A stretch of DNA of 62,985 bases, the filler included, from Chiloscyllium plagiosum (lineage: Eukaryota): the NCBI RefSeq assembly GCF_004010195.1. It is 11 parts of 11 records of this genome, joined end to end, with 100 filler letters (N's around TTAATTAATTAA, not from the genome) between each part and the next. Parts side by side here need not be neighbours in the genome. Positions count along the whole stretch, not along the records: positions 1 to 29,436 come from NC_057746.1; 10 more parts are not named here. One strand, written 5' to 3'. Below, piece after piece: positions 1 through 62,985 of this stretch; the first letter of the stretch is position 1, and each line of letters opens with the position of its first letter. Under the pieces are notes generated by a model. That model saw nothing but the letters and a program-made list of their open reading frames with translations. It was not told where the DNA came from and ran no database searches. Both the position numbers and the translations under genes were made by a program.

Positions 1-993
1 ACCAGCTTTTGTTTATTTGTGAGGCCAAGCCCAGAAGTTAATTCTACATTAGTTCCTGATCAAAACGTCTGTCAATACTTCATCACGGAGGAAGAAGACT
101 GTGTTTTAAGAGCCAGCAGAAGTTGGCTATTAATGAGGTCAGTATCTGGGAATTGGTTCCAGGAAGTCTGAAAAAGATGCTCAGTCAGGTGGCAGATGCT
201 AAATGATAACTTGGACCCCGTGGAGGAAGCAGTCAATCTGTTAGTGAGTGGTCAGAGTTTGAATTAGGACTTGGGAGTGTTTTTTTTATGACAGGGAATC
301 TGGCTGTTGATGTTACAAGATGAAGATTTGAAAGCTCTCTGCCTAACCTCCGTAGGTAGTTCATGGCAGCTCAGACGGAAAACTAAGTGAGACGTATTTC
401 TCTCTTTATCTGGGTGAACTGTAAAGGTGACCCTAATTGGCATCTTCAGATGATTGATCAAGAAACAATCATCTCTGTGTGTGAATTCATGCATCGTGAA
501 AATCGTGTAAGTAATCTGGCCAGTTTTGTTGTTTTATTCATCCTTTTAACTTTTTTTTTCTCTGTTTTCAGCCTCATTTACACAAAAGAGTTTATCGCCG
601 AGACAACAACTAGATTATTTTGGCAGAGTAAAATTAAACCACAAAGTTACTGTGTTGTTAGTAACTGACAAAGTCTTTTGTTTAATTATGAAAGTGTGTT
701 TATAGTTGATTATTTACTGAGTTGAGACTGGTTATTCAAGTCTGATTAGAAACTATTGAGGGTCTTTGAAAGTATTAATTTTACTGTGTTGTGCATACCA
801 AGATAGAAAAGCTGGTTTGGTTTGGCTGATTGTCATAACAATACAATAAATAAGTTTTCTTGTTAATGATTAGGTACTCTTGTAATTTGAATTCAGTGAT
901 TTAATCAAATTTTCACATTGTGCCAACTCCAGAAATAGTGGGATTTGATTTCCAATGCCCTATTTCAGGAAATAGTTTGAAAGCACTTTTTTT

Positions 994-1595
994 ACATTAG
1001 ACTCCCTACAGTGTGGAAACAGGCCCTTCAGCCCAATCAATCCACACCGACCCTCTGAAGAGTAACCCACCCAGACCCATTTCCCTCTGACTAATGCACC
1101 TAACACTATGGGCAATTTAGCATGGTCAATTCACCTGACCTGCACATCTTTGGATTGTGGGAGGAAACCGGAGCACCCGGAAGAAACCCACGCAGACACG
1201 GGTAAATGTGCAAACTCCTCACAGGAGGTTACCCAAGGCTGGAATCAAACCTGGGACACTGGTGCTGTGAGGCAGCAGTGCTGACCACGAGCCACCGTGC
1301 CGCCCAAATATGATTAGATTCTCTACAGTATGGAAATAGGACCTCCGGCCCAACAACCCCACACAGACCGTCTGACGAGTAATCCACCCAGACCCATTCC
1401 CATACCGTATGGGCAATTTAGCATGGCCGGTTCACCTGACCTGCACATCTTTGGAAACCAGAGCACCCAGAGGAAACCCACATAGACACAGCAACAATGT
1501 GCAAACTCCACACAGACAGTTGTCCAAGGCTGGAATCGAACCCAGGTCCCTGGTGCTGTGAGGCAGCAGTGTTAACCACTGAGCCACCGTGCCAA
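994..1595 (-). mobile_element. Two tandem HE1-type tRNA-derived V-SINEs
   Basis: GGGCGGCACGGTGGCTC(A)GTGG head with box A/B; (AATCT)n-type tail. Confidence 0.88.
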
Positions 1596-2904
1596 CTGTT
1601 CAGCTGGGAGTTTGGAATAAAAGCAATGTGCGATTCTGTGTGGAGTTAGTGGATGTGATAAAGAATTGAAGGATAAACATCCAGGTTAGGATGAGCGTTT
1701 TTGTTCCCTAAAGGATATTAGTGCTAGGTTTCAATGTAAGCTGATGATATATTTACTGTCCAATTCACCATTTTGTCTCCAGTTCACAGGGTTCTCCATG
1801 TTAAAAGATCTCTCATTGTTCTGAAACTATTCTGATTGTATTCAAGAAATTCATGATTTTTGGGCATGTAAATTTTTCTATTGTAACCACTGTCCCTTTA
1901 CACAACACTTCTTTCATTATAACCTTCCCATTACTTCATCACTGTTATCAGTACTGTAGGCAAACCCCATTAATATCCTAACTGCTTTTTGACTCCTTAA
2001 TTCCACCCATATCAATCTCCTGAATGCTAAAATGCATCCTTTTGCAATACTTCTTCTGTTTCATCTTTTTCTTTTAGAATGGATGGCTCAGTTGGAAAAC
2101 TTTCAGTCTGATACACTTATATATGAAACATCCCATTACTGGATATGGTGTTACTCTGTTTGCCTGTGTTGGGACCACTGTGACATTTATCACCCATGCA
2201 AGTATGTAGTGCAGAGAAATGGTTCTCTGAGGTAGTTCGCCGTCTCTTTCTATACTGTGTCTAGGGCCTGTCCTAATATAGTATTATGGATAGACCATTG
2301 AAGAGGTTTGAGAGAAGAGGTACTGGTCTTGGTTAAATGGTTCATTGCCTGAAATCAAGAAGTACAACTTGCATTACAAGTGATAACTCGGACTGGTAGG
2401 AGCTGTATAGAATACATATTGAGCTCCCAAAAGGTGATCATGTAGGATTCAACTGTCTCCACCCAAAGACTGTAGGTGACCTCATCAGATTGGGTGGAGC
2501 TCAATATAACTTCTTTTGAACCATTACCATATATAACATCTTCCCACAAGGTTTTACCCGACAGTTAACCCATTATATATTCATGTAGGTTCAATAGTAT
2601 TATGTTTACTAGTGACCCAGTTCTCACACCCCGAAGATTCTGCCTTCACAAATGTAAACAATGATTACTCGTTGTCCTGATGGCAGCTGGAGTACTGGCA
2701 ACTTGCTTGCGTTCAGAGTGGCATGTCCACTTCTGGGTCCTCCAGCTCCCCCATTACTGCTGCTAAATTATCCCTGTGGTAAACAAACAGACCATTTCTA
2801 CAAGGCAGCAAACATCAAGGCATTTTACAGTTTACACACAGCATAACCCTGTGATTCTGATCAATGAACACTTTCTCATGAATAAATCTTCATTTTATGG
2901 AGCT

Positions 2905-3065
2905 AAGTGTGACTCCTTACTCTCATACTCCCGTTAGCGTGATTCCCTCCCCTCACTCTCCCCCTGTCAGTGTAACTCACTCCCCTCTCTCTCCCCCTCT
3001 GTCAATGTGACTCCTTCCCCTCACTCCCCCTGTCAGTGTGACTCCCTCCCCTCACTCTCCTCCTG
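2905..3065. repeat. Minisatellite of about 32 bp, about 5 copies
   Basis: Variants of TGTCAGTGTGACTCCCTCCCCTCACTCTCCCC. Confidence 0.8.
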
Positions 3066-3210
3066 TTTGGTGAGCTTCTCTGTGAAGTGTCTGTGTATTG
3101 GTCACAATATTAAAGAGGTTGTCTAACTGTAATATTTGATGCATAACTCTTGTCTTTGAGTGGATGCAGTTTAACCTTCCCCGGGTAGTGGGGCCAATGT
3201 CAAAACGTCT

Positions 3211-3557
3211 AGATTAGATTAGATTACTTTAGATTTTTTTTAGATTAGATTAGATTACTTTACAGTGTGGAAACAGGCCCTTCGGCCCAACAATTCCACA
3301 CCGACCCGCCGAAGCGCAAACCACCCAAACCCCTACATTTACCCCTTACCTAACACTACGGACAATTTAGCATGGCCAATTCACCTAACCTGCACATCTT
3401 TGGATGAAAAAAAAAGCGAGCAGCTGTCCTCGCTGCTCCGGGTCTCTCTGTCCCACGCAGACACGGGGAGAATGTGCAAACTCTGCACAGACAGTCGCCT
3501 GAGGCAGGAATTGAACCCGGGTCTCTGGCGCTGTGAGGCAGCAGTGCCGCCCACCGT
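3211..3557 (-). mobile_element. HE1-type SINE with internal rearrangement
   Basis: (TTAGA)n tail; matches 61507-61822 except at about 3406-3450. Confidence 0.85.
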
Positions 3558-3620
3558 GTACTATTAGGCCAAGGATTTTTGTGATTCCTGTGTTTGTTGT
3601 TGAGCTGGTGGCGGACCCTG

Positions 3621-3748
3621 TTCACTCTCACTTCCACTGATTCTTAATTCACAATCTGAATCACACAGTATGAGTCAGCTTACTGGCAGCTGAGGCAGCT
3701 TGTGACTGTTCGTCGTTTTAATTGGTTATATCCCTGAGATGAACCAAT
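3621..3748 (+). promoter_or_regulatory. MHC class I proximal promoter: ISRE-like, AP-1, X1/X2-like and Y-box motifs
   Basis: TTCACTCTCACTTCC 3621-3635; TGAGTCA 3671-3677; GCTTACTGGCAGC followed by TGAGGCA 3691-3697; ATTGG 3721-3725; CCAAT 3744-3748. Confidence 0.55.
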
Positions 3749-3933
3749 AGTTGATACTCTGCGTCTGGAATTTGAGTTCAGGAAATGATCAAAGTTCAAG
3801 GTGAACAGTTAATTCGATTTTATTGTTGTTCTACTGTATGTTCCAGTGTGCAAACATTAATTGATCCCCACCCTCAACCCCAGAGTGTTTTATTCCAAGT
3901 CCCTGGTTAGAATAGGGACAGCAAGTTCCCAGA

Positions 3934-3985
3934 ATGTTGCTGATCCTTTTCTCCATTTCCCTGTGTTTTTCCTGGGTCTCTCCCG
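3934..3985 (+). CDS. MHC class I exon 1, signal peptide [17 protein letters not shown]
   Basis: ATG, hydrophobic 17-mer, then G|GTAAGT donor; lies downstream of promoter-like motifs. Confidence 0.8.
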
Positions 3986-6900
3986 GTAAGTACAGAATTC
4001 AGCTTTCCATTCTCTCTCTCTCTTCTCCAGCTCAGGGCGAAGACAGGAACTCTCCTGGGACTTCACAGGAATGTAAATGTCAGTCGGTTTCTGTCAGGAA
4101 TTAATGTCACAATTGTACTAGTGAAGAGCTGAGGGGCTAATTTCCTTTCATGTCTGTCTCACTCACTGTGTGTCTATGTTCTTTCTCTGACATTCTGTGT
4201 CTCAGTGTGCCACAATCTGTGTGTGTCGGGGGGAGGGGGGGGGGGGGTGCTGTGTATCCTTCTGCATGTATGTGTGTCGCCAGAGATGGTAGTGCCTGAT
4301 ATCGAAGATTCCTTTCTCTCTCCCTCTCTCTGGTTGCCCCTCTCTCTCTTTCTCTCTCTCTGGTTTTCTTGCTCTCTTTTTTTTCTGTGCTCCTGCCTCT
4401 TTCCGTGGACATGTTTCACTGTCTGTTTAATTGTTCCTTTCTGTCTAACAGTCTTGCCCTTTCTCTCTCCCTGCAGTTTTTGCACTGAGGGAAACAGCTT
4501 TTTCTCTCTCTCCTTCTCCTTCCCCACAGACCTAAAATGAGCTGTTGGTTTCTGACGCCCAGTTGTCACATGAGTCTGAAAGTGCCTGATGTTGTCTGCT
4601 CCTCGTTAGTAGCCTCAGTATTTGGATAGGAGACTGTCTGTCTTAAAATACCAGGGGCAGTCATCTTTGAGGCTCCTGTGGCCAGGTCAGAAGGTCTAGG
4701 TCTGAGTCCCACCCTGGAGATTTGTCATAACAAGTTGATTCAAAATGCTTACAGCAGCCTGTTTAATGCTTGAACTGAAAGAATGGTCGACAATAAAAAG
4801 GCAGCTTCCAGGAGCATTTTCTTTCCGATCAGAAATCTTCCGATGTATAGACTCATAGAGATGTACAGCATGGAAGCAGACCCTTCGGTCACACCCATCC
4901 ATGTCGACCAGATATCCCAAACCCAATCTAGTCTCACCTGCCAGCACCTGGCCCCATCCCTATTTTCACTCAATGAAGATTCACTGATCCAAATCTTCAG
5001 GTCTTTGAATTATCAGATTTGGGATCTAGATTGGGAGGCGCAAATCAGGATTCTGGGATTATCTGGGATTCTCCACAACTGTTCGTAACATGGACTTCAG
5101 AATCAGAGACTTGGGTTAGGTATATACACTCTAGAAACACGCTAGGCCAGGTAAAGTTACCCAGTTTAATGCCTGGGTCTACCAGTGATCAGCTAATCAT
5201 TACAACCAGACACCCTAAGCCTGGGACGATATCCTGAGGAACCTGTACAGAGGTGTCCTGGAGCTGAGATAACTGAACTCCAAAAACTACAACCGTCTTC
5301 CTGTGTGCTCCAACCAGCGAAGAGTTTTCCCTTGATACCCATTGATTCCAGTTTTGCTAGAACTTCTTGATGCCATATTTGTCAAATGCAGGATAAAGGG
5401 CTGTGGAAGCAGGCAGGAAACTGGAGGTGAGACCAGGATGAGATCAGCCATGATCATGTTAAATGGCGGAGTGAGCTCGAAGGGCTGAATTGCCCACTGC
5501 CACTCCTAATTCGGGCCAGTCACTCTTTCCTCACCTCTTGAACTGAAAGAAGTAGCTGAAAAAGCAGAAAAGGGTCGGGTTACAGAAGTCGCCACCAGTC
5601 AGGTCAATGCATTCAGTATTGACCCTGATCAGAGGATGTGTGCCAGTGTCTTCGGGGCTTTTTCAGCTGCCGTTAGAACTATGGTAGGAATTTGGTGGTG
5701 TGGATACACTATCCAGATTTCAGCACTCACACCATCATTCTGATTTCACACCGTCACTACGTGGGTGAGTTTTCCTTGATCAGGTGGTAGTGTTTGTAAG
5801 TGTTTATTCAGATGTCCCTTGAATCTGTTAATCTTTATTTTCTACAGACAGGAATGCATTTACAGTTATGTATTTAGCTACCTCTGGCACTGCTGACTTA
5901 CCCGAGTATGTTGGAGTGGGAATGATCAATGGAGTTCCAGTGGCCTATTATGACAGCGGTACCCCTCAGATAATCTCCCGTCAGCAGTGGATGACAGATG
6001 CCTTTGATGAAGAATACTGGGAATATCTCACAAATCGAGGGAATAAACATTGTGCCATTGCAAAAGAGAACTTGAAGATGATAATGAAGAATACAAACCA
6101 GACATCCGGTAAGAGCAACAATACACATACTTCCACTTACCCTTTCTTTATTGTTTCTTCTTCACCCAAAGCTCTGTTTCCATGTGATGCAGTGATTTGT
6201 GGTAGAGTGTAGTCCTTTCGATTTAGCCTACTATATTCACTGCTTGTGATGTGGTCTCCACACACTGGAGAGATCATGCACTCACAGGTGACCATTTTGC
6301 ACAGCATTTCTGTTCACTCTGTGACTCCAGCTTCCTGTCAGCTGATGTTTTATTGATCTACTGAGTTTCCACTCTGATCTTTCTGACCTCAGTCTCCACA
6401 ATAGACAAATGAACAAGGCCAGTGAGTGTGGAGACAGGGTCAAGGTCACAGAACAGATTACAAGTTGGCTTCAAGACAAAATAGAGAACGGGAGTAAACG
6501 ATACTTATTCAGAGCTGCAGAAGGTGGGAAGTCTTCAGACCTGGGACTACTGCTGTTCACAATTTACATCAATCCTTTGGACTTTGGAATCAAAACTTTT
6601 TTAAGTGCAAATGACATGAAATTGGAGGGAGTTGGCTGTGCTTTCTAGGAATTGGAAAGTTATTTATTTGTTAGTAGCTGCAGGTCTAGGTGGGGGGAGA
6701 AGAAAAGGAGATCTTGCCATATAAACACATTATTCACTAAAATCTGCATTTCAGCTTAGCAAAGCCATTGAACAGTGAACCAAGCACTAGGTTTTATATC
6801 TAAAGGAGCAGCATTAAAAATTAGAGAAATTATGCTAAATTTGTATTGATCACACACTGCAACTCTTGTTGCCATATTATGAAAAGGATAAAACATTGGG

Positions 6901-9900
6901 CACTGGAGATGGTGCTGACAGGGTGTATAACATGGGATATCTATCAGAATGCTGTGTTTTTCCAGCACCACATTTTTCAAATACATATCAGAAAAGAATT
7001 GAAAGTTGAGTCCATTCTACCTGAGAGGCAAAAAGGCCTCACGAGTGCATATTGGAGGTTTTAATAACTTTGGAAGATTTTGATTGAGTGGATGTGGAGA
7101 GAACATTTCCACTTTTGGGGAAAATCATTCAAAGCCTTAACGTAAGATAACCAGAAATACCCAACAGAGAATTTAAACTTTTACCCAAAGATTGGAGAAA
7201 ATGTATGGCTCGCCACCACAGGGAGTTATTAAAGTAAATAGTATTGTTACATTTAAAGAGAAGCTAGAGTATTTTGAAGGAAAGGCAATAGATGATCACA
7301 AAGGTAGGTTTGCAGCAAAGAGGATGGGAGGAACTCAGGTTGAGCATAAGCACTTGCAGGGACTGGTTTAACATGTTTCTGTGCCAGAAATCCTGTGTAA
7401 TCCTTCTGAACACTCAATTTCTGTTCCTTTACCCACCAACACTCCCTTTGGCTCTGCAACACCAACTCTTTTGTCATTTAACCTCTCCCCATTCCAGTCT
7501 GTCACTAATCTTCTCCGTTGTTCCATTTCCACTCTCACTTGCTCAAAACCTGTTATGTATTGAAAAACTTTCCCCGTCTGACAATGGTCATCAACCTGAA
7601 ATTCTTCCCCTGTCAGTGGATGCGAGCTGACTTATTATCTCTCAGCTGACTGCTGTGTTCAGTGAGTGCCAGGTGGGCATCCATCTGTAGTTACACTGCA
7701 ACCCATGACCCTTGGGTGTACATACAATGTATGGGCAATCCTGTCCACTGTATTACAGCATTCAATCAGGTAAACCAGGCTAATTCCCTCTTTGATGGGA
7801 TTTTTGTGTAACTGGCAAGGTCAACATTTGTTGCCTGTCCTGAATTTGACATGAACTGGGTGACTTGCTCAGCCTTTTCAGAGGCCAGTTAAGAGTCAAC
7901 CAGATTGCTGTAGGAGTCACATGCTGACAGACTTCCTGTTCTTAAGCACATGTAGTGAAGCAGATGGATAGATTTGATATTACAGTTGATGGTTTCACAG
8001 CTAACAAACCATATTCCTGATTTTGTTACGATCCAGGACAAAGCAGCCCACTTGACTACAGCCAAATCCACCTCTTTTGAAATTCACTCCTGTCACTACA
8101 CTGCACAATTCCCCACACAGTGTACCACCATACTGCAGAATGGCTACAGTGAGTACTATTTGCAAGATGCATTGCAGTAATCCACTCGGACTTCTTTAAC
8201 AAAGTCCTCAAACTAGCAAACTCCATTATCCAGAAAGACAAGTTGATGTTTGTTAACACCTTCAGCTTCACTTCCAAGTCACAGAGCATCCAAAGTTGTT
8301 GCAACCCTGTCCAATAACAGTGAATGGTTAATGATAACTGTAATACTGATAATGTTCACTTGGGTGCCTGTCACAGAGGAATGAATCTGTTTGCAGTTTA
8401 GGAGATATGAGTTGTCGAGAAGTGAAGGAATGCAGCTGTGCTAAGCTGGGAGAAAGAGGGAAAAATTACATATACTTAGGGCTTTTCATAACCTCAGGAC
8501 AGCTCATCTCCAGAGAATCACTGCAAGAATATAGGAAATACAGTAACCAACTTGAACACAGCAAGCTCCCATAGCAAAATGTGACAATGATCCCCACTTA
8601 TTATGATGTTGAATGAGGAGTAAATATTTGTCAATAAAGTGTGGCACTGGAAAAGGCACAGCAGGTCTGATGAAGGATTATGCTCGAAACGTCGACTCTT
8701 TTGCTCCTCAGATGCTGCCTGACCTGCTGTGCCTTTTCCAGCACCACACTTTGTTGACTCTGACTCCCCAGTCCTTACTATCTCCTAGTAAACATTAGTC
8801 AGCAGACTGAGGATAACTCCTCAATGTGTCATCAGAATGCCATGGAATCTTTTACATCTCTCATTAGAGAGAGAGAGAGAGCTGCTGGTCACCATACCTC
8901 AGGCAAGGAGACAGATTGAGGAGGAGAATCCTTCATGGTAACCTCAGCTGGTGTGGGAATTGAACTCATCTGTTGGTTTACTCTGCATTGAAAACTAGCC
9001 ATCCAGCCAGCAGAGCTGACCAATACCCTCAGGTTAAGCAATCACCAGTTCTGTCTTTCTGTGATGAGAGAGAGCAGCCTATGGTCCAGTTGGGCGATGG
9101 TGACTTCACCTTGGAGATGATGCTATATAATGTGAGACTGCTTCAGCAGATCTCTTATTTGCTTTGAAGTGATGTTGAGCCCTGATTCTATGCTAAGACT
9201 AAATCTCTGTATGGGTATATGAATAGGAAGGGATTAGGGGAGTACGGGCTAAATCCTGGCAAACAGGACTAGACTAATTTAGGATATCTGGTCGGCATGG
9301 ATGAGTTGGTTGAAAAGGATCTTTTTCTGTGCTGTGCATCTCTATGACTGTGTCTCTATGAAGCCAGAAATCACACAACACCAGGTTGTAGTCCAACAGG
9401 TTTATTTGAAATCACAAGCTTTCGGAGGGTAGCCCCATCATCAGGTGTAGTGAGAGAGAAGCATACAGACAAGAATCTGGGCAGGGGGATCAAAAGATCA
9501 TAAAAGTGGTGTGAATGGAGTGCCAAATAAGAAGTCGCTGCAGCTGACCAAGGGTGTTAGACAGTGTGAGTAAAATGTCAACAGCTGAATAACAACTGAA
9601 ATCCGATTAAATGAGGCAGAGAGATAATTCCAAAACATTAAAAATACGGTGGTGCTGGAGACAACCCAAATGCCTGGAATAACATGGAATAAAAACGGAA
9701 GCTGCTGGAAAAGCCCAGCAGTATCTGTCTAGAAAAACCAGAAGAAGGGTCACCAGATCCAAGACATTAATTCTGATTTTCCTCCCTATATGAGAGGGAG
9801 TACAAGTTTGGCATTTCATTTGAAAGATGGACAGGCGTTGTGGAGTGTGGGGTGATGGTTGTATGACCATGAAGGGAGCAGAACGCAGGAATATTGTAGC

Positions 9901-12900
9901 AGAGAGGCTGGTGCAGTGATCCTATCTCGTGAGCTGATTGAACTTGCTTTATTGACTACACTCCCCTGGAGATGAGTTCCTCACATTGATTTCCTTGCTG
10001 ATCCTTTTTCATTGACAGTGCGGGTATTGCCAGGATGGCTTCATGTCCCGAGGGGGGGGAACAGGTTTTACCTCCTCCTGTACATTCTCAAAACTATGAT
10101 ATACTGCCCAAGTTCCAGAGAACTGCTTGGGTTTCACAAAATGAAGATATTCACAGACAATAGATTTCTTCCATGCAAGTGTTCCTTCAGTACTGTGTAC
10201 AAACTTGGTTTTACAGTAATAAATCCTGCTGTGAACGAATCAATAAAGAAATCTATTGTAATAATTAGCTAGTTTAATTTTACTAGTATAGCAATGCAGA
10301 GCCCACAGAGAAACCTATTACTGTATTACTGAGCGCACAGAGAAATCCATTACAAAATAAATATACTTTTCTAACGGTAGTACCTTTTGTTTACTGTTCA
10401 TTACTGACAGGAATTCACATTTTCCAATGGATAAGGAAAGTTGAAATAAATGATGACAGCTCCACTAATATCGCGATGCGATTTGGATTTGATGGAAAGG
10501 ACTTTATTAGTTTAGAGCCGGACAGAATGAGATGGGTCGCATCCAATCACTTTGCAGTGAAGACTGCAGAGAAATGGAATTCAGATGAATCCTGGAACAA
10601 ATATTGGAAATGGCAGTTGGAAATAGAACTTGTTGAGCGCTTAAAACTACGCTTACGTTTTGGAAAGGAATATCTCAAAAGGACAGGTATTTATTTCAGT
10701 TCTGATCTAACCTCACTGATCTATGAAACCGTTCTCCCATTACATTCAGTGTCTGTCTATTGTTTGTGGTTTCACCCTTTCCCATCACAGTTCAGCCTGA
10801 AGTGTTCATCTCCAGGAGGGAGCCCAATGGTCAGGACAAGCCGCTCACTCTCTCCTGCCTGGTCACTGGGTTTTATCCTGTAGACATCGAGGTGACCTGG
10901 CTAAGGAATGGAGAGGTCATGTCTGAGACCCAATCCTCGGGGATACGACCGAACCACGATGGGACCCATCAGATCCAGAAAGAGATTGAGATCAGTACTG
11001 GGGATGAGGATCAATACTCCTGTCACATTGAACACAGCAGCCTGGCAGAGGCCCAGCTCTATCAGTGGGGTAAGGAACTATAATCGATATTCATGTGTGA
11101 GGGAGAAAGAGAACAGGGAGAGTGTGTGTAACTAAAAGGATCGAATGAATGAGATATACATAGTTACAGGCAAGAGAAACTGAGACTGTGCCGAAGAAAC
11201 AGATTCAAAAAAAGGAATAAGACAGAAAGAAATGTGGAAAAGTAAAATGAAATACGTCACTAAGCAAGCTATATATTTTTACATTTTGTAATTTTTCTGA
11301 TGGTTTGGCTGCAGGGATTTTTGAATGAATTCAGATTGCCATGTAGCTGTTTGTGTACTGGCAACAGACCACCGGTTAATTCTACACATCACTTAAACTT
11401 TCTGAGAAACTGAATTTACCAGAGATTTGGTGAAGACATTTTGTCAAAATGATGTTTGTCACAAATCACATTTAGTTGGAGGCACCATAATTCCTTGACA
11501 CCATACAAAAGCATATTAAATATTACAATGGCCTCAATCATTCATGCAAAGCATGAGCTGGTATGTAAGTGGGGACCCAATAGTTAGAGACAATCGAGCA
11601 AGGTTTGTTTGGCATCTCCAGTAACTGGTGAGAGTTTTATCTTCCAGCTAGTATACTGTAACATAAAATAAATTTACCAAATGAGTAACTGGTTAACTAA
11701 GTATACAAATACATTTAGATGAAGATAGCAGCACTGATAGTGTGTCATAATTGTAATAAAATGACAGGTCGTGCAGTGTACTGCAATTTTAAAGAACCAT
11801 AACTATGGTAAGTGTCTGCAATTTAAACATGTTTGTATCTGAGTTACCAAGGTAGATTCAGAATTGCAGACATGAGAGTCAGCAAGAGGGTGAGGTACCA
11901 GTTACATTCCTTAGGTTAAGTAGAACTTTAAAGTTGGCCGACTGACTGGGAACAGGAGAGTGTGACTGTGAGTCAGGCAGATGCTGGGATTCAGGATGGA
12001 GTGGTAGGGGAGACTTGGCCAGTAATTGGGAAGCATTTGCCACCAGAGCAATGAGATTAAAGACTATAAGGTGGATGTATGACTAATTGTAGCTCTGTGG
12101 TTCAGGATCCCGTTTGGTGGTGGGGACAGGGTGTGTAGAAAGAATTTTGGTAATAATGGGATATGACGATTCTCTGCAACTGTGAGTGAGAGTTCCCCAA
12201 TGTTTGTGTTCCATTGCCTGGTGCCTTATTAAGGATGTCTTTTCATATCTAGAGATGAACTTGGACTGGAGGTCAAGGGCAGCAAGGGATTCAGTTGTTG
12301 TGGTCCATGCAGAGCCAATGATAGGAATAGAACTCAGAATGAATTTTCACTGACTGAGTTTGAGGAGTTGGCGTGTGCTAAAATGCAAAACCTCAAAGAT
12401 ATTTAGAACAAAGAACAAAGAAAATTTACAACCCAGGAACAGGCCCTCCAGCCCTCCAAGCCTGAGCCGATCCAAATCCACTGTCTAAACCTGTCGCCCA
12501 ATTCCTAAGCATCTGTATCCCTCTGCTCCCCACCTACTCATGCATCTGTCCAGATGCATCTTAAATGAATCTACTGTGCCTGCCTCTACCACCTCTGCTG
12601 GCAATGTTTTCCAAATACCCACCACTCTCTGTGTGAAGTAATTGTCACGTATGCATATGTGGTTGGGGGAGACAGCTGGGACTGAGGGAGAAAGTTGTTA
12701 GACCGATACAATCAATATACTATGCACAAAAAATTAAAAAGTTACATGTCTCATAGTTCCTATTTAGCAGTTACATTCAAATCTAATAAGAAAACTATGT
12801 ATACCTGGATTGTTATCTCAGCCATGTGTTAACCTGAATAGGATCAAGTGGATTAAATGTTAGGCTCAAAAGATAGTTTAAAGAAAAGGGGCCTTGATTC

Positions 12901-15900
12901 ACGGGGCACTGGTACCAATATTCAGAAAAGAGACCTTTTTTTAAGGATGGTCTTTGTTTGAACTGGGCTGGGTTCATTGTCCTGAAATAATATATCTAGG
13001 CAGTCTTGAAACTGATGGTTTGAGGCTGGCAGGTTTGGATGATAGGAGATTTAGAAATCTAACAAGGGAAATAGAGATAATGGAACAGTGGAAAGATTTG
13101 GGCATAAACAAGAATGGGAAAAGAAACAGAGTTTGACATTAATACTGCAGCAGAGAATAAGGTCCATGCAAATAGTAGTAGCAAATACTCAAAGGCATTT
13201 TAACTGAATTTGCAAAGTATTTGTAATAAGATGGATCAACCATAGGTACAAGTTAGAAATAGATAGTTCATATCTAATCATCATTGTGAAACGCAGTTTG
13301 CAAACTGACCAAAGCTGGGAAATAAATATCACAAGAATACAAAATTTTGGAAAGACAGGAAGAGTGGTGGAGGAGGAGGAATAATAGAGGAGAAAGTGAG
13401 GACTGCAGATGCTGGAGATCAGAGCTGAAAATGTGTTGCTGGAAAAGCGCAGCAGGTCAGGCAGCATCCAAGGAACAGGAGAATCGACATTTCGGGCATA
13501 AGCCCTTTTTCAGGAATAATAACCTTACAGCAAAAAACATGGTAAAGCAGGACATTTCCAAACCTGTCGGCCATTCCCCCTCCCCAGTTGCAGGATTAAA
13601 TTTTAGTGTCTCTAGCTCCAAGATGGTACTGGTGGTCAGAGGGGCTCAGAGAGAGTTTTGTCAGCTGCAAGACTCCTTCAGATGTTTGTGCTTTTGTTAT
13701 GTTGTTTCTTCGAGATCCGATTGCTGCTACAACCATGATCTGTAAGATGCTGGGTCTTCCCTTTTTTCATAGGGTTAAAGCTAGTAGATCTAAAGCCCTA
13801 CCTTTTAAACACAAAGAGCTGTCCCACAAACCACTTCACCTGCACCCCACCCTCCCCCTTAGTCCTCTTCCCACGGTTTTCAATCCAGAGTCACACACAA
13901 TCTGAAACTTTAAAATGGGGTCCCATCAAGATGGTGTTTGGGTAGCACTGTCATCACAGCAAGACTGGGAAAGGAAGTTGGTGCAGAGGATCAGGAAGTA
14001 AAACACGTGCAGACGAAGAGCAGGAATCACAAGACTCAGAAACACAAGTGGAACAGTTTAAAGGCCCCCTCACAGCGATTTCACTGAGACAGAGAACATT
14101 AAGCAAAAAAATAGTCGAAGCATGCAACAAAGAATATGCAATAATGTTTGTGGGCTGTTTTCTTATTGGATTTGTATCTGACTGCTTAAATAGGAACTAC
14201 GAGACGTAACCTTTTAACTTTCATTCGTGTAGAGTATATTGATTGTATCAGTCTAACAGCTTTCTCCCTCAGTCCCAGCTCTCTCCCCCTCCCCCATATG
14301 TATCCAGACATCAATTCGTCATCAACAGCCAGCAACCAACATCTCTTCTAATCCTTACTACAGTAATTTCTGTATTATTAGTTTTGAACAGATTTCTGAA
14401 AAAGAAAGTTGCAGAATCATCTATGGGTCAAGTGCAAGGTACTTTCCAGCTTGTGTTATGCAATGAAGCATAATTCAATTAATAATCACATATTAGTCGA
14501 CTGTATGATAAAAGGTATTCATAATACAATGAATTCCATCTTACGTTTGGGAAAAAACCCTCCAATCTCAAATCGTTAAATCGTTATGAAGAGAATATTA
14601 ACTAAAGTGAAATTGTAAATAAAATTACAAGGTATAATGCTTAATCAATGGAGAAAAATATTTAAAACTACATGTTCAATGAAAATACACTTGATTGAGA
14701 AAAAGGACTGAGCAAGAATAATCCAATTATGGCCTGCTAAAGAAACTAGGAAGAAAATGGGGTAAAAGATAGAACAGAAAAGTAAACCAACCAGGGATAT
14801 GAAAGCAGATCTTTTACAAAGAAATAAGTGAAAGTAAACATTGATCTCTTAGAGGCAAAATAAATTGTAATGAGTGATAAAAGAATGAGAGACCTTGTAC
14901 AAATATTTTGGCTCTATATAAAATAGGTAACGTTACATTCCAGAAATAGGGAGTGATCAAAAAGCGAACAATAAGGCAATTCATACCAGCAGAAACAGTC
15001 CAGTGCTCACTGAGTGCTTCAGTGAAATGACAGCCAAGATTTAGTGCTCAAGGACTAATTGTGTCTCAGATGTGCTCACTGCTGCTTGCCCATGACCAAT
15101 TTCAAGTCCAAATTCCCCTCTCCTCCCCCGCCAACCACTAAGAAGGAAGCTAGGAATATAATGGGGTAAAAGATAGTGAATGAAGGTGAACCAACTCGAA
15201 TATAAAAGCAGATATTTTACAAGGATCTTTTATTATGTTGCCAGGCAGCAAATCCAAGACGTAGAAGTAGATTTTCAACACATATAAAGTTTCTAGTATA
15301 ATGAGAGTGGATATGACAATGACATGGCAATTTATAATATAATTTAACAATGACATCAGCTGTCATGTGCAGGAGCCTATAAAGACAGGATAGAATGTTC
15401 TGTGCTTCTGAGAGATGAACTTGCAGTGTTATGTGCATTGATGTAATTTCTAGGGTTTGTAAATCTCTACTAGAGTCAGTCTGAGGGCAATCATTATAGT
15501 CCACATACAACCTGAAGGAGTTAGGATAGCTATCTCTTCAATGTGCAGAACAGAACACTGAGCCATATGTCTCATGACAACACAAACTATGGTAATAGTA
15601 AGTAGAACATGGGACATAGAACATTACAGCGCAGTACAGGCCCTTCGGCCCTCGATGTTGTGCCAACCTGTCATACCAATCTGAAACCCATCTAACCTAC
15701 ACTATTCCATGTACGTCCACATCCTTGTCCAATGACGACTTAAATGTACTTACAGTTGGCCAATCTACCACCATTGCAGGCAAAGTATTCCATACCTTTA
15801 CTACTCTCTGAGTAAAGAAACTACCTCTGACATCTGTCCTATATCTATCACCCCTCAATTTAAAGCTATGCCCCCTCGTGCTCGCCATCACCATACTTGG

Positions 15901-18900
15901 AAATAGGTTCTCCCTGTCCACCCTATCTAACCCTCTGATTATCTTATATGTCTCTATTAAGTCACCTCTCAACCTTCTTCTCTCCAACGAAAACAGCCAC
16001 AAGTCCCTCAGCCTTTCCTCGTAAGACCTTCCCTCCATACCNNNNNNNNNNNNNNNNNNNNNNNNNNNNNNNNNNNNNNNNNNNNNNNNNNNNNNNNNNN
16101 NNNNNNNNNNNNNNNNNNNNNNNNNNNNNNNNNNNNNNNNNNNNNNNNNNNNNNNNNNNNNNNNNNNNNNNNNNNNNNNNNNNNNNNNNNNNNNNNNNNN
16201 NNNNNNNNNNNNNNNNNNNNNNNNNNNNNNNNNNNNNNNNNNNNNNNNNNNNNNNNNNNNNNNNNNNNNNNNNNNNNNNNNNNNNNNNNNNNNNNNNNNN
16301 NNNNNNNNNNNNNNNNNNNNNNNNNNNNNNNNNNNNNNNNNNNNNNNNNNNNNNNNNNNNNNNNNNNNNNNNNNNNNNNNNNNNNNNNNNNNNNNNNNNN
16401 NNNNNNNNNNNNNNNNNNNNNNNNNNNNNNNNNNNNNNNNNNNNNNNNNNNNNNNNNNNNNNNNNNNNNNNNNNNNNNNNNNNNNNNNNNNNNNNNNNNN
16501 NNNNNNNNNNNNNNNNNNNNNNNNNNNNNNNNNNNNNNNNNNNNNNNNNNNNNNNNNNNNNNNNNNNNNNNNNNNNNNNNNNNNNNNNNNNNNNNNNNNN
16601 NNNNNNNNNNATTAAACTCCATTTGCCACCTCTCAGCCCAGCTCTGCAGCTTATCTATGTCTCTCTGTAACCTACAACATCCTTCGTCACTATCCACAAC
16701 TCCACCAACCTTAATGTCATCTGCAAATTTACTAACCCACCCTTCTACGCCCTCATCCAGGTTGTTTAGAAAAATGACGAACAGCAGTGGACCCAACACC
16801 GACCCTTGCGGTACACCACTATTAACTGGACTCCAGGATGAACATTTCCCATCAACCACCACCCTATGTCTTCTTTCAGCAAGCCAATTACTGATCCAAA
16901 CTGTTATATCTCCCACAAGCCCATTCCTCCGCATTTTGTCCAATAGCCTACTGTGTGGAACCTTATAGAGATTCTGATTTAATCATGTATTGGAGCCACA
17001 GGAAAACATCAGCAGATAATCTCAAAAGAGGTAAAGAAAAATATCAGAAGACTCTTACTGGGGCAAGTCAGTCATGATGTGAGCAGCAGTCAAACTCAGA
17101 GAGCCTCCTCACAATAACATTGAAGAAACAATTGTATCGAGCAGTATTGAGCTGTGTGCCATTGAGCAGAGACATCAGATCTTTATGTTCCACTCGGAAG
17201 TCAGGCCTTTGAGACAGGTTGGAAGAGAGCACTGCAGATTCAGAATCTCCCCTTAAAGGCATTCAAGGCCCATTTCATCCCAGAGCAATACCTGCAATCG
17301 AGTGAATGTGATTTATTCAGAGAGCCCAGATTCCAGGGAAATCCATTGAATCAGTTCTGACAGGCCTGTGAGAGTTTGTTAGTTGACGTGAGTGTGGAGC
17401 ATTGAGAGTTGAGCTTATTCGTGATCGGGTCATCATCAGACTCTGCAGTGAAAAGCTATTAGTTTTCTTTAGGGCTAAACACTGGGATTTAACACCTAAA
17501 CAAGCAGTTCATTACAGTGTTTAAGGCAAAGGAAAAACACAGAATTGGGCAATAATGTGGGAAAATGCCTAAATTTTCGATGATTCAGTTAGTCAGGTAG
17601 ATCAGAAGTGCCAGGGTTGGACAGTTTGAGTTATAGGGAGAGGCTGAATGGATTGGGACTCTTTTCCCCGGAGTGTTAGAAGCTGAGGGGTGATCAGATT
17701 TATAAAATCATGAGGGGCATGGAAAGGGTAAATAGGCAAGATCTTTTCCCTGGGGTGAGGGAGTCCAGAACTAGAGGGCATGGGTTTAAGGTGAGAAGGG
17801 AAAGATTTAAAAGGAACCTAAGGGGCAACTTTTTCCTGCAGAAGGTGGTACGTGTATGGAATGTGCTGCCAGAGGATGTGGTGGAGGCTGGTACAATTGC
17901 AGCATTTAAAAGGCATCTGGATGGCTATATGAATAAGAAGGGTTTGGTGGGATACGGGCCAAGCGCTGGCAAATGGGACTAGATTGATTTAGAATATCTG
18001 GTCAGCATGGACAAGTTAGACCGAAGGGTCTGCTTCCATGCTGTGTATCTCTATTACTCAGTGAGACAGCCCTCCTCACTCAAAAGCCTGTGGACACAGG
18101 GAAAGAGCAGGAAAGTAGAAACTAGGGATAGGAATAATCCCATTTGGCCCCTCCAGCCTGCTCATTATGACTGTGGCTGACCATCCAACGCATCACCCTG
18201 TTCTTTCTGCTTTTCTCCCATTTTCTTTGCTACCTTTAAGTGCGATATCCAACACTTTCCTGAAATCATACAATGTCTTGGTCTCAACTGCTTTCTGTTG
18301 TAGCAAATCCCACAGGGTCACCACTCTCTGGGTGAAGAAATGTCTCTTCATTTCAGTCCTAAATGCTTCAGCCAAGTGTCCTTTGACTGTGGCCCCTGGT
18401 TCGGGAAAGCAGTACAGCAGCCATTTAATCGTGTTCGCCTTATGGAGCTCAGCAAACCATGGAGTACAAGAGAAATGGAGGAACGGCCAGGAGTTGAAGG
18501 AAGACCGGTCACTTGCAGCAAGTTCTCAGATCAAAAATTATAGCAAAAGGGAAAAGAAATGACACCTCTAAAAACCAGATGCTTCAAGAAATTGGAAGTT
18601 AAAAAAAATCTCTTATGGGTAGTTACGGAGGAAAACCGGAGATTATGTTCAGTCACCCTAGAAACAAAAGGCTTCGCAAAAGAATTTAAGATAAGCACTG
18701 ATATTGGTATGACGATCTTGGCAAGCCTTTTGCAATGGCCCCAAGAAGGAGTTGTAACCGGCAAAGCTCAGATTGCAGTTGACATATTGTCTCAAGATAC
18801 AGTGGATTTCGATTTCGATTTAGACTTTGTTGTCATGTGTACAAAAGTACAGGAGTGCAGTGAAAAGTTTTCAATGCTGTCCCACACAGTGCCATCTTAG

Positions 18901-21900
18901 GTACAAGCACTTAGGTACAAAAACTTAAGAACGAATAGAAAGAACAAAGTTAAAAGCTAAACATTACAGTTGCTCTTAGCATAGCTGGAAAAATTAAAGA
19001 ATAAAATGAAACAATACAATCCTTCTTCACATTATGTCAAAAAAAAAAGAAATAAAGCTAAATGTTCAGCCATTGCTTAGCTGTTCTGGAACTGCACTTC
19101 CTAAAAGGCTCATCCTCCTACACTTTCTACACACTCGCTCGATGTTCCGTCATCACTGCAAATGTCGAGGGATCCTCCATGGCTGCGTTGGATCTCAGGG
19201 AGGAGAAAATTAGAACTGCAAATGCTGAAACTCAGAGTCAAGAGTGTGGCACTGGAAAAGCACAGCCAGTCAGGCAGCATCTGAGGAGCAGGAGAATCGA
19301 CGTTTTGGGCATAAGCGCTTTGGGCTGTAAGCACCACACTCTCGATGCGTTGGATCTCAGACTGACAAAGCTCTGATCAAAGTCCCACCCAAGCAGATCC
19401 TCTGTCTCACCTTTGGTCCATGCACAGGCATCTGGAATTCACTGAGAGTCCTGGGTCAGGCCCCAGCTGCTGCCTAACATGAGACATCTAGCTAGCCGCC
19501 AAATTCAACGAGCCCGATACTGCCGCCGCCACTGCCTTGCCCCAGAAGGTAAGTTTGTAGACAAAAAAAACTTTAAAAAAAATTAAAACTGAAAGAAAGG
19601 AAACAATAATAGAGAAGGAAGAAGAGCAGGCCAAATGGCCAAGACTATTCAGCCACCATCTTGCAGACGTGGGGACTGCCATAAGTCTGCACAGTGCTGT
19701 CACCACAATCAAGCTCTTCAACAGAGATAAAATAATATGAGAAAGAAAAGAGGATCAGGAAAGAGAGGGGAGGAGAAGAAAAAAAAAGAAAATTGGGTGG
19801 AGTGAACGATACCCAGGATCGGAAGCCCTACTCTGCTGCCGTTGTATTGAATAAAAAGCTTTGGTCTTTGTTATGGGCAACAAAAAAATGCTTCTACTTC
19901 TAAAACAAATTGTTTGCCAGCTTCTAAGAAGAAATTTCAAAAAACCAGGGACTGCTAAAGTTTGGTGCAGAATAGCCCACATCAGAAAATTCTGTCAAGA
20001 AGGTTGGGCAAGTGATCAGATGTGATGGAAGCATCATGACCTCAGCAGACCATATTGTATGACAGTGGTCCACAATTTGTGAATTGGTACTTTGTGATGG
20101 ATGATTTTTCAATCTTTAATCACAGCCTGCTAACACGAAAGGCAATGCCCAAAGAAATTCTTCAGAAAGTCTATGGAGATCACTTGGAAAAAAACAAGTT
20201 TAGAGTTTGCGTGTAATGAATGATGGTCAGGAACTATTTTAAAAAAAATGGTGGATTTACTCTGCCACACGTGTATAATCCAGAAACTGCCTGGCACCAG
20301 CAGAACTATGATTTTTTTCTTGAGATCTCTCTGACAGGCCATGGAAATTTGGAAATGGACCTCTTCCACTTTCAAGGGAACCAGCATATTTTATCAAAGT
20401 AGATATTTCTCTATGTGACTAAACATTGCCAGACTTCACACTATAACTGAGGCAGTGATCAAATCACTGTGGAACATCTTTTCACAAAGAGTTTTTCAGA
20501 TAAGTTTGTTTTAGTCAGTGGCCCACAATTTGTGAATTAATCCTTTCAGAGATTCACAGCATCTAAAAATGCAAATAAGGAGCTGAAGTGGATCGTTCAG
20601 TCCCCTGAGGCTGCTCTGCAATTCATTGCTGATCTCTATGTGTCTTCAACTCTACATTCCCATCTACCCCTGAAGACCTTTGAAAATCAAAGTATACTGC
20701 ATGCATCAGCTCTCCTTTATCAATTCTCTTAGGAACTCCAATAAGCTTGTCAAACATGGTTTTCCATTCACAAACTCATGCTAACACTGCTCAATCAGAT
20801 CATTATTAACCAAGTGTCTATTTATCCCTTTCTCTATAGAATTTTCCCTGCTACTTTTGTAAAGCTATAGACTGTTGTTCCCAGTTTTCTCTCTCACTTC
20901 ATTCTTAAATAGTTGGGTGTCATTTGCTATTGTTCAACCTGCAGGAATCATTCAGAATTATAAAGAATATTTGAAGGTAATCACCAATACCTAACCCAAA
21001 GCTTATCTTTTATAGTCACCCCCTTCAACACTTAAGGATGTATACCATCAGATTCAAGTGATTCGTCTACTTTCAACCCCTTTAATTGCTCCAATACAAT
21101 CTTCTTTACTCATACTAACATCCTTCAACTCCTCATTCTCCCTAATCACTTGGATCTCTAGTTCTGGGAGACTTATGCTTTTTCCTCCCGCAAAATAGAT
21201 GCAAAGTAATCACTTTGCTTTTCTACCAATTCTATATTCCACATTTTAACTTATCCTAACTCTGCCTTTAATGGACTCATTCATTTTAGCCAACTGTTTC
21301 CATTTTACGTATCTTTTGCAATTTTTCCAGTTTATATTTATATTTCTGCAAGATTAAATTTCTAATTTATTCTTCCTTTCCTCAAAATCTTCTTGGTCCT
21401 CAGGCAACTGTTTCAGGCAACTTTATAGACCTTTGATTATAACCATATATACTCCTGAACTTCTTTTGTCTGTCATGATGTCTAGCTTTTTTTAGTTTGG
21501 AGGAATGGATAGTTGCTGAGGTCATTAGATTAGATTAGAATACCTACAGTGTGGAAACAGGCCCTTCGGCCCAAACGGTCCACACCGACCCTCCGAAGTG
21601 TTATCCACCCAGACCCATTTCCCTCTGACTAATGCACCTAACACAGTATGGGCAATTTAGCATGGCCAATTCACGTGATGTGCACATCTTTGAACTGTGG
21701 GAGAAAACTGGAGCACCCGGAGGAAACCCACGTAGACACAGGGAGAATGTGCAAACCCCACACGGACAGTTACCCAAGGCTGGAATCGAACCTGAGACCC
21801 TGGTGCTGTAAGGCAGCAGTGCTAATCACTGAGCCACCGTGCCGCCCATGTAATAGTTCTCTAGAAGACATGCCTGTAGAAAGGAAATGGATAGTTTTTT

Positions 21901-24900
21901 AAAGTATTTGCTCAATTCCCCTCAATCAATTTGTGCCTCATGCCTTCAGCATTTCTCTAGATGGAAGTGGTCATGGGTTTGGAAGGTGCTGTCTAAGGAT
22001 CTTTGGTGAAGATGAGATCCCTGATTTGGGCTGTTAATCTGGCCAAATCAGGGAGCCCTAGCTGACAGATAAAAGCAAGAGTGGGTCCCATACTTCCCGC
22101 GGGAGCCTGTGCCCCACAACCTGAACCGCCTCCGAAACTTTAATTTTGTCTCATTTAGGGATGTAACAAGGAAAGCCCTGTATAGACTGCTGCTGCACAC
22201 CGTCCACCTCTTCTCCCTCATCCACCGTCCGGACACGCCTTGGCGTGCCCATTTGCCACCAGGCGGCGGGGATCCCCAGTGGAGGGCTCTCTATGCGGGA
22301 GTCCTCCCCCTTTCTCTCGGGGATCTGGGGTGGAGGGTGCTGCACGCAGCAGTCCCCTGCAACCGCAGATTGCGGTGGTTCACGGACTCCCAGCCCAACT
22401 GCTTGTTCTGTGGCGCCGTGGAGTCCGTGGACCACGTGTATATTGGGTGTGGGCGTTTGCACTCCATTTTTGATTTCCTTAAAAACCTTCTCCTCTGTTT
22501 TTGGCTGCACTTCAGTCCCACGCTCCTGATCTTTGGGCACCCGGTACGGAGGAAGGAGGGCAGGTCTGAAGACCTCCTCGTGGGCCTGCTCCTGGGCCTG
22601 GCCAAACTGGCCATCAACAGGTCCAGGCAGCGGGCCGTGGAGGGGGTCGTTAAGGCCGACTGCCTGCCCCTCTTCCGCGGTTACGTTAGAGCCCGGGTGT
22701 CCTTGGAGAAGGAGCACGCGGCGTCGACCAACACCCTGGAGTTGTCCAGGGAGAGGTGGGCGCCGCAGGGAGTGGAGTGCATCATTTCTCCCTCCAATTC
22801 TATTTTGATTTAGTCCCTACCCTCCCCTTCACTGTTTTGATCACACAGCACTGCCCTTTGATGTGAAGGGCAGTGTTTGTCACTGGCCACCTGGGTGTTT
22901 TCCTATCTTCCTGGTGGTGGAACTTGAATAAAGATTCGTGCACTTTGTGTCTTTCACTGTGTCTCACACCTGCACACACACACACACACATACACACCAT
23001 GGGTGCTGGGGAAATAAAATAAGAAAAAAAAATATAAACAGGAGTGGGACATGCCCTGACGTACTCATTAAAAAAAAACAAGAGTGACAGATAAAAGCAC
23101 TCTGATCTGGTTCTGAGGGAGCTGGAATAATGTCAAGGACTTTCCACGTGTAAGTAAAGGATGACTTGGTGATAGGAAAACAGCTTCTGTGGAATTATTT
23201 CAGTAACTTTATGTCATCTACCTTGTTGTGAATGCTGTGTGCAGTTACTTGACAGTGCAATTTAATATGGCCCAGAGTTGGGAAGTTAGAAAACACAGTC
23301 CTCAGGCAGAGCAATCGCATTGTCATATTGACCAAACCAGATAGGAATGTTCAGAAGGACCCAAAAAGTATCAAGACTGAATGAGTGTAATGCCCATAAA
23401 CTGTGAGATACTGAGAAAGAACTACATGGACTATTGTACAGAATTACAATTACATCACAGAAATGGTTGAAGCCTCTTGCCCTTGATCAGTGGTGATGAG
23501 AGTAAGACCAGAATAAACTATAAGATGCTGCAAAAACACAACCTGTGAAGTTCAGATATTGCTGTTGGTTGGGGGGTGTTAATGGTGGAAGAAATGGTTA
23601 AATAACATCCATGTAAAAGTTGAGAAAAACTTGGGGGCACTGTGGTATTATAATAATGCATATGATGATGATGATATAGAACATGATATCGTGTTTATTT
23701 AATCAGTTATATGCACAAGATGGTGAAAAAATGATGGAATAGTTTTTACTTGTAAGAGACATATGTCCAGTTACTCTTTTTTTACACAACAGTGTAAATA
23801 AAAGGCTTTGCAAAAACCTATTAGAGACAGACAGCAGTCATTCTTAAGTAAATGGGGAACCATTACCAGCCATAGATTTCAAAGAAGAGACTGGGGCAGT
23901 TATCCTCCCATGTCCTGAATAGATTTTTGTTGTTGTTGTGTCACCATAGTTGTATCAGACTACAGGGGCTGCTCTCTCATTAGAAAGAAGTGACTGGTGG
24001 TGATTCAGCCTGAGGGCCACCTGACCTCAGGCAAGGGAAGAAGTTGAGAAGGAGAGTCCTTTATCGTAACCTCATACCATGATGGGAATCGAACCCTTGT
24101 TATTGGCGTCACACTGCTCTGTAAAGCAGCAAGCCAGCCAACTGAGCTAAACCAATTCCCCTTGAATAGAACAATGAGCCAGAAGCCTTTAGCAATACAG
24201 CCAAAGCTGGCCTTTATTTCGGTGGGAATTAGGTGTTTGTCAATAGCTGAGGTTTGAGAATGATCAATCGTGCCACCTCTTGGTAATGTAATCCTGGGAG
24301 CAATGACAACATACAAACAGGCTAATTCAGAACTGAATGGGTTCAGGAACAGAGGAATAATCATGATCTTATTCAAATGTGTTTCAGAAGTCCCAAGAAA
24401 CAGCGCTGGACACTCACATCTTGAAATGTTAGGATTCGTGATCATTCCACTGGCTATTATAGTTGGAATAATCGGATTAGTAATGTGGAAAAGGACTCAG
24501 AGAGGTGAGTATCAGAGGAAATAGAATATCAAACCAGGCAGCCTCGACCATCACTAATCATTTTCCCTAACGAGACAGCATCCTTACTGTGCTCTGGGAC
24601 TCTGGTGGCTTGACCTATTTATATGGGTAGTCTAGTTCAGTTTCTGTTCTGTTGTAACCTCTAGGATGCCACAGAGGTTTAGAAGGAGGGCCTGTTTCCA
24701 CACTGTAATGTAATGTAATCTAATCTAAAAAAAAAATATGGGTAGTCTAGTTCAGTTTCTGTTCTGTTGTAACCTCTAGGATGCCACAGAGGTTTAGAAG
24801 GTGAGTCCTTCATGGTAACCTAAGCTGGAAGGTGAATTGAACCCATGCTGTTGGCATCACTCTGCATTGCACTGTATTCTGGATGTGGTCTCACCAAATC

Positions 24901-26630
24901 CTTGTGTAAATAAAGCACAATCTCTTTACTTTTGTATTCAATTCCCTTTGCCATGAGCAATAATATTCTGCTGGCTTTCCAAAATTCCCACATTGGCTGA
25001 GATTACCATGAAGTACTCTCATTCTCGACCTCTCCAGTTGCCTAAGGTATGGTGACCCTCAGGTTAAGTCACGACTTGTTGTCTTTCTCTCTCTCTCTCT
25101 TATGAGAAAGCAGTCCTATGGTCCAGTCAGTACAACTAACCTCTTGTAATTTGCGCACAAGGATGCCCAGATCCCTCTGCATGTCTGTAATCTCCCACCA
25201 TTTAGATAATATGCTACATTTATGCTATTTACGACAAAATGGACAATATTTTAATTATACACTATTTTCCACATCTTTGCCCAATCACCTAACCTATCAA
25301 TATCCTTTTGTCACCTCCTTGCAGCTCCTTCACAATCTTCTTTCCCATCTGTCTTTGTGTCATCAGCAAATTTAGTAACCATACCTTCCATCCCTTCATC
25401 GAAATAACTGGTACAGATTGCAAAATGTTGAAGTCCCAAAACTGAACTTTGTGGCTCATCAGTTGTTACTTCTTGCCAGCCAGAGGATGACCCAGTTATG
25501 CATACTCTCTATTTCCTGTTTGCTAGCTCATCTTCTCTCCATGACAACATGCTCCCTCCACCAATGTGAGTGTAGGAATGAGTAGGAAAGTGAAGCTGAG
25601 GCAGAAGATCAGACATGATTGTATTGAAGAGTACAACAGGCTATTTCAGCCACTGAGCTCAAGTTGCTCTAATTTCTATCTCACTTACCGAAATAAGCTG
25701 AGCATTTCCAGCAATTTTGGTTTGAGTTTATTTATCTCTTAGGTTTATTGTTTCCCATTGTAGTCTCTCTTACTTTTGCACAGGCCCCAGCACATATTAA
25801 AAGCGGGGTGAAAAAAATAGTAGTGCAAGACACATGAAAGCCATAGTAATGTACAGCATGAAAACAGACCATTTGGTCCAACTCGTCCATACCAATCAAA
25901 TATCTCAACCTAGTCTAGTCCCATTTGCCAGCACTTGGCCCATATCCCTCCAAACCCTTCCTATTCATAAACCCATCCAAATGCCTTTTAAATGTTGCAA
26001 TTGTACCAGCTTCCACCACATCCTCTGGCAGCTCATTCCATACATACACCACCCTCTGTGTGAAAAAGTTGCCCCTTAGGTCCCTTTTATATCTTTCCCG
26101 TCTCACCCTAACCTAAAAAGACTTTGTCTATTTCCCCTATCCATGCCCCTCATGATTTTATAAGACTCTATAAGGTCACCCCTCAGCCTCCGACGCTCCA
26201 AAGAAAACAGTCCCAACCTACTCAATCTCTCCATATAGTTCAAATCCTCCAACCCTGGCAACATCCTTGGATCTACATGCATACATTGACAGTTAAAAGT
26301 CCTAATTCTTACCCACAGATTCACCTGGAAATCTACAGCAACAATGCCATGGGAAGTCTGGAGAAGAACATCAAACAGGTGAGATTCCAAATTTTTCTAA
26401 ACACTGATTAAATCACTAATCTATTTCTATCCACATTTACACTTTTTCCAAATGTTGCACAGTTGACGTGTTTAATGTTTTTATTAGTTTCTACGCAACC
26501 ATTTCTGGAAACGGGACCCACTCTCCACCAACAGGAAGCCACGGATAATAAAGTGGAACTGGAGCTCATTGAATCCCACACATTACTCAAGGCAGAGCCT
26601 GTTCAGAGAGACTCAGAACCTGAAACCTGA
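3934..26630 (+). CDS. Nonclassical MHC class I heavy chain gene, 7 exons (3934-3985, 5848-6108, 10411-10686, 10791-11069, 24388-24504, 26319-26378, 26488-26630), about 395 aa
   Basis: All six introns are GT-AG and phase 1. The exons total 1188 nt and splice into one open frame: leader, alpha1, alpha2, alpha3, TM and two cytoplasmic exons. The last two exons are less certain than the first five. Confidence 0.9.
5848..6108 (+). CDS. MHC class I alpha1 exon
   Basis: Acceptor tttctacag, donor gtaag, 261 nt. Motifs [24 protein letters not shown] and the N86 glycan site NQTS. Confidence 0.95.
6400..7400 (+). mobile_element. Old degenerate CR1-like LINE fragment
   Basis: Remnants [11 protein letters not shown] and ANDMKL of the RT motifs, with many stops. 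Confidence 0.65.
10411..10686 (+). CDS. MHC class I alpha2 exon (no cysteines)
   Basis: GIHIFQW...[11 protein letters not shown]...AVKTAEKW...GKEYLKRT; 276 nt with AG/GT boundaries. Confidence 0.95.
10791..11069 (+). CDS. MHC class I alpha3 (C1-set Ig) exon
   Basis: [17 protein letters not shown]...RPNHDGT...[10 protein letters not shown]; preceded by a 104-bp intron. Confidence 0.97.
15610..16965 (-). mobile_element. CR1 LINE 3' part (RT domain), spans an N gap
   Basis: [22 protein letters not shown]; [19 protein letters not shown]; FFTQRVV.VWN.LP. Confidence 0.93.
17608..18060 (+). mobile_element. CR1 LINE 3' end
   Basis: SRTRGH..KV...NFF.Q.VV.VWN.LP...[10 protein letters not shown] plus 3'UTR. 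Confidence 0.88.
18400..20620 (+). mobile_element. Fragmented Gypsy-type LTR retrotransposon remnant
   Basis: Protease-like FKISTDIG; integrase-like MDLFHFQG and D/VSGPQFVN; interrupted by other repeats. Confidence 0.55.
21526..21846 (-). mobile_element. HE1-type SINE
   Basis: Full head-to-tail match to the other copies. Confidence 0.88.
22007..23202 (+). mobile_element. Probable solo LTR (TG...CA) interrupted by the Tx1-like element
   Basis: TGAAGATGAGATCC...CCAAAT..ATAAAA before the insert; AGTAAA...TTATTTCA after it. Confidence 0.45.
22084..23030 (+). mobile_element. 5'-truncated L1/Tx1-like non-LTR retrotransposon (ORF2 C-terminus, 3'UTR, A tail)
   Basis: ORF 22109-22813 with WRVLH and the CCHC knuckle [17 protein letters not shown]; AATAAA, (CA)n and poly(A). 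Confidence 0.88.
23960..24155 (-). mobile_element. Second tRNA-derived SINE family (related pieces at about 8870-9110, 24800-24870, 24990-25140 and 52500-52590)
   Basis: Boxes TTAGCTCAGTTGG and GGTTCGATTCCC; recurrent CCTCAGGTTAA..CACCAGT core. Confidence 0.6.
24388..24504 (+). CDS. MHC class I connecting peptide/transmembrane exon
   Basis: tttcag|..[25 protein letters not shown]|gtgagt; hydrophobic span followed by a basic stop-transfer segment, phase 1-1. Confidence 0.85.
25840..26270 (-). mobile_element. CR1 LINE 3' end
   Basis: [17 protein letters not shown]; [10 protein letters not shown]. Confidence 0.88.
26319..26378 (+). CDS. Putative cytoplasmic exon ([20 protein letters not shown])
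   Basis: Acceptor cttacccacag, donor G|gtgaga, 60 nt, open in phase 1. Confidence 0.65.
26488..26630 (+). CDS. Putative terminal cytoplasmic exon with ESHTLL dileucine motif
   Basis: Acceptor ttttattag; open in phase 1 to TGA at 26628-26630; AATAAA at 26694-26699. Confidence 0.6.
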
Positions 26631-27019
26631 CCCAGTGGGAGAAACCAAACTCAGAGCGAACAAGCATTGAGTCTGGTTCTGACAGATGATGTAAATAAAG
26701 TGTAAAGTAATCCAGGTAATGACATTCTCCTAAGCAAGTACAAAGAACAGGAATAATGTAGATTTTACTGAGTCACTGAGTCCACATCCTGGAACTAAAT
26801 CATCACCTGAAGAATAATCAGACCCCAAGAATTTGGAGGAGCTGAGTGAATGAGAATGATGACTGAGAATAACCAGCTTGTTCACAAAGGGAAGGAAAAT
26901 CTGAAAAAGTTATAATAGTATTAAAATAGAAGTAACTTCCAATACAGATTTGTTAAAAATGTGTTTTTCGATGTTTCAAACAGTGGTGAAAAATTATTAA
27001 CCACAAGCATATTAAAGGT

Positions 27020-27800
27020 AGGACATTGAGTGTGCTGCATTTGAAGGAGAGAGACAGTTTTGAAGAATATAACTGATAGAAACAACACACCATGTCATTC
27101 GAGAAAGATTGGCTAAAAGAACAAATTGTCCAACGCTGTGCAGCCACAAATGATGAACAAGTTCCTCTGTTGCGCTCTCTCGCTTTGGAAGTTCTGCACA
27201 GGATTATCACCCGGGTGAGGGATACTGTGAAAGACATAACACCTCCAAATAATGAGCAGTCAGTTACTGGGATCATTCAGACATTTAGAGCAAAACTGGG
27301 GGATGAGATACAGATTCCACAAGAGACACTGGGACCTGTTACTTTTCAGTCTGAAAAGATTAACGCCCCGAACTTCAAACAAGAAATTGAATTTTTATCA
27401 GAACAAATGATCTGACTGAAAGGGTTAAAAACTGGGAGAAGGACATTGCTGGGAAAATCACTGTTCTCCCCATCCAGTGAATTGTCCGCAATGTTATGTG
27501 GCTGTGGAGAGCGGTGTCCCTTCTGTGGAGTCCTGTGTGATTGTATGAACACGGGGCACACACAGCACAGCACTGAATATCACCGGAGCCAAGGGCTGAA
27601 TGAATACAGAAACAACATGAACGTGAAGTTAAGATCAGAGAATTAGACAACAGCTGTTGCCAGTTTCACAAATAAGGACATGAAATGGAATCCACATTGT
27701 GAGAAGGCCTTCAGAGATCTCAATGACCAGTGTAGACACTGGAACGTGCCTTCTGATAACAGTATCAAAACATTAGACCATTGGAAGAAAGACAAAACGT
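27020..27800 (+). pseudogene. GVIN1: Decayed C-terminal part of an interferon-induced very large GTPase (GVIN1/VLIG/URGCP family)
   Basis: One reading frame broken by stops (27413, 27644) gives GCGERCPFCGVLCDCMNTGHTQHSTEYHRSQGL...*TTAVAS...HWNVPSDNSIKTLDHWK. This matches the GVIN C-terminal pattern CPFC..C....H..H....HRPQG...CTS.VAS...W.I.PD......YWK as I recall it. Confidence 0.8.
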
Positions 27801-28710
27801 TCAGCAGATTTGGCAGCATCTGCGGGGAGACAAACAGTGTTAATGTTGCAGGCGATTATCTTTCATCTGAATTGGGACAAGTTTGACATGTGATATGTTT
27901 TATGGAGATGAAATGGGAATGATGAGAAAGTTTGGAATAGGGTGTAAGGTGGGAGACATTATGCACCATAAATTCTTTTGTCACTTAGAGTAACAGGGTT
28001 GTACTGAGGCAAATAAGAAATGAAAAGTGAGTCTGCTGTAGATGCCTCATGGTCACAGTGTCAGTATTTTAAAAGACATTGCGGTTTCACAGCTTGTGAC
28101 TTGAGGGTATGAAGATCTCTAACTCCATCTTACCTCAGATCACTTGAAGCATGACACCGACTAGCAGCCCAGACTGTTAGCCCAGACACCTATGTGCCTC
28201 AGGAATATAATGTTTGTACATAATAGTCAGCTGTAATCAGTATGTGCTGTATTCCTCAATATCGCAATTGAAAAAAAATGTTTTAAAATTGAAGACTGTG
28301 GAAGGCTGTGTATTTGAAAACACGTTTGCTGGAGCTCATTGTGAGTTATGTTTACCGTGCTGCTTTGCAGGCAGTGAGAAAAAATATCACGCCACTGGGG
28401 TGTGTGTTCGTGCAGAGTGAGATTCGGCCAGCAACAGATTGCTGTTTGGTTTATGCAGTTATAGTCGAGAGTGTGGTGCTAGAAAAACACAGCAGGTCAG
28501 GCAGCATCTGAGGAGCAGGAGAATCGATGTTTTGGGCATAATGCTCTCATCAAGATTGGAGGGAGTCCTAATGAAGGGCTTATGCCCAAAACATCAATTC
28601 TCCTGCTCCTCCAATGCTGCCTGACCTGCGTGCTTTTCCAGAACCACAGTCTCGACTATGATCTCCAGTATCTGCAGTCCTCACTTGCTCCTCCTTTGTG
28701 CAGTTACAGT

Positions 28711-28960
28711 CACAGCGCCAGGGTCCCAGGTTCGATTCCAGCCTCGGGCTGTGTGGAGTTTGCACATTCTCCCTGTATCTGCGTGGGTTTCCTCTGGATG
28801 CTCCAGTTTCCTCCCACCGTCCAAAGATGTGCAGGTTAGGTAAATTGCCCATACTGCGAGGTGCATTAGTCAGAGGGAAAAGGGTCTGGGTGGGTTATTC
28901 TTCGGAGGGTCGGTGTGAACTGGTTGGGCCGATTCACTGTAGGGAATCTAATCTAATCTA
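28711..28960 (+). mobile_element. HE1-type SINE, 5'-truncated
   Basis: Box B GGTTCGATTCC; (AATCT)3 tail. Confidence 0.85.
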
Positions 28961-29436
28961 AACTCCTGGTCAGAGGAACACCTTGAATACTTACAATAAA
29001 AGAAGAGAAATGTCTGGCCTGCTAAAATTGATTCTGTGTCTTTGTCATTGTACTGTAAAAGTAACTAAAACCTAATGAAAACCAATTATCTTCTCTCATC
29101 ATTTACTGTGGGTTGTTGACAAGTAACTTAAAGATTTTACATTTAGTATATCAATTGCCATGTGCCTCCTGCAAAAAAAATGAAAAAATTCAGAGAGAAT
29201 ATGTCTTTAACAGTCTCAAATTCAACACCACCACATCATTTCTTCATCAATTCTCACCCTGCCTCATTCCACTTCTACCCTTCCACTTCCTACTCCAGCT
29301 CCCCAACTTCCTTAACCCCCATTCAATTTCCCATCTCCACTTCCCCAATTTCTATCCCCGCAATTCCACTTCTCCCTCTTTCATTTTGTCTTTCTATTCC
29401 AGCTCCACTCGTCCCCCCACTGCCCATCGTCATACC

Positions 29437-29536
29437 NNNNNNNNNNNNNNNNNNNNNNNNNNNNNNNNNNNNNNNNNNNNTTAATTAATTAANNNNNNNN
29501 NNNNNNNNNNNNNNNNNNNNNNNNNNNNNNNNNNNN
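29437..29536. other. Artificial contig linker (also 32451-32550, 37985-38084, 40961-41060, 43434-43533, 49653-49752, 53577-53676, 55375-55474, 57675-57774, 59761-59860)
   Basis: 44 N + TTAATTAATTAA (stops in all six frames) + 44 N, ten identical copies. Confidence 0.98.
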
Positions 29537-30431
29537 TTAGATTGCAGGATGATATAAAAGGGTTGATTGCATGTGAAGAGAAAAGTTGCAAATGGAAATT
29601 ATTCTGAATAAATATAAGGTGATGTAATTAGGCAGAGGAATCTGTGAGGTATGACGTTTTGAATGGTGGAACCCTGGAAAGGCCTGAGGATCTTTGGTGC
29701 ATGTACCCACCGATCCCCTATAGTACTGTGTCGTCTGGATAAAGAGGCTAAGAAAGTGGGAGGATATTTGCTTTTATTAGCCTAGACATTGACAATGAAG
29801 AGTGGTGAGATGATACTGGAACTTAATAAAACACTGGTTAGGCCATACTGAAGCGTTGTGTGCATGTTATGGAAGGAATGTGATTACACTGAAGGCAGTA
29901 TTGATGAGATTTGCCAGGGTCTTGCCTGGGTTGGAGGGTTTTAGTTATGAAACTAGTTTAGATAGACAGGGTTTTCCTTGGAGCAGAGGAGAATTAGGGA
30001 GAAGATAATCATGATGTTTAGAATTATTTTAGGCATAGACAGGGTAAACTGGATGAAACCTTTCCCCTTGATGGAGAGATCAATGCCTCAGGGTCACAGG
30101 GTGAAGGTAAGGCCAGGAGGTTCCAAATGGATCTCAGGGGAAAACAAAATCAAACAGAGGGTGGTGTTAGCCTGGCGCTCAGCACCTATAAGTCATGTAG
30201 AGACTGAGCCCCTCATTATAAGTATGAAGTATCCTTGCAAGGGCAAATCACACAAGGCTGGCACATGAGACTGGAATAGTTAGGTGGCTGTTATTGATAG
30301 GCGTGAATTGGGTGGATCAAAGGGCCTTTTTCCTGTGCTGTATAAGGTGAGTCTGTGAAAACGGTTATAAATAATGCCTTATTCATGTTAATCACAGATG
30401 ATCTGTTTATCTCAGTTCCTACAACACGTAC

Positions 30432-30737
30432 CTGGACATGGAATTTCTTTGCTCTTGTGTGTCCCGCTGTGTTGAACCTCACATGAGATTTTGCTGGGGC
30501 AATCTACCGCTGACCCGGGCAGGGTTAACTGGCTGCTCAGGGTGTAGGTTCCCTTCTTGTTTCTCACTGATGGGTAAGTCTTCCATCCAGTCGTGATTAG
30601 CTCCCCACCCTTCTTCCAGGTTACCTTGGTGACGTCAGGGGAATTGTCCATCGCCAAACAACCAAAGATCACAGAACCGGTGTTGTGCTCCTGACAGGAG
30701 GAGACCAGGCCATAAAGCATGGGAGGAGACGGTGTCT
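30432..30737 (-). CDS. IGHM: IgM heavy chain CH1 exon (shark type); splice acceptor apparently mutated AG>CG
   Basis: [15 protein letters not shown]...[11 protein letters not shown]...[18 protein letters not shown]...[15 protein letters not shown]|gtacgt. Confidence 0.88.
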
Positions 30738-31384
30738 CGACAATAGAATGACCAATTGAGCATGTTAATTTCTGTTAATTTGACNNNNNNNNNNNNNNNN
30801 NNNNNNNNNNNNNNNNNNNNNNNNNNNNNNNNNNNNNNNNNNNNNNNNNNNNNNNNNNNNNNNNNNNNNNNNNNNNNNNNNNNNNNNNNNNNNNNNNNNN
30901 NNNNNNNNNNNNNNNNNNNNNNNNNNNNNNNNNNNNNNNNNNNNNNNNNNNNNNNNNNNNNNNNNNNNNNNNNNNNNNNNNNNNNNNNNNNNNNNNNNNN
31001 NNNNNNNNNNNNNNNNNNNNNNNNNNNNNNNNNNNNNNNNNNNNNNNNNNNNNNNNNNNNNNNNNNNNNNNNNNNNNNNNNNNNNNNNNNNNNNNNNNNN
31101 NNNNNNNNNNNNNNNNNNNNNNNNNNNNNNNNNNNNNNNNNNNNNNNNNNNNNNNNNNNNNNNNNNNNNNNNNNNNNNNNNNNNNNNNNNNNNNNNNNNN
31201 NNNNNNNNNNNNNNNNNNNNNNNNNNNNNNNNNNNNNNNNNNNNNNNNNNNNNNNNNNNNNNNNNNNNNNNNNNNNNNNNNNNNNNNNNNNNNNNNNNNN
31301 NNNNNNNNNNNNNNNNNNNNNNNNNNNNNNNNNNNNNNNNNNNNNNNNNNNNNNNNNNNNNGGAGAGAAGTCAGAGTGAATCAT

Positions 31385-31673
31385 AGAACATAGAACATTA
31401 CAGCGCAGTACAGGCCCTTCGGCCCTCGATGTTGCGCTGCCCTGTCATACTAATCTGAAGCCCATCCCACCTACACTATTCCATGTACGTCCATATGTTA
31501 GCCCAATGACGACTTAAACGTACTTAAACTTGGCGAATCCACTACCGTTGCAGGCAAAGCATTCCATACCCTTATTACTCAATGAGTAAAGAAATACCTC
31601 TGTCATCTGTCTTATACCTATCTCCCCTCACTTTAAAGTTGTGTCCCCCCATGTTTGCCATCCCCATACTTGG
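31385..31673 (-). mobile_element. CR1 3' end, same subfamily as 15610-15900
   Basis: Shared sequence CATAGAACATTACAGCGCAGTACAGGCCCTTCGGCCCTCGATGTTG. Confidence 0.85.
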
Positions 31674-34499
31674 AAATCAGGCCCAGTGAGCCTTCCTCAC
31701 TTATCAATGCAAGTTAGAATGTTCTCTCTGGGAGGAAGGTCACTGCAGCAGCAGCACAGGCAGGAGCTGAGCACTGGGACGGGGAGGATGGCTGTCACGG
31801 CTGAACTCATGCCAATTGGCTGGAAGTTGTAACATCTCATTTACAATTATCTGAATTCTTGAGGCCTCTGAAAAATGGAGGACCATTAAGGTTCAGAGAC
31901 TTTGGAGTGTTCCAGCTGAGTATTTATGTAAATATGATTTGAGAAATGAACAAGTAATCTTTAACTTTCAAAACTATCAAACTGACACACAGTTCACCAG
32001 CAAACCTCATCTTTCAAACTAACCACTTACTCTGTCTCGACCTAAATTCCCACTCACATTGACAAACCCTACCCTGCTATACACCCATTCATGCCCGGAA
32101 CACACTACCCCTATCACACGAAACACATCCAAGGCAATCCATATTGGTCGTGTAGCTGAGCAGAGAGATCTCGGTGTCCATGTACACAGTTCCCTAAAAG
32201 TTGCCAGCCAGTTTGATAGAGTTGTTAAGAAGACATACTTTGTGTTGGCTTTCATCGATAGAGGGACTGAGTTTCAGAACCACGACGTTAGGCTGCAGCT
32301 GTACAAAATTCTGGTGTGGCCGCACTTGGGAGTATTGTGTACTGTTCTGGTCACCACACTATAGAAAGAATGTGGAAGCTTTGGAAGAGTTGAGAGGAGG
32401 TTTACCAGGATGTTGTTCGGTATGGTGGGAAGGTTTAATTAGGAAAGGATNNNNNNNNNNNNNNNNNNNNNNNNNNNNNNNNNNNNNNNNNNNNTTAATT
32501 AATTAANNNNNNNNNNNNNNNNNNNNNNNNNNNNNNNNNNNNNNNNNNNNTGCCTCCCTCTTCATTTTTATATATCTGATGAAACTCTTGCAATTATTTG
32601 TTCGCTTTCCCTCCACATTTCACCTTCTGTACTCTGAATGTTTTTTTTTAGTTATCCTGAAGACTTCCTAACCCTCTGGCTTCCCACTGTTCTCCACCAC
32701 ATTGTATGCCTTTTCCTTTTGCTTTTATGCTGTCCTTGACCTCCCTCATCAGCCATGGTTGCCTTGTCCTCCCCTTAGTCTGTTTCTTCTTTTTCAGGAG
32801 GAATTCCTACTCTGCTTCCTGAATTACCCCCAGAAACTCTGCTGTTTGCTGCCCCACCATCTTACCTGCTCGGCTCCCCTTCCAATCAACTCTGGTCAAC
32901 TCCTTCCTCATGTCTTTGTACTTACCTTTACTCAATTGAACTACTGTTCCATCTGATTGCAGCTTCTCCCTCTCAAGCTACAGCGGGATTTCTATCATAT
33001 TATGGTCACTTATCCAGAGGGATACTTTCATCTTCAGCTCACTAATCAAATTGGCCTCATTACAAATCACTGAATCCAAAACTGCCTGTTCCAAATGATC
33101 AACCACAAACTGTTTCAAAAACCATCTCATGGACATTCCATGAAATCCTTTTGTTGAGATGCGCTACCCAGTCCACCTATCCATTGAAGTCTGCCATAAC
33201 ATTTTGTATTTGGCTTTTCTGTCTCCAGTTTCAAACTTCCAGCTCAGCACTGTCTCCATAACTTGTCCTACCTGCCTATCTTCTTTTCCACCTATCCACT
33301 CCATCCTCCCCACCCCTATTGTACTCTATGCTACTTTCTCCCCACCCCCACCCTCCTCTCACTTTTCTCTCCACCCTTCAGGTTGTCTGCCTCTATTCCT
33401 GATGAAGGGCTTTTGCCCGAAACGTTGATTTTACTGCTCGTCGGACGCTACCTGAACTGCTGCGCCAATCCAGCACCACTCTAATCTAGAATCTGGTTTC
33501 CAGCATCTGTAGTCATTGTTTTTACCCTTTTCTGTCTCCTGATTGATTTCCTTCCCCACACCCTGATTACTGCTTGGAGACCTGAACATAACTTGCATCA
33601 GATTCTTTATTTCTTGGGTTCCTCAACTCTCCCCACACAGATTCTACACCTTCTGACTGTATCACTTCTTGCTATTGATTTAATTTAATTTCTTACTAAC
33701 AATGCAACTCTTGCCCCTCTGCCCATCTGCCTGTCCTTTTGATAGGACATGGATCCTTGGATATTTAGGCCCGGATCCCCTTACAGCCATGTCTCTGTGA
33801 TACCCACAACATCGTACCTGCCAGTTTCAATCTACACGACAAGCTCATTGTGAATACTGTGTGTATTTAAGTACAACACCCTCAGTCCTGCATTGACTGC
33901 CCTCCTTCCCATCATTGTCCCCTTATCTGCTGTGCTTTACGTTTGATACCTGATCCTTTCCACACTCTCTGTCCTTTTACATCTTCTAGAATCTTGAATA
34001 ATCTCTCCTGAGGCCTCCTCCACTTTAGTTTAAATTCCTTGGAAACTCAATTTACGTTGATCTGTGACATCAGTTTTCTATCTTACTCGGAATGCTTCGT
34101 GCTTTTAGACTCAAAGTCTTTAAGTTTAATCTATCGATTTTCCCTGCACTTTTATGATCCCTTTGATATTCAAAAATTCCATCCCTTCCTTTTATTTTCT
34201 GTTAACAATCAATCCCATCACTAACCAGCAATCCTACCTTCTCCTTTACCTTCCATTTTCTCATTTTCCATCCAACTGAACCAAATTCCTTTCTCTTTGG
34301 GTTGAGTTCAGGACAATATTTATCCTTGAACCAAAATCATGAAGAATGCTCTTTGATCTCATTGCTTCCAGTGGGATCTTGCTGTGTAGAAATTGTCAGC
34401 CCCTTTCCTGACATTGCAAACTTGACTGGTTTTCAAACAAAATGTAACTGTCTTTGGGAGAGTCTGAGGTGCTGAGGGCTTGATTGAAACACAATTAGA

Positions 34500-35160
34500 G
34501 CCAGAGAGCTGTACAGCACAGAAACAGACCCTTCTGTCCAACTCATCCATGCCGACCAGCTAACCTAAATTAATCTAGTCCCATTTGTCAGCATTTGGCC
34601 CATAACCTTCTAAACCCTTCCTATTCATATACCCATCCAAATGCCTTTTAAATGTTATCATACCAGCCTCCACCACTTCCTCTGGCAGCTCATTCCAAAA
34701 ATGTAACACCCTCGGTAGGAAAAGGTTATGCCTCAGTTCCCGTTTAGATCGTTCTCCTGATACTTTCCACCTATGCCCTCTAGTTCTGGACTCCTTCACT
34801 CTGACCAACTTGATCAATGCCCCCGATGATGTTAGAAACCTCGATATGGTCATCCCTCAGCCTCCAGCGATCAGAGAAAATAGCCTTAGTCTATTCAGCC
34901 TCTCCCGATCGCTCCAACCCTCAAACTTGGCAACATCCTTGGAAATCTTTTCTGAACCATTTTAAGGTTCCCAACATTTTTCCTACAGCAGGGAGGCCAG
35001 AATTCCACACAGTATTCCAAAAGGGGCCAAAATAATGTCCTATACAGGTGCAACAGCTCCTAACTCCAATACTCAATGCACTGCCCAATAAAGGAAAGCA
35101 AACCAAATGACTTCGTCACCCCCCTACCTACCTGCAACTCCACTTTCAAGGAACTAACCT
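34500..35160 (-). mobile_element. CR1 LINE 3' end
   Basis: ESRTRGH...WNELPEEVVEAG...GYGPNADKWD. Confidence 0.85.
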
Positions 35161-35737
35161 TTTTTGGGATGAACTGGGAGTCTTTCAGTTGTGCTTTTCC
35201 TCATCACCCTGTTCAGAAACAAACTTCTTGCTTTCACTCTCAACTAAAAATAAGATAGAGGTGACGATTTCATGGTACTATTGCTGAGCTGTTCATCCAG
35301 AGATCCAGATTAATGTTCTGGGGACCAGGGTTAGAATCCTGCCAGAGCAGATGGTGGAATGTGAATTCAATAAAAAAAAAAATGCAATTAAGTGTCTAAT
35401 AATGACCATGAAACGATTGTTGATTGTCAGGAAAAAGCCGTCTGATTCCCTGATGTCCCTTAGGGAAGGAAACTGCCATCTTTACCATGTGACTCCAGAC
35501 CCACAGCAATGTGGTTGACTCTAAACTGCCCTCTGGGTGATTAGGGATGGGCAATAAATGCTGATCCTATCAGTGACACTCACATCCCGAGAAGCAATTT
35601 GAACAATGCCTGTTTATTTATGGGGTTTGTTAGGTATTGGCTACAAATGTTCAAACGGATTGTTTTGCCAGTGAATGTTCAGAGAGTTAAAATCCCTTTG
35701 AAAGGCAGGGATTAAAATTGTTTCTCTTGTGTTTCAG

Positions 35738-36065
35738 GCCGTGAAAACTCTCAGCCAAGCTGACCCTGCTGCCCCCCTCCTCGGAGCAGGTCAATGCCAA
35801 GGGCACTGCCACCTTGGTGTGCCTTGCCAATCACTTCTATCCCGATGAGCTGGAGGTGCAGTGGAAGAAGGATGGTGCAGTCATTTCGGACGGGGTTCAG
35901 ACCAGCAACTACCTGCGAGCTTCGGACAGCACCTACAGTGTCAGCAGCCTGCTGACTCTCTCTGGGTCTGACTGGGAGTCCAACGCTCGCTTCTCCTGTG
36001 CCCTCACCCACGTGACCCTCCCCTCTCCCCTCAGCAAGAGCATCAGGAGATCAGAATGTGTGTAG
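35738..36065 (+). pseudogene. IGKC: Ig kappa-type (shark NS4-like) light chain constant exon with a 1-nt deletion near the 5' end
   Basis: ATLVCLANHFYPDELEVQWKKDG...FSCALTHVTL...RSECV*. The spliced frame reads cag cca agc TGA (35761-35763), whereas the paralog reads gag ccc aag ctg. Confidence 0.88.
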
Positions 36066-36809
36066 AGTGTTTGAGACAGTCCACAGAGGAGACATAACTT
36101 TAACTAGAACAGGGCTGAGCTGGCAGGACAAAGGTCATTGTCAGCACTGAATTTCAACTCTCTTCCTTCTCAGGACTGGCTCAGAGACATTTCTGAGCTT
36201 CAGGGGTTATGGAATTTCATTGGGACACTGTAGATAGAGCTTTACACTTTGTCAAACCCCATGCTGTCCCTGTTCTGGGAGTTTTTCATGGGGACAGAGT
36301 TGACTTGTGATGCCAAGTAAAATCTCTGGAAGTTGCTGAAGACTGTCAACTGTACAAAACAATGTGAACCTCAGAAGTCTCTGCTTCAGTAAACCAGATC
36401 TCCTTCCTGCTCAGCCGCCAGTTCCAATTTAAGGGTTTTTCACTGTTTGAAGGGACAGGATTCTCATGGTATTGAGAAAATCTCCACAAGTGTTTTCCTC
36501 AAGCTCCAATGTGGCTGTGAATGTTTACAGCTTCCTCTGTCTGGGCTGTTAATTGCAGTCTGTTTTCTGTCAATGTCAGTCTGGAAAAGGGAGTAAAGAT
36601 GAAGAAGATTCAGTCTCTGTCTCTGTGTGCTTTGGAGATTGACCATTCCATTCAGCTGATTGCCTGCATTTCAGCATGACATTGTCACAATTGGCTACTT
36701 GGCCTGTCAATAAATGACACATCCGTTGTAGAGCATACTGACAGCCAATCATCAATCACTTTCAATGATCCCTTTGATCTGGAATCATTGGAGGTTACAA
36801 GATTCCAAA

Positions 36810-37780
36810 CAGATCTCCATTAATGACCACCTGGACCATCTCTGACACCTCCCTCCCCTTCCTGGACCACTCGATCTCCATTAATGATGACCAACTTGAC
36901 ACTGACATTTTTTACAAACCCACCTCTTCCCAACCTCCCTCTTGCAAAAATGCCATCCCGTATTCCCAATTCCTCCACCTCCGCCATATTTGCTCCCAGG
37001 AGGACCAGTTCCACCACAGAACACACCAGATGGCCTTCTTCTTTAGAGACCGCAATTTCCCTCCCCACGTGGTCAAAGATGCGCTCCAATGCATCTCGTC
37101 CACATCCCACCCCTCTGCCCTCAAACCCCACCCCTCCAACCATAACAAGGACAGAACGCCCCTGGTGCTCACCTTCCACCCTACCAACCTTCGCATAAAC
37201 CACATCATCTGACGACATTTCTGCCACCTCCAAACGGACTCCACCGGGGATATATTTCCCTCCCCACCCATTCCTGCTTTCCGCAAAAACCGTTCCCTCC
37301 GTGACGCCTCATCTTTCACCTCGGAACACTTCAATCCCATGGCATCAATGTGGATTTCACCAGCTTCCTCATTTCTCCTTCCCCCACCTCACCCCAGCTC
37401 CAACCTTTCAGCTCAGCACCATCCTCATGACCTGTCCTACTTGCTTATCTTCCTTTCGTCCTATCCACTCCACCCTCCTCTCTGACCTATCACTTCCATC
37501 CCCACCTCCATTCACCTATTGTACTCTTTGCTACCTTCCCCCACCGTCCTCTCTGACCTATCACCTGGGAAGAAAATAGCACTCTATGCTATTTTCTTCC
37601 CAACCCCCTCTCATTTATCTCTCCACTCTGCAGGCATCCTGCCTCTACTCCTGATGAAGGGCTTTTGCCCGAAACGTTGATTTTCCTGCTCCTCGGATGC
37701 TGCCTGACCTGCTGTGCTTTTCCAGCACCACTCTGTTCTAGCCTCTGGTTTCCAGCATCTGCAGTCCTTGTTTTTACCTA
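36810..37780 (+). mobile_element. Penelope-like element fragment (RT C-terminus plus terminal repeat with hammerhead core)
   Basis: SLPFLD..ISI....TDIFYKPT...CKNAIPYSQFL.LR.ICS...PLVLTFHP; absent from the paralogous flank at about 51555. Confidence 0.88.
37651..37675 (+). ncRNA. Minimal hammerhead ribozyme core in a Penelope terminal repeat
   Basis: CTGATGA-A-GGGC-TTTT-GCCC-GAAAC; identical core at 33399-33423. Confidence 0.6.
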
Positions 37781-38084
37781 GAAACAGAAAGCTGTTAGGA
37801 CTCAATAATTACAATCTTAGGCATTCCCTCTTCACTCTGTGGTCCAGGCTCAGGTGCTGGGATTGCACTCTGCACTCTTTGCTGCATGCTGTGTTATACC
37901 TGAAATGATCTTAGGTCAATCACTGACACTGCAGGCTGCGTGTCCCTCTGATGCAGGTGTATTACATAATGCTGCCTGTAGGTGNNNNNNNNNNNNNNNN
38001 NNNNNNNNNNNNNNNNNNNNNNNNNNNNTTAATTAATTAANNNNNNNNNNNNNNNNNNNNNNNNNNNNNNNNNNNNNNNNNNNN

Positions 38085-39109
38085 CATTTATAGAAACTAA
38101 TTGAATGAGAATATAGGAGGCATGGTTTGTGAGTTTGCAGAGGACACCAAAGTTGGTGGCATAGTGGCAGTGATGAAGGCTATTTGAGAGTACATTTACA
38201 TTCCATATTGAGATAAAAGGGAGGTGTTACATTTTGGTACCAAAACCAGTCCAGGGTTTACACAGTTAATTATGGGGCAATGGGGAGTGTTATCAAAGAG
38301 GAAGATCAAGGGGTGGAGGCATATAGTGCCTTGAAACTGGAGTCACATGTGGGCAGGGTGGTGAGGAAAGCATTTGGTTACAATTGCCAGTCAGAGCATT
38401 GGGTATAGGAGTTGGTCGGGCCACATTTCTGGTCACGCTGCTGTTGAAAAGATGTCATTAAACTGGAGAGGGTGTAAAAAGGATGACAAGGATGTCACCG
38501 AGACTGGAGGGTTTGAGTATAAGGAGTGGCTGGTTAGGCCTGGGCTATTTTCTTGGAAGGTCAGAGGCTACGAGGTGACATTTTAAAGGTTTATAAAATC
38601 ATAATGGGCATAGATAAGATGACTAGTCAAGGTCTTTTCCCCAGGGAAGGGGAGTCCAAAACTAGAGGGCAGACGTTTAAGGTGAGAGGGGAAAGATTCA
38701 AAAGGGACCTGAGGTGCATCTCTTTCACATAGAGGGCAGTGCGTGTATTGAATGACCTGTGAGAGGAAGTCGTAGAGGCGAATCTGATTATAACATGGAG
38801 AGGAAAGGTCGACAGAAATTTTAGCCACATGCAGACAAATAGGAATACAGGGAATAGATAAGGTGAATATTTCACGAAGAATGTGAATAGTTTGCAGACA
38901 TGTTAAAAAAAAAAGTGGAAGTTTCAAGGATGAAGAATGCCAGTTATGAAAATAGAAGAGAGAAATTTGGACTGTCTTCCTTGGAGAAGAGAAGGCTGAG
39001 AGATGTGTTTGAGGAATTCAACATCAGGAGGGGTCTGGACAGAGTAAACAGGGAGAAAATGTTCACAATTGAGAAAGGATTGAGAGGAGAGACCACAGAT
39101 TGAAAGTAA
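38085..39109 (+). mobile_element. CR1 fragments paralogous to 45325-46400
   Basis: Collinear similarity including the same junction between two CR1 pieces. Confidence 0.85.
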
Positions 39110-40232
39110 NNNNNNNNNNNNNNNNNNNNNNNNNNNNNNNNNNNNNNNNNNNNNNNNNNNNNNNNNNNNNNNNNNNNNNNNNNNNNNNNNNNNNNNNNNN
39201 NNNNNNNNNNNNNNNNNNNNNNNNNNNNNNNNNNNNNNNNNNNNNNNNNNNNNNNNNNNNNNNNNNNNNNNNNNNNNNNNNNNNNNNNNNNNNNNNNNNN
39301 NNNNNNNNNNNNNNNNNNNNNNNNNNNNNNNNNNNNNNNNNNNNNNNNNNNNNNNNNNNNNNNNNNNNNNNNNNNNNNNNNNNNNNNNNNNNNNNNNNNN
39401 NNNNNNNNNNNNNNNNNNNNNNNNNNNNNNNNNNNNNNNNNNNNNNNNNNNNNNNNNNNNNNNNNNNNNNNNNNNNNNNNNNNNNNNNNNNNNNNNNNNN
39501 NNNNNNNNNNNNNNNNNNNNNNNNNNNNNNNNNNNNNNNNNNNNNNNNNNNNNNNNNNNNNNNNNNNNNNNNNNNNNNNNNNNNNNNNNNNNNNNNNNNN
39601 NNNNNNNNNNNNNNNNNNNNNNNNNNNNNNNNNNNNNNNNNNNNNNNNNNNNNNNNNNNNNNNNNNNNNNNNNNNNNNNNNNNNNNNNNNNNNNNNNNNN
39701 NNNNNNNNNNNNNNNNNNNNNCTCACCCTCTTCCTTTCTCTCTCTGTCGCTCATTCACTTTCACCTTCTCCCTGTCCCTCTCTGTCTGTCACTTACTCTC
39801 ACCTTCTCACTGTCTTTCTCACTGTCACTTATGTCTTCTTTTATCTCTGTTTTTTTCAAACTATTTCTCTCTTTCTGTTGAGTCCCTGTCTCTCTGTCTG
39901 GGCTGTGTCCAGCTGGGCTTGGGAGGTTTGTGAACTTTATTTTTCAAAGTTCACCCTTGCAATTGCTCTTCACATGTGCTCATAAGTGTAATAAGGAAAC
40001 TCAAGGCTTTAAGTGAACAGTGACTACCACAGGGACTGAATAGTGACAAGCCTGGCATGGAGCTAATTTGTAAAGTTTTGTTTACATATAACTGTGACTG
40101 TGTGTTCATTATTATATATTATGTATGGTTATGGGATGTGTCAGTGCAGGAGGTGGGACTGTGTGTCCATTATTATATATTATATGTATCAGTGGGATGT
40201 GTCAGTACAGGCAATAGTGCTGTGTGTATTGA

Positions 40233-40260
40233 GGTTTTTGTATGGCTCTGTATCACTGCA
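40233..40260 (-). promoter_or_regulatory. 12-bp-spacer RSS with mutated heptamer (TGCAGTG)
   Basis: TGCAGTG-12-ACAAAAACC, compared with CACAGTG in the paralog at 54411. Confidence 0.9.
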
Positions 40261-40769
40261 CCAAGGCCAGCTCCAACTTTGCTGACAGTAATAGTCAGCG
40301 ACATCCTCATCCTGAACGTTGCTGATTGTCAGGGTGAAGTGTGTGCTGGACAATTCTGTCCCGGTGAATCTGTCGGAGACTCCTTTGTATCGTGCTACTG
40401 CATTGTAGATCAGGAGAGAGGGTTTCTGTCCTTCTCGCTGCTGGAACCATTCAACTTCAGTCGTGGTACTCTGACTGGATTTACAGGTGAGTGTTGCGGT
40501 CTGGCCCAGTTCCACTGACAGCACCGGGGGAGACTGGGTCATGATGATGTCTCCACTGATACCTGAGGGGTCAGAGAGAAACACAGTGAAGTCTGAACTG
40601 TCACAAAAAAAGACTGTCAAATGAGAGATTGTTGAAGACACTGAGCATTTTTCCTTCAATCACAATGAAGTGAAATGGAGAGTTAAAGATTCAGATTGGA
40701 AGGAGAAATTGCTGATGTACTTGCGACACAGAATGCCAGGGGCCAGATCAGCTGGATGTGTGAAATCAT
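40261..40769 (-). CDS. IGKV: Ig kappa V segment 1 (leader 40721-40769, V exon 40261-40562); open ORF, defective RSS
   Basis: Leader [16 protein letters not shown]; [13 protein letters not shown]...C...WFQQ...[15 protein letters not shown]. Confidence 0.93.
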
Positions 40770-41294
40770 GGTGTGTGCTCCTGTCCCTGTGCCTGGTTCC
40801 TGATAAACTCTCCCTTCACTGGGCTCTGCTTTATAAAGCTGCAGCCTGAGAGAATCTGACTGGGTGTTCCTCAGTCTGTAAATGGCATCAGGCAGAGAGA
40901 GCCACGTCAGCCCCTCACACTTCCTCTTCTCTCTCTCTCTTGCTCATCCTTACGAACTTCNNNNNNNNNNNNNNNNNNNNNNNNNNNNNNNNNNNNNNNN
41001 NNNNTTAATTAATTAANNNNNNNNNNNNNNNNNNNNNNNNNNNNNNNNNNNNNNNNNNNNACAGAATAAGGGANNNNNNNNNNNNNNNNNNNNNNNNNNN
41101 NNNNNNNNNNNNNNNNNNNNNNNNNNNNNNNNNNNNNNNNNNNNNNNNNNNNNNNNNNNNNNNNNNNNNNNNNNNNNNNNNNNNNNNNNNNNNNNNNNNN
41201 NNNNNNNNNNNNNNNNNNNNNNNNNNNNNNNNNNNNNNNNNNNNNNNNNNNNNNNNNNNNNNNNNNNNNNNNNNNNNNNNNNNNNNNNNNNNNN

Positions 41295-41960
41295 TGATAG
41301 AGCTGGGCCTCTGCCAGGCTGCTGTGTTCAATGTGACAGGAGTATTGATCCTCATCCCCAGCATTGATCTCAATCTCTTTCTGGATCTGATCGGTCCCAT
41401 CGTGGTTTGGTCGAACCCCCGAGGATTGGGTCTCAGACATGACCTCTCCATTCCTTAGCCAGGTCACCTCGATGTCTGCAGGATCAAACCCAGTGTCCAG
41501 ACAGGAGAGAGTGAGTGGCTTGTCCTGACCATTGGGCTCCCTCCTGGAGATGAACACTTCAGGCTGAACTGTGATGGGAAAGGGTGAAAACACAAACAAT
41601 AGACAGACACTGAATGGAATGGGAGAGCGGTTTCATAGATCAGTGAGGTTAGATCAAAACGTGGAGCAAAACTGAAATACATACCTTTCCTTGTGAAATA
41701 TTCCTTTCCAGCTTCCAGGTACCTCTTTAAATGCTCAACAAAGATTCCATGCAGCTATGTTTCCCAGTAATTGTTCCAGGATTCATCAGAATCCCATTAC
41801 TCTTTTGTCTTCACTGCAAAGTGATTGGTTGCGATCCATCTCATTCTGTCTGGGTCGAAACTGATATAATCCTTTCCATTGGCTCCAAATCTCACCGATC
41901 CCTTCACAGAGCCACCATCACTGATCTCAACAGTAATAAACCATTGAAAGATGTGAATTC
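41295..41960 (-). pseudogene. MHC class I pseudogene of the same lineage (alpha2 41685-41960; alpha3 41295-41568, cut by a gap)
   Basis: alpha2 has in-frame stops TAA (41797-41799) and TAG (41755-41757); alpha3 is nearly identical to 10791-11069. Confidence 0.93.
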
Positions 41961-42647
41961 CTGTCACTAACCCAATAAGAATCAATGATCAATAATTAAT
42001 TCTTAACTGAAACTGCGAAACAATCTGATCAAAGGTGAATGGGGATCCTGTATCAGGCCCAGGGGGAGGGGGGTTACACACGGTGCTAATCCCCAGGGCC
42101 TGTGCTGTCAGAGGGGCCCACATTCAGGCAGCACTGCCCCTTTCTCCAGTGGCTGCCTCACACCTCAACCTGGAGCAGATAAGGAACGGGCTCTCTGATC
42201 CGGGTCAGAATTCCAGCGCACACATTCCCACTATCCTGGAACGACAGCCCCGTTCCATCTGGTCATTTGTTTCGATCACAGACTGCATTCTGGGGGATGT
42301 AGTCCATGTCTGTCCGTGACCACTCTGTCAGCCTCCCACAGGCTCTGGCCCACGATCGGACTCTGTGTGTTATTTACAAGGACCCTCTCCCCACGTGGGG
42401 CTGTGCAATCTCTTCCCCTGAGCCTGACAGAATGGAGATGAGGGTAGATTTCTTTAAATTGCCGATTACACCCTGTACAACGTCCACAGATTATAGCAAT
42501 GTTTTTAATTTTGTTCTAGTTGTTCAATCTGTTCATCACAGATTACACAGAATGGGTTGGGCTCGTGTGAGGCAATGCTCATATCCCAGAATGCTCAGCT
42601 GCACCATAGGTTTCACAACATATCCATACAACCTGATTCAAAAGCGT

Positions 42648-43433
42648 CTCTCCATCACGAGTGGACTGTGACCATTCCAATATCTCTCCATCACAAGTGG
42701 ACCGTGACCATTCCAATATCTCTCTATCACGAGTGGACCGTGACCATTCCAATATCTCCCAATCACGAGTGGATCATGACCATTCCAATATCTCTCGATC
42801 ACAAGTGGACCGTGACAATTCCAATATCTCTCTATCACGAGTGAACCGTGACCATTCCAGTATCTCTCCATCACGAGTCGACTGTGACCATTCCAATATC
42901 TCCCCATCACGAGTGGACCGTGACCATTCCAATATCTCTCCATCACGAGTGGACCGTGACCATTCCAATATCTCTCCATCACGAGTGGACCGTGACCATT
43001 CCAATATCACTATATCACGAGTGGACCGTGACCATTCCAATATTTCTCTATCACGTGTGGACCGTGACCATTCCAGCATCTCTCCATCACGAGTCGACTG
43101 TGACCATTCCAATATCTCCCCATGACGAGTGGACCGTGACCATTCCAATATCTCTCTATCACGAGTGGACTGTGACCATTCCAATATCTGTCCATCACGA
43201 GGGGACCGTGACGATTCCAATATCACTCCGTCACGAGTGGACCTTGACCATTCCAGTATCTCTCTATCACGCGTGGACCGTGTCCATTCCAATATCTCTC
43301 CATCACGAGAGTACCGTGTCCATTCCAATATCTCTCCATCACGAGTGGACCGTGACCAATCCAATATCTCTCCATCACGAGTGAACCGTGACAATTCCAG
43401 TATCTCTCCATCACGAGTGGACCGTGACCGTTC
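42648..43433. repeat. 36-bp minisatellite, about 22 copies, truncated at the contig end
   Basis: Unit TCTCTCCATCACGAGTGGACCGTGACCATTCCAATA; it produces 12-aa periodic ORFs in several frames. Confidence 0.95.
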
Positions 43434-43533
43434 NNNNNNNNNNNNNNNNNNNNNNNNNNNNNNNNNNNNNNNNNNNNTTAATTAATTAANNNNNNNNNNN
43501 NNNNNNNNNNNNNNNNNNNNNNNNNNNNNNNNN

Positions 43534-46500
43534 GGTGTATGTGAGGCTGGAAAAGTGGTCCAGGAGGGAGGGCTTTAGATTCTTGGGACTTTGGGAATGA
43601 CTCGCGGAGAGATGTGACCTCTATAGACCAAATGGGTTGCTTCTGAACAGAGCAGGAACTGAGCTCCTTGCTGGTGTTGTTGGAGAGGGTTTAAACTGAC
43701 ATGCAAGGGCTGTGGGAATCAGGGGCGAATATCCAAGGAACTCAGAATCCTGGAAGAGTTAGATCACCAGAGTAACAAATCGTAACTTATTAGGCAGGGT
43801 CAAAGTGAGGAAGAGAGTCATCATTTCTAAATCCAGCTGACTGCGCATGTATGGGACTGCACGGAGTGTGGGGAATAAGATTGAGGAGTTACAGACACAG
43901 ATTGCCAAGTGAAAATCTGAAGTTGTTGCTCTCACAAATGAGGCTCAAATAAGGACAGGACTGGGTGTTAAATATTCCTGGATACAAGGTGTTCAGGAAA
44001 GATAGGAAAGGGCGGAAAGGGTGAGAGGTGTGGGATTGGTTAAGGAGATCGGTGCAGAGCTGGAGAAAGAGGATGTCCCAGAGGGCTCAAGGACAGCATT
44101 GATTTGGTTCGAGATACAGAACAAAAATGGTGCAATCAGCTTGTTCAGTGCAGTCTATAGGTCACCGACTAGTGTGAAGGATGTAGAGGGACAAATCTGC
44201 AAGGAATTCACAGCTAACATTAGGGGGACTTTAATTATCAGAATATCGACTGGGATAGTAGCAGTGTGAAGGGCAAACAGGGGCCAGAGTTGTGAGAGTG
44301 TGCTCAGGTGAATTTTCTCCAGCCGTGTGTTCCCATTCCAATGAGAAACAAAGCTCTGCCAGACCTGGATCTTGGGAGTGAGGAGGCCCAAGTAGATCAA
44401 GTGTCAGTGAAAGGACATTTAGGGAAGAGTGATCATTGTATCACAAGGTTTAGGGTGACCGTGGAAAAGGACAAAGGACAATCCAGAGTAAAGTCATGAT
44501 CATGGATCGTATCCCATAGAGCACCACCAAAAGTTTCATAGTTAGAAATTTTCACTTTCTTTTTAACCAGAATATGGATGAATCACAAAACAAATATTTT
44601 GCTCAATATTTACCATTGGTAAAGGTCGTGAATTAAAGGAAATTCAGGAAATAAATGTTGAGAAGAGTCCTCATTAGAGAAGAAAAGGTGCAGTGACCTG
44701 TTCTTTAAACTCATAAAGGTAGACAAATCCCCAGGACCTGATCAGGTCCATCCCAGTACTTTGTGGGAAGCTTGGGAAGAGACAGGGACACCCCTTGGTC
44801 AGACGTTTGTATCATCAACAGCCACGGGTGATGTGTTGGAAGACTGGAGCATGGATAATGTTGTGCTGTTAGTTAAGAAAGTCTGCAAGGAATACCCAGG
44901 GAATTATAGAGCGGTGAGTCTGATACCAGTGGGGCATAAGTTGTTGGAGGGGATTTTGAAAGACAGGATTTACATGCATTTGGAGAGACAAGGATTGATT
45001 AAGGACAGTGCACAAGGCTTTGTAAGTGGGAAATCGAGTCTCACAAATTTGATTGAGTTTTTTGAAGACATGACCAAGAAGATAGCTGAGGCCAGAGTGG
45101 TAGACATTGTCTACATGGACTTTAGCAAGGTCTTTGACATGTTCCCGCATGGACAACTGGTTCATACGGTCAGATCAAATGGGATCCAGGGAGAGCAAAC
45201 CAATTGATACAAAATTGGCTTAATGGTTGGAGACAGTGTGGTAGTAGAAGGTTCTTGTTCAGACTGGAAGCCTGTGACCAGCGGTGTGGTAAAAGGATTG
45301 GTTCGGGGTTCATCATTGTTCGTCATTTATAGAAAATATTTGAATGAAAATATCGGAAGTATGGTTTGTGAGTTTGCAGATGACACCAAAATTGGTGGCT
45401 TAGTGGGCAGTGACGAAGGTTATTTGAAAGTACATGTACATTCCGTATTGAGATAATAGCGAGGTGTTGCATTCTGTACAAAAACTAGTCCAGGGCTTAC
45501 ACAGTTAATTGTAGGGCCATAGGGAGAGTTATCAAAGAGGGAGACCAAGGGGTGGAGGCATATAGTGCCTTGAAACTGGAGTGATATGAAGACCAGGTGA
45601 TAAAGAAAGCATTTGTTACACTTGCCTTCATTGGTCAGAGCATTGAGTAATGGAGTTGGGACATTATGTCACAGCTCTCCAAGATATTGATCAGGCCACA
45701 TTTCTGGTCACCCTGCTATTGGCAACATGCCATTAACTGGAAAGAGTGTAAAAAAGATGACAAGGATGTCATTGAGACTGGATGGTTTAAGTTATAAAGA
45801 GTGGCTGGTTAGTCCTGAGCTATTTTCCTTGGAAGGTCAGAGGCTGCGGGGTGACATTTTAGAAGTTTGTAAAATCATCATGGGCATAAATACGGTCAAG
45901 GTCTTTTCCTCAAGGAGGGGAGTCCAAAACTAGAGGACAGAAGTTTAAAGCAAGATGGGAAAGATTCAAAAGGGACCTGAGGTGCACCTCCTTCACATAG
46001 AGGGTGGTGCGTGTATTGAATGAGCTGCCAGAGGACGTCATAGAGGTGAGTCTGATGACAACATTTAACAGATACATGGAGAGGAAAGATTTAGGGGGAA
46101 ATGATCCAAATGCAGGCAAAAGGGACCAAGGGGAATAGATAAGGTGAATAGTTCATGAAGGCTGTGCTTATTTGGCAGATGAGGTAAAAAAATTCCTATG
46201 GAAAATTCAGGGATGAGGAAAGTCAGTTAAGAAAATATATTGGAGAAATTTGGATAGTCTTCCTTGGAGAAGAGAAGGCTGAGAGGACATTTGTTTGAGG
46301 AATTCAACATCAGGAGGGGTCTGGACAGAGTAAACAGGGAGAAAATGTTCCTACTCATGAAAGGATTGACAGCAAGAGGCCAAAGATTGAAAGTAATGAG
46401 TAAAGGAATCAAAAGTGAGATGAGGAAAAACATTCTCAGCCAGTGAGTGGTTAAGGTGTGGAATACACTGCCTGAGAGTGTGGTGGAAGCAGCTTCAATT

Positions 46501-46670
46501 GAAACATTCCGAAGGGAATGAGACTGTTACTTGAAAAGGAACAATGTGCAGGGTGACAGGGAGAAGGCAGGAGAATGGCACTCAGTGAATTGCTCATTCA
46601 GAGAGCCAGTATGGACAGGCTGGGTGGAATGGTCTCCTTGTGCACTGTAACAATTCTGTGATTGTGTGAT
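43534..46670 (+). mobile_element. Degenerate CR1 LINE(s) covering endonuclease, RT and 3' ends, in the J-C intron and antisense to the kappa cluster
   Basis: VYRSP, SDHC, KSPGPD, PGNYRAVSL, VYMDFSKVFD and FADDTK motifs with stops. Confidence 0.9.
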
Positions 46671-46716
46671 TGAGCAGAGTTAAAGCTGGGGGAGGTGGGA
46701 GCTCGGTGTCTCACTG

Positions 46717-46751
<35 letters not shown>

Positions 46752-47111
46752 AGGTAAGTGAGATCAGAGACTGGGACAGGGAGCCAGAGCTCACATCAAA
46801 CTCTGCCCATGTCTGTCACACTGAGACTGGCAGGAGGCTACTCACTGATTTCACTGCATGCTGCAGGAATAGGACCACAGGCTGCAAATGGACAGAGCTC
46901 CTCCACACGGTGAGTAAAACTGACTGACTTATATCTTGCTGCTTAAAGGGAGCAATGGGACTAAAGAAATACAGCTGGACACCCTGTTAGACACAGTGCT
47001 CCTCAATCAACCATTTCATTCACTGCAGCTCCCCACTAACACCTTCAACAATTCAGTATTTGTGTTTTAGTCAATATTTCAGTATTGAACGGAGGATTGA
47101 GGTTTACTTAC

Positions 47112-47146
47112 TCAGTCTGAGCTTGGTTCCTTTACCGAACGTAAGC
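47112..47146 (-). CDS. IGKJ: Ig kappa J segment (LTFGKGTKLRL), intact
   Basis: FGxG motif and A|GTAAGT donor. Confidence 0.93.
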
Positions 47147-47185
47147 CACAATGAGAGCTCCCAGTGCAGAGGCTGTACAAAAACC
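47147..47185 (+). promoter_or_regulatory. 23-bp-spacer RSS of J-kappa
   Basis: CACAATG (47147-47153), 23 bp, ACAAAAACC (47177-47185). Confidence 0.92.
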
Positions 47186-47714
47186 TCTGCTCTCGGCTTC
47201 CCTCCATCACTCTCACCCTCTCCCTGTCCCTCTCTGTCTATCGCTCACTCTCACCCTCTCCTTGTCTCTTTCTGTCTTTCACTGACTCTCACCTTCTCTC
47301 TGCCTCTCTCTCTCACTCATGTCTTTCTCTCTCTCTGTGTTTCTCATTCTGTTTCTCTCTCTCTCTCTCTCTCTATCCGCTCCCCACCCCAACCCTCACC
47401 CCTCCCTCTCTTGCTCTCTCTTATGTGGCCATGGAGTATAAGGGAGAATCTTGAGGCCTTCAGTGAGGTCTTCAGTGAGACTGGAGTGTGTAGTGGACAG
47501 TGACAATCCCAGCATGGGGTAATTTGTTCAGTTTTATTTAGATTTAACTGTCGGATATGTCAGTTCAGGTGGCGGGACTGTGTCCATTATTATACATCTA
47601 ATATAACTGTTGGATGTGTCAGTACAGGAGTTGGGACTGTGTGTTCAGAGATATATATATATTAGATATAGCAGTGGGATGTGTCAGTACAGAAGGTGGT
47701 GGTATGTGTATTGA

Positions 47715-47742
47715 GGTTTTTGTACAGCCCTGTATCACTGTG
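47715..47742 (-). promoter_or_regulatory. 12-bp-spacer RSS of V-kappa 2, consensus
   Basis: CACAGTG-12-ACAAAAACC. Confidence 0.95.
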
Positions 47743-48275
47743 TAAGGGCTGGACTCGTACTGACAGTAATAGTCAGCGACATCCTCATTCTGAACGTTGC
47801 TGATTGTCAGGGTGAAGTGTGTGCTGGATACTTGTGTCCCGGTGAATCTGCTGGAGACTCCTGTGAATCGTGTTGCTGCATCGTAGATCAGGAGAGAGGG
47901 TTTCTGACCTTCTCGCTGCTGGTACCAGGAAACATCAGCACTGGCACTCTGACTGGATTTACAGGTGAGTGTTGCGGTCTGGCCCAGTCCCACTGACAGC
48001 ACTGGGGGAGACTGAGTCATGATGATGTCCCCACTGATACCTGAGGGGTCAGAGAGAAACACAGTGAAGTCAGAACTGTCACAGAAAGAGCCTGTCAAAT
48101 GAGAGATTGTTGGAGACACTGAGCATTCCTCTGGTTTCAGCATTTTCCCTTCAATCACAAGTCAGTGGAATTGGAGTGAAATGGAGAGCAGCTAAAGATT
48201 CAAGGTGGAAGGAGAGAGATTTGTACCTGCGACATAGAATGCCAGGGGCCAGATCAGCTGGATGTGTGAAATCAT
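47743..48275 (-). CDS. IGKV: Ig kappa V segment 2 (leader 48227-48275, V exon 47743-48040), intact and unrearranged
   Basis: [49 protein letters not shown]...[10 protein letters not shown]; canonical splice sites; about 0.6 kb from J, i.e. cluster organisation. Confidence 0.95.
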
Positions 48276-48329
48276 GGTGTGTGCTCCTGTCCCTGTGCCT
48301 GGATCCTGATAAACTCTCCCTTCACTGGG

Positions 48330-48415
48330 CTCTGCTTTATAAAGCTGCAGCCTGTGAGAGTCTGACTGGGTGTTTCTCAGTATGTAAATGGAATCAGGCA
48401 GAGAGAGCCACGTCA
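48330..48415 (-). promoter_or_regulatory. V-kappa promoter: CRE-like TGACGTGG, variant octamer ATTTACAT, TATA
   Basis: Same order of motifs upstream of all three V-kappa leaders (also 53762-53842 and about 40830-40910). Confidence 0.65.
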
Positions 48416-49410
48416 GTCCCTCGCACTTCCTTGTCTCTCTCTCTCTCTCTGTCTCAGACAGTGATTGATGTGAACAGCACTGAATGAGGCCATTTGGCCC
48501 ATTGTATCTGTGCTGTTAAACAGCGATCTGATGACACTAATCCCATCCTCCAGCTCTTGGTCCATTACTCTGGAGGTTACAGCAACACAAGGGAATATCT
48601 AAACACTGCTCCAATGTCACAAGAGTTTGTGAGTCAACCAGCCTTTCAGGCAGTGAGTTCCAGTCTCCCACCACCCTCTGGGTGAAAACAGTTCTCCTCA
48701 ACTCTCCTCTCTCTCTCGAACTCGACTGTGCCTGGACTCACTGGAATTCAGATGGATGTATAACATTCTAACAGGGCTGGGCAGGGAGGAGGTTTCCCCT
48801 GGTTGGGGAGTCTGGAACCAGGGGACACAGTCTCAGGGGGATATGGGGTAGACCATTCCGAACTGAGATGAGGAAACATTTTTTCGCTCAGAGGGTGGTC
48901 AACCTGTGGAATTCTCTTCACTGAAGGCTGTGGAGGATAAGGAACTGAATATATTGAAAAAAAAAGAGAGAGATAATTGTGTGCATTTTAGCAGCTTGAA
49001 GGGAATAGGGAGAAAGCAGGAATATGGCTTTGAGATAGAGGATCAGCCATGATCATACTGAATGACAGAGCAGGCTCAAAGGGCCGAATGGCCAACTCCT
49101 GCAGCAGTTTCTATGTGTCCATGTCTGTGTTACCTTCAATCTCTGTCCCAGGTTATTGAGTCCTTGTCTCATGCAAAAAGTGCCTTCCTACCCACCCTAT
49201 CACTGCTCCGAACAATCTTATCTGCTCCAAGGAAAACAACCCCAACCTTTCCAACCTTTTCTCAAAGCTCACATTCAGGCAGCATTCTGGGAAATCTCCC
49301 CTGTGCCCTCTCAAGTACAATCACATCCTTCCCAGAATGTGGTGACCAGGACTTGTCCCTCTCTCTCTGTCTCACATCTGTGCCACATTGGATATTCACC
49401 CTCGATGTGA

Positions 49411-49652
49411 TTAGATTAGATTAGATTACTTTACATTACAGTGTGGAAACAGGCCCTTCGGCCGAACAAGTCCACACCGACCCGCCGAAGTGAAACGCAC
49501 CCATACCCCTACATTTACCCCTTACCTAACACTACGGGCAATTTAGCATGGCCAATTCACCTGATCCTGCACATCTTTGGACTGTGGGAGGAAACCGGAG
49601 CACCCGGAGGAAACCCACGCAGACACGGGGAGAACGTGCAAACTCCACACTG
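49411..49652 (-). mobile_element. HE1-type SINE cut by the contig end
   Basis: Near-identical to 61507-61740. Confidence 0.85.
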
Positions 49653-50189
49653 NNNNNNNNNNNNNNNNNNNNNNNNNNNNNNNNNNNNNNNNNNNNTTAA
49701 TTAATTAANNNNNNNNNNNNNNNNNNNNNNNNNNNNNNNNNNNNNNNNNNNNATCATGTACTTGGTTTCAGTCCACTTTTGCTAAGTCACTGCACAGTTC
49801 AGTAAAATATTTCATTCCCAAATGAAATTTTTTACACTTGCTCCATTGTTCTCCATTTCCATCCATACTCTCAATCTCCCTGAGTTCTGATCACTGTCAC
49901 TGAAATGCTCCCTTCCAGCTGCCCATATTCATTCCATAAACAATGGTCCAAAACTATCCCTTCTCTTTCACCATCACCCTCTCAGGGGCAATTAGGAAGG
50001 GGCAATGAATGCTGGACCTGGCAGTGACTCTCATATCCCAAGAAGCAATTTAAACAATACCTGTTCTTTTGTCGGGGTTTATTCTGTATTGACAACAAAT
50101 GTTCAATAAGATTGTATTGCCAGTGAATATACTGAGAGTCAAAATCCATTTGTTTGGCAGGGATTAAAATTGTTTCTCTTGTCTTTCAG

Positions 50190-50517
50190 GCCGTGAGAAC
50201 TCTGAGCCCAAGCTGACCCTGCTGCCCCCCTCCCCAGAGCAGGTCAATGCCAAGGGCACTGCCACCCTGGTGTGCCTTGCCAATCACTTCTATCCCGATG
50301 AGCTGGAGGTGCAGTGGAAGAAGGACGGTGCAGTCATTTCGGACGGGGTTCAGACCAGCAACTACCTGCGAGCTTCGGACAGCGCCTACAGTGTCAGCAG
50401 CCTGCTGACCCTCTCTGGGTCTGACTGGGAGTCCAACGCTTGCTTCTCCTGTGCCCTCACCCATGTGACCCTCCCGTCTCCCTCAGAAAGAGCATTAGGA
50501 GATCAGAATGTGTGTAG
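50190..50517 (+). pseudogene. IGKC: Ig kappa constant exon with a 1-nt deletion near the 3' end
   Basis: In frame from RENSEPKLTLLPPS through both Ig cysteines. The frameshift at about 50480 removes the terminal SECV and extends the ORF to 50602. It also has an R>C change (NACFSC). Confidence 0.88.
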
Positions 50518-50851
50518 AGTGTTTGAGACAGTCCACAGAGGAGACACAACTTTAATTAGAACAGGGCTGAGCTGGCAGGACCAAGGTCATTGTCAGCACT
50601 GAATTTAAACTCTCTTCCTTCTCAGGACTGCTCAGAGATACGTCTGAGGTTTGGATGTTGAAGTAGGTTACTGCGACAATGTTGAGAGACTTTACGCTAT
50701 GTCAAACCTCATGCTGTCCTTGTCCGGGGAGTGTTTGATGGGGAAGTGTTGACTGTATGCCGAGTAAAATCTCTTGAAGTTGCTGGAGACTGTCAGTTGT
50801 ACAAAACAATGTGACCCTCAGAAGTCTCTGCTTCAGTAAACCAGACCTTTT

Positions 50852-51153
50852 GGGCGGCACAGTGACACAGTGGTTAGCACTGCTGCCTCCCAGCGCCAGA
50901 GACCCGGGTTCAATTCCTGCCTCAGGCGACTGACTGTGTGGAGTTTACACATTCTCCCCGTGTCTGCGTGGGTTTCCTCCAGGTGCTCTAGTTTCCTCCT
51001 ACAGTCCAAAAATGTGCAGCTTAGGTGAATTGGCCACGCTAAATTGCCTGTAGTGTTAGGTGTAGGGGAATGGGTCTGGGAGGGTGCGCTTCGGCGGGTT
51101 GGTGTGGACTTGTTGGGCCGAAGGGCCTGCTTCCACACTTTAAGTAATCTAAT
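50852..51153 (+). mobile_element. HE1-type SINE inserted 3' of C-kappa 2
   Basis: Full length; the empty site is visible in the paralog at about 36397. Confidence 0.9.
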
Positions 51154-52769
51154 CTTCTTCCTGCTTAGCTGTCAGTTCCAATTTAAGGGCTTGTCACTGT
51201 TTAAAGGGACAGAATTCTCATGTTATTGAGCAAATCTCCACAAGTGTTTTCCTTAAGCTCCATTGTGGCTTGATTTTGAGCAGCTTTCTCTGTCTGGGCT
51301 GTTAATTGCAGTTTTTTTTCTGTCAATGTCAATCTGGAAAAAGGGAAAAAAGATGAAGATTCAGTCTCTGTCTCTGTGTACTTTGGAAATAGATGACCTC
51401 CACTACCCCTCCCCCCCAGTTGATTGGCTGCATTTCAGCAGGTCATCGTCACAATTGGTTGCTTGGCCTGTCAATCAATTACAATCATCATTCGTTAATC
51501 ATTTTCAAATGATCCCTTTGGTCAGGAATTTATGCAGGTTATAAGATTCCAAAACGAACAGAAACTGAAAGTTGTTAGGACTCAATAAATACAATCTGAC
51601 GCATTCCCTCCAGGCCTAGCTGATGGGATTGCCCTGTGCAATCTCTGCGGCATGTTGGGTAGCCCCTGAAACAATCTTCAGCCATTCACAGACATTGCTG
51701 ACTGTGTCTCTCACAGTGTGAGTGAGTGTTTTACTTTATGCTGCCTGTAGGTGTCTCTCTCAGTGTTACTCAGAGAGACACCTGCAGGCAGCATGGAGTG
51801 TGACCATGTTACTCAGTGCTGCCTGTCTCTCAGAGTGCGTGTGTTACTTAGTGCAACCTGTTGGTGTCTCTCTCAGTGCGANNNNNNNNNNNNNNNNNNN
51901 NNNNNNNNNNNNNNNNNNNNNNNNNNNNNNNNNNNNNNNNNNNNNNNNNNNNNNNNNNNNNNNNNNNNNNNNNNNNNNNNNNNNNNNNNNNNNNNNNNNN
52001 NNNNNNNNNNNNNNNNNNNNNNNNNNNNNNNNNNNNNNNNNNNNNNNNNNNNNNNNNNNNNNNNNNNNNNNNNNNNNNNNNNNNNNNNNNNNNNNNNNNN
52101 NNNNNNNNNNNNNNNNNNNNNNNNNNNNNNNNNNNNNNNNNNNNNNNNNNNNNNNNNNNNNNNNNNNNNNNNNNNNNNNNNNNNNNNNNNNNNNNNNNNN
52201 NNNNNNNNNNNNNNNNNNNNNNNNNNNNNNNNNNNNNNNNNNNNNNNNNNNNNNNNNNNNNNNNNNNNNNNNNNNNNNNNNNNNNNNNNNNNNNNNNNNN
52301 NNNNNNNNNNNNNNNNNNNNNNNNNNNNNNNNNNNCTGCCTGCCCAGCCAATGCTGGCTAACCATAGTTGTATTTCAGTTGTCAATTAGCCTGAAATTAG
52401 GAGCAGCAATATTACCTTCCAGGGAGGGGAGCTGTCTGAGGGAGGGAGGTTCAATTCTTGCAGCCCCAAGAGACGTTGCAGTGGATTAATGACAGGTATG
52501 ACCACCATGAAGGTGCCAAGTTCTCTCCTCCTGTCCCAGCTGTGATGCCCCTCAGGTTAAAAACGTGACTGTGCTCCTTTAGGATGGTGACCATGTTCCT
52601 GGGTGAGGTAGGGAGGGAAGGTCAGCCTCTCCCAAAGGCAGCACAGGCTGGATCGAAGGAGCATCAAAAGTAAGCATGGGGAGATTGAGGGAGACAGAAG
52701 GAGGGGGTTGGTTGGCAGGTTGTTATTCAGGGTCAGGTCCCAGGGTATCAGTCCTTCTGACACTCCCCT

Positions 52770-53576
52770 TTTCTTTTTTTTAGAATCTCTGACATTCCTG
52801 TTTATTTTTCTTTCTATTACCCCCACACTACCGCCTAACTGCAGTCGTTTTTTTTTATCCCCAGCACCCATTGTGTGTGTGTGTGTGTGCAGGTGTGAGA
52901 CACAGTGAGAGACACAAGATGTATGAATCTTTATTCAGTTTCCACCACCAGGAAGAAAGGAAACACCCGAGTGGCCTGAGACAAGCAGTGCCCTTCGCAT
53001 CAAAGGGCAATGCTGTGTGATCAAACAGTGAAGGGGAGGGCAGGGATTAAATCAAAATAGAGTTGGAGGGGGAGATAATGCACTCCACTCCCTGCGGCGC
53101 CCCCCTCTACCTGAACAACTCCAGGGTGTTGGTCGACACCGCGTGCTCCTTCTCCAAGGACACCCGGGCTCTAACATGACCGCGGAAGGACTGAAGTGGA
53201 ACCAAAAGCAGAGGAGGAGGTTTTTAAGAAAATCAAAAAGAGAGTGCAAACGCTCACACGCAACATATACATGGTCCACGGCCTCCACAGCAACACAGAA
53301 CAAGCAGTTGGGCTGGGAGTCCGTGAACCACCGCAATCTGCGGTTGCAGGGGACCGCTATGCGCAGCACCCTCCACCCCAGATCCCCGAGAGAAAGGGGG
53401 AGGTCTCCCACATAGAGAGCCCTCCACTGGGGATCCCCACCGCCCAATGGCAAATGGGCACGCCAAGGCGTGTCCGGACAGTGGATGAGGGAGAAGAGGT
53501 GGACGGTGTGCAGCAGCAGATACAGGGCTAGCCTTTTTACATTCTTAAAAGGGACAAAATTAAAATTCTGGAGGCG
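52770..53576 (-). mobile_element. Second copy of the Tx1-like element with an internal deletion of about 150 bp
   Basis: Near-identical to 22130-23030 ([11 protein letters not shown]...NCLFC). Confidence 0.88.
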
Positions 53577-53901
53577 NNNNNNNNNNNNNNNNNNNNNNNN
53601 NNNNNNNNNNNNNNNNNNNNTTAATTAATTAANNNNNNNNNNNNNNNNNNNNNNNNNNNNNNNNNNNNNNNNNNNNGGGGAGAAAGAGGAAAAAGGGAAA
53701 AGGGAGGGAGGAAGTTCGTAAGGATGAGTAAGAGAGAGAGAGAAGAGGAAGTGTGAGGGGATGACGTGGCTCTCTCTGCCCGATGCCATTTACATACTGA
53801 GGAACACCCAGTCAGACTCTCTCAGGCTGCAGCTTTATAAAGCAGAGCCCAGTGAAGGGAGAGTTTATCAGGAACCAGGCACAGGGACAGGAGCACACAC
53901 C

Positions 53902-54410
53902 ATGATTTCACACATCCAGCTTATCTGGCCCCTGGCATTCTGTGTCGCAAGTGCATCAGCAATTTCTCCTTCCAATCTGAATCTTTAACTCTCCATTTTA
54001 CTTCATTGTGATTGAAGGAAAAATGCTCAGTGTCTCCAACAATCTCTCATTTGACAGGCTCTTTCTGTGACAGTTCTGACTTCATTGTGTTTCTCTCTGA
54101 CCCCTCAGGTATCAGCGGAGACATCATCATGACCCAATCTCCCCTGGTGCTGTCAGTGGGACTGGGCCAGACCGCAACACTCACCTGTAAATCCAGTCAG
54201 AGTACCACGACTGAAGTTGAATGGTTCCAGCAGCAAGAAGGACAGAAACCCTCTCTCCTGATCTACAATGCAGTAGCACGATACACAGGAGTCTCCGACA
54301 GATTCACCGGGATAGAAGTGTCCAGCACACACTTCACCCTGACAATCAGCAACGTTCAGAATGAGGATGTCGCTGACTATTACTGTCAGCAAAGTTGGAG
54401 CTGGCCTTGG
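53902..54410 (+). CDS. IGKV: Ig kappa V segment 3 (leader 53902-53950, V exon 54109-54410)
   Basis: Open V ORF nearly identical to V1; the leader donor is weak (A|GTGCAT). Confidence 0.93.
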
Positions 54411-54438
54411 CACAGTGATACAGAGCCATACAAAAACC
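54411..54438 (+). promoter_or_regulatory. 12-bp-spacer RSS, consensus
   Basis: CACAGTG-ATACAGAGCCAT-ACAAAAACC. Confidence 0.95.
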
Positions 54439-54913
54439 TCAATACACACAGTCCCACCTCCTGCGCTGACACATCCCATAACCATACATAACATATAATA
54501 ATGAACACACAGTCACACTTATATGTAAACAAAACTTAACAAATTAGCTCCATGCCAGGCTTGTCACTATTCAGTCCCTGTGGTAGTCACTGTTCACTTC
54601 AAGCCTTGAGTTTCCTTATTACATTATGAGCACATGTGAAGAGCAATTGCAAGGGTGAACTTTGAAAAATAAAGTTCACAAATCTCCCAAACCCAGCTGG
54701 ACACAGCCCAGACAGAGAGACAGGGACTCAACAGAAAGAGAGAAATAGTTTGAGAAAAACAGAGATAAAAGAAGACATAAGTGACAGTGAGAAAGACAGT
54801 GAGAAGGTGAGAGTAAGTGACAGACAGAGAGGGACAGGGAGAAGGTGAAAGTGAATGAGCGACAGAGAGAGAAAGGAAAAGGGTGAGAGTGACAAAGGGA
54901 AGCAGAGACCAGC

Positions 54914-54975
54914 GGTTTTTGTACAGCCTCTGCACTGGGAGCTTACGCTCAGTAAAGGAACCAAGCTCAGACTGA
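54914..54975 (+). pseudogene. IGKJ: Pseudo J-kappa: RSS heptamer deleted, FGKG changed to LSKG
   Basis: Nonamer GGTTTTTGT plus 20 nt of spacer joined directly to the J coding sequence; 12 nt missing relative to the J at 47112-47185. Confidence 0.9.
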
Positions 54976-55474
54976 GTAAGTAAACCTCAATCCTCTGTTA
55001 TTAATCCTTTCAATACTGAAACATACTTTCTAAAACACAAATGCTGAAATGCTGAAGGTGTTAGTGGGAAGCTGCAGTGAATGAAATGGTTGATTGAGGA
55101 GCATTGTGTCTCACAGTGTGTACAGCTGTATTTCTTTAGTTCCATTACTCAGCAAGATATAAGTCAGTAAGTTTTACTCACTGTGTGGAGGAGCTCTTTC
55201 CATTTGCAGCCTGTGGTCCCATTCCTGCAGCATGGAGTGAAATCAGTGAGTAGCCTCCTGCCAGTCTCAGTGTGACGGATACGGGCAGAGTTTGATGTGA
55301 GCTCTGGCTCCCTGTCCCAGTCTCTGATCTCACTGACCTCAGCAGCAGCAGCAGCAGCAGCACAGTGAGACACCNNNNNNNNNNNNNNNNNNNNNNNNNN
55401 NNNNNNNNNNNNNNNNNNTTAATTAATTAANNNNNNNNNNNNNNNNNNNNNNNNNNNNNNNNNNNNNNNNNNNN

Positions 55475-55738
55475 ACAAACAATGACAAGCCAGTGAATCC
55501 CAGTATCGACAAGAGCACCGAGGTGATGGCGGAGAGTGACAACACCTCCTTCTTCATGTACAGCCTGTTATCCATTACAGCGGAAGAGTGGGCCAGCGCT
55601 ATTTCTTACTCCTGTGTGGTGGGACATGAAGCGATTCCATTGAAGATCATCAACAGAACAGTCGACAAATCCAGCGGTAAACCAATTTTCATAAACATTT
55701 CACTTGCACTGATGGACACTGTTAATTCATGTCAATAA
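55475..55738 (+). CDS. IGHM: IgM CH4 3' part plus secretory tailpiece (5'-truncated by the contig edge)
   Basis: [57 protein letters not shown]. Tail glycan site and penultimate Cys present; internal donor G|GTAAAC at 55677; AATAAA at 55734-55739. Confidence 0.93.
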
Positions 55739-58700
55739 AAATCTCAAAGTTGCATTTAATAATTCAACAAAAGTAAGAAAGTTATTTTTCCTCCAGTTGT
55801 GAGTTAAATACTGAATTAGTTGTTTCTCACTCTGACTTACATTGCATCTGTATAGTTAAAGTGGATTATTAACAGTTCTAGGACGAGTGTCTTGTGCAGT
55901 TAATGTTCTCTGCTCAGATACACCCTAGGTCAGAGACAGAGTAAAGCTCACTCATTGCAGGATTCCGCCAAGTACCGTATCCATCTGTTTTAAAAAAAAC
56001 ATTCAAGGTCAGGTTCGTAGGAGAGTAGTCTGACACAGAACAAACGACCAAGAGGCGAGTCTGCTAGAATATGGGCATTTTATTCCCCTTTGAACTTGGT
56101 GTTCTTGATTCCCCCGATTGGACATTCTTACAAAATTCATGTCAGTTCTAAACTGCCACATTGCACCAATTGGAAATGTAAATTTAAGACACTTTAAAAT
56201 TAAATTTGATTGGAACTTACCAATCGTAAAGAGTGCAGAACAGTTTGAATGTAACGTTTATGTCTGGGGAAATTCCAGGGATCTTGCACCAGCGCATGAG
56301 TTGACAGAATGTATCTTCACTGTCACATCAAAGAGAATTGACAGATAAGTTGTCGTGGAGCCCAGGGGAGGGGAACGATGAATGGTCTGTCCTCTTGCTC
56401 CCTGTGCAGAGTTTTCATGGTAGATGTCCTCTGTAATGTAACCCAGTTACTAACAGGAACAGTCAGCTTCTTGCTTACTGTCCAAAGATTTAACACTTCC
56501 ATTCAAAATAATACGTTTGAAACATGTTGGACACGCTTGGCTCTGTAAACAAATGATTAACATTGATTCCCATAATCCAAAACTGGTGTTTGCATCTTCC
56601 CGGTTTGAATTCCATAGTTTTGTCTCAGTTTTCTGGAGCACATGGGATCAATTCTGGTATTCGAATACCTGATATCATTTTGTTTCACATACAGAACACA
56701 AGTAGACATTTTCTAATAAACATATTCAGAAATGTTATCTCTGGGGCAGTGGGGATTTGAACACACGCCTTTTCTCTCAGAGACAGAAATTCTATCACTG
56801 CAACAGAAGAGTTGCTCATAAAATGCTTATCTCTCCACGACGATGGGAAATGTTTCCTGCAACACCAATGTCGAATCTAATTATGGGCAATCCAGTAAAA
56901 TTAGAACAATAAATCAGAATAATAAAAATTGCAGTCTGGTATAAGAACAGATACAGAGAGATGATCGCAAATACACACGCAATGACATATATACGGGCTC
57001 TCACCTAAAGACACATATTTATGTGCACACTCAAATGTGCAAATAGATAAGATGTCACACATGCATGCTCGCACAGAGCCACACATACAAGTGGTACTTG
57101 AACACTCACCTATGCTCATACAAAAACTCACATACACCGAATGAAAATCATTTGCCCAAATGAACAGGGATACTCACACATAACTATGAGAAACATAGAC
57201 ACACGGTAACACACAAATGGGCATGAATACATATACATTCATACAGCACAATGCATACAGACATACATGCATGAACACAGAGATACAAATTTTGAAAAAT
57301 GTCCTCCCACATGTCAACTCACGCAGGCATGTAAGTGCACGGAGATAAATATTAATATCATTATTTTCCCATTTTCAGAATCACAAACATACGATGACAA
57401 GAGGCAGCTTAATTAGTTATTTTTAAAACACATTGATCAGCATTTATACCATATCACACGTACACACAAATTCAGAGTCTCACATGCAGACACACAAGTG
57501 CATAGATGAACAAATAGAGGGGCGTTTATTAAATAAGGAGAATGGGCACAAGCGTCAGCAAGCATCCACAAACAATAACACAAACAAGCTTATCAGGGGA
57601 TGGTTTGGGAAAGATTGCCACACAAGCAAACATCATCATATCATATAAACATCCATCAAAACATAACATTGCATNNNNNNNNNNNNNNNNNNNNNNNNNN
57701 NNNNNNNNNNNNNNNNNNTTAATTAATTAANNNNNNNNNNNNNNNNNNNNNNNNNNNNNNNNNNNNNNNNNNNNTTCCACACTGTAAGTAATCTAATATA
57801 AAAAAAAACACATTCATTTCGACCACAACCTAATCCTCTGGCTCCATTCCAATAATAATAATACTTAATGGGCATTACTGTTTCCCATATTATTCTTTTA
57901 TGAACGAGCCTGTGTCGTCTTAAAATATTTTCCTTTATTTTGACTGCTATTATTTTCTCATGGTCCCTTTTGCTCTTCTCATGGTCTGTTTGATGTCGAG
58001 AGCCCGCTACATTCTTGGTCCCACACAGTGGCTTCCTGGGAAATGTCCTCCCTGTGCTTTTCCTATTTCTTTCTTAAATGTGTCACACTGCTATGATTTA
58101 GATTTACCACTAAGTTCCAGTCCACTCTGGTCAAATTATTACCTGATCATATTAACATTGTCCTTCCCCCTTCAGAACTTTGGGCCAATTTCTATCTCTT
58201 TCCAGAACTAGCTGGAATCCAACAGATTTATGATCACTGTCTGCACTGTCCATTAATGTTTTACCCACTGGGTCGACTTCATTCCCTAAAGTTAAGTCCA
58301 GGTTCACCCCTTTCTTGCAAGGTCTGGATTAAAATTCTCTGTATTAAACACATACTTTGTTAAAATATTCTCCTGGGGACATTTTCAGAATTCTGCTTCC
58401 TCTAAACTTTTGACAAAATGAATATCCAAGCCTATACTGAGGAAGTTAAAAACCTCTTTTCTCATTCTCCTATTTAATTTATGTTACTCTGAAATTTGCC
58501 CATGTATCTGCACTTGCTCTTTTGGACCTATAGTAAGGTCTTATTGTGCTCTCCCAGTAGTTATGTTTACTGTATTTTGGTTTTGAAGTACTGTCCATTT
58601 GCCTTCATTCGAGGAGGTATCCATGATTTCATTTCTCTTTCCAGCTAAAAATACTCCTGTTAGAATTGCGACAGAAGCAACATTCTGTACCGTACACCCC

Positions 58701-59129
58701 ACTCCCATCCTTTTCCATCTTTCCCTGTCTCACCTGAAGGTACTAAATCCTGAAATATTCAATAGCCACTCCTGCCCCACTCTCAATATGTCTCCATGTT
58801 AACAACCGCATCATTTCCTCATTTATGCCGGTAATTGATCTGCCTTGTTCAACAGACTCTTTCATTAAAACGAATACCATCCAACGTTGCTCTCTCCCTT
58901 CTGATTTAACCGGCCTATAGTTTCTATGCCTCCTTGACTCCCTTGCTGTGTCCTCTAATTTTAGTCCTTCACATTCCCCAATGATCTTTCTGTGTGGATC
59001 CCAGCTTCTCCAGCACTCTGCACAATTATGATTCTTGTATCCATTAACCACAAGAAACCTTAATATATGAGAACTGACTGTATTTGTTATGAAATTCGTC
59101 GGATAATGTATGCGATGTGTTTCCTAAAG

Positions 59130-59441
59130 GTACAGCTCCTCTCCCACCAACCCTTCTCCTAACTGTGAGCTCCAGTGAAGACATCGCAAGCAGCAAGTTT
59201 GCAACCGTCGTCTGTTCAATCATCGAGTTCCGTCCGAAGTCAATCTCCGTGAGTTGGTTGAAAAATGGCAGACCCTTGGATTCTGGCTTCTTCACGTCTC
59301 CCGTGTGTGAGGCGAACGGGAACTTCTCGGTGACGAGTCGGCTGATGGTCCCTTATGGTGAATGGTACAACAGCGCGGTCTATCCCTGCCAGGTCACTCA
59401 TAGAGAGAACACTCAAAGTAAAAACATCACCGCACTCCAGG
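59130..59441 (+). CDS. IGHM: IgM CH2 exon
   Basis: [37 protein letters not shown]...[16 protein letters not shown]...CQVTH; 312 nt with AG/GT boundaries, phase 1. Confidence 0.88.
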
Positions 59442-60188
59442 GTAAGAGACACAGACTGAGAGAGCTACAAATCACTCTGAACTCGGATGTGAATCAAACA
59501 CACTAATTTATCAGGCGTAGTAAACAGCACGGTACAGCTTCTCATTTCCCAATATGCCATGTGTCTCTTATTTCAGTTTGAGTGTTACATTAGCATAGCT
59601 CATAATTCAACATTTTGGCAAGTCAGAAAAGTATGTTTCCTCTCTTTGATGATAGTTATATAGACAGTGAGCTTTGTTAAATAGTTTGTTGCCTGACCAT
59701 GCAGAGAGAGGAATTCAGAGTGCTGAATCCTTGCCTGGTAATGGCTTCAAGGATAAGTTTNNNNNNNNNNNNNNNNNNNNNNNNNNNNNNNNNNNNNNNN
59801 NNNNTTAATTAATTAANNNNNNNNNNNNNNNNNNNNNNNNNNNNNNNNNNNNNNNNNNNNAACCTCCTCCCCTTTCCCTGACACTGAGTCCAGTCACTTC
59901 ACATTTAACCCGATCACACTGACACTGCTCCAAATGAGCAATGCTGCTCTGATTCTCCCTGCCCAGGGACTGCCCTCTCCCCTGTTTCAGTCCAGAGAGA
60001 TCTTTGTTCATGTCCCGAACTCCTTTTCCCATCGTGTCGCCAGTGCCAGGAATCAGCAGTGAATAATCCCATTTCCCCATTCCCAGGACCAGCAGATCCC
60101 AACACAGTCAGGATGGGAATGAAGCTGTGCTGGTAGCTGGGGGTGGGTGTGTGATAATTCCCCCGTTTTACTGATTCCCCTGACTGTA

Positions 60189-60227
60189 GATTTTTGTACC
60201 AGGCCAGCCCCATTTCGTCTCGCTGTG
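60189..60227 (-). promoter_or_regulatory. 23-bp-spacer RSS of VH
   Basis: CACAGCG-23-ACAAAAATC. Confidence 0.9.
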
Positions 60228-60696
60228 TCTCTCGCACAGTAATACATGGCAGTGTCATCCACTCTCAGATTCGGAATCTCAATGTAGGTTTTTGTTGAAG
60301 ATTTGATTGAAAACGTGATTCGACCCTGAACTCCGGGTGCGTAGTAAGTGCTGTATCCTTGATTGTAAGAAAGTATCCATTCCAGCCCTTTCTCGGGGAC
60401 CTGTCTCACCCAGTGTGTCCTGTAGCTATACAGGCTGTACCCACTCACTGTACAGGTCAGTCTGACAGACTCCCCCGGCTTTTTCACAACTGACTCAGGC
60501 TGTGTCAGCACGATCTGAGAGCGGACACCTGTGAATAAAAGAGAAACAGAAGAGAGCTCACTTTAATAAGCCGGTCAGATAAACAGAGAGTCCCAGAATC
60601 TGGGAAGAAGCAGCCTCATTGTGTGGGGAGAAAGCCCTGGGCACCCTCACCTGTCAGACAGAGCAGGAGGACACAGAGATAAGGAGTAATCCCCAT
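60228..60696 (-). CDS. Ig heavy V segment, IgW-like (leader 60651-60696, V exon 60228-60528)
   Basis: Leader MGITPYLCVLLLCLTG; QIVLTQPESVVKKPGESVRLTCTVSG...WVRQVP.KGLEW...YAPGVQGRITFS...DTAMYYCAR. FR1 resembles IgW rather than the IgM type (QPEAETGKPG). Confidence 0.88.
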
Positions 60697-61019
60697 CGTT
60701 GTGTGGAAGCAGAGACAGAGTCAGACACTCCAGAAATCTGGCTGCTTCAGGGCACCTTTGTCTGGAGTTGGAGTCAGTGCTGTTTAAATAGGGGAGTGAA
60801 GTGAGTGAGGGTTCACCAACTTCCCCAGCAGCTCCACCCACTGAAACCAGAAACAGAGCTTCCTGTCCCCACCTCCAGCAGAGATTTCAATTCTCTCCAA
60901 CAGATCAGCAGCGATAATCAGGTTAAAGATCCTGTCACACTCTGTCCTGGTTCATTATTTCAAAATTAAAGAGCTTGTGAACAACAAACAAACTGAGAGG
61001 CACTAGTCTGCGTATAAAC

Positions 61020-61500
61020 AGCCCCCTGAGAGAGAAGGGACTGAGAGACACCAGTCAGTGCACAGATATCCCCCTGAGAAAGAGAGAGGGGACTGAGAGA
61101 CTCCAGTCGGTGTACAGATATCTCCCTGAGAGAGAGAGGGGACTGAGAGACACCAGTCAGTGTACAGATATCTCCCTGAGAGAGAGGGGGGACTGAGAGA
61201 CACCAGTCAGTGTATAGATATCCCTCTGAGAGAGAGAGAGGACTGAGAGACACCAGTCAGTGTACAGATATCTCCCTGAGAGAGAGGGAGGGGGAACTGA
61301 GGGACAACAGTCAACTGCAGATATTTCCCCTGAGAGGGGTGACTAAGAGACACCAGTCAGTGTCCAGGTATCTCCCTGAGAGAGAGGGGGGACTGAGAGG
61401 CATCAGTTAGTGTACAGATATTTCCCTGAAAGACAAGGGTCTGAGAGACACAAGTCAGTGTCCTGGTATCTCTCTGAGAGAGAGAGGACTGAGAGATGCC
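61020..61500. repeat. Minisatellite of about 48-50 bp, about 10 copies, upstream of VH
   Basis: Unit GACTGAGAGACACCAGTCAGTGTACAGATATCTCCCTGAGAGAGAGGGG with variable GA/G runs. Confidence 0.9.
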
Positions 61501-61506
61501 AGTTCA

Positions 61507-61822
61507 GATTAGATTAGATTAGATTACAGTGTGGAAACAGGCCCTTCGGCCCAACAAGTCCACACCGACCCGCCGAAGCGAAACCCACCCATACCCCTAC
61601 ATTTACCCCTTACCTAACACTACGGGCAATTTAGTATGGCCAATTCACCTGACCCTGCACATCTTTGTGATGTGGGAGGAAACCGGAGCACCCGGAGGAA
61701 ACCCACGCAGACACGGGGAGAACGTGCAAACTCCACACAGTCAGTTGCCTGAGGCGGGAATTGAACCCGGGTCTCGGGCGCTGTGAGGCAGCAGTGCTAA
61801 CCACTGTGCCACCGTGCCGCCC
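61507..61822 (-). mobile_element. HE1-type SINE, full length
   Basis: tRNA-like head and (TTAGA)n tail. Confidence 0.9.
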
Positions 61823-62985
61823 ACGGTGTGCAGATAACTCCCTTATGAAGCTTGGCACCATCCAGGACAAAGCAGCTGGGTTGTTTGGCACCTATCCACC
61901 ACCATTAATATTCAACACATCCACAATGGCAGCAGTGTATATCAATCACAAGATCAACTGCATCAGTTCACCCAGGCTCATTCGACAGCCCCTTCTAAAC
62001 CCATGACCCCTATACATGGAAGGATAGGAGCAGCTTCTGTATGGGATCACCATCACCTGCAAGTTCCCCCGGTAACTCACACACCATCCTGAGTTGGAAT
62101 GACATCACTGTTCCTGCATCATCACTGAGTTAAAATGCTGGAAGTCTCTCCCTAATAGTTTCAACTGCACCCTCAGGACTGCAGCAGTTCAAAAAGGCAG
62201 ATCACCCCACTTTCTCAAGGGCATTTTTGCTTGTGAACAATAGTCCAGCTGATGATGCCCACATCCCATGACCAAGTAGTAAAATATAGAACAATAATCC
62301 TGGGATCTAGACAATAAAGTGTTACATTTCTGGGCAATGGGAAAGACCCTCCAGCCCATGCCATTAAAATAATCCCTTTTTGGTTTCTGACAGTTTGTGA
62401 GAGGCAGATCTGTTGATGCCGAGCTTTCAGGAACAGAACACAGACACTAGTAGAGGCAATCGGGAGTTTGGAACCTGACAGCTGCTCAGTCAGACTGGCA
62501 GGTCAATGATGTAGGAAATACAGCTCAAGGCACTGCACCCTGGGGAAATGGTGACTATCACAGGCAGGGATCAAAGGAGGGTGACCAGAAATGAGGGACT
62601 TCAGTTATGATGAAGTAGGAAATGTTTGGACTTGATACTTTGGAATCTCCTTCCACCTCTCCACCCCTTCTTCCTCCTTTAAGATTCTCTTTAAATACAA
62701 CTGTTTGACCAAACCTTTGGTCATCTATTTGATATCTCCAACTGATGCCTGGGGTCAAATTACATTTTATATCCTTCCCATGCAGTGCCTTAGAACGTTT
62801 GTCAATCTTGAAGGTGCTATTTAAGTACAAGGTGCTGAAATAGACAATAGGCAATAGACAATAGGTGCAGGAGTAGGCCATTCAGCCCTTCGAGCCTGCA
62901 CCGCCATTCAACATGATCATGGCTGATCATCCTTAAATCAGTATCCTGTTCCTGCCTTATCTCCATAACCCTTGATTCCACTATC

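Follow-up and report, generated by a model that had tools for sequence, protein, structure and literature searches.

The bridge between C101 and C164 of the alpha2 domain is ancestral according to the available text of PMC8236899, being common to class I alpha2 and class II beta1. This raises the question of how a class I gene of the shark Chiloscyllium plagiosum, in which both cysteines are missing, should be understood: as a failing copy, or as a member of a functional lineage, and in the latter case which lineage it is and what the loss means for the groove.

Gene structure and the missing alpha2 cysteines

The window, which is the whole stretch of 62,985 nucleotides that was analysed, consists of 11 contigs with artificial N44-TTAATTAATTAA-N44 spacers between them, the first at 29437-29536. 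Since the contigs are unrelated and the spacers artificial, adjacency across a spacer carries no meaning. The intact class I gene is the sole gene on the contig at 1-29436. Small contigs carry immunoglobulin constant exons (35745-36065, 50168-50602, 55475-55738 and 59093-59506): two near-identical light-chain-like C exons, a heavy-chain C domain exon, and the terminal exon of a heavy chain, which we take to be IgNAR-like and whose secretory tail closes with Cys-Gln. A biological meaning for these exons, or for the pseudogene described below, as neighbours of the class I gene was rejected, since they lie on separate contigs.

Seven exons on the plus strand (3934 to 26630) join into a frame of 395 aa, the product of which shows no difference from RefSeq XP_043533813.1 (P0003 among the sequences compared), and they follow the class I heavy-chain plan of leader, alpha1, alpha2, alpha3 (Ig C1), transmembrane and cytoplasmic exons in phase 1. 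Exon 1 (3934-3985) encodes the leader peptide (17 codons plus one nucleotide) and RNA-type contigs show it joined at GT..AG to exon 2. Exon 2 (5848-6108), the splicing of which is also seen in such contigs, encodes an alpha1 domain with Val7, Tyr59, Arg66, His70, a lone Cys71, Asn84 and the N86 glycan sequon, in HLA numbers transferred by motif anchoring on the HLA-A2 row of the PMC10751288 supplement. Exon 3 (10411-10686), with AG/GT flanks, an open frame and joints in RNA-type contigs, encodes an alpha2 domain with Arg99, Lys100, Val101, Thr143, Lys146, Trp147, Gln159, Leu164, Arg167 and Arg171. It is followed by exon 4 (10791-11069), for an alpha3 Ig C1 domain with the normal Cys pair and with R234, P235 and Q242 kept, and by exon 5 (24388-24504), for the connecting peptide and transmembrane helix, which agrees with the RefSeq model and lies beyond the read-covered stretch. 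The cytoplasmic exon 6 (26319-26378) and the coding part of exon 7 (26488-26630), with the cytoplasmic tail up to the stop codon, come from the rebuilt gene model.

The first-pass annotation described an alpha2 exon that lacks cysteine, with V101 and L164, and both translation and a HMMER comparison with class I chains from the PDB bear this out, the latter placing Val (codon 10440-10442) on HLA C101 and Leu (10629-10631) on C164. The residues that it listed as retained (H93, Q96, D119, G120, R234, P235 and the N86 sequon) are all present in XP_043533813.1. The ectodomain cysteines of this protein are the alpha3 pair and the single one in the alpha1 helix, and with one platform cysteine a substitute disulfide within the platform is ruled out. 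A replacement bond in alpha1-alpha2 can likewise be rejected for most of the family described below, where 97 of 110 members have no cysteine or one in these domains. Cys71 itself (exon 5848-6108), which has no platform partner, is invariant in 21/21 ortholog sequences, while paralogs mostly have Ser.

The leader (3934-3985) is identical at 17/17 residues to the nurse-shark UDA leader and near-identical to the leaders of further UDA-like proteins from sharks, even though the ectodomains of this gene and of UDA or UDA-like proteins are only about 30-45% alike. The leaders of UAA, UBA, UGA-like proteins and dogfish UCA are unlike it. The match suggests that the leader exon may have a common origin with that of UDA, or may have been exchanged by conversion within the class Ib cluster.

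Distribution of the trait

A search with the alpha2 exon gave 54 family proteins among 103 candidates, every one from a shark, and a profile search brought the named members to 13 shark species, which take in galeomorphs and also Heptranchias and Pristiophorus. Neither search named a family member in rays or chimaeras, and ray class I proteins were present in the same database; since the searching was word-based, members there may have been missed. Altogether, 434 proteins were reduced to 365 distinct near-complete ectodomains (partial sequences dropped, isoforms kept), and 110 of these, with an alpha2 identity of at least 55% to this gene, were taken as the family, the other 255 lying at 41% or less.

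Residue 101 is Val in 101 family ectodomains, Ile in four, Ala in four and Leu in one, and in no case Cys; at residue 164, 92 members have Cys or a hydrophobic side chain. Gly100, present in 242/255 of the other class I ectodomains, is found in 0/110 family members, so that Gly100 and Cys101 have been lost together family-wide, with position 101 hydrophobic and position 164 mostly so. Cys101 is carried by 253 of the 255 others and both cysteines by 252, dogfish UCA (P0182) being the only non-family ectodomain that lacks the two. Residues that contact beta2-microglobulin (b2m) are near-invariant in the family, with Q96, G120 and D122 each present in 110/110. The proposal of the first-pass annotation that the missing cysteines reflect a lineage trait, and not the decay of one copy, stands on the absence of Cys101 from all 110 ectodomains and on the single clade that the family forms. 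In the favoured reading, which is probable as a whole, the alpha2 disulfide was lost in the ancestor of this shark-wide multigene family.

Some sequences depart from the common patterns. Eight of the 110 family ectodomains (e.g., P0016, P0038, P0043 and P0047) carry Cys164 without Cys101, an unpaired residue either kept or regained. Outside the family, the class I sequences P0250 (teleost) and P0321 have Cys101 with Tyr at 164. A ray query labelled UHA, in the part of the PMC10751288 supplement that was available, seemingly lacks both alpha2 cysteines when read by eye, and if that reading is right it would be a second loss among cartilaginous fish.

Groove conservation and a possible fixed ligand

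This gene has orthologs in four galeomorph orders, 11 species in all and near one per species, and these share 72-87 of 87 alpha1 residues with it, whereas example paralogs share only 35-59. The ortholog clade, with ten sequences, has moderate support (96/66), and nine of them group at 100/95. When each species is represented by a single sequence, no variation is seen at 32 of 37 groove positions, versus 84/141 other alpha1-alpha2 positions (Fisher p=0.002, a descriptive value, as the species are related; the 37 positions are a set of our own), while in the other 89 family domains just 4/37 are invariant. The A end of the groove carries Val7, Arg66, His70, Arg99, Gln159, Glu163, Arg167 and Arg171; at the F end, Thr143, Lys146 and Trp147 are retained among Trp97, Phe116, Trp152, Tyr155 and Trp156.

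The conserved peptide-terminus positions of class Ia molecules are 7, 59, 84, 123, 143, 146, 147, 159 and 171. Four of these are changed here (Val7, Asn84, Gln159 and Arg171) and five are kept (Tyr59, Phe123, Thr143, Lys146 and Trp147); assignment to classical class Ia (UAA) was rejected on the changes at 7/84/159/171 together with the absence of C101-C164. Net groove charge is +4, a modest difference from the +1.8 of the rest of the family and the +1 to +3 of UAA. Mean Kyte-Doolittle hydropathy, over the same 37 positions, is -0.29 for this gene, +0.34, -0.05 and -0.45 for three UAA sequences, and +0.17 for the rest of the family.

In the mechanism that we propose, the pocket for the peptide N-terminus would have been rebuilt, with Tyr7, Tyr159, Trp167 and Tyr171 exchanged for Val, Gln, Arg and Arg, and with Arg66 and Arg99 close by. 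Such an A end would not anchor a free amino-terminus, and would more likely hold an acidic group. The protein likely displays one fixed ligand instead of varied peptides, and in its likely role it would be recognised, as a non-polymorphic ligand, by innate-like T cells or NK-type receptors. The conserved groove fits one fixed, possibly acidic ligand, and not a flexible, promiscuous groove. A bolder reading, which we offer as speculation that could well be wrong, is that this is an unrecognised fixed locus within a family that turns over fast, a shark MR1-like presenter whose A end, with Arg66, Arg99, Arg167 and Arg171, would bind one anionic or phosphorylated ligand for invariant T cells. Were this true, the ligand would be a metabolite, a phospholipid head group or an acid-capped peptide, and a class I platform would be working without a bond thought to be essential. 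What may be new, in any case, is the ortholog group, near one per species, with its invariant groove and basic end.

Likely folding without the bond

Structure prediction, one of the checks that the first-pass annotation had proposed, gave a normal class I platform (AlphaFold2, a method that favours known folds; pLDDT 84-94 in alpha1-alpha2, 55-82 in alpha3, mean 69.9), and the best Foldseek match of the model was the shark UAA class I structure 6LUP (TM 0.81 by target). The predicted platform fold, a beta sheet under two helices, appears normal, and the model is silent on its stability. The available text of PMC8236899 describes the C101-C164 bridge as stabilising a region of the platform that no Ig domain underpins, and the class I bridge as lifted where the beta strand is interrupted, an interruption that depends on Gly100. 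In human HLA-A2, C101S reportedly impairs both stability and function (Warburton 1994, as cited in the available part of PMC2900293), so that stable folding of the present protein is not guaranteed.

The ancestor of the family would have lost the alpha2 disulfide, and where the covalent staple once was, Val101 could pack against Leu164 in a small hydrophobic core; judged from the residues at these positions, the hydrophobic pair likely replaces the bond. Loss of Gly100 may have restored a regular beta strand, leaving the alpha2 helix shifted and not loose. Pairing with b2m would proceed through the kept contact residues, from which we infer that the product likely folds with b2m.

The first-pass annotation had also envisaged an unusually flexible groove, and this found no support: residue 101 is a small aliphatic one in 110/110 family members, 164 is hydrophobic or Cys in 92/110, and the groove is near-invariant in 11 species. 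A stronger form of the idea is that the groove without its staple is floppy or open, and that the protein acts with nothing bound, or else as a dimer that is free of b2m or joined through Cys71, in the manner of a stress ligand or chaperone. The lost bond does normally steady the platform where Ig support is missing (PMC8236899), its loss destabilises HLA-A2 (PMC2900293), and the Cys71 that is invariant among orthologs lies close to Cys67 of HLA-B27, which forms dimers (PMC9133507; the three sources as far as available). Against these points, the inward positions of the groove vary less than other positions of the domain, pointing to a ligand, the b2m-contact residues are retained in nearly all members, and most paralogs have Ser at 71. 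We regard a floppy or dimeric molecule as improbable, and prefer a stable, b2m-paired platform that would hold a single ligand.

Phylogeny and the name of the lineage

In a maximum likelihood ectodomain tree of 74 rows, of which 42 were family rows picked by hand, the family forms one clade (support 100/99) that is sister to dogfish UCA (99/94); a phylogeny was one of the checks that the first-pass annotation had proposed. UAA/UBA, UDA, UGA-like and UFA-like rows all fall outside the family clade, and membership of UAA, UBA, UDA, UFA or UGA was rejected because these form separate clades; the anchors P0275 (UBA) and P0178 (UDA) match supplement queries by eye, and the UFA and UGA rows resemble the corresponding queries without being those sequences. 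An alpha1-alpha2 tree from which columns 100, 101 and 164 were removed still joined the family to UCA (SH-aLRT 95). In an alpha3-only tree, which has few columns, UCA was not joined to the family. UCA is a long branch. Orthology with dogfish UCA (AF515705) was rejected, as it is sister to the family and not nested in it, with identities of 21/87 in alpha1 and 34/92 in alpha2.

Supplemental file 10 of PMC10751288, as far as available, contains UAA, UBA, UDA, UFA and UGA queries that all have C101 and C164, and a dogfish UCA query with Val/Val. It also holds a nurse-shark query, 'Gcirratum_UCA_NODE_26056', with the Val101/Leu164 of the present gene, to which it is identical by eye count at 65/92 alpha2 (~71%) and 83/93 alpha3 positions, and its alpha1 domain resembles those of the family members P0015 and P0012. 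With so near a relative already in a published query set, the lineage has almost certainly been described before, as the first-pass annotation had allowed; the gene nests with relatives of this query, next to UCA. Novelty, which that annotation would give up if the gene nested in a described lineage known to lack these cysteines, is largely removed. The available part of the supplement gave no match to a 'UEA' label or to the accession of this gene, and its white-shark table calls the genes 'MHC-Ib' only.

PMC10751288, in its available text, describes UEA as a multicopy lineage in an MHC-linked class Ib cluster that also contains UDA and lies near b2m/brd2, and the review PMC12562908, in the part available, gives the expanded shark class Ib families as two, UBA and UEA. 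XP_043533813.1 lies on a contig of 35,007,441, the same size as is recorded for C. plagiosum UBA-like and UAA-like genes, and white shark class I genes show the same agreement; shared contig sizes fit MHC linkage of this gene. UEA is reportedly, in the work of Almeida and colleagues from 2021, confined to sharks, absent from rays and chimaeras and distantly related to dogfish UCA, and is said there to have a groove more hydrophobic than that of UAA and to comprise three sublineages. The family shares the traits of an expanded shark multigene family, a lack of ray and chimaera matches and a distant kinship to dogfish UCA. The groove hydropathy of the present gene, no higher than in UAA, speaks against the name. 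By sequence comparison, we infer that the query labelled UCA is UEA under a working name, and we consider it very likely that the family is the published UEA lineage.

Two other assignments deserve mention. The family could be UCA itself, the counterpart of dogfish UCA in galeomorphs and other sharks, with UEA and UCA two names for one lineage: the matching nurse-shark query does bear a UCA label, and dogfish UCA is the sister sequence, with Val101, a residue other than Gly at 100 and no Cys164. That low identity to dogfish UCA, set against alpha2 identities of at least 55% within the family, an unrelated dogfish leader (5/17) and the separation of the two in the alpha3-only tree make this unlikely. 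Unlikelier still is an undescribed shark class I lineage apart from published UEA. The lack of a supplement query labelled UEA and the purely generic gene names in RefSeq would permit it, but the authors' own query set includes a near family member, only UBA and UEA are named as expanded in the available part of PMC12562908 and the family is not UBA, and its distribution agrees with the shark-only range reported for UEA. Under the UEA or the UCA name alike, the lineage is one already described.

No printed statement of a missing alpha2 disulfide in shark class I was found in the literature searched, which lay outside the primary UEA and UDA papers; this cannot be taken to mean that the feature is unpublished, and the text or supplements of Almeida et al. 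2021 may well state it.

Expression, selection and the second copy

Four sequencing runs were compared over 3900-11150, three of them giving contig sets that were typed as RNA by guess. Contigs of X1, X2 and X4 skip introns at GT..AG and hence are spliced, which in three of the four runs supplies the transcript support that the first-pass annotation had proposed as a check. The leader-alpha1 joint is seen in X1 and X2, X4 having the same skip with one differing letter; the alpha1-alpha2 joint in X1, X2 and X4; and the alpha2-alpha3 joint in X1 and X2 (2/4 runs). The single-cell run X21, the sole run recorded as RNA, of which about 2% was read, left alpha2 uncovered and showed no exon joint. 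An X1 contig has zero mismatches over alpha1 and alpha2. The X2 and X4 contigs, which are from related sharks, depart from the gene in alpha1 and alpha2 by 9 distinct substitutions, all of them synonymous and at third positions. The gene is intact, spliced from leader to alpha1, alpha2 and alpha3, and under purifying selection.

The second copy, on a 2.4-kb contig, has an alpha2 exon of the same family (41685-41960, minus strand) with Val101/Phe164 by translation, but with two in-frame stops (41797-41799 and 41755-41757), and is therefore a pseudogene; its alpha3 exon (41295-41568, minus strand) is truncated where the assembly has a gap. At the nucleotide level it matches the intact gene at 199/276 positions (72%) in alpha2, 99/104 in the short intron and 261/272 (96%) in alpha3. 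The first-pass annotation had used this paralog as proof of a lineage trait: the Val/Phe pair is confirmed, yet a pseudogene on a separate contig cannot carry that weight, which falls on the family survey. As an observation in its own right, the short intron and alpha3 are about 95% alike (10687-11069 against 41295-41684), in contrast to 72% in alpha2, and this suggests that alpha3 may have been homogenised recently between old groove types.

That the intact gene is itself a decaying copy, or its missing cysteines an assembly error, can be dismissed as a negligible prospect: the other copy is a pseudogene and the assembly is fragmented, but the 395-aa frame is open with canonical splice sites, spliced transcripts match without mismatch, relatives differ only synonymously and orthologs are present in 11 species. 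The absence of Cys101 throughout the family, against its presence in nearly all other class I ectodomains, together with the mismatch-free RNA-type contig, speaks against chance or sequencing error.

Comparison with known systems

Taken as a whole, the favoured reading is of a nonclassical class I molecule, likely UEA, with an ancestral loss of the bond, likely folding with b2m and displaying one fixed ligand, and we hold it to be probable. The lineage is very probably published and cysteine-less sequences of it are public, so the feature is real without defining a new kind of molecule. A large, transcribed and selected family that gave up the bond before the major groups of sharks diverged offers a natural experiment on class I folding, and could inform disulfide-independent folding and low-expression HLA alleles, while the single conserved ortholog with its invariant basic groove is the most tractable candidate in the family for a ligand search.

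The gene shares its exon and domain plan, b2m-contact motifs and predicted fold with UAA (6LUP), UBA, UDA, UFA and UGA, but these keep C101 and C164 and their alpha2 identity to it is 25-36%. Spiny dogfish UCA (AF515705 / Q8HWI9) also has no alpha2 cysteines (Val101, Val164) and no Gly100, and two of the three trees place it next to the family as its sister; it differs in its 24-37% alpha1/alpha2 identity, its other leader, its more hydrophobic groove and its lack of the N86 sequon. MR1 is non-polymorphic and conserved across species, and has a groove lined by aromatic residues and arginines, with the alpha2 disulfide kept. The likeness of the present gene to MR1 would be one of working only, in its conservation across species and its aromatic and arginine-lined groove; it differs in having no alpha2 disulfide, and there is no sign of orthology. 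The nearest system is UEA, likewise an expanded shark class Ib multigene family, not found in rays or chimaeras here, in which peptide-anchor residues are not conserved and which is apparently on the MHC chromosome, and a query published by the same group (PMC10751288, in the available supplement) sits within the family and lacks both cysteines. Compared with UEA, this gene has a groove that is basic and aromatic and not notably hydrophobic, and it is kept near one copy per species, with no turnover.

Follow-up and report, generated by a model that had tools for sequence, protein, structure and literature searches.

Here we have shown that homology to the GVIN1/VLIG family spans the whole terminal exon of a class I-like gene of the shark Chiloscyllium plagiosum, from the splice acceptor onward, and that this exon is very probably what remains, after collapse, of the giant coding exon of an interferon-induced GTPase gene of the GVIN1/VLIG type. 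GVIN/VLIG reading frames are interferon-induced and lie largely within one giant exon. In the 62,985-nucleotide stretch of DNA that was analysed, hereafter the window, some 500 of the roughly 1650 GVIN codons are left in the terminal exon, in three colinear pieces that all lie on the plus strand (Table 1). The homology, the colinearity, the splicing, the frame and the lesions are direct observations; a nonclassical class I-like gene ending in a collapsed GVIN exon is, in our view, a highly probable explanation of them as a whole, and the gene appears to be what is left of a class I-GVIN fusion. The original prediction had proposed that the terminal exon derives from an internally deleted GVIN exon, and the three colinear pieces, the shuffle tests and a profile match with an iE of 5e-101 bear this out.

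Table 1. Exons of the class I-like gene, pieces of the GVIN remnant and polyadenylation motifs, with positions counted along the window.
Feature	Position	Strand	Basis
Candidate class I leader exon with phase-1 GT donor, encoding a hydrophobic peptide that begins with Met	3934..3985	+	Script scan only
Class I alpha1 exon	5848..6108	+	Pfam MHC_I positions 6-88, E 3.9e-7; splice sites; 59% to P0200 aa 1-39
Class I alpha2 exon	10411..10686	+	Pfam MHC_I positions 93-179, E 4.7e-12; 63% identity to P0200
Class I alpha3 exon, phase 1 at 3' end	10791..11069	+	Pfam C1-set E 5e-18; 89% over 92 aa to P0200
Connecting peptide/transmembrane exon	24388..24504	+	Spliced contigs X1, X16, X11; KD 2.88; 39% to P0200 TM region
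60-nt cytoplasmic exon	26319..26378	+	GT..AG joints in 3/3 contig runs; frame
Terminal exon, as far as RNA contigs reach	26488..28480	+	Unbroken contig pieces X1, X11, X16
Last 47 codons of class I cytoplasmic tail and TGA (26628-26630)	26488..26630	+	Aligned to P0091, P0200, P0085
GVIN remnant N-part, acidic N-terminal region	26488..26729	+	tblastn with P0091 E 8e-8; shuffle tests
GVIN remnant mid-part, ~P0091 aa 465-552, end of URGCP domain region	26737..26976	+	Frameshift-aware alignment
GVIN remnant C-part, last ~320 codons with CPFC/His cluster and own TGA	26990..27886	+	tblastn, HMM, three-frame translation
AATAAA, read through	26694..26699	+	Contigs continue past it in 3/3 contig runs
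AATAAA, likely signal used (inferred)	28995..29000	+	Depth falls to 0-4 after 29064

The class I gene model was searched exon by exon in Pfam, and the alpha1 and alpha2 domains (PF00129) both scored above the gathering score, and alpha3 was recognized as an Ig C1-set domain (PF07654). The next exon, with its acceptor AG at 24386-24387, is in frame with alpha3 (phase 1) and encodes the hydrophobic segment expected of a transmembrane anchor. Phase, a shared G and homology to the Hemiscyllium ocellatum protein P0200 suggest that alpha3 joins this exon in the same RNA; of the exon preceding the transmembrane exon, the contigs cover only 22-27 letters. An alpha2 intradomain disulfide formed by two conserved cysteines is a feature of classical MHC class I. 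The translation of the alpha2 exon holds no cysteine and hence has no alpha2 disulfide, as is also the case in P0200, and the gene is therefore filed as nonclassical class I. It is predicted to encode a class I heavy chain whose cytoplasmic tail is 72 residues long and whose beta2-microglobulin association and ligand binding are putative, and the last 47 residues of this tail correspond to the GVIN upstream and N-terminal acidic region. The stop codon, the start of the terminal exon and the frame are as first read.

The C-part contains the conserved GVIN C-terminal region with its Cys/His cluster. It was matched by tblastn at 27032-27787, in one frame of the plus strand (P0090, 64% identity, E 1e-87), and an HMM built from the clade stretches the match to 26990-27862 with the iE given above, so that the proposed comparison with GVIN proteins by tblastn and HMM gave a clear match. 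When 27416-27643 was used as the query against 1.84 billion representatives, 79 proteins were found at E<=1e-3 and 5 at <=1e-10. Six of the eight matches that were looked up, mostly from sharks and a chimaera, bear the name interferon-induced very large GTPase 1(-like); among seven scanned for domains, four have URGCP and URGCP_GTPase, one has URGCP alone and two, both short fragments, have nothing. The identity of this region had thus been predicted correctly, but its borders had not: GVIN ancestry starts at 26488 and not some 400 bp after the class I stop, and the remnant ends at its own TGA at 27884-27886 and not at 27800.

Because the HMMs are weak over the other two pieces, the N-part and the mid-part rest on pairwise and frameshift-aware tests with shuffled sequences. 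The N-part reached z scores of 15.5 against P0091 (0/500 shuffles) and 12.2 against P0200, a score that none of 1000 shuffles attained, and of 6.2 and 5.0 against P0085 and P0090, respectively (0/500 each). It is matched by just 3 of the 13 shark GVIN N-termini, and an HMM of such N-termini scored an iE of 0.028 with P0091 included and a non-significant iE of 6 when P0091 was left out. In the mid-part, 0/100 shuffles reached the observed score for four of the seven GVINs (P0092, P0091, P0094 and P0096; z 6.1-9.5), whose alignments finish at equivalent protein positions, and six control runs on the reverse complement or on downstream sequence remained at background level; the clade HMM by itself did not score this piece above shuffles. 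The region 26488-27000 hence has GVIN ancestry, as both pieces beat their shuffles. An extension of the tblastn match of P0091 aa 21-55 into the intron at 26382-26486 was rejected as homology (shuffle z -1.0), and the similarity of P0091 aa 1-55 to the transmembrane exon of the window, reached by 6/1000 shuffles, is just suggestive. No P0091-like leader or transmembrane segment was found within the window, and the sole match of a protein homologue search with the P0091 N-terminus was P0091 itself.

The gaps between the three pieces correspond to ~325 and ~855 GVIN codons, and most of the URGCP domain and the entire GTPase domain are therefore gone. The remnant pieces gave no Pfam match to the URGCP-like domain (PF25496), of which only the last ~88 codons can be traced, in the mid-part, and nowhere in the window beyond 26990-27890 was there a match to the URGCP-type GTPase domain (PF25683), HMM searches included, the best value there being E 0.078. 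None of the four Pfam searches with remnant pieces exceeded the cut-off, in a Pfam copy that reported no family for the GVIN C-terminal region, and PDB sequence searches with two of the pieces gave no match (best E 0.62). A single long open reading frame is absent: in-frame stops are present at 26628 and 26703 in the N-part, and stops at 27074, 27077 and 27644 in the C-part, which also has a frame-shifted stretch at 27373-27477 and compensating frameshifts near 27390 and 27468, and several more frameshifts and stops lie in the mid-part. An ACG at 26541-26543 aligns with the GVIN start Met of P0090 and P0200. The exon is a remnant of the GVIN family and not a functional member, and the view that any fusion is dead in this copy fits the stop after 47 codons, the two large deletions, the frameshifts and the further stops. 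In agreement with the statement that no recognizable transposon lies between the two parts, 26432-28311 is free of high-copy repeats, with a depth of 9-60 as compared with 1e3-7e5 in flanking repeat bins.

Spliced contigs in all three contig runs (X1, X16 and X11) join the transmembrane exon, the 60-nt exon and the terminal exon through GT..AG joints at 24502>26317 and 26376>26486 (cut +2), and no other terminal exon for the class I gene was seen in these runs. At the junction the class I frame passes into the native frame of GVIN, for which the chance expectation is 1 in 3. The native frame is kept past the TGA, with stops read as X, up to 26729; the coding-like text that had been noticed behind the class I stop is the GVIN N-terminal region continuing in the same frame. 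Unbroken pieces of the terminal exon cover 26486-28278 in X1, 26486-28480 in X11, and 26486-27798 with further pieces to 28468 in X16. The contigs being unbroken to 28278-28480, the GVIN debris, ~1.25 kb in length and followed by further sequence, is carried as 3'UTR by the class I mRNA. The first AATAAA is not where all transcripts end, and the terminal exon probably extends as far as a poly(A) site behind the second, which is located inside a high-copy repeat, so that its use is beyond what the contigs can show; it should be noted that contigs report neither RNA ends nor RNA levels, and that the raw-read RNA run X22 contributed 0 reads and carries no weight here.

A homologous gene structure is predicted in Hemiscyllium ocellatum. 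The predicted protein XP_060706692.1 (P0200; 1932 aa), annotated as interferon-induced very large GTPase 1-like, contains MHC_I, C1-set, a transmembrane segment (aa 236-254), URGCP and URGCP_GTPase, which is exactly the class I, transmembrane and GVIN architecture that had been anticipated for other family members, and its class I part is homologous to that of the window. The order alpha1, alpha2, alpha3, transmembrane segment and GVIN exon is the same, as are the entry position, which aligns with aa 261 of P0200, and the frame; the tail is 41% identical, beside the exon identities listed in Table 1. In the tree, the remnant and the P0200/P0090 group are sisters (support 87/90), and the GVIN parts of the window gene and of P0200 are nearest relatives. 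P0200 differs in that its GVIN reading frame is intact over 1656 residues, with both URGCP and GTPase domains, whereas the window has the class I-side exon spliced to the GVIN acceptor and the GVIN frame but no intact GVIN. P0200 also differs in missing the leader, the first half of alpha1 and the 60-nt cytoplasmic exon. Class I exons were present in one of the 223 proteins fetched, MHC_I or C1-set occurred in none of the 120 listed representatives (of 184), and an Atlas search with P0200 aa 1-740 yielded no usable match. Other GVIN/URGCP models with a fused N-terminus are predicted as well (fn3-GVIN in teleosts, and CARD-, PYD-, RING/B-box- and AIG1-GVIN); all are annotation models in which, as in the window, the giant GVIN exon is the 3' partner, while the upstream domains differ. 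In the turtle butyrophilin-like TFJ96562.1 (P0107), also a prediction, V-set, Ig-C and a transmembrane segment precede URGCP, so that an Ig-superfamily ectodomain and a membrane anchor lie ahead of GVIN, as in the window.

These data may be read in a way that involves no fusion protein, and we give this possibility a little less than an even chance. A class I gene upstream of a GVIN gene or pseudogene would have lost, or would skip, its own last exon and splice into the acceptor of its neighbour for a stop and poly(A), without a class I-GVIN protein ever having been made or selected; the Hemiscyllium model would be a read-through or annotation merge, and the intact GVIN would be expressed alone, its start being the Met at aa 277. 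P0200, a Gnomon prediction, has an internal alpha1 Met as its first residue and no signal peptide, and may represent two adjacent genes merged by read-through. Consistent with this, its truncated class I part is joined to a GVIN part (aa 277-1932) equal to stand-alone GVINs starting at that Met (93.7% identical to the plain GVIN P0090, gapless), other GVIN models, some of them flagged as low quality, have assorted domains upstream, Ig among them, and in-frame entry has the chance given above, with just 16 codons from junction to Met. Against it, the junction occupies the same aligned position in the window species, in Hemiscyllium and in Heterodontus (P0091), it was assembled in each contig run with no alternative end, the frame is native to GVIN in both species, and predicted turtle models have a convergent Ig-TM-GVIN order.

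Two other explanations concern the RNA itself, and both seem very improbable to us. The GVIN remnant might be a pseudogene with its own transcription, situated behind a class I gene whose end is near 26715, the assembly having merged overlapping RNAs; the AATAAA at 26694 would suit such an end, and contigs, which report one mean depth, cannot show a drop. This conflicts with the fact that GVIN homology starts exactly at the acceptor of the class I terminal exon and not downstream of the stop, with single unbranched contigs, found in runs of three studies, that lead from the transmembrane exon across both joints as far as 28278-28480, and with the absence of any GVIN 5' exon and of a GVIN start codon, in whose place stands ACG. 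No more plausible is that the spliced form is DNA, a processed retrocopy elsewhere in the genome yielding intron-less contigs that say nothing on expression. X1 is labelled 'DNA?' and has a depth of 1.7-8.9 in unique intron bins, and the types assigned to X16 and X11 are guesses; however, the contigs of these runs add up to 103-286 million letters, much less than a shark genome, and the depth of X11 is 0 in unique intron bins versus 60 in exons.

In the explanation that we favour, that of a nonclassical class I-like gene with a collapsed GVIN exon at its end, the gene would consist of a candidate leader, alpha1, alpha2, alpha3, the transmembrane exon, the 60-nt cytoplasmic exon and the GVIN-derived terminal exon. 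The class I exons splice onto the GVIN acceptor at 26488, the frame continuing in that native to GVIN; the two internal deletions removed most of URGCP and the whole GTPase domain, and stops and frameshifts broke the remaining GVIN, so that the protein ends at the TGA after 47 codons of the exon. A full fusion protein encoded by the ancestor is a tentative proposal, which we would not call probable. Somewhat more doubtful still is the broader view that a membrane protein composed of a class I ectodomain, one transmembrane helix and a cytoplasmic GVIN GTPase exists in some sharks, at least in orectolobiforms like Hemiscyllium. The window gene would then belong to this family, having lost the GTPase but retained the acidic N-terminal stretch as its tail, and the predicted turtle butyrophilin-like models would be a convergent case. 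A co-regulated pair, which had been offered as another possibility, is unsupported: a scan of the window for ISRE-like motifs gave one match, at 14398, where 1.03 are expected by chance.

TRIM5-CypA is an example of a chimeric gene that arose by exon capture or read-through. As in chimeras of this type, the window gene owes a new C-terminus and 3'UTR to another gene, either a neighbour or an insertion; in contrast, decay has left only an acidic tail and UTR of what was captured, and the partners are two interferon-linked immune families. Human GVIN1 has been described as coating Burkholderia (bioRxiv 10.1101/2025.03.24.645074; eLife Insight PMC12133148). The window copy keeps three colinear stretches of the giant exon of the GVIN1/VLIG-1 family, including the C-terminal Cys/His cluster, but it is the last exon of a class I mRNA and not a stand-alone gene. 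Sharks have the nonclassical MHC-Ib lineages UBA, UEA, UDA, UFA and UGA (PMC10751288, PMC12562908), and the divergent window gene, with its MHC_I and C1-set exons and without the alpha2 disulfide cysteines, fits class Ib; it differs in its GTPase-derived tail and 3' exon, which the parts of these two papers that we consulted do not mention. No report of a class I-GVIN fusion was found in the literature searched.

Interferon is linked to MHC class I molecules as well as to GVIN GTPases, and the two act at opposite ends of immunity, the former by display to lymphocytes and the latter by attacking intracellular microbes in a cell-autonomous way. If the broader view is true, a ligand-sensing MHC fold would be coupled to a cell-autonomous cytoplasmic effector. 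The locus provides RNA-level proof of class I exons spliced into a GVIN exon in one shark, next to a predicted intact fusion in another, and makes it testable whether any shark produces a class I-GVIN protein and what its MHC fold would sense. On a more modest reading, an adjacent immune gene supplied a class Ib gene with a new cytoplasmic tail and with a 3'UTR of 2.5 kb. In either case, GVIN copy counts and class I tails are entangled in shark annotations. Variants in line with neutral decay of the remnant are visible among the runs: X16 has a 17-nt and a 1-nt deletion, and a T>C change at 27077 in X11 removes one of the stops.

The nonclassical MHC class I-like gene is a chimera that was formed by exon capture between two immune families and has since decayed. 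The original prediction of a GVIN1/VLIG GTPase remnant behind the class I tail is confirmed, and its interpretation of the terminal exon as a captured, internally deleted GVIN exon is supported by colinear GVIN pieces, by splicing, by the reading frame and by a predicted fused relative in Hemiscyllium ocellatum. The alignments together show that the terminal exon is colinear GVIN sequence from which about 325 and about 855 codons are absent, a loss that has removed the GTPase domain entirely and the greater part of the URGCP domain.

Features of the class I-like gene and its 3' end, by position in the window
Feature	Position	Strand	Basis or remark
Class I alpha1 exon	5848-6108	+	Pfam MHC_I, E 3.9e-7
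Class I alpha2 exon	10411-10686	+	Pfam MHC_I, E 4.7e-12
Class I alpha3 exon	10791-11069	+	Pfam C1-set, E 5e-18
Exons with canonical splice sites	24388-24504 (TM), 26319-26378, 26488 onward	+	frame reading
AATAAA poly(A) signal, proximal	26694	+	read through
AATAAA poly(A) signal, distal	28995	+	inferred signal in use

The class I exons were used one by one as single queries in the Pfam searches. The translation of the alpha2 exon contains no cysteine and hence lacks the alpha2 disulfide that is a feature of classical class I, and the gene is therefore filed as nonclassical. The hydrophobic (TM) exon lies about 13 kb 3' of the alpha3 exon, and the interval is filled with LINE-like ORFs and contains the assembly gap 16042-16610. 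Fragments of LINE/reverse-transcriptase-like ORFs were seen in the window at 15697-16943 (-), 17710-17982 (+), 22109-22813 (+) and, 3' of the TM exon, 25915-26390 (-); the assembly gap falls within one of them, and 22001-23000 is unusually GC-rich (0.566). As the acceptor AG lies at 24386-24387, a Glu codon arises from the final G of alpha3 (phase 1) and the two bases that open the TM exon, and the two exons are therefore in frame; the junction reads likewise in the Hemiscyllium homologue. The TM, 60-nt and terminal exons were joined by a script, which was used for the frame alone. The predicted cytoplasmic tail has 72 residues, and the class I frame occupies 47 codons of the terminal exon before the TGA at 26628-26630, the class I stop that had been predicted. 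The 60-nt exon is missing from the Hemiscyllium fusion model and adjoins a minus-strand LINE-like fragment (26103-26260), where the bins reach depths of 1e4-1e5. At 20 codons it preserves the frame, and it may have been added in this lineage only, possibly by exonisation.

The GVIN homology behind this stop is most evident in the C-terminal piece (26990-27886). The stop-free query 27416-27643 matched 79 proteins at E ≤ 1e-3, five of them at ≤ 1e-10, among 1,835,955,588 representatives. Among eight matches whose names were retrieved, six bear the name interferon-induced very large GTPase 1(-like) and two are "uncharacterized"; a domain scan of seven found URGCP plus URGCP_GTPase in four, URGCP alone in one and neither in two short ones. 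When 83 proteins were used in tblastn, 86 HSPs had E ≤ 0.01, and the 80 of them that were listed all lie within 26993-27892; with the cut-off relaxed to E ≤ 10, no HSP outside 26950-27950 was better than E 0.078. A profile built from the C-terminal regions of 40 GVINs gave a single match, 27035-27787 (iE 5e-52, positions 591-837 of 881), its first 590 positions finding no match, and a profile made from the eight nearest shark GVINs widened the piece to 26990-27862 (iE 5e-101). The latter profile matched 27373-27477 in another frame (iE 4.4e-8), which implies a pair of frameshifts, near 27390 and 27468, that compensate each other. There are in-frame stops at 27074, 27077 and 27644, and the piece ends at its own TGA (27884-27886). 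The nearest proteins are those of Chiloscyllium punctatum (P0090, 64%), Hemiscyllium (P0200, 63%) and Scyliorhinus canicula (P0093, 58%).

GVIN ancestry extends upstream through 26488-27000, the stretch where its absence would have spoken against a captured exon. The "coding-like text" that the original prediction had noticed past the TGA corresponds to an N-terminal GVIN piece (26488-26729): in tblastn, aa 56-145 of the Heterodontus francisci protein P0091 (XP_067865890.1) align with 26487-26729 (E 8e-8) in the class I tail frame, across the TGA at 26628 and a TAA at 26703. This region is acidic and variable. Three of 13 shark GVIN N-terminal regions matched it significantly (500 shuffles each, none reaching the score), namely P0091 (z 15.5), Pristiophorus P0085 (z 6.2) and Chiloscyllium P0090 (z 5.0), and the other 10 did not (z 1.6 or less); the Hemiscyllium protein gave z 12.2 (0/1000 shuffles). 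With an N-terminal HMM built without P0091, the piece was not significant. The middle piece (26737-26976) aligns with the final part of the URGCP region (P0092 aa 334-423, P0091 aa 465-552) while switching between two frames. It was examined by a custom frameshift-aware local alignment with seven GVINs and 100 shuffles per GVIN. The scores were 59-71 against shuffle means of 34, and were reached by no shuffle for P0092, P0091, P0094 and P0096, by two for P0090 and for P0089, and by 10 for P0095. All alignments have equivalent protein end positions, and six control runs (the reverse complement; 27900-28200) remained at background level. The clade HMM by itself did not lift this piece above shuffles, which makes it the weakest of the three.

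The region 26450-27900 was found in 20 listed runs from eight studies, and 17 of these, under four coded organism labels, contained half or more of its sampled words. We compared 23800-29436 (5,637 letters) with four runs: three contig runs (X1, X16 and X11), from three studies with two organism labels, and a raw-read single-cell RNA run (X22), which had no reads on this region and is no test either way. Each contig run contained one contig of shared structure, in which an exon at 24387/8-24504, a GT..AG gap of 1814 nt, an exon at 26319-26378 and a GT..AG gap of 109 nt are followed by a terminal piece that is continuous from 26486/8 to 28278 (X1), 28480 (X11) or 27798 (X16, with overlapping pieces reaching 28468). 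The depth in X11 was 0 in unique intron bins versus 60 for the spliced contig, and the contigs are therefore spliced RNAs. All read through the proximal AATAAA. The contig ends coincide with the onset of a high-copy repeat (bins 28312-29063, depth 4e3-8e4 in the three runs), and the depth past 29064 is 0-4; the distal AATAAA is likely, by inference, the signal used. This high-copy element lies within the distal 3'UTR of the terminal exon and includes the distal AATAAA, and ORFs at 3265-3637, 19062-19376 and 21648-21902 encode similar peptides. No bin of 26432-28311 has repeat-like depth, so the claim that no transposon separates the class I tail from the GVIN block holds. The GVIN debris evolves freely, as shown by deletions in X16 (17 nt at 27606, 1 nt at 27648) and a T>C variant in X11 that turns the stop at 27077 into a sense codon. 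Both runs carry C>G at 26612, changing Asp to Glu in the encoded tail.

That other family members might join class I, TM and GVIN sequences is borne out by a predicted protein of Hemiscyllium ocellatum (P0200, XP_060706692.1, 1932 aa), which contains MHC_I (aa 7-126), C1-set (137-216), a TM segment (236-254), URGCP (436-734) and URGCP_GTPase (766-1168). The window exons match it in order: alpha1 (59% over 39 aa), alpha2 (63%, 90 aa), alpha3 (89%, 92 aa), TM (39%, 38 aa) and tail (41%, 46 aa), and its TM-to-GVIN junction (aa 261) aligns with the window acceptor at 26488. From aa 277 to 1932 it aligns with P0090 without a gap, at 93.7% identity. A maximum likelihood tree built on the C-terminal 340 residues, in which all 26 rows were retained, places the remnant on a long branch (0.46) as sister to the P0200 and P0090 group, with moderate support (87/90). 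Class I exons were found in one of the 223 proteins retrieved; MHC_I or C1-set was absent from 15 GVIN proteins of one list and from the 120 listed of 184 in another, and as these lists hold cluster representatives only, P0200, a member of the 90% cluster of P0090, was hidden from them.

It should be noted that the P0200 model has no leader and only half of alpha1. Its GVIN part could be translated separately, from Met277, and an in-frame entry into the GVIN exon is a 1 in 3 event. In the window, an ACG (26541-26543) aligns with this residue, which is the start Met of P0090. The class I exons splice to an acceptor native to the giant GVIN exon and enter it in the frame of GVIN, and an ancestor with an intact GVIN exon would have encoded class I-TM-GVIN, as in the Hemiscyllium model. 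The present gene has lost the GTPase; its most likely product is a class I-like chain whose acidic tail derives from GVIN, and a long 3'UTR of GVIN debris follows.

Such a fusion is made more plausible by the diverse upstream exons (CARD, PYD, RING/B-box, fn3, AIG1 or Ig) of other predicted GVINs. In the turtle model P0107, URGCP is combined with V-set, a butyrophilin-like Ig-C and a TM segment. Among the predicted GVIN/URGCP proteins, upstream butyrophilin-like Ig (one with TM), fn3, AIG1 or RING/B-box domains occur in P0107, P0150 and P0209 (turtles), P0151, P0172 and P0147 (teleosts), P0093 (catshark) and P0126, P0136 and P0137. The giant GVIN exon looks as if it is either often used as a 3' fusion partner or often caught up in read-through annotation. 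A class I-GVIN fusion was not described in any of the titles and abstract openings searched. Shark MHC-Ib lineages have been described (PMC10751288, PMC12562908), and the main text of PMC10751288 does not contain the words "GVIN", "GTPase" or "cytoplasmic".

The predicted full-length GVIN P0091, which has no class I domains, begins like a signal peptide and has, right before the equivalent junction, a TM-like segment (aa 30-48) that is only weakly similar to the window TM exon (6/1000 shuffles). The full GVIN-type Pfam set is also listed for P0097 (a cyanobacterial record, Nostoc sp. FACHB-190, 2321 aa) and P0197 (the sponge Dysidea avara). These two point to contamination, to transfer or to a family of much wider range. 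In Chiloscyllium punctatum, a single 81-Mb record carries at least five near-identical GVIN1-like genes (P0090, P0199, P0201, P0202 and P0203), all of which have several isoform accessions; they form the group nearest to the window remnant.
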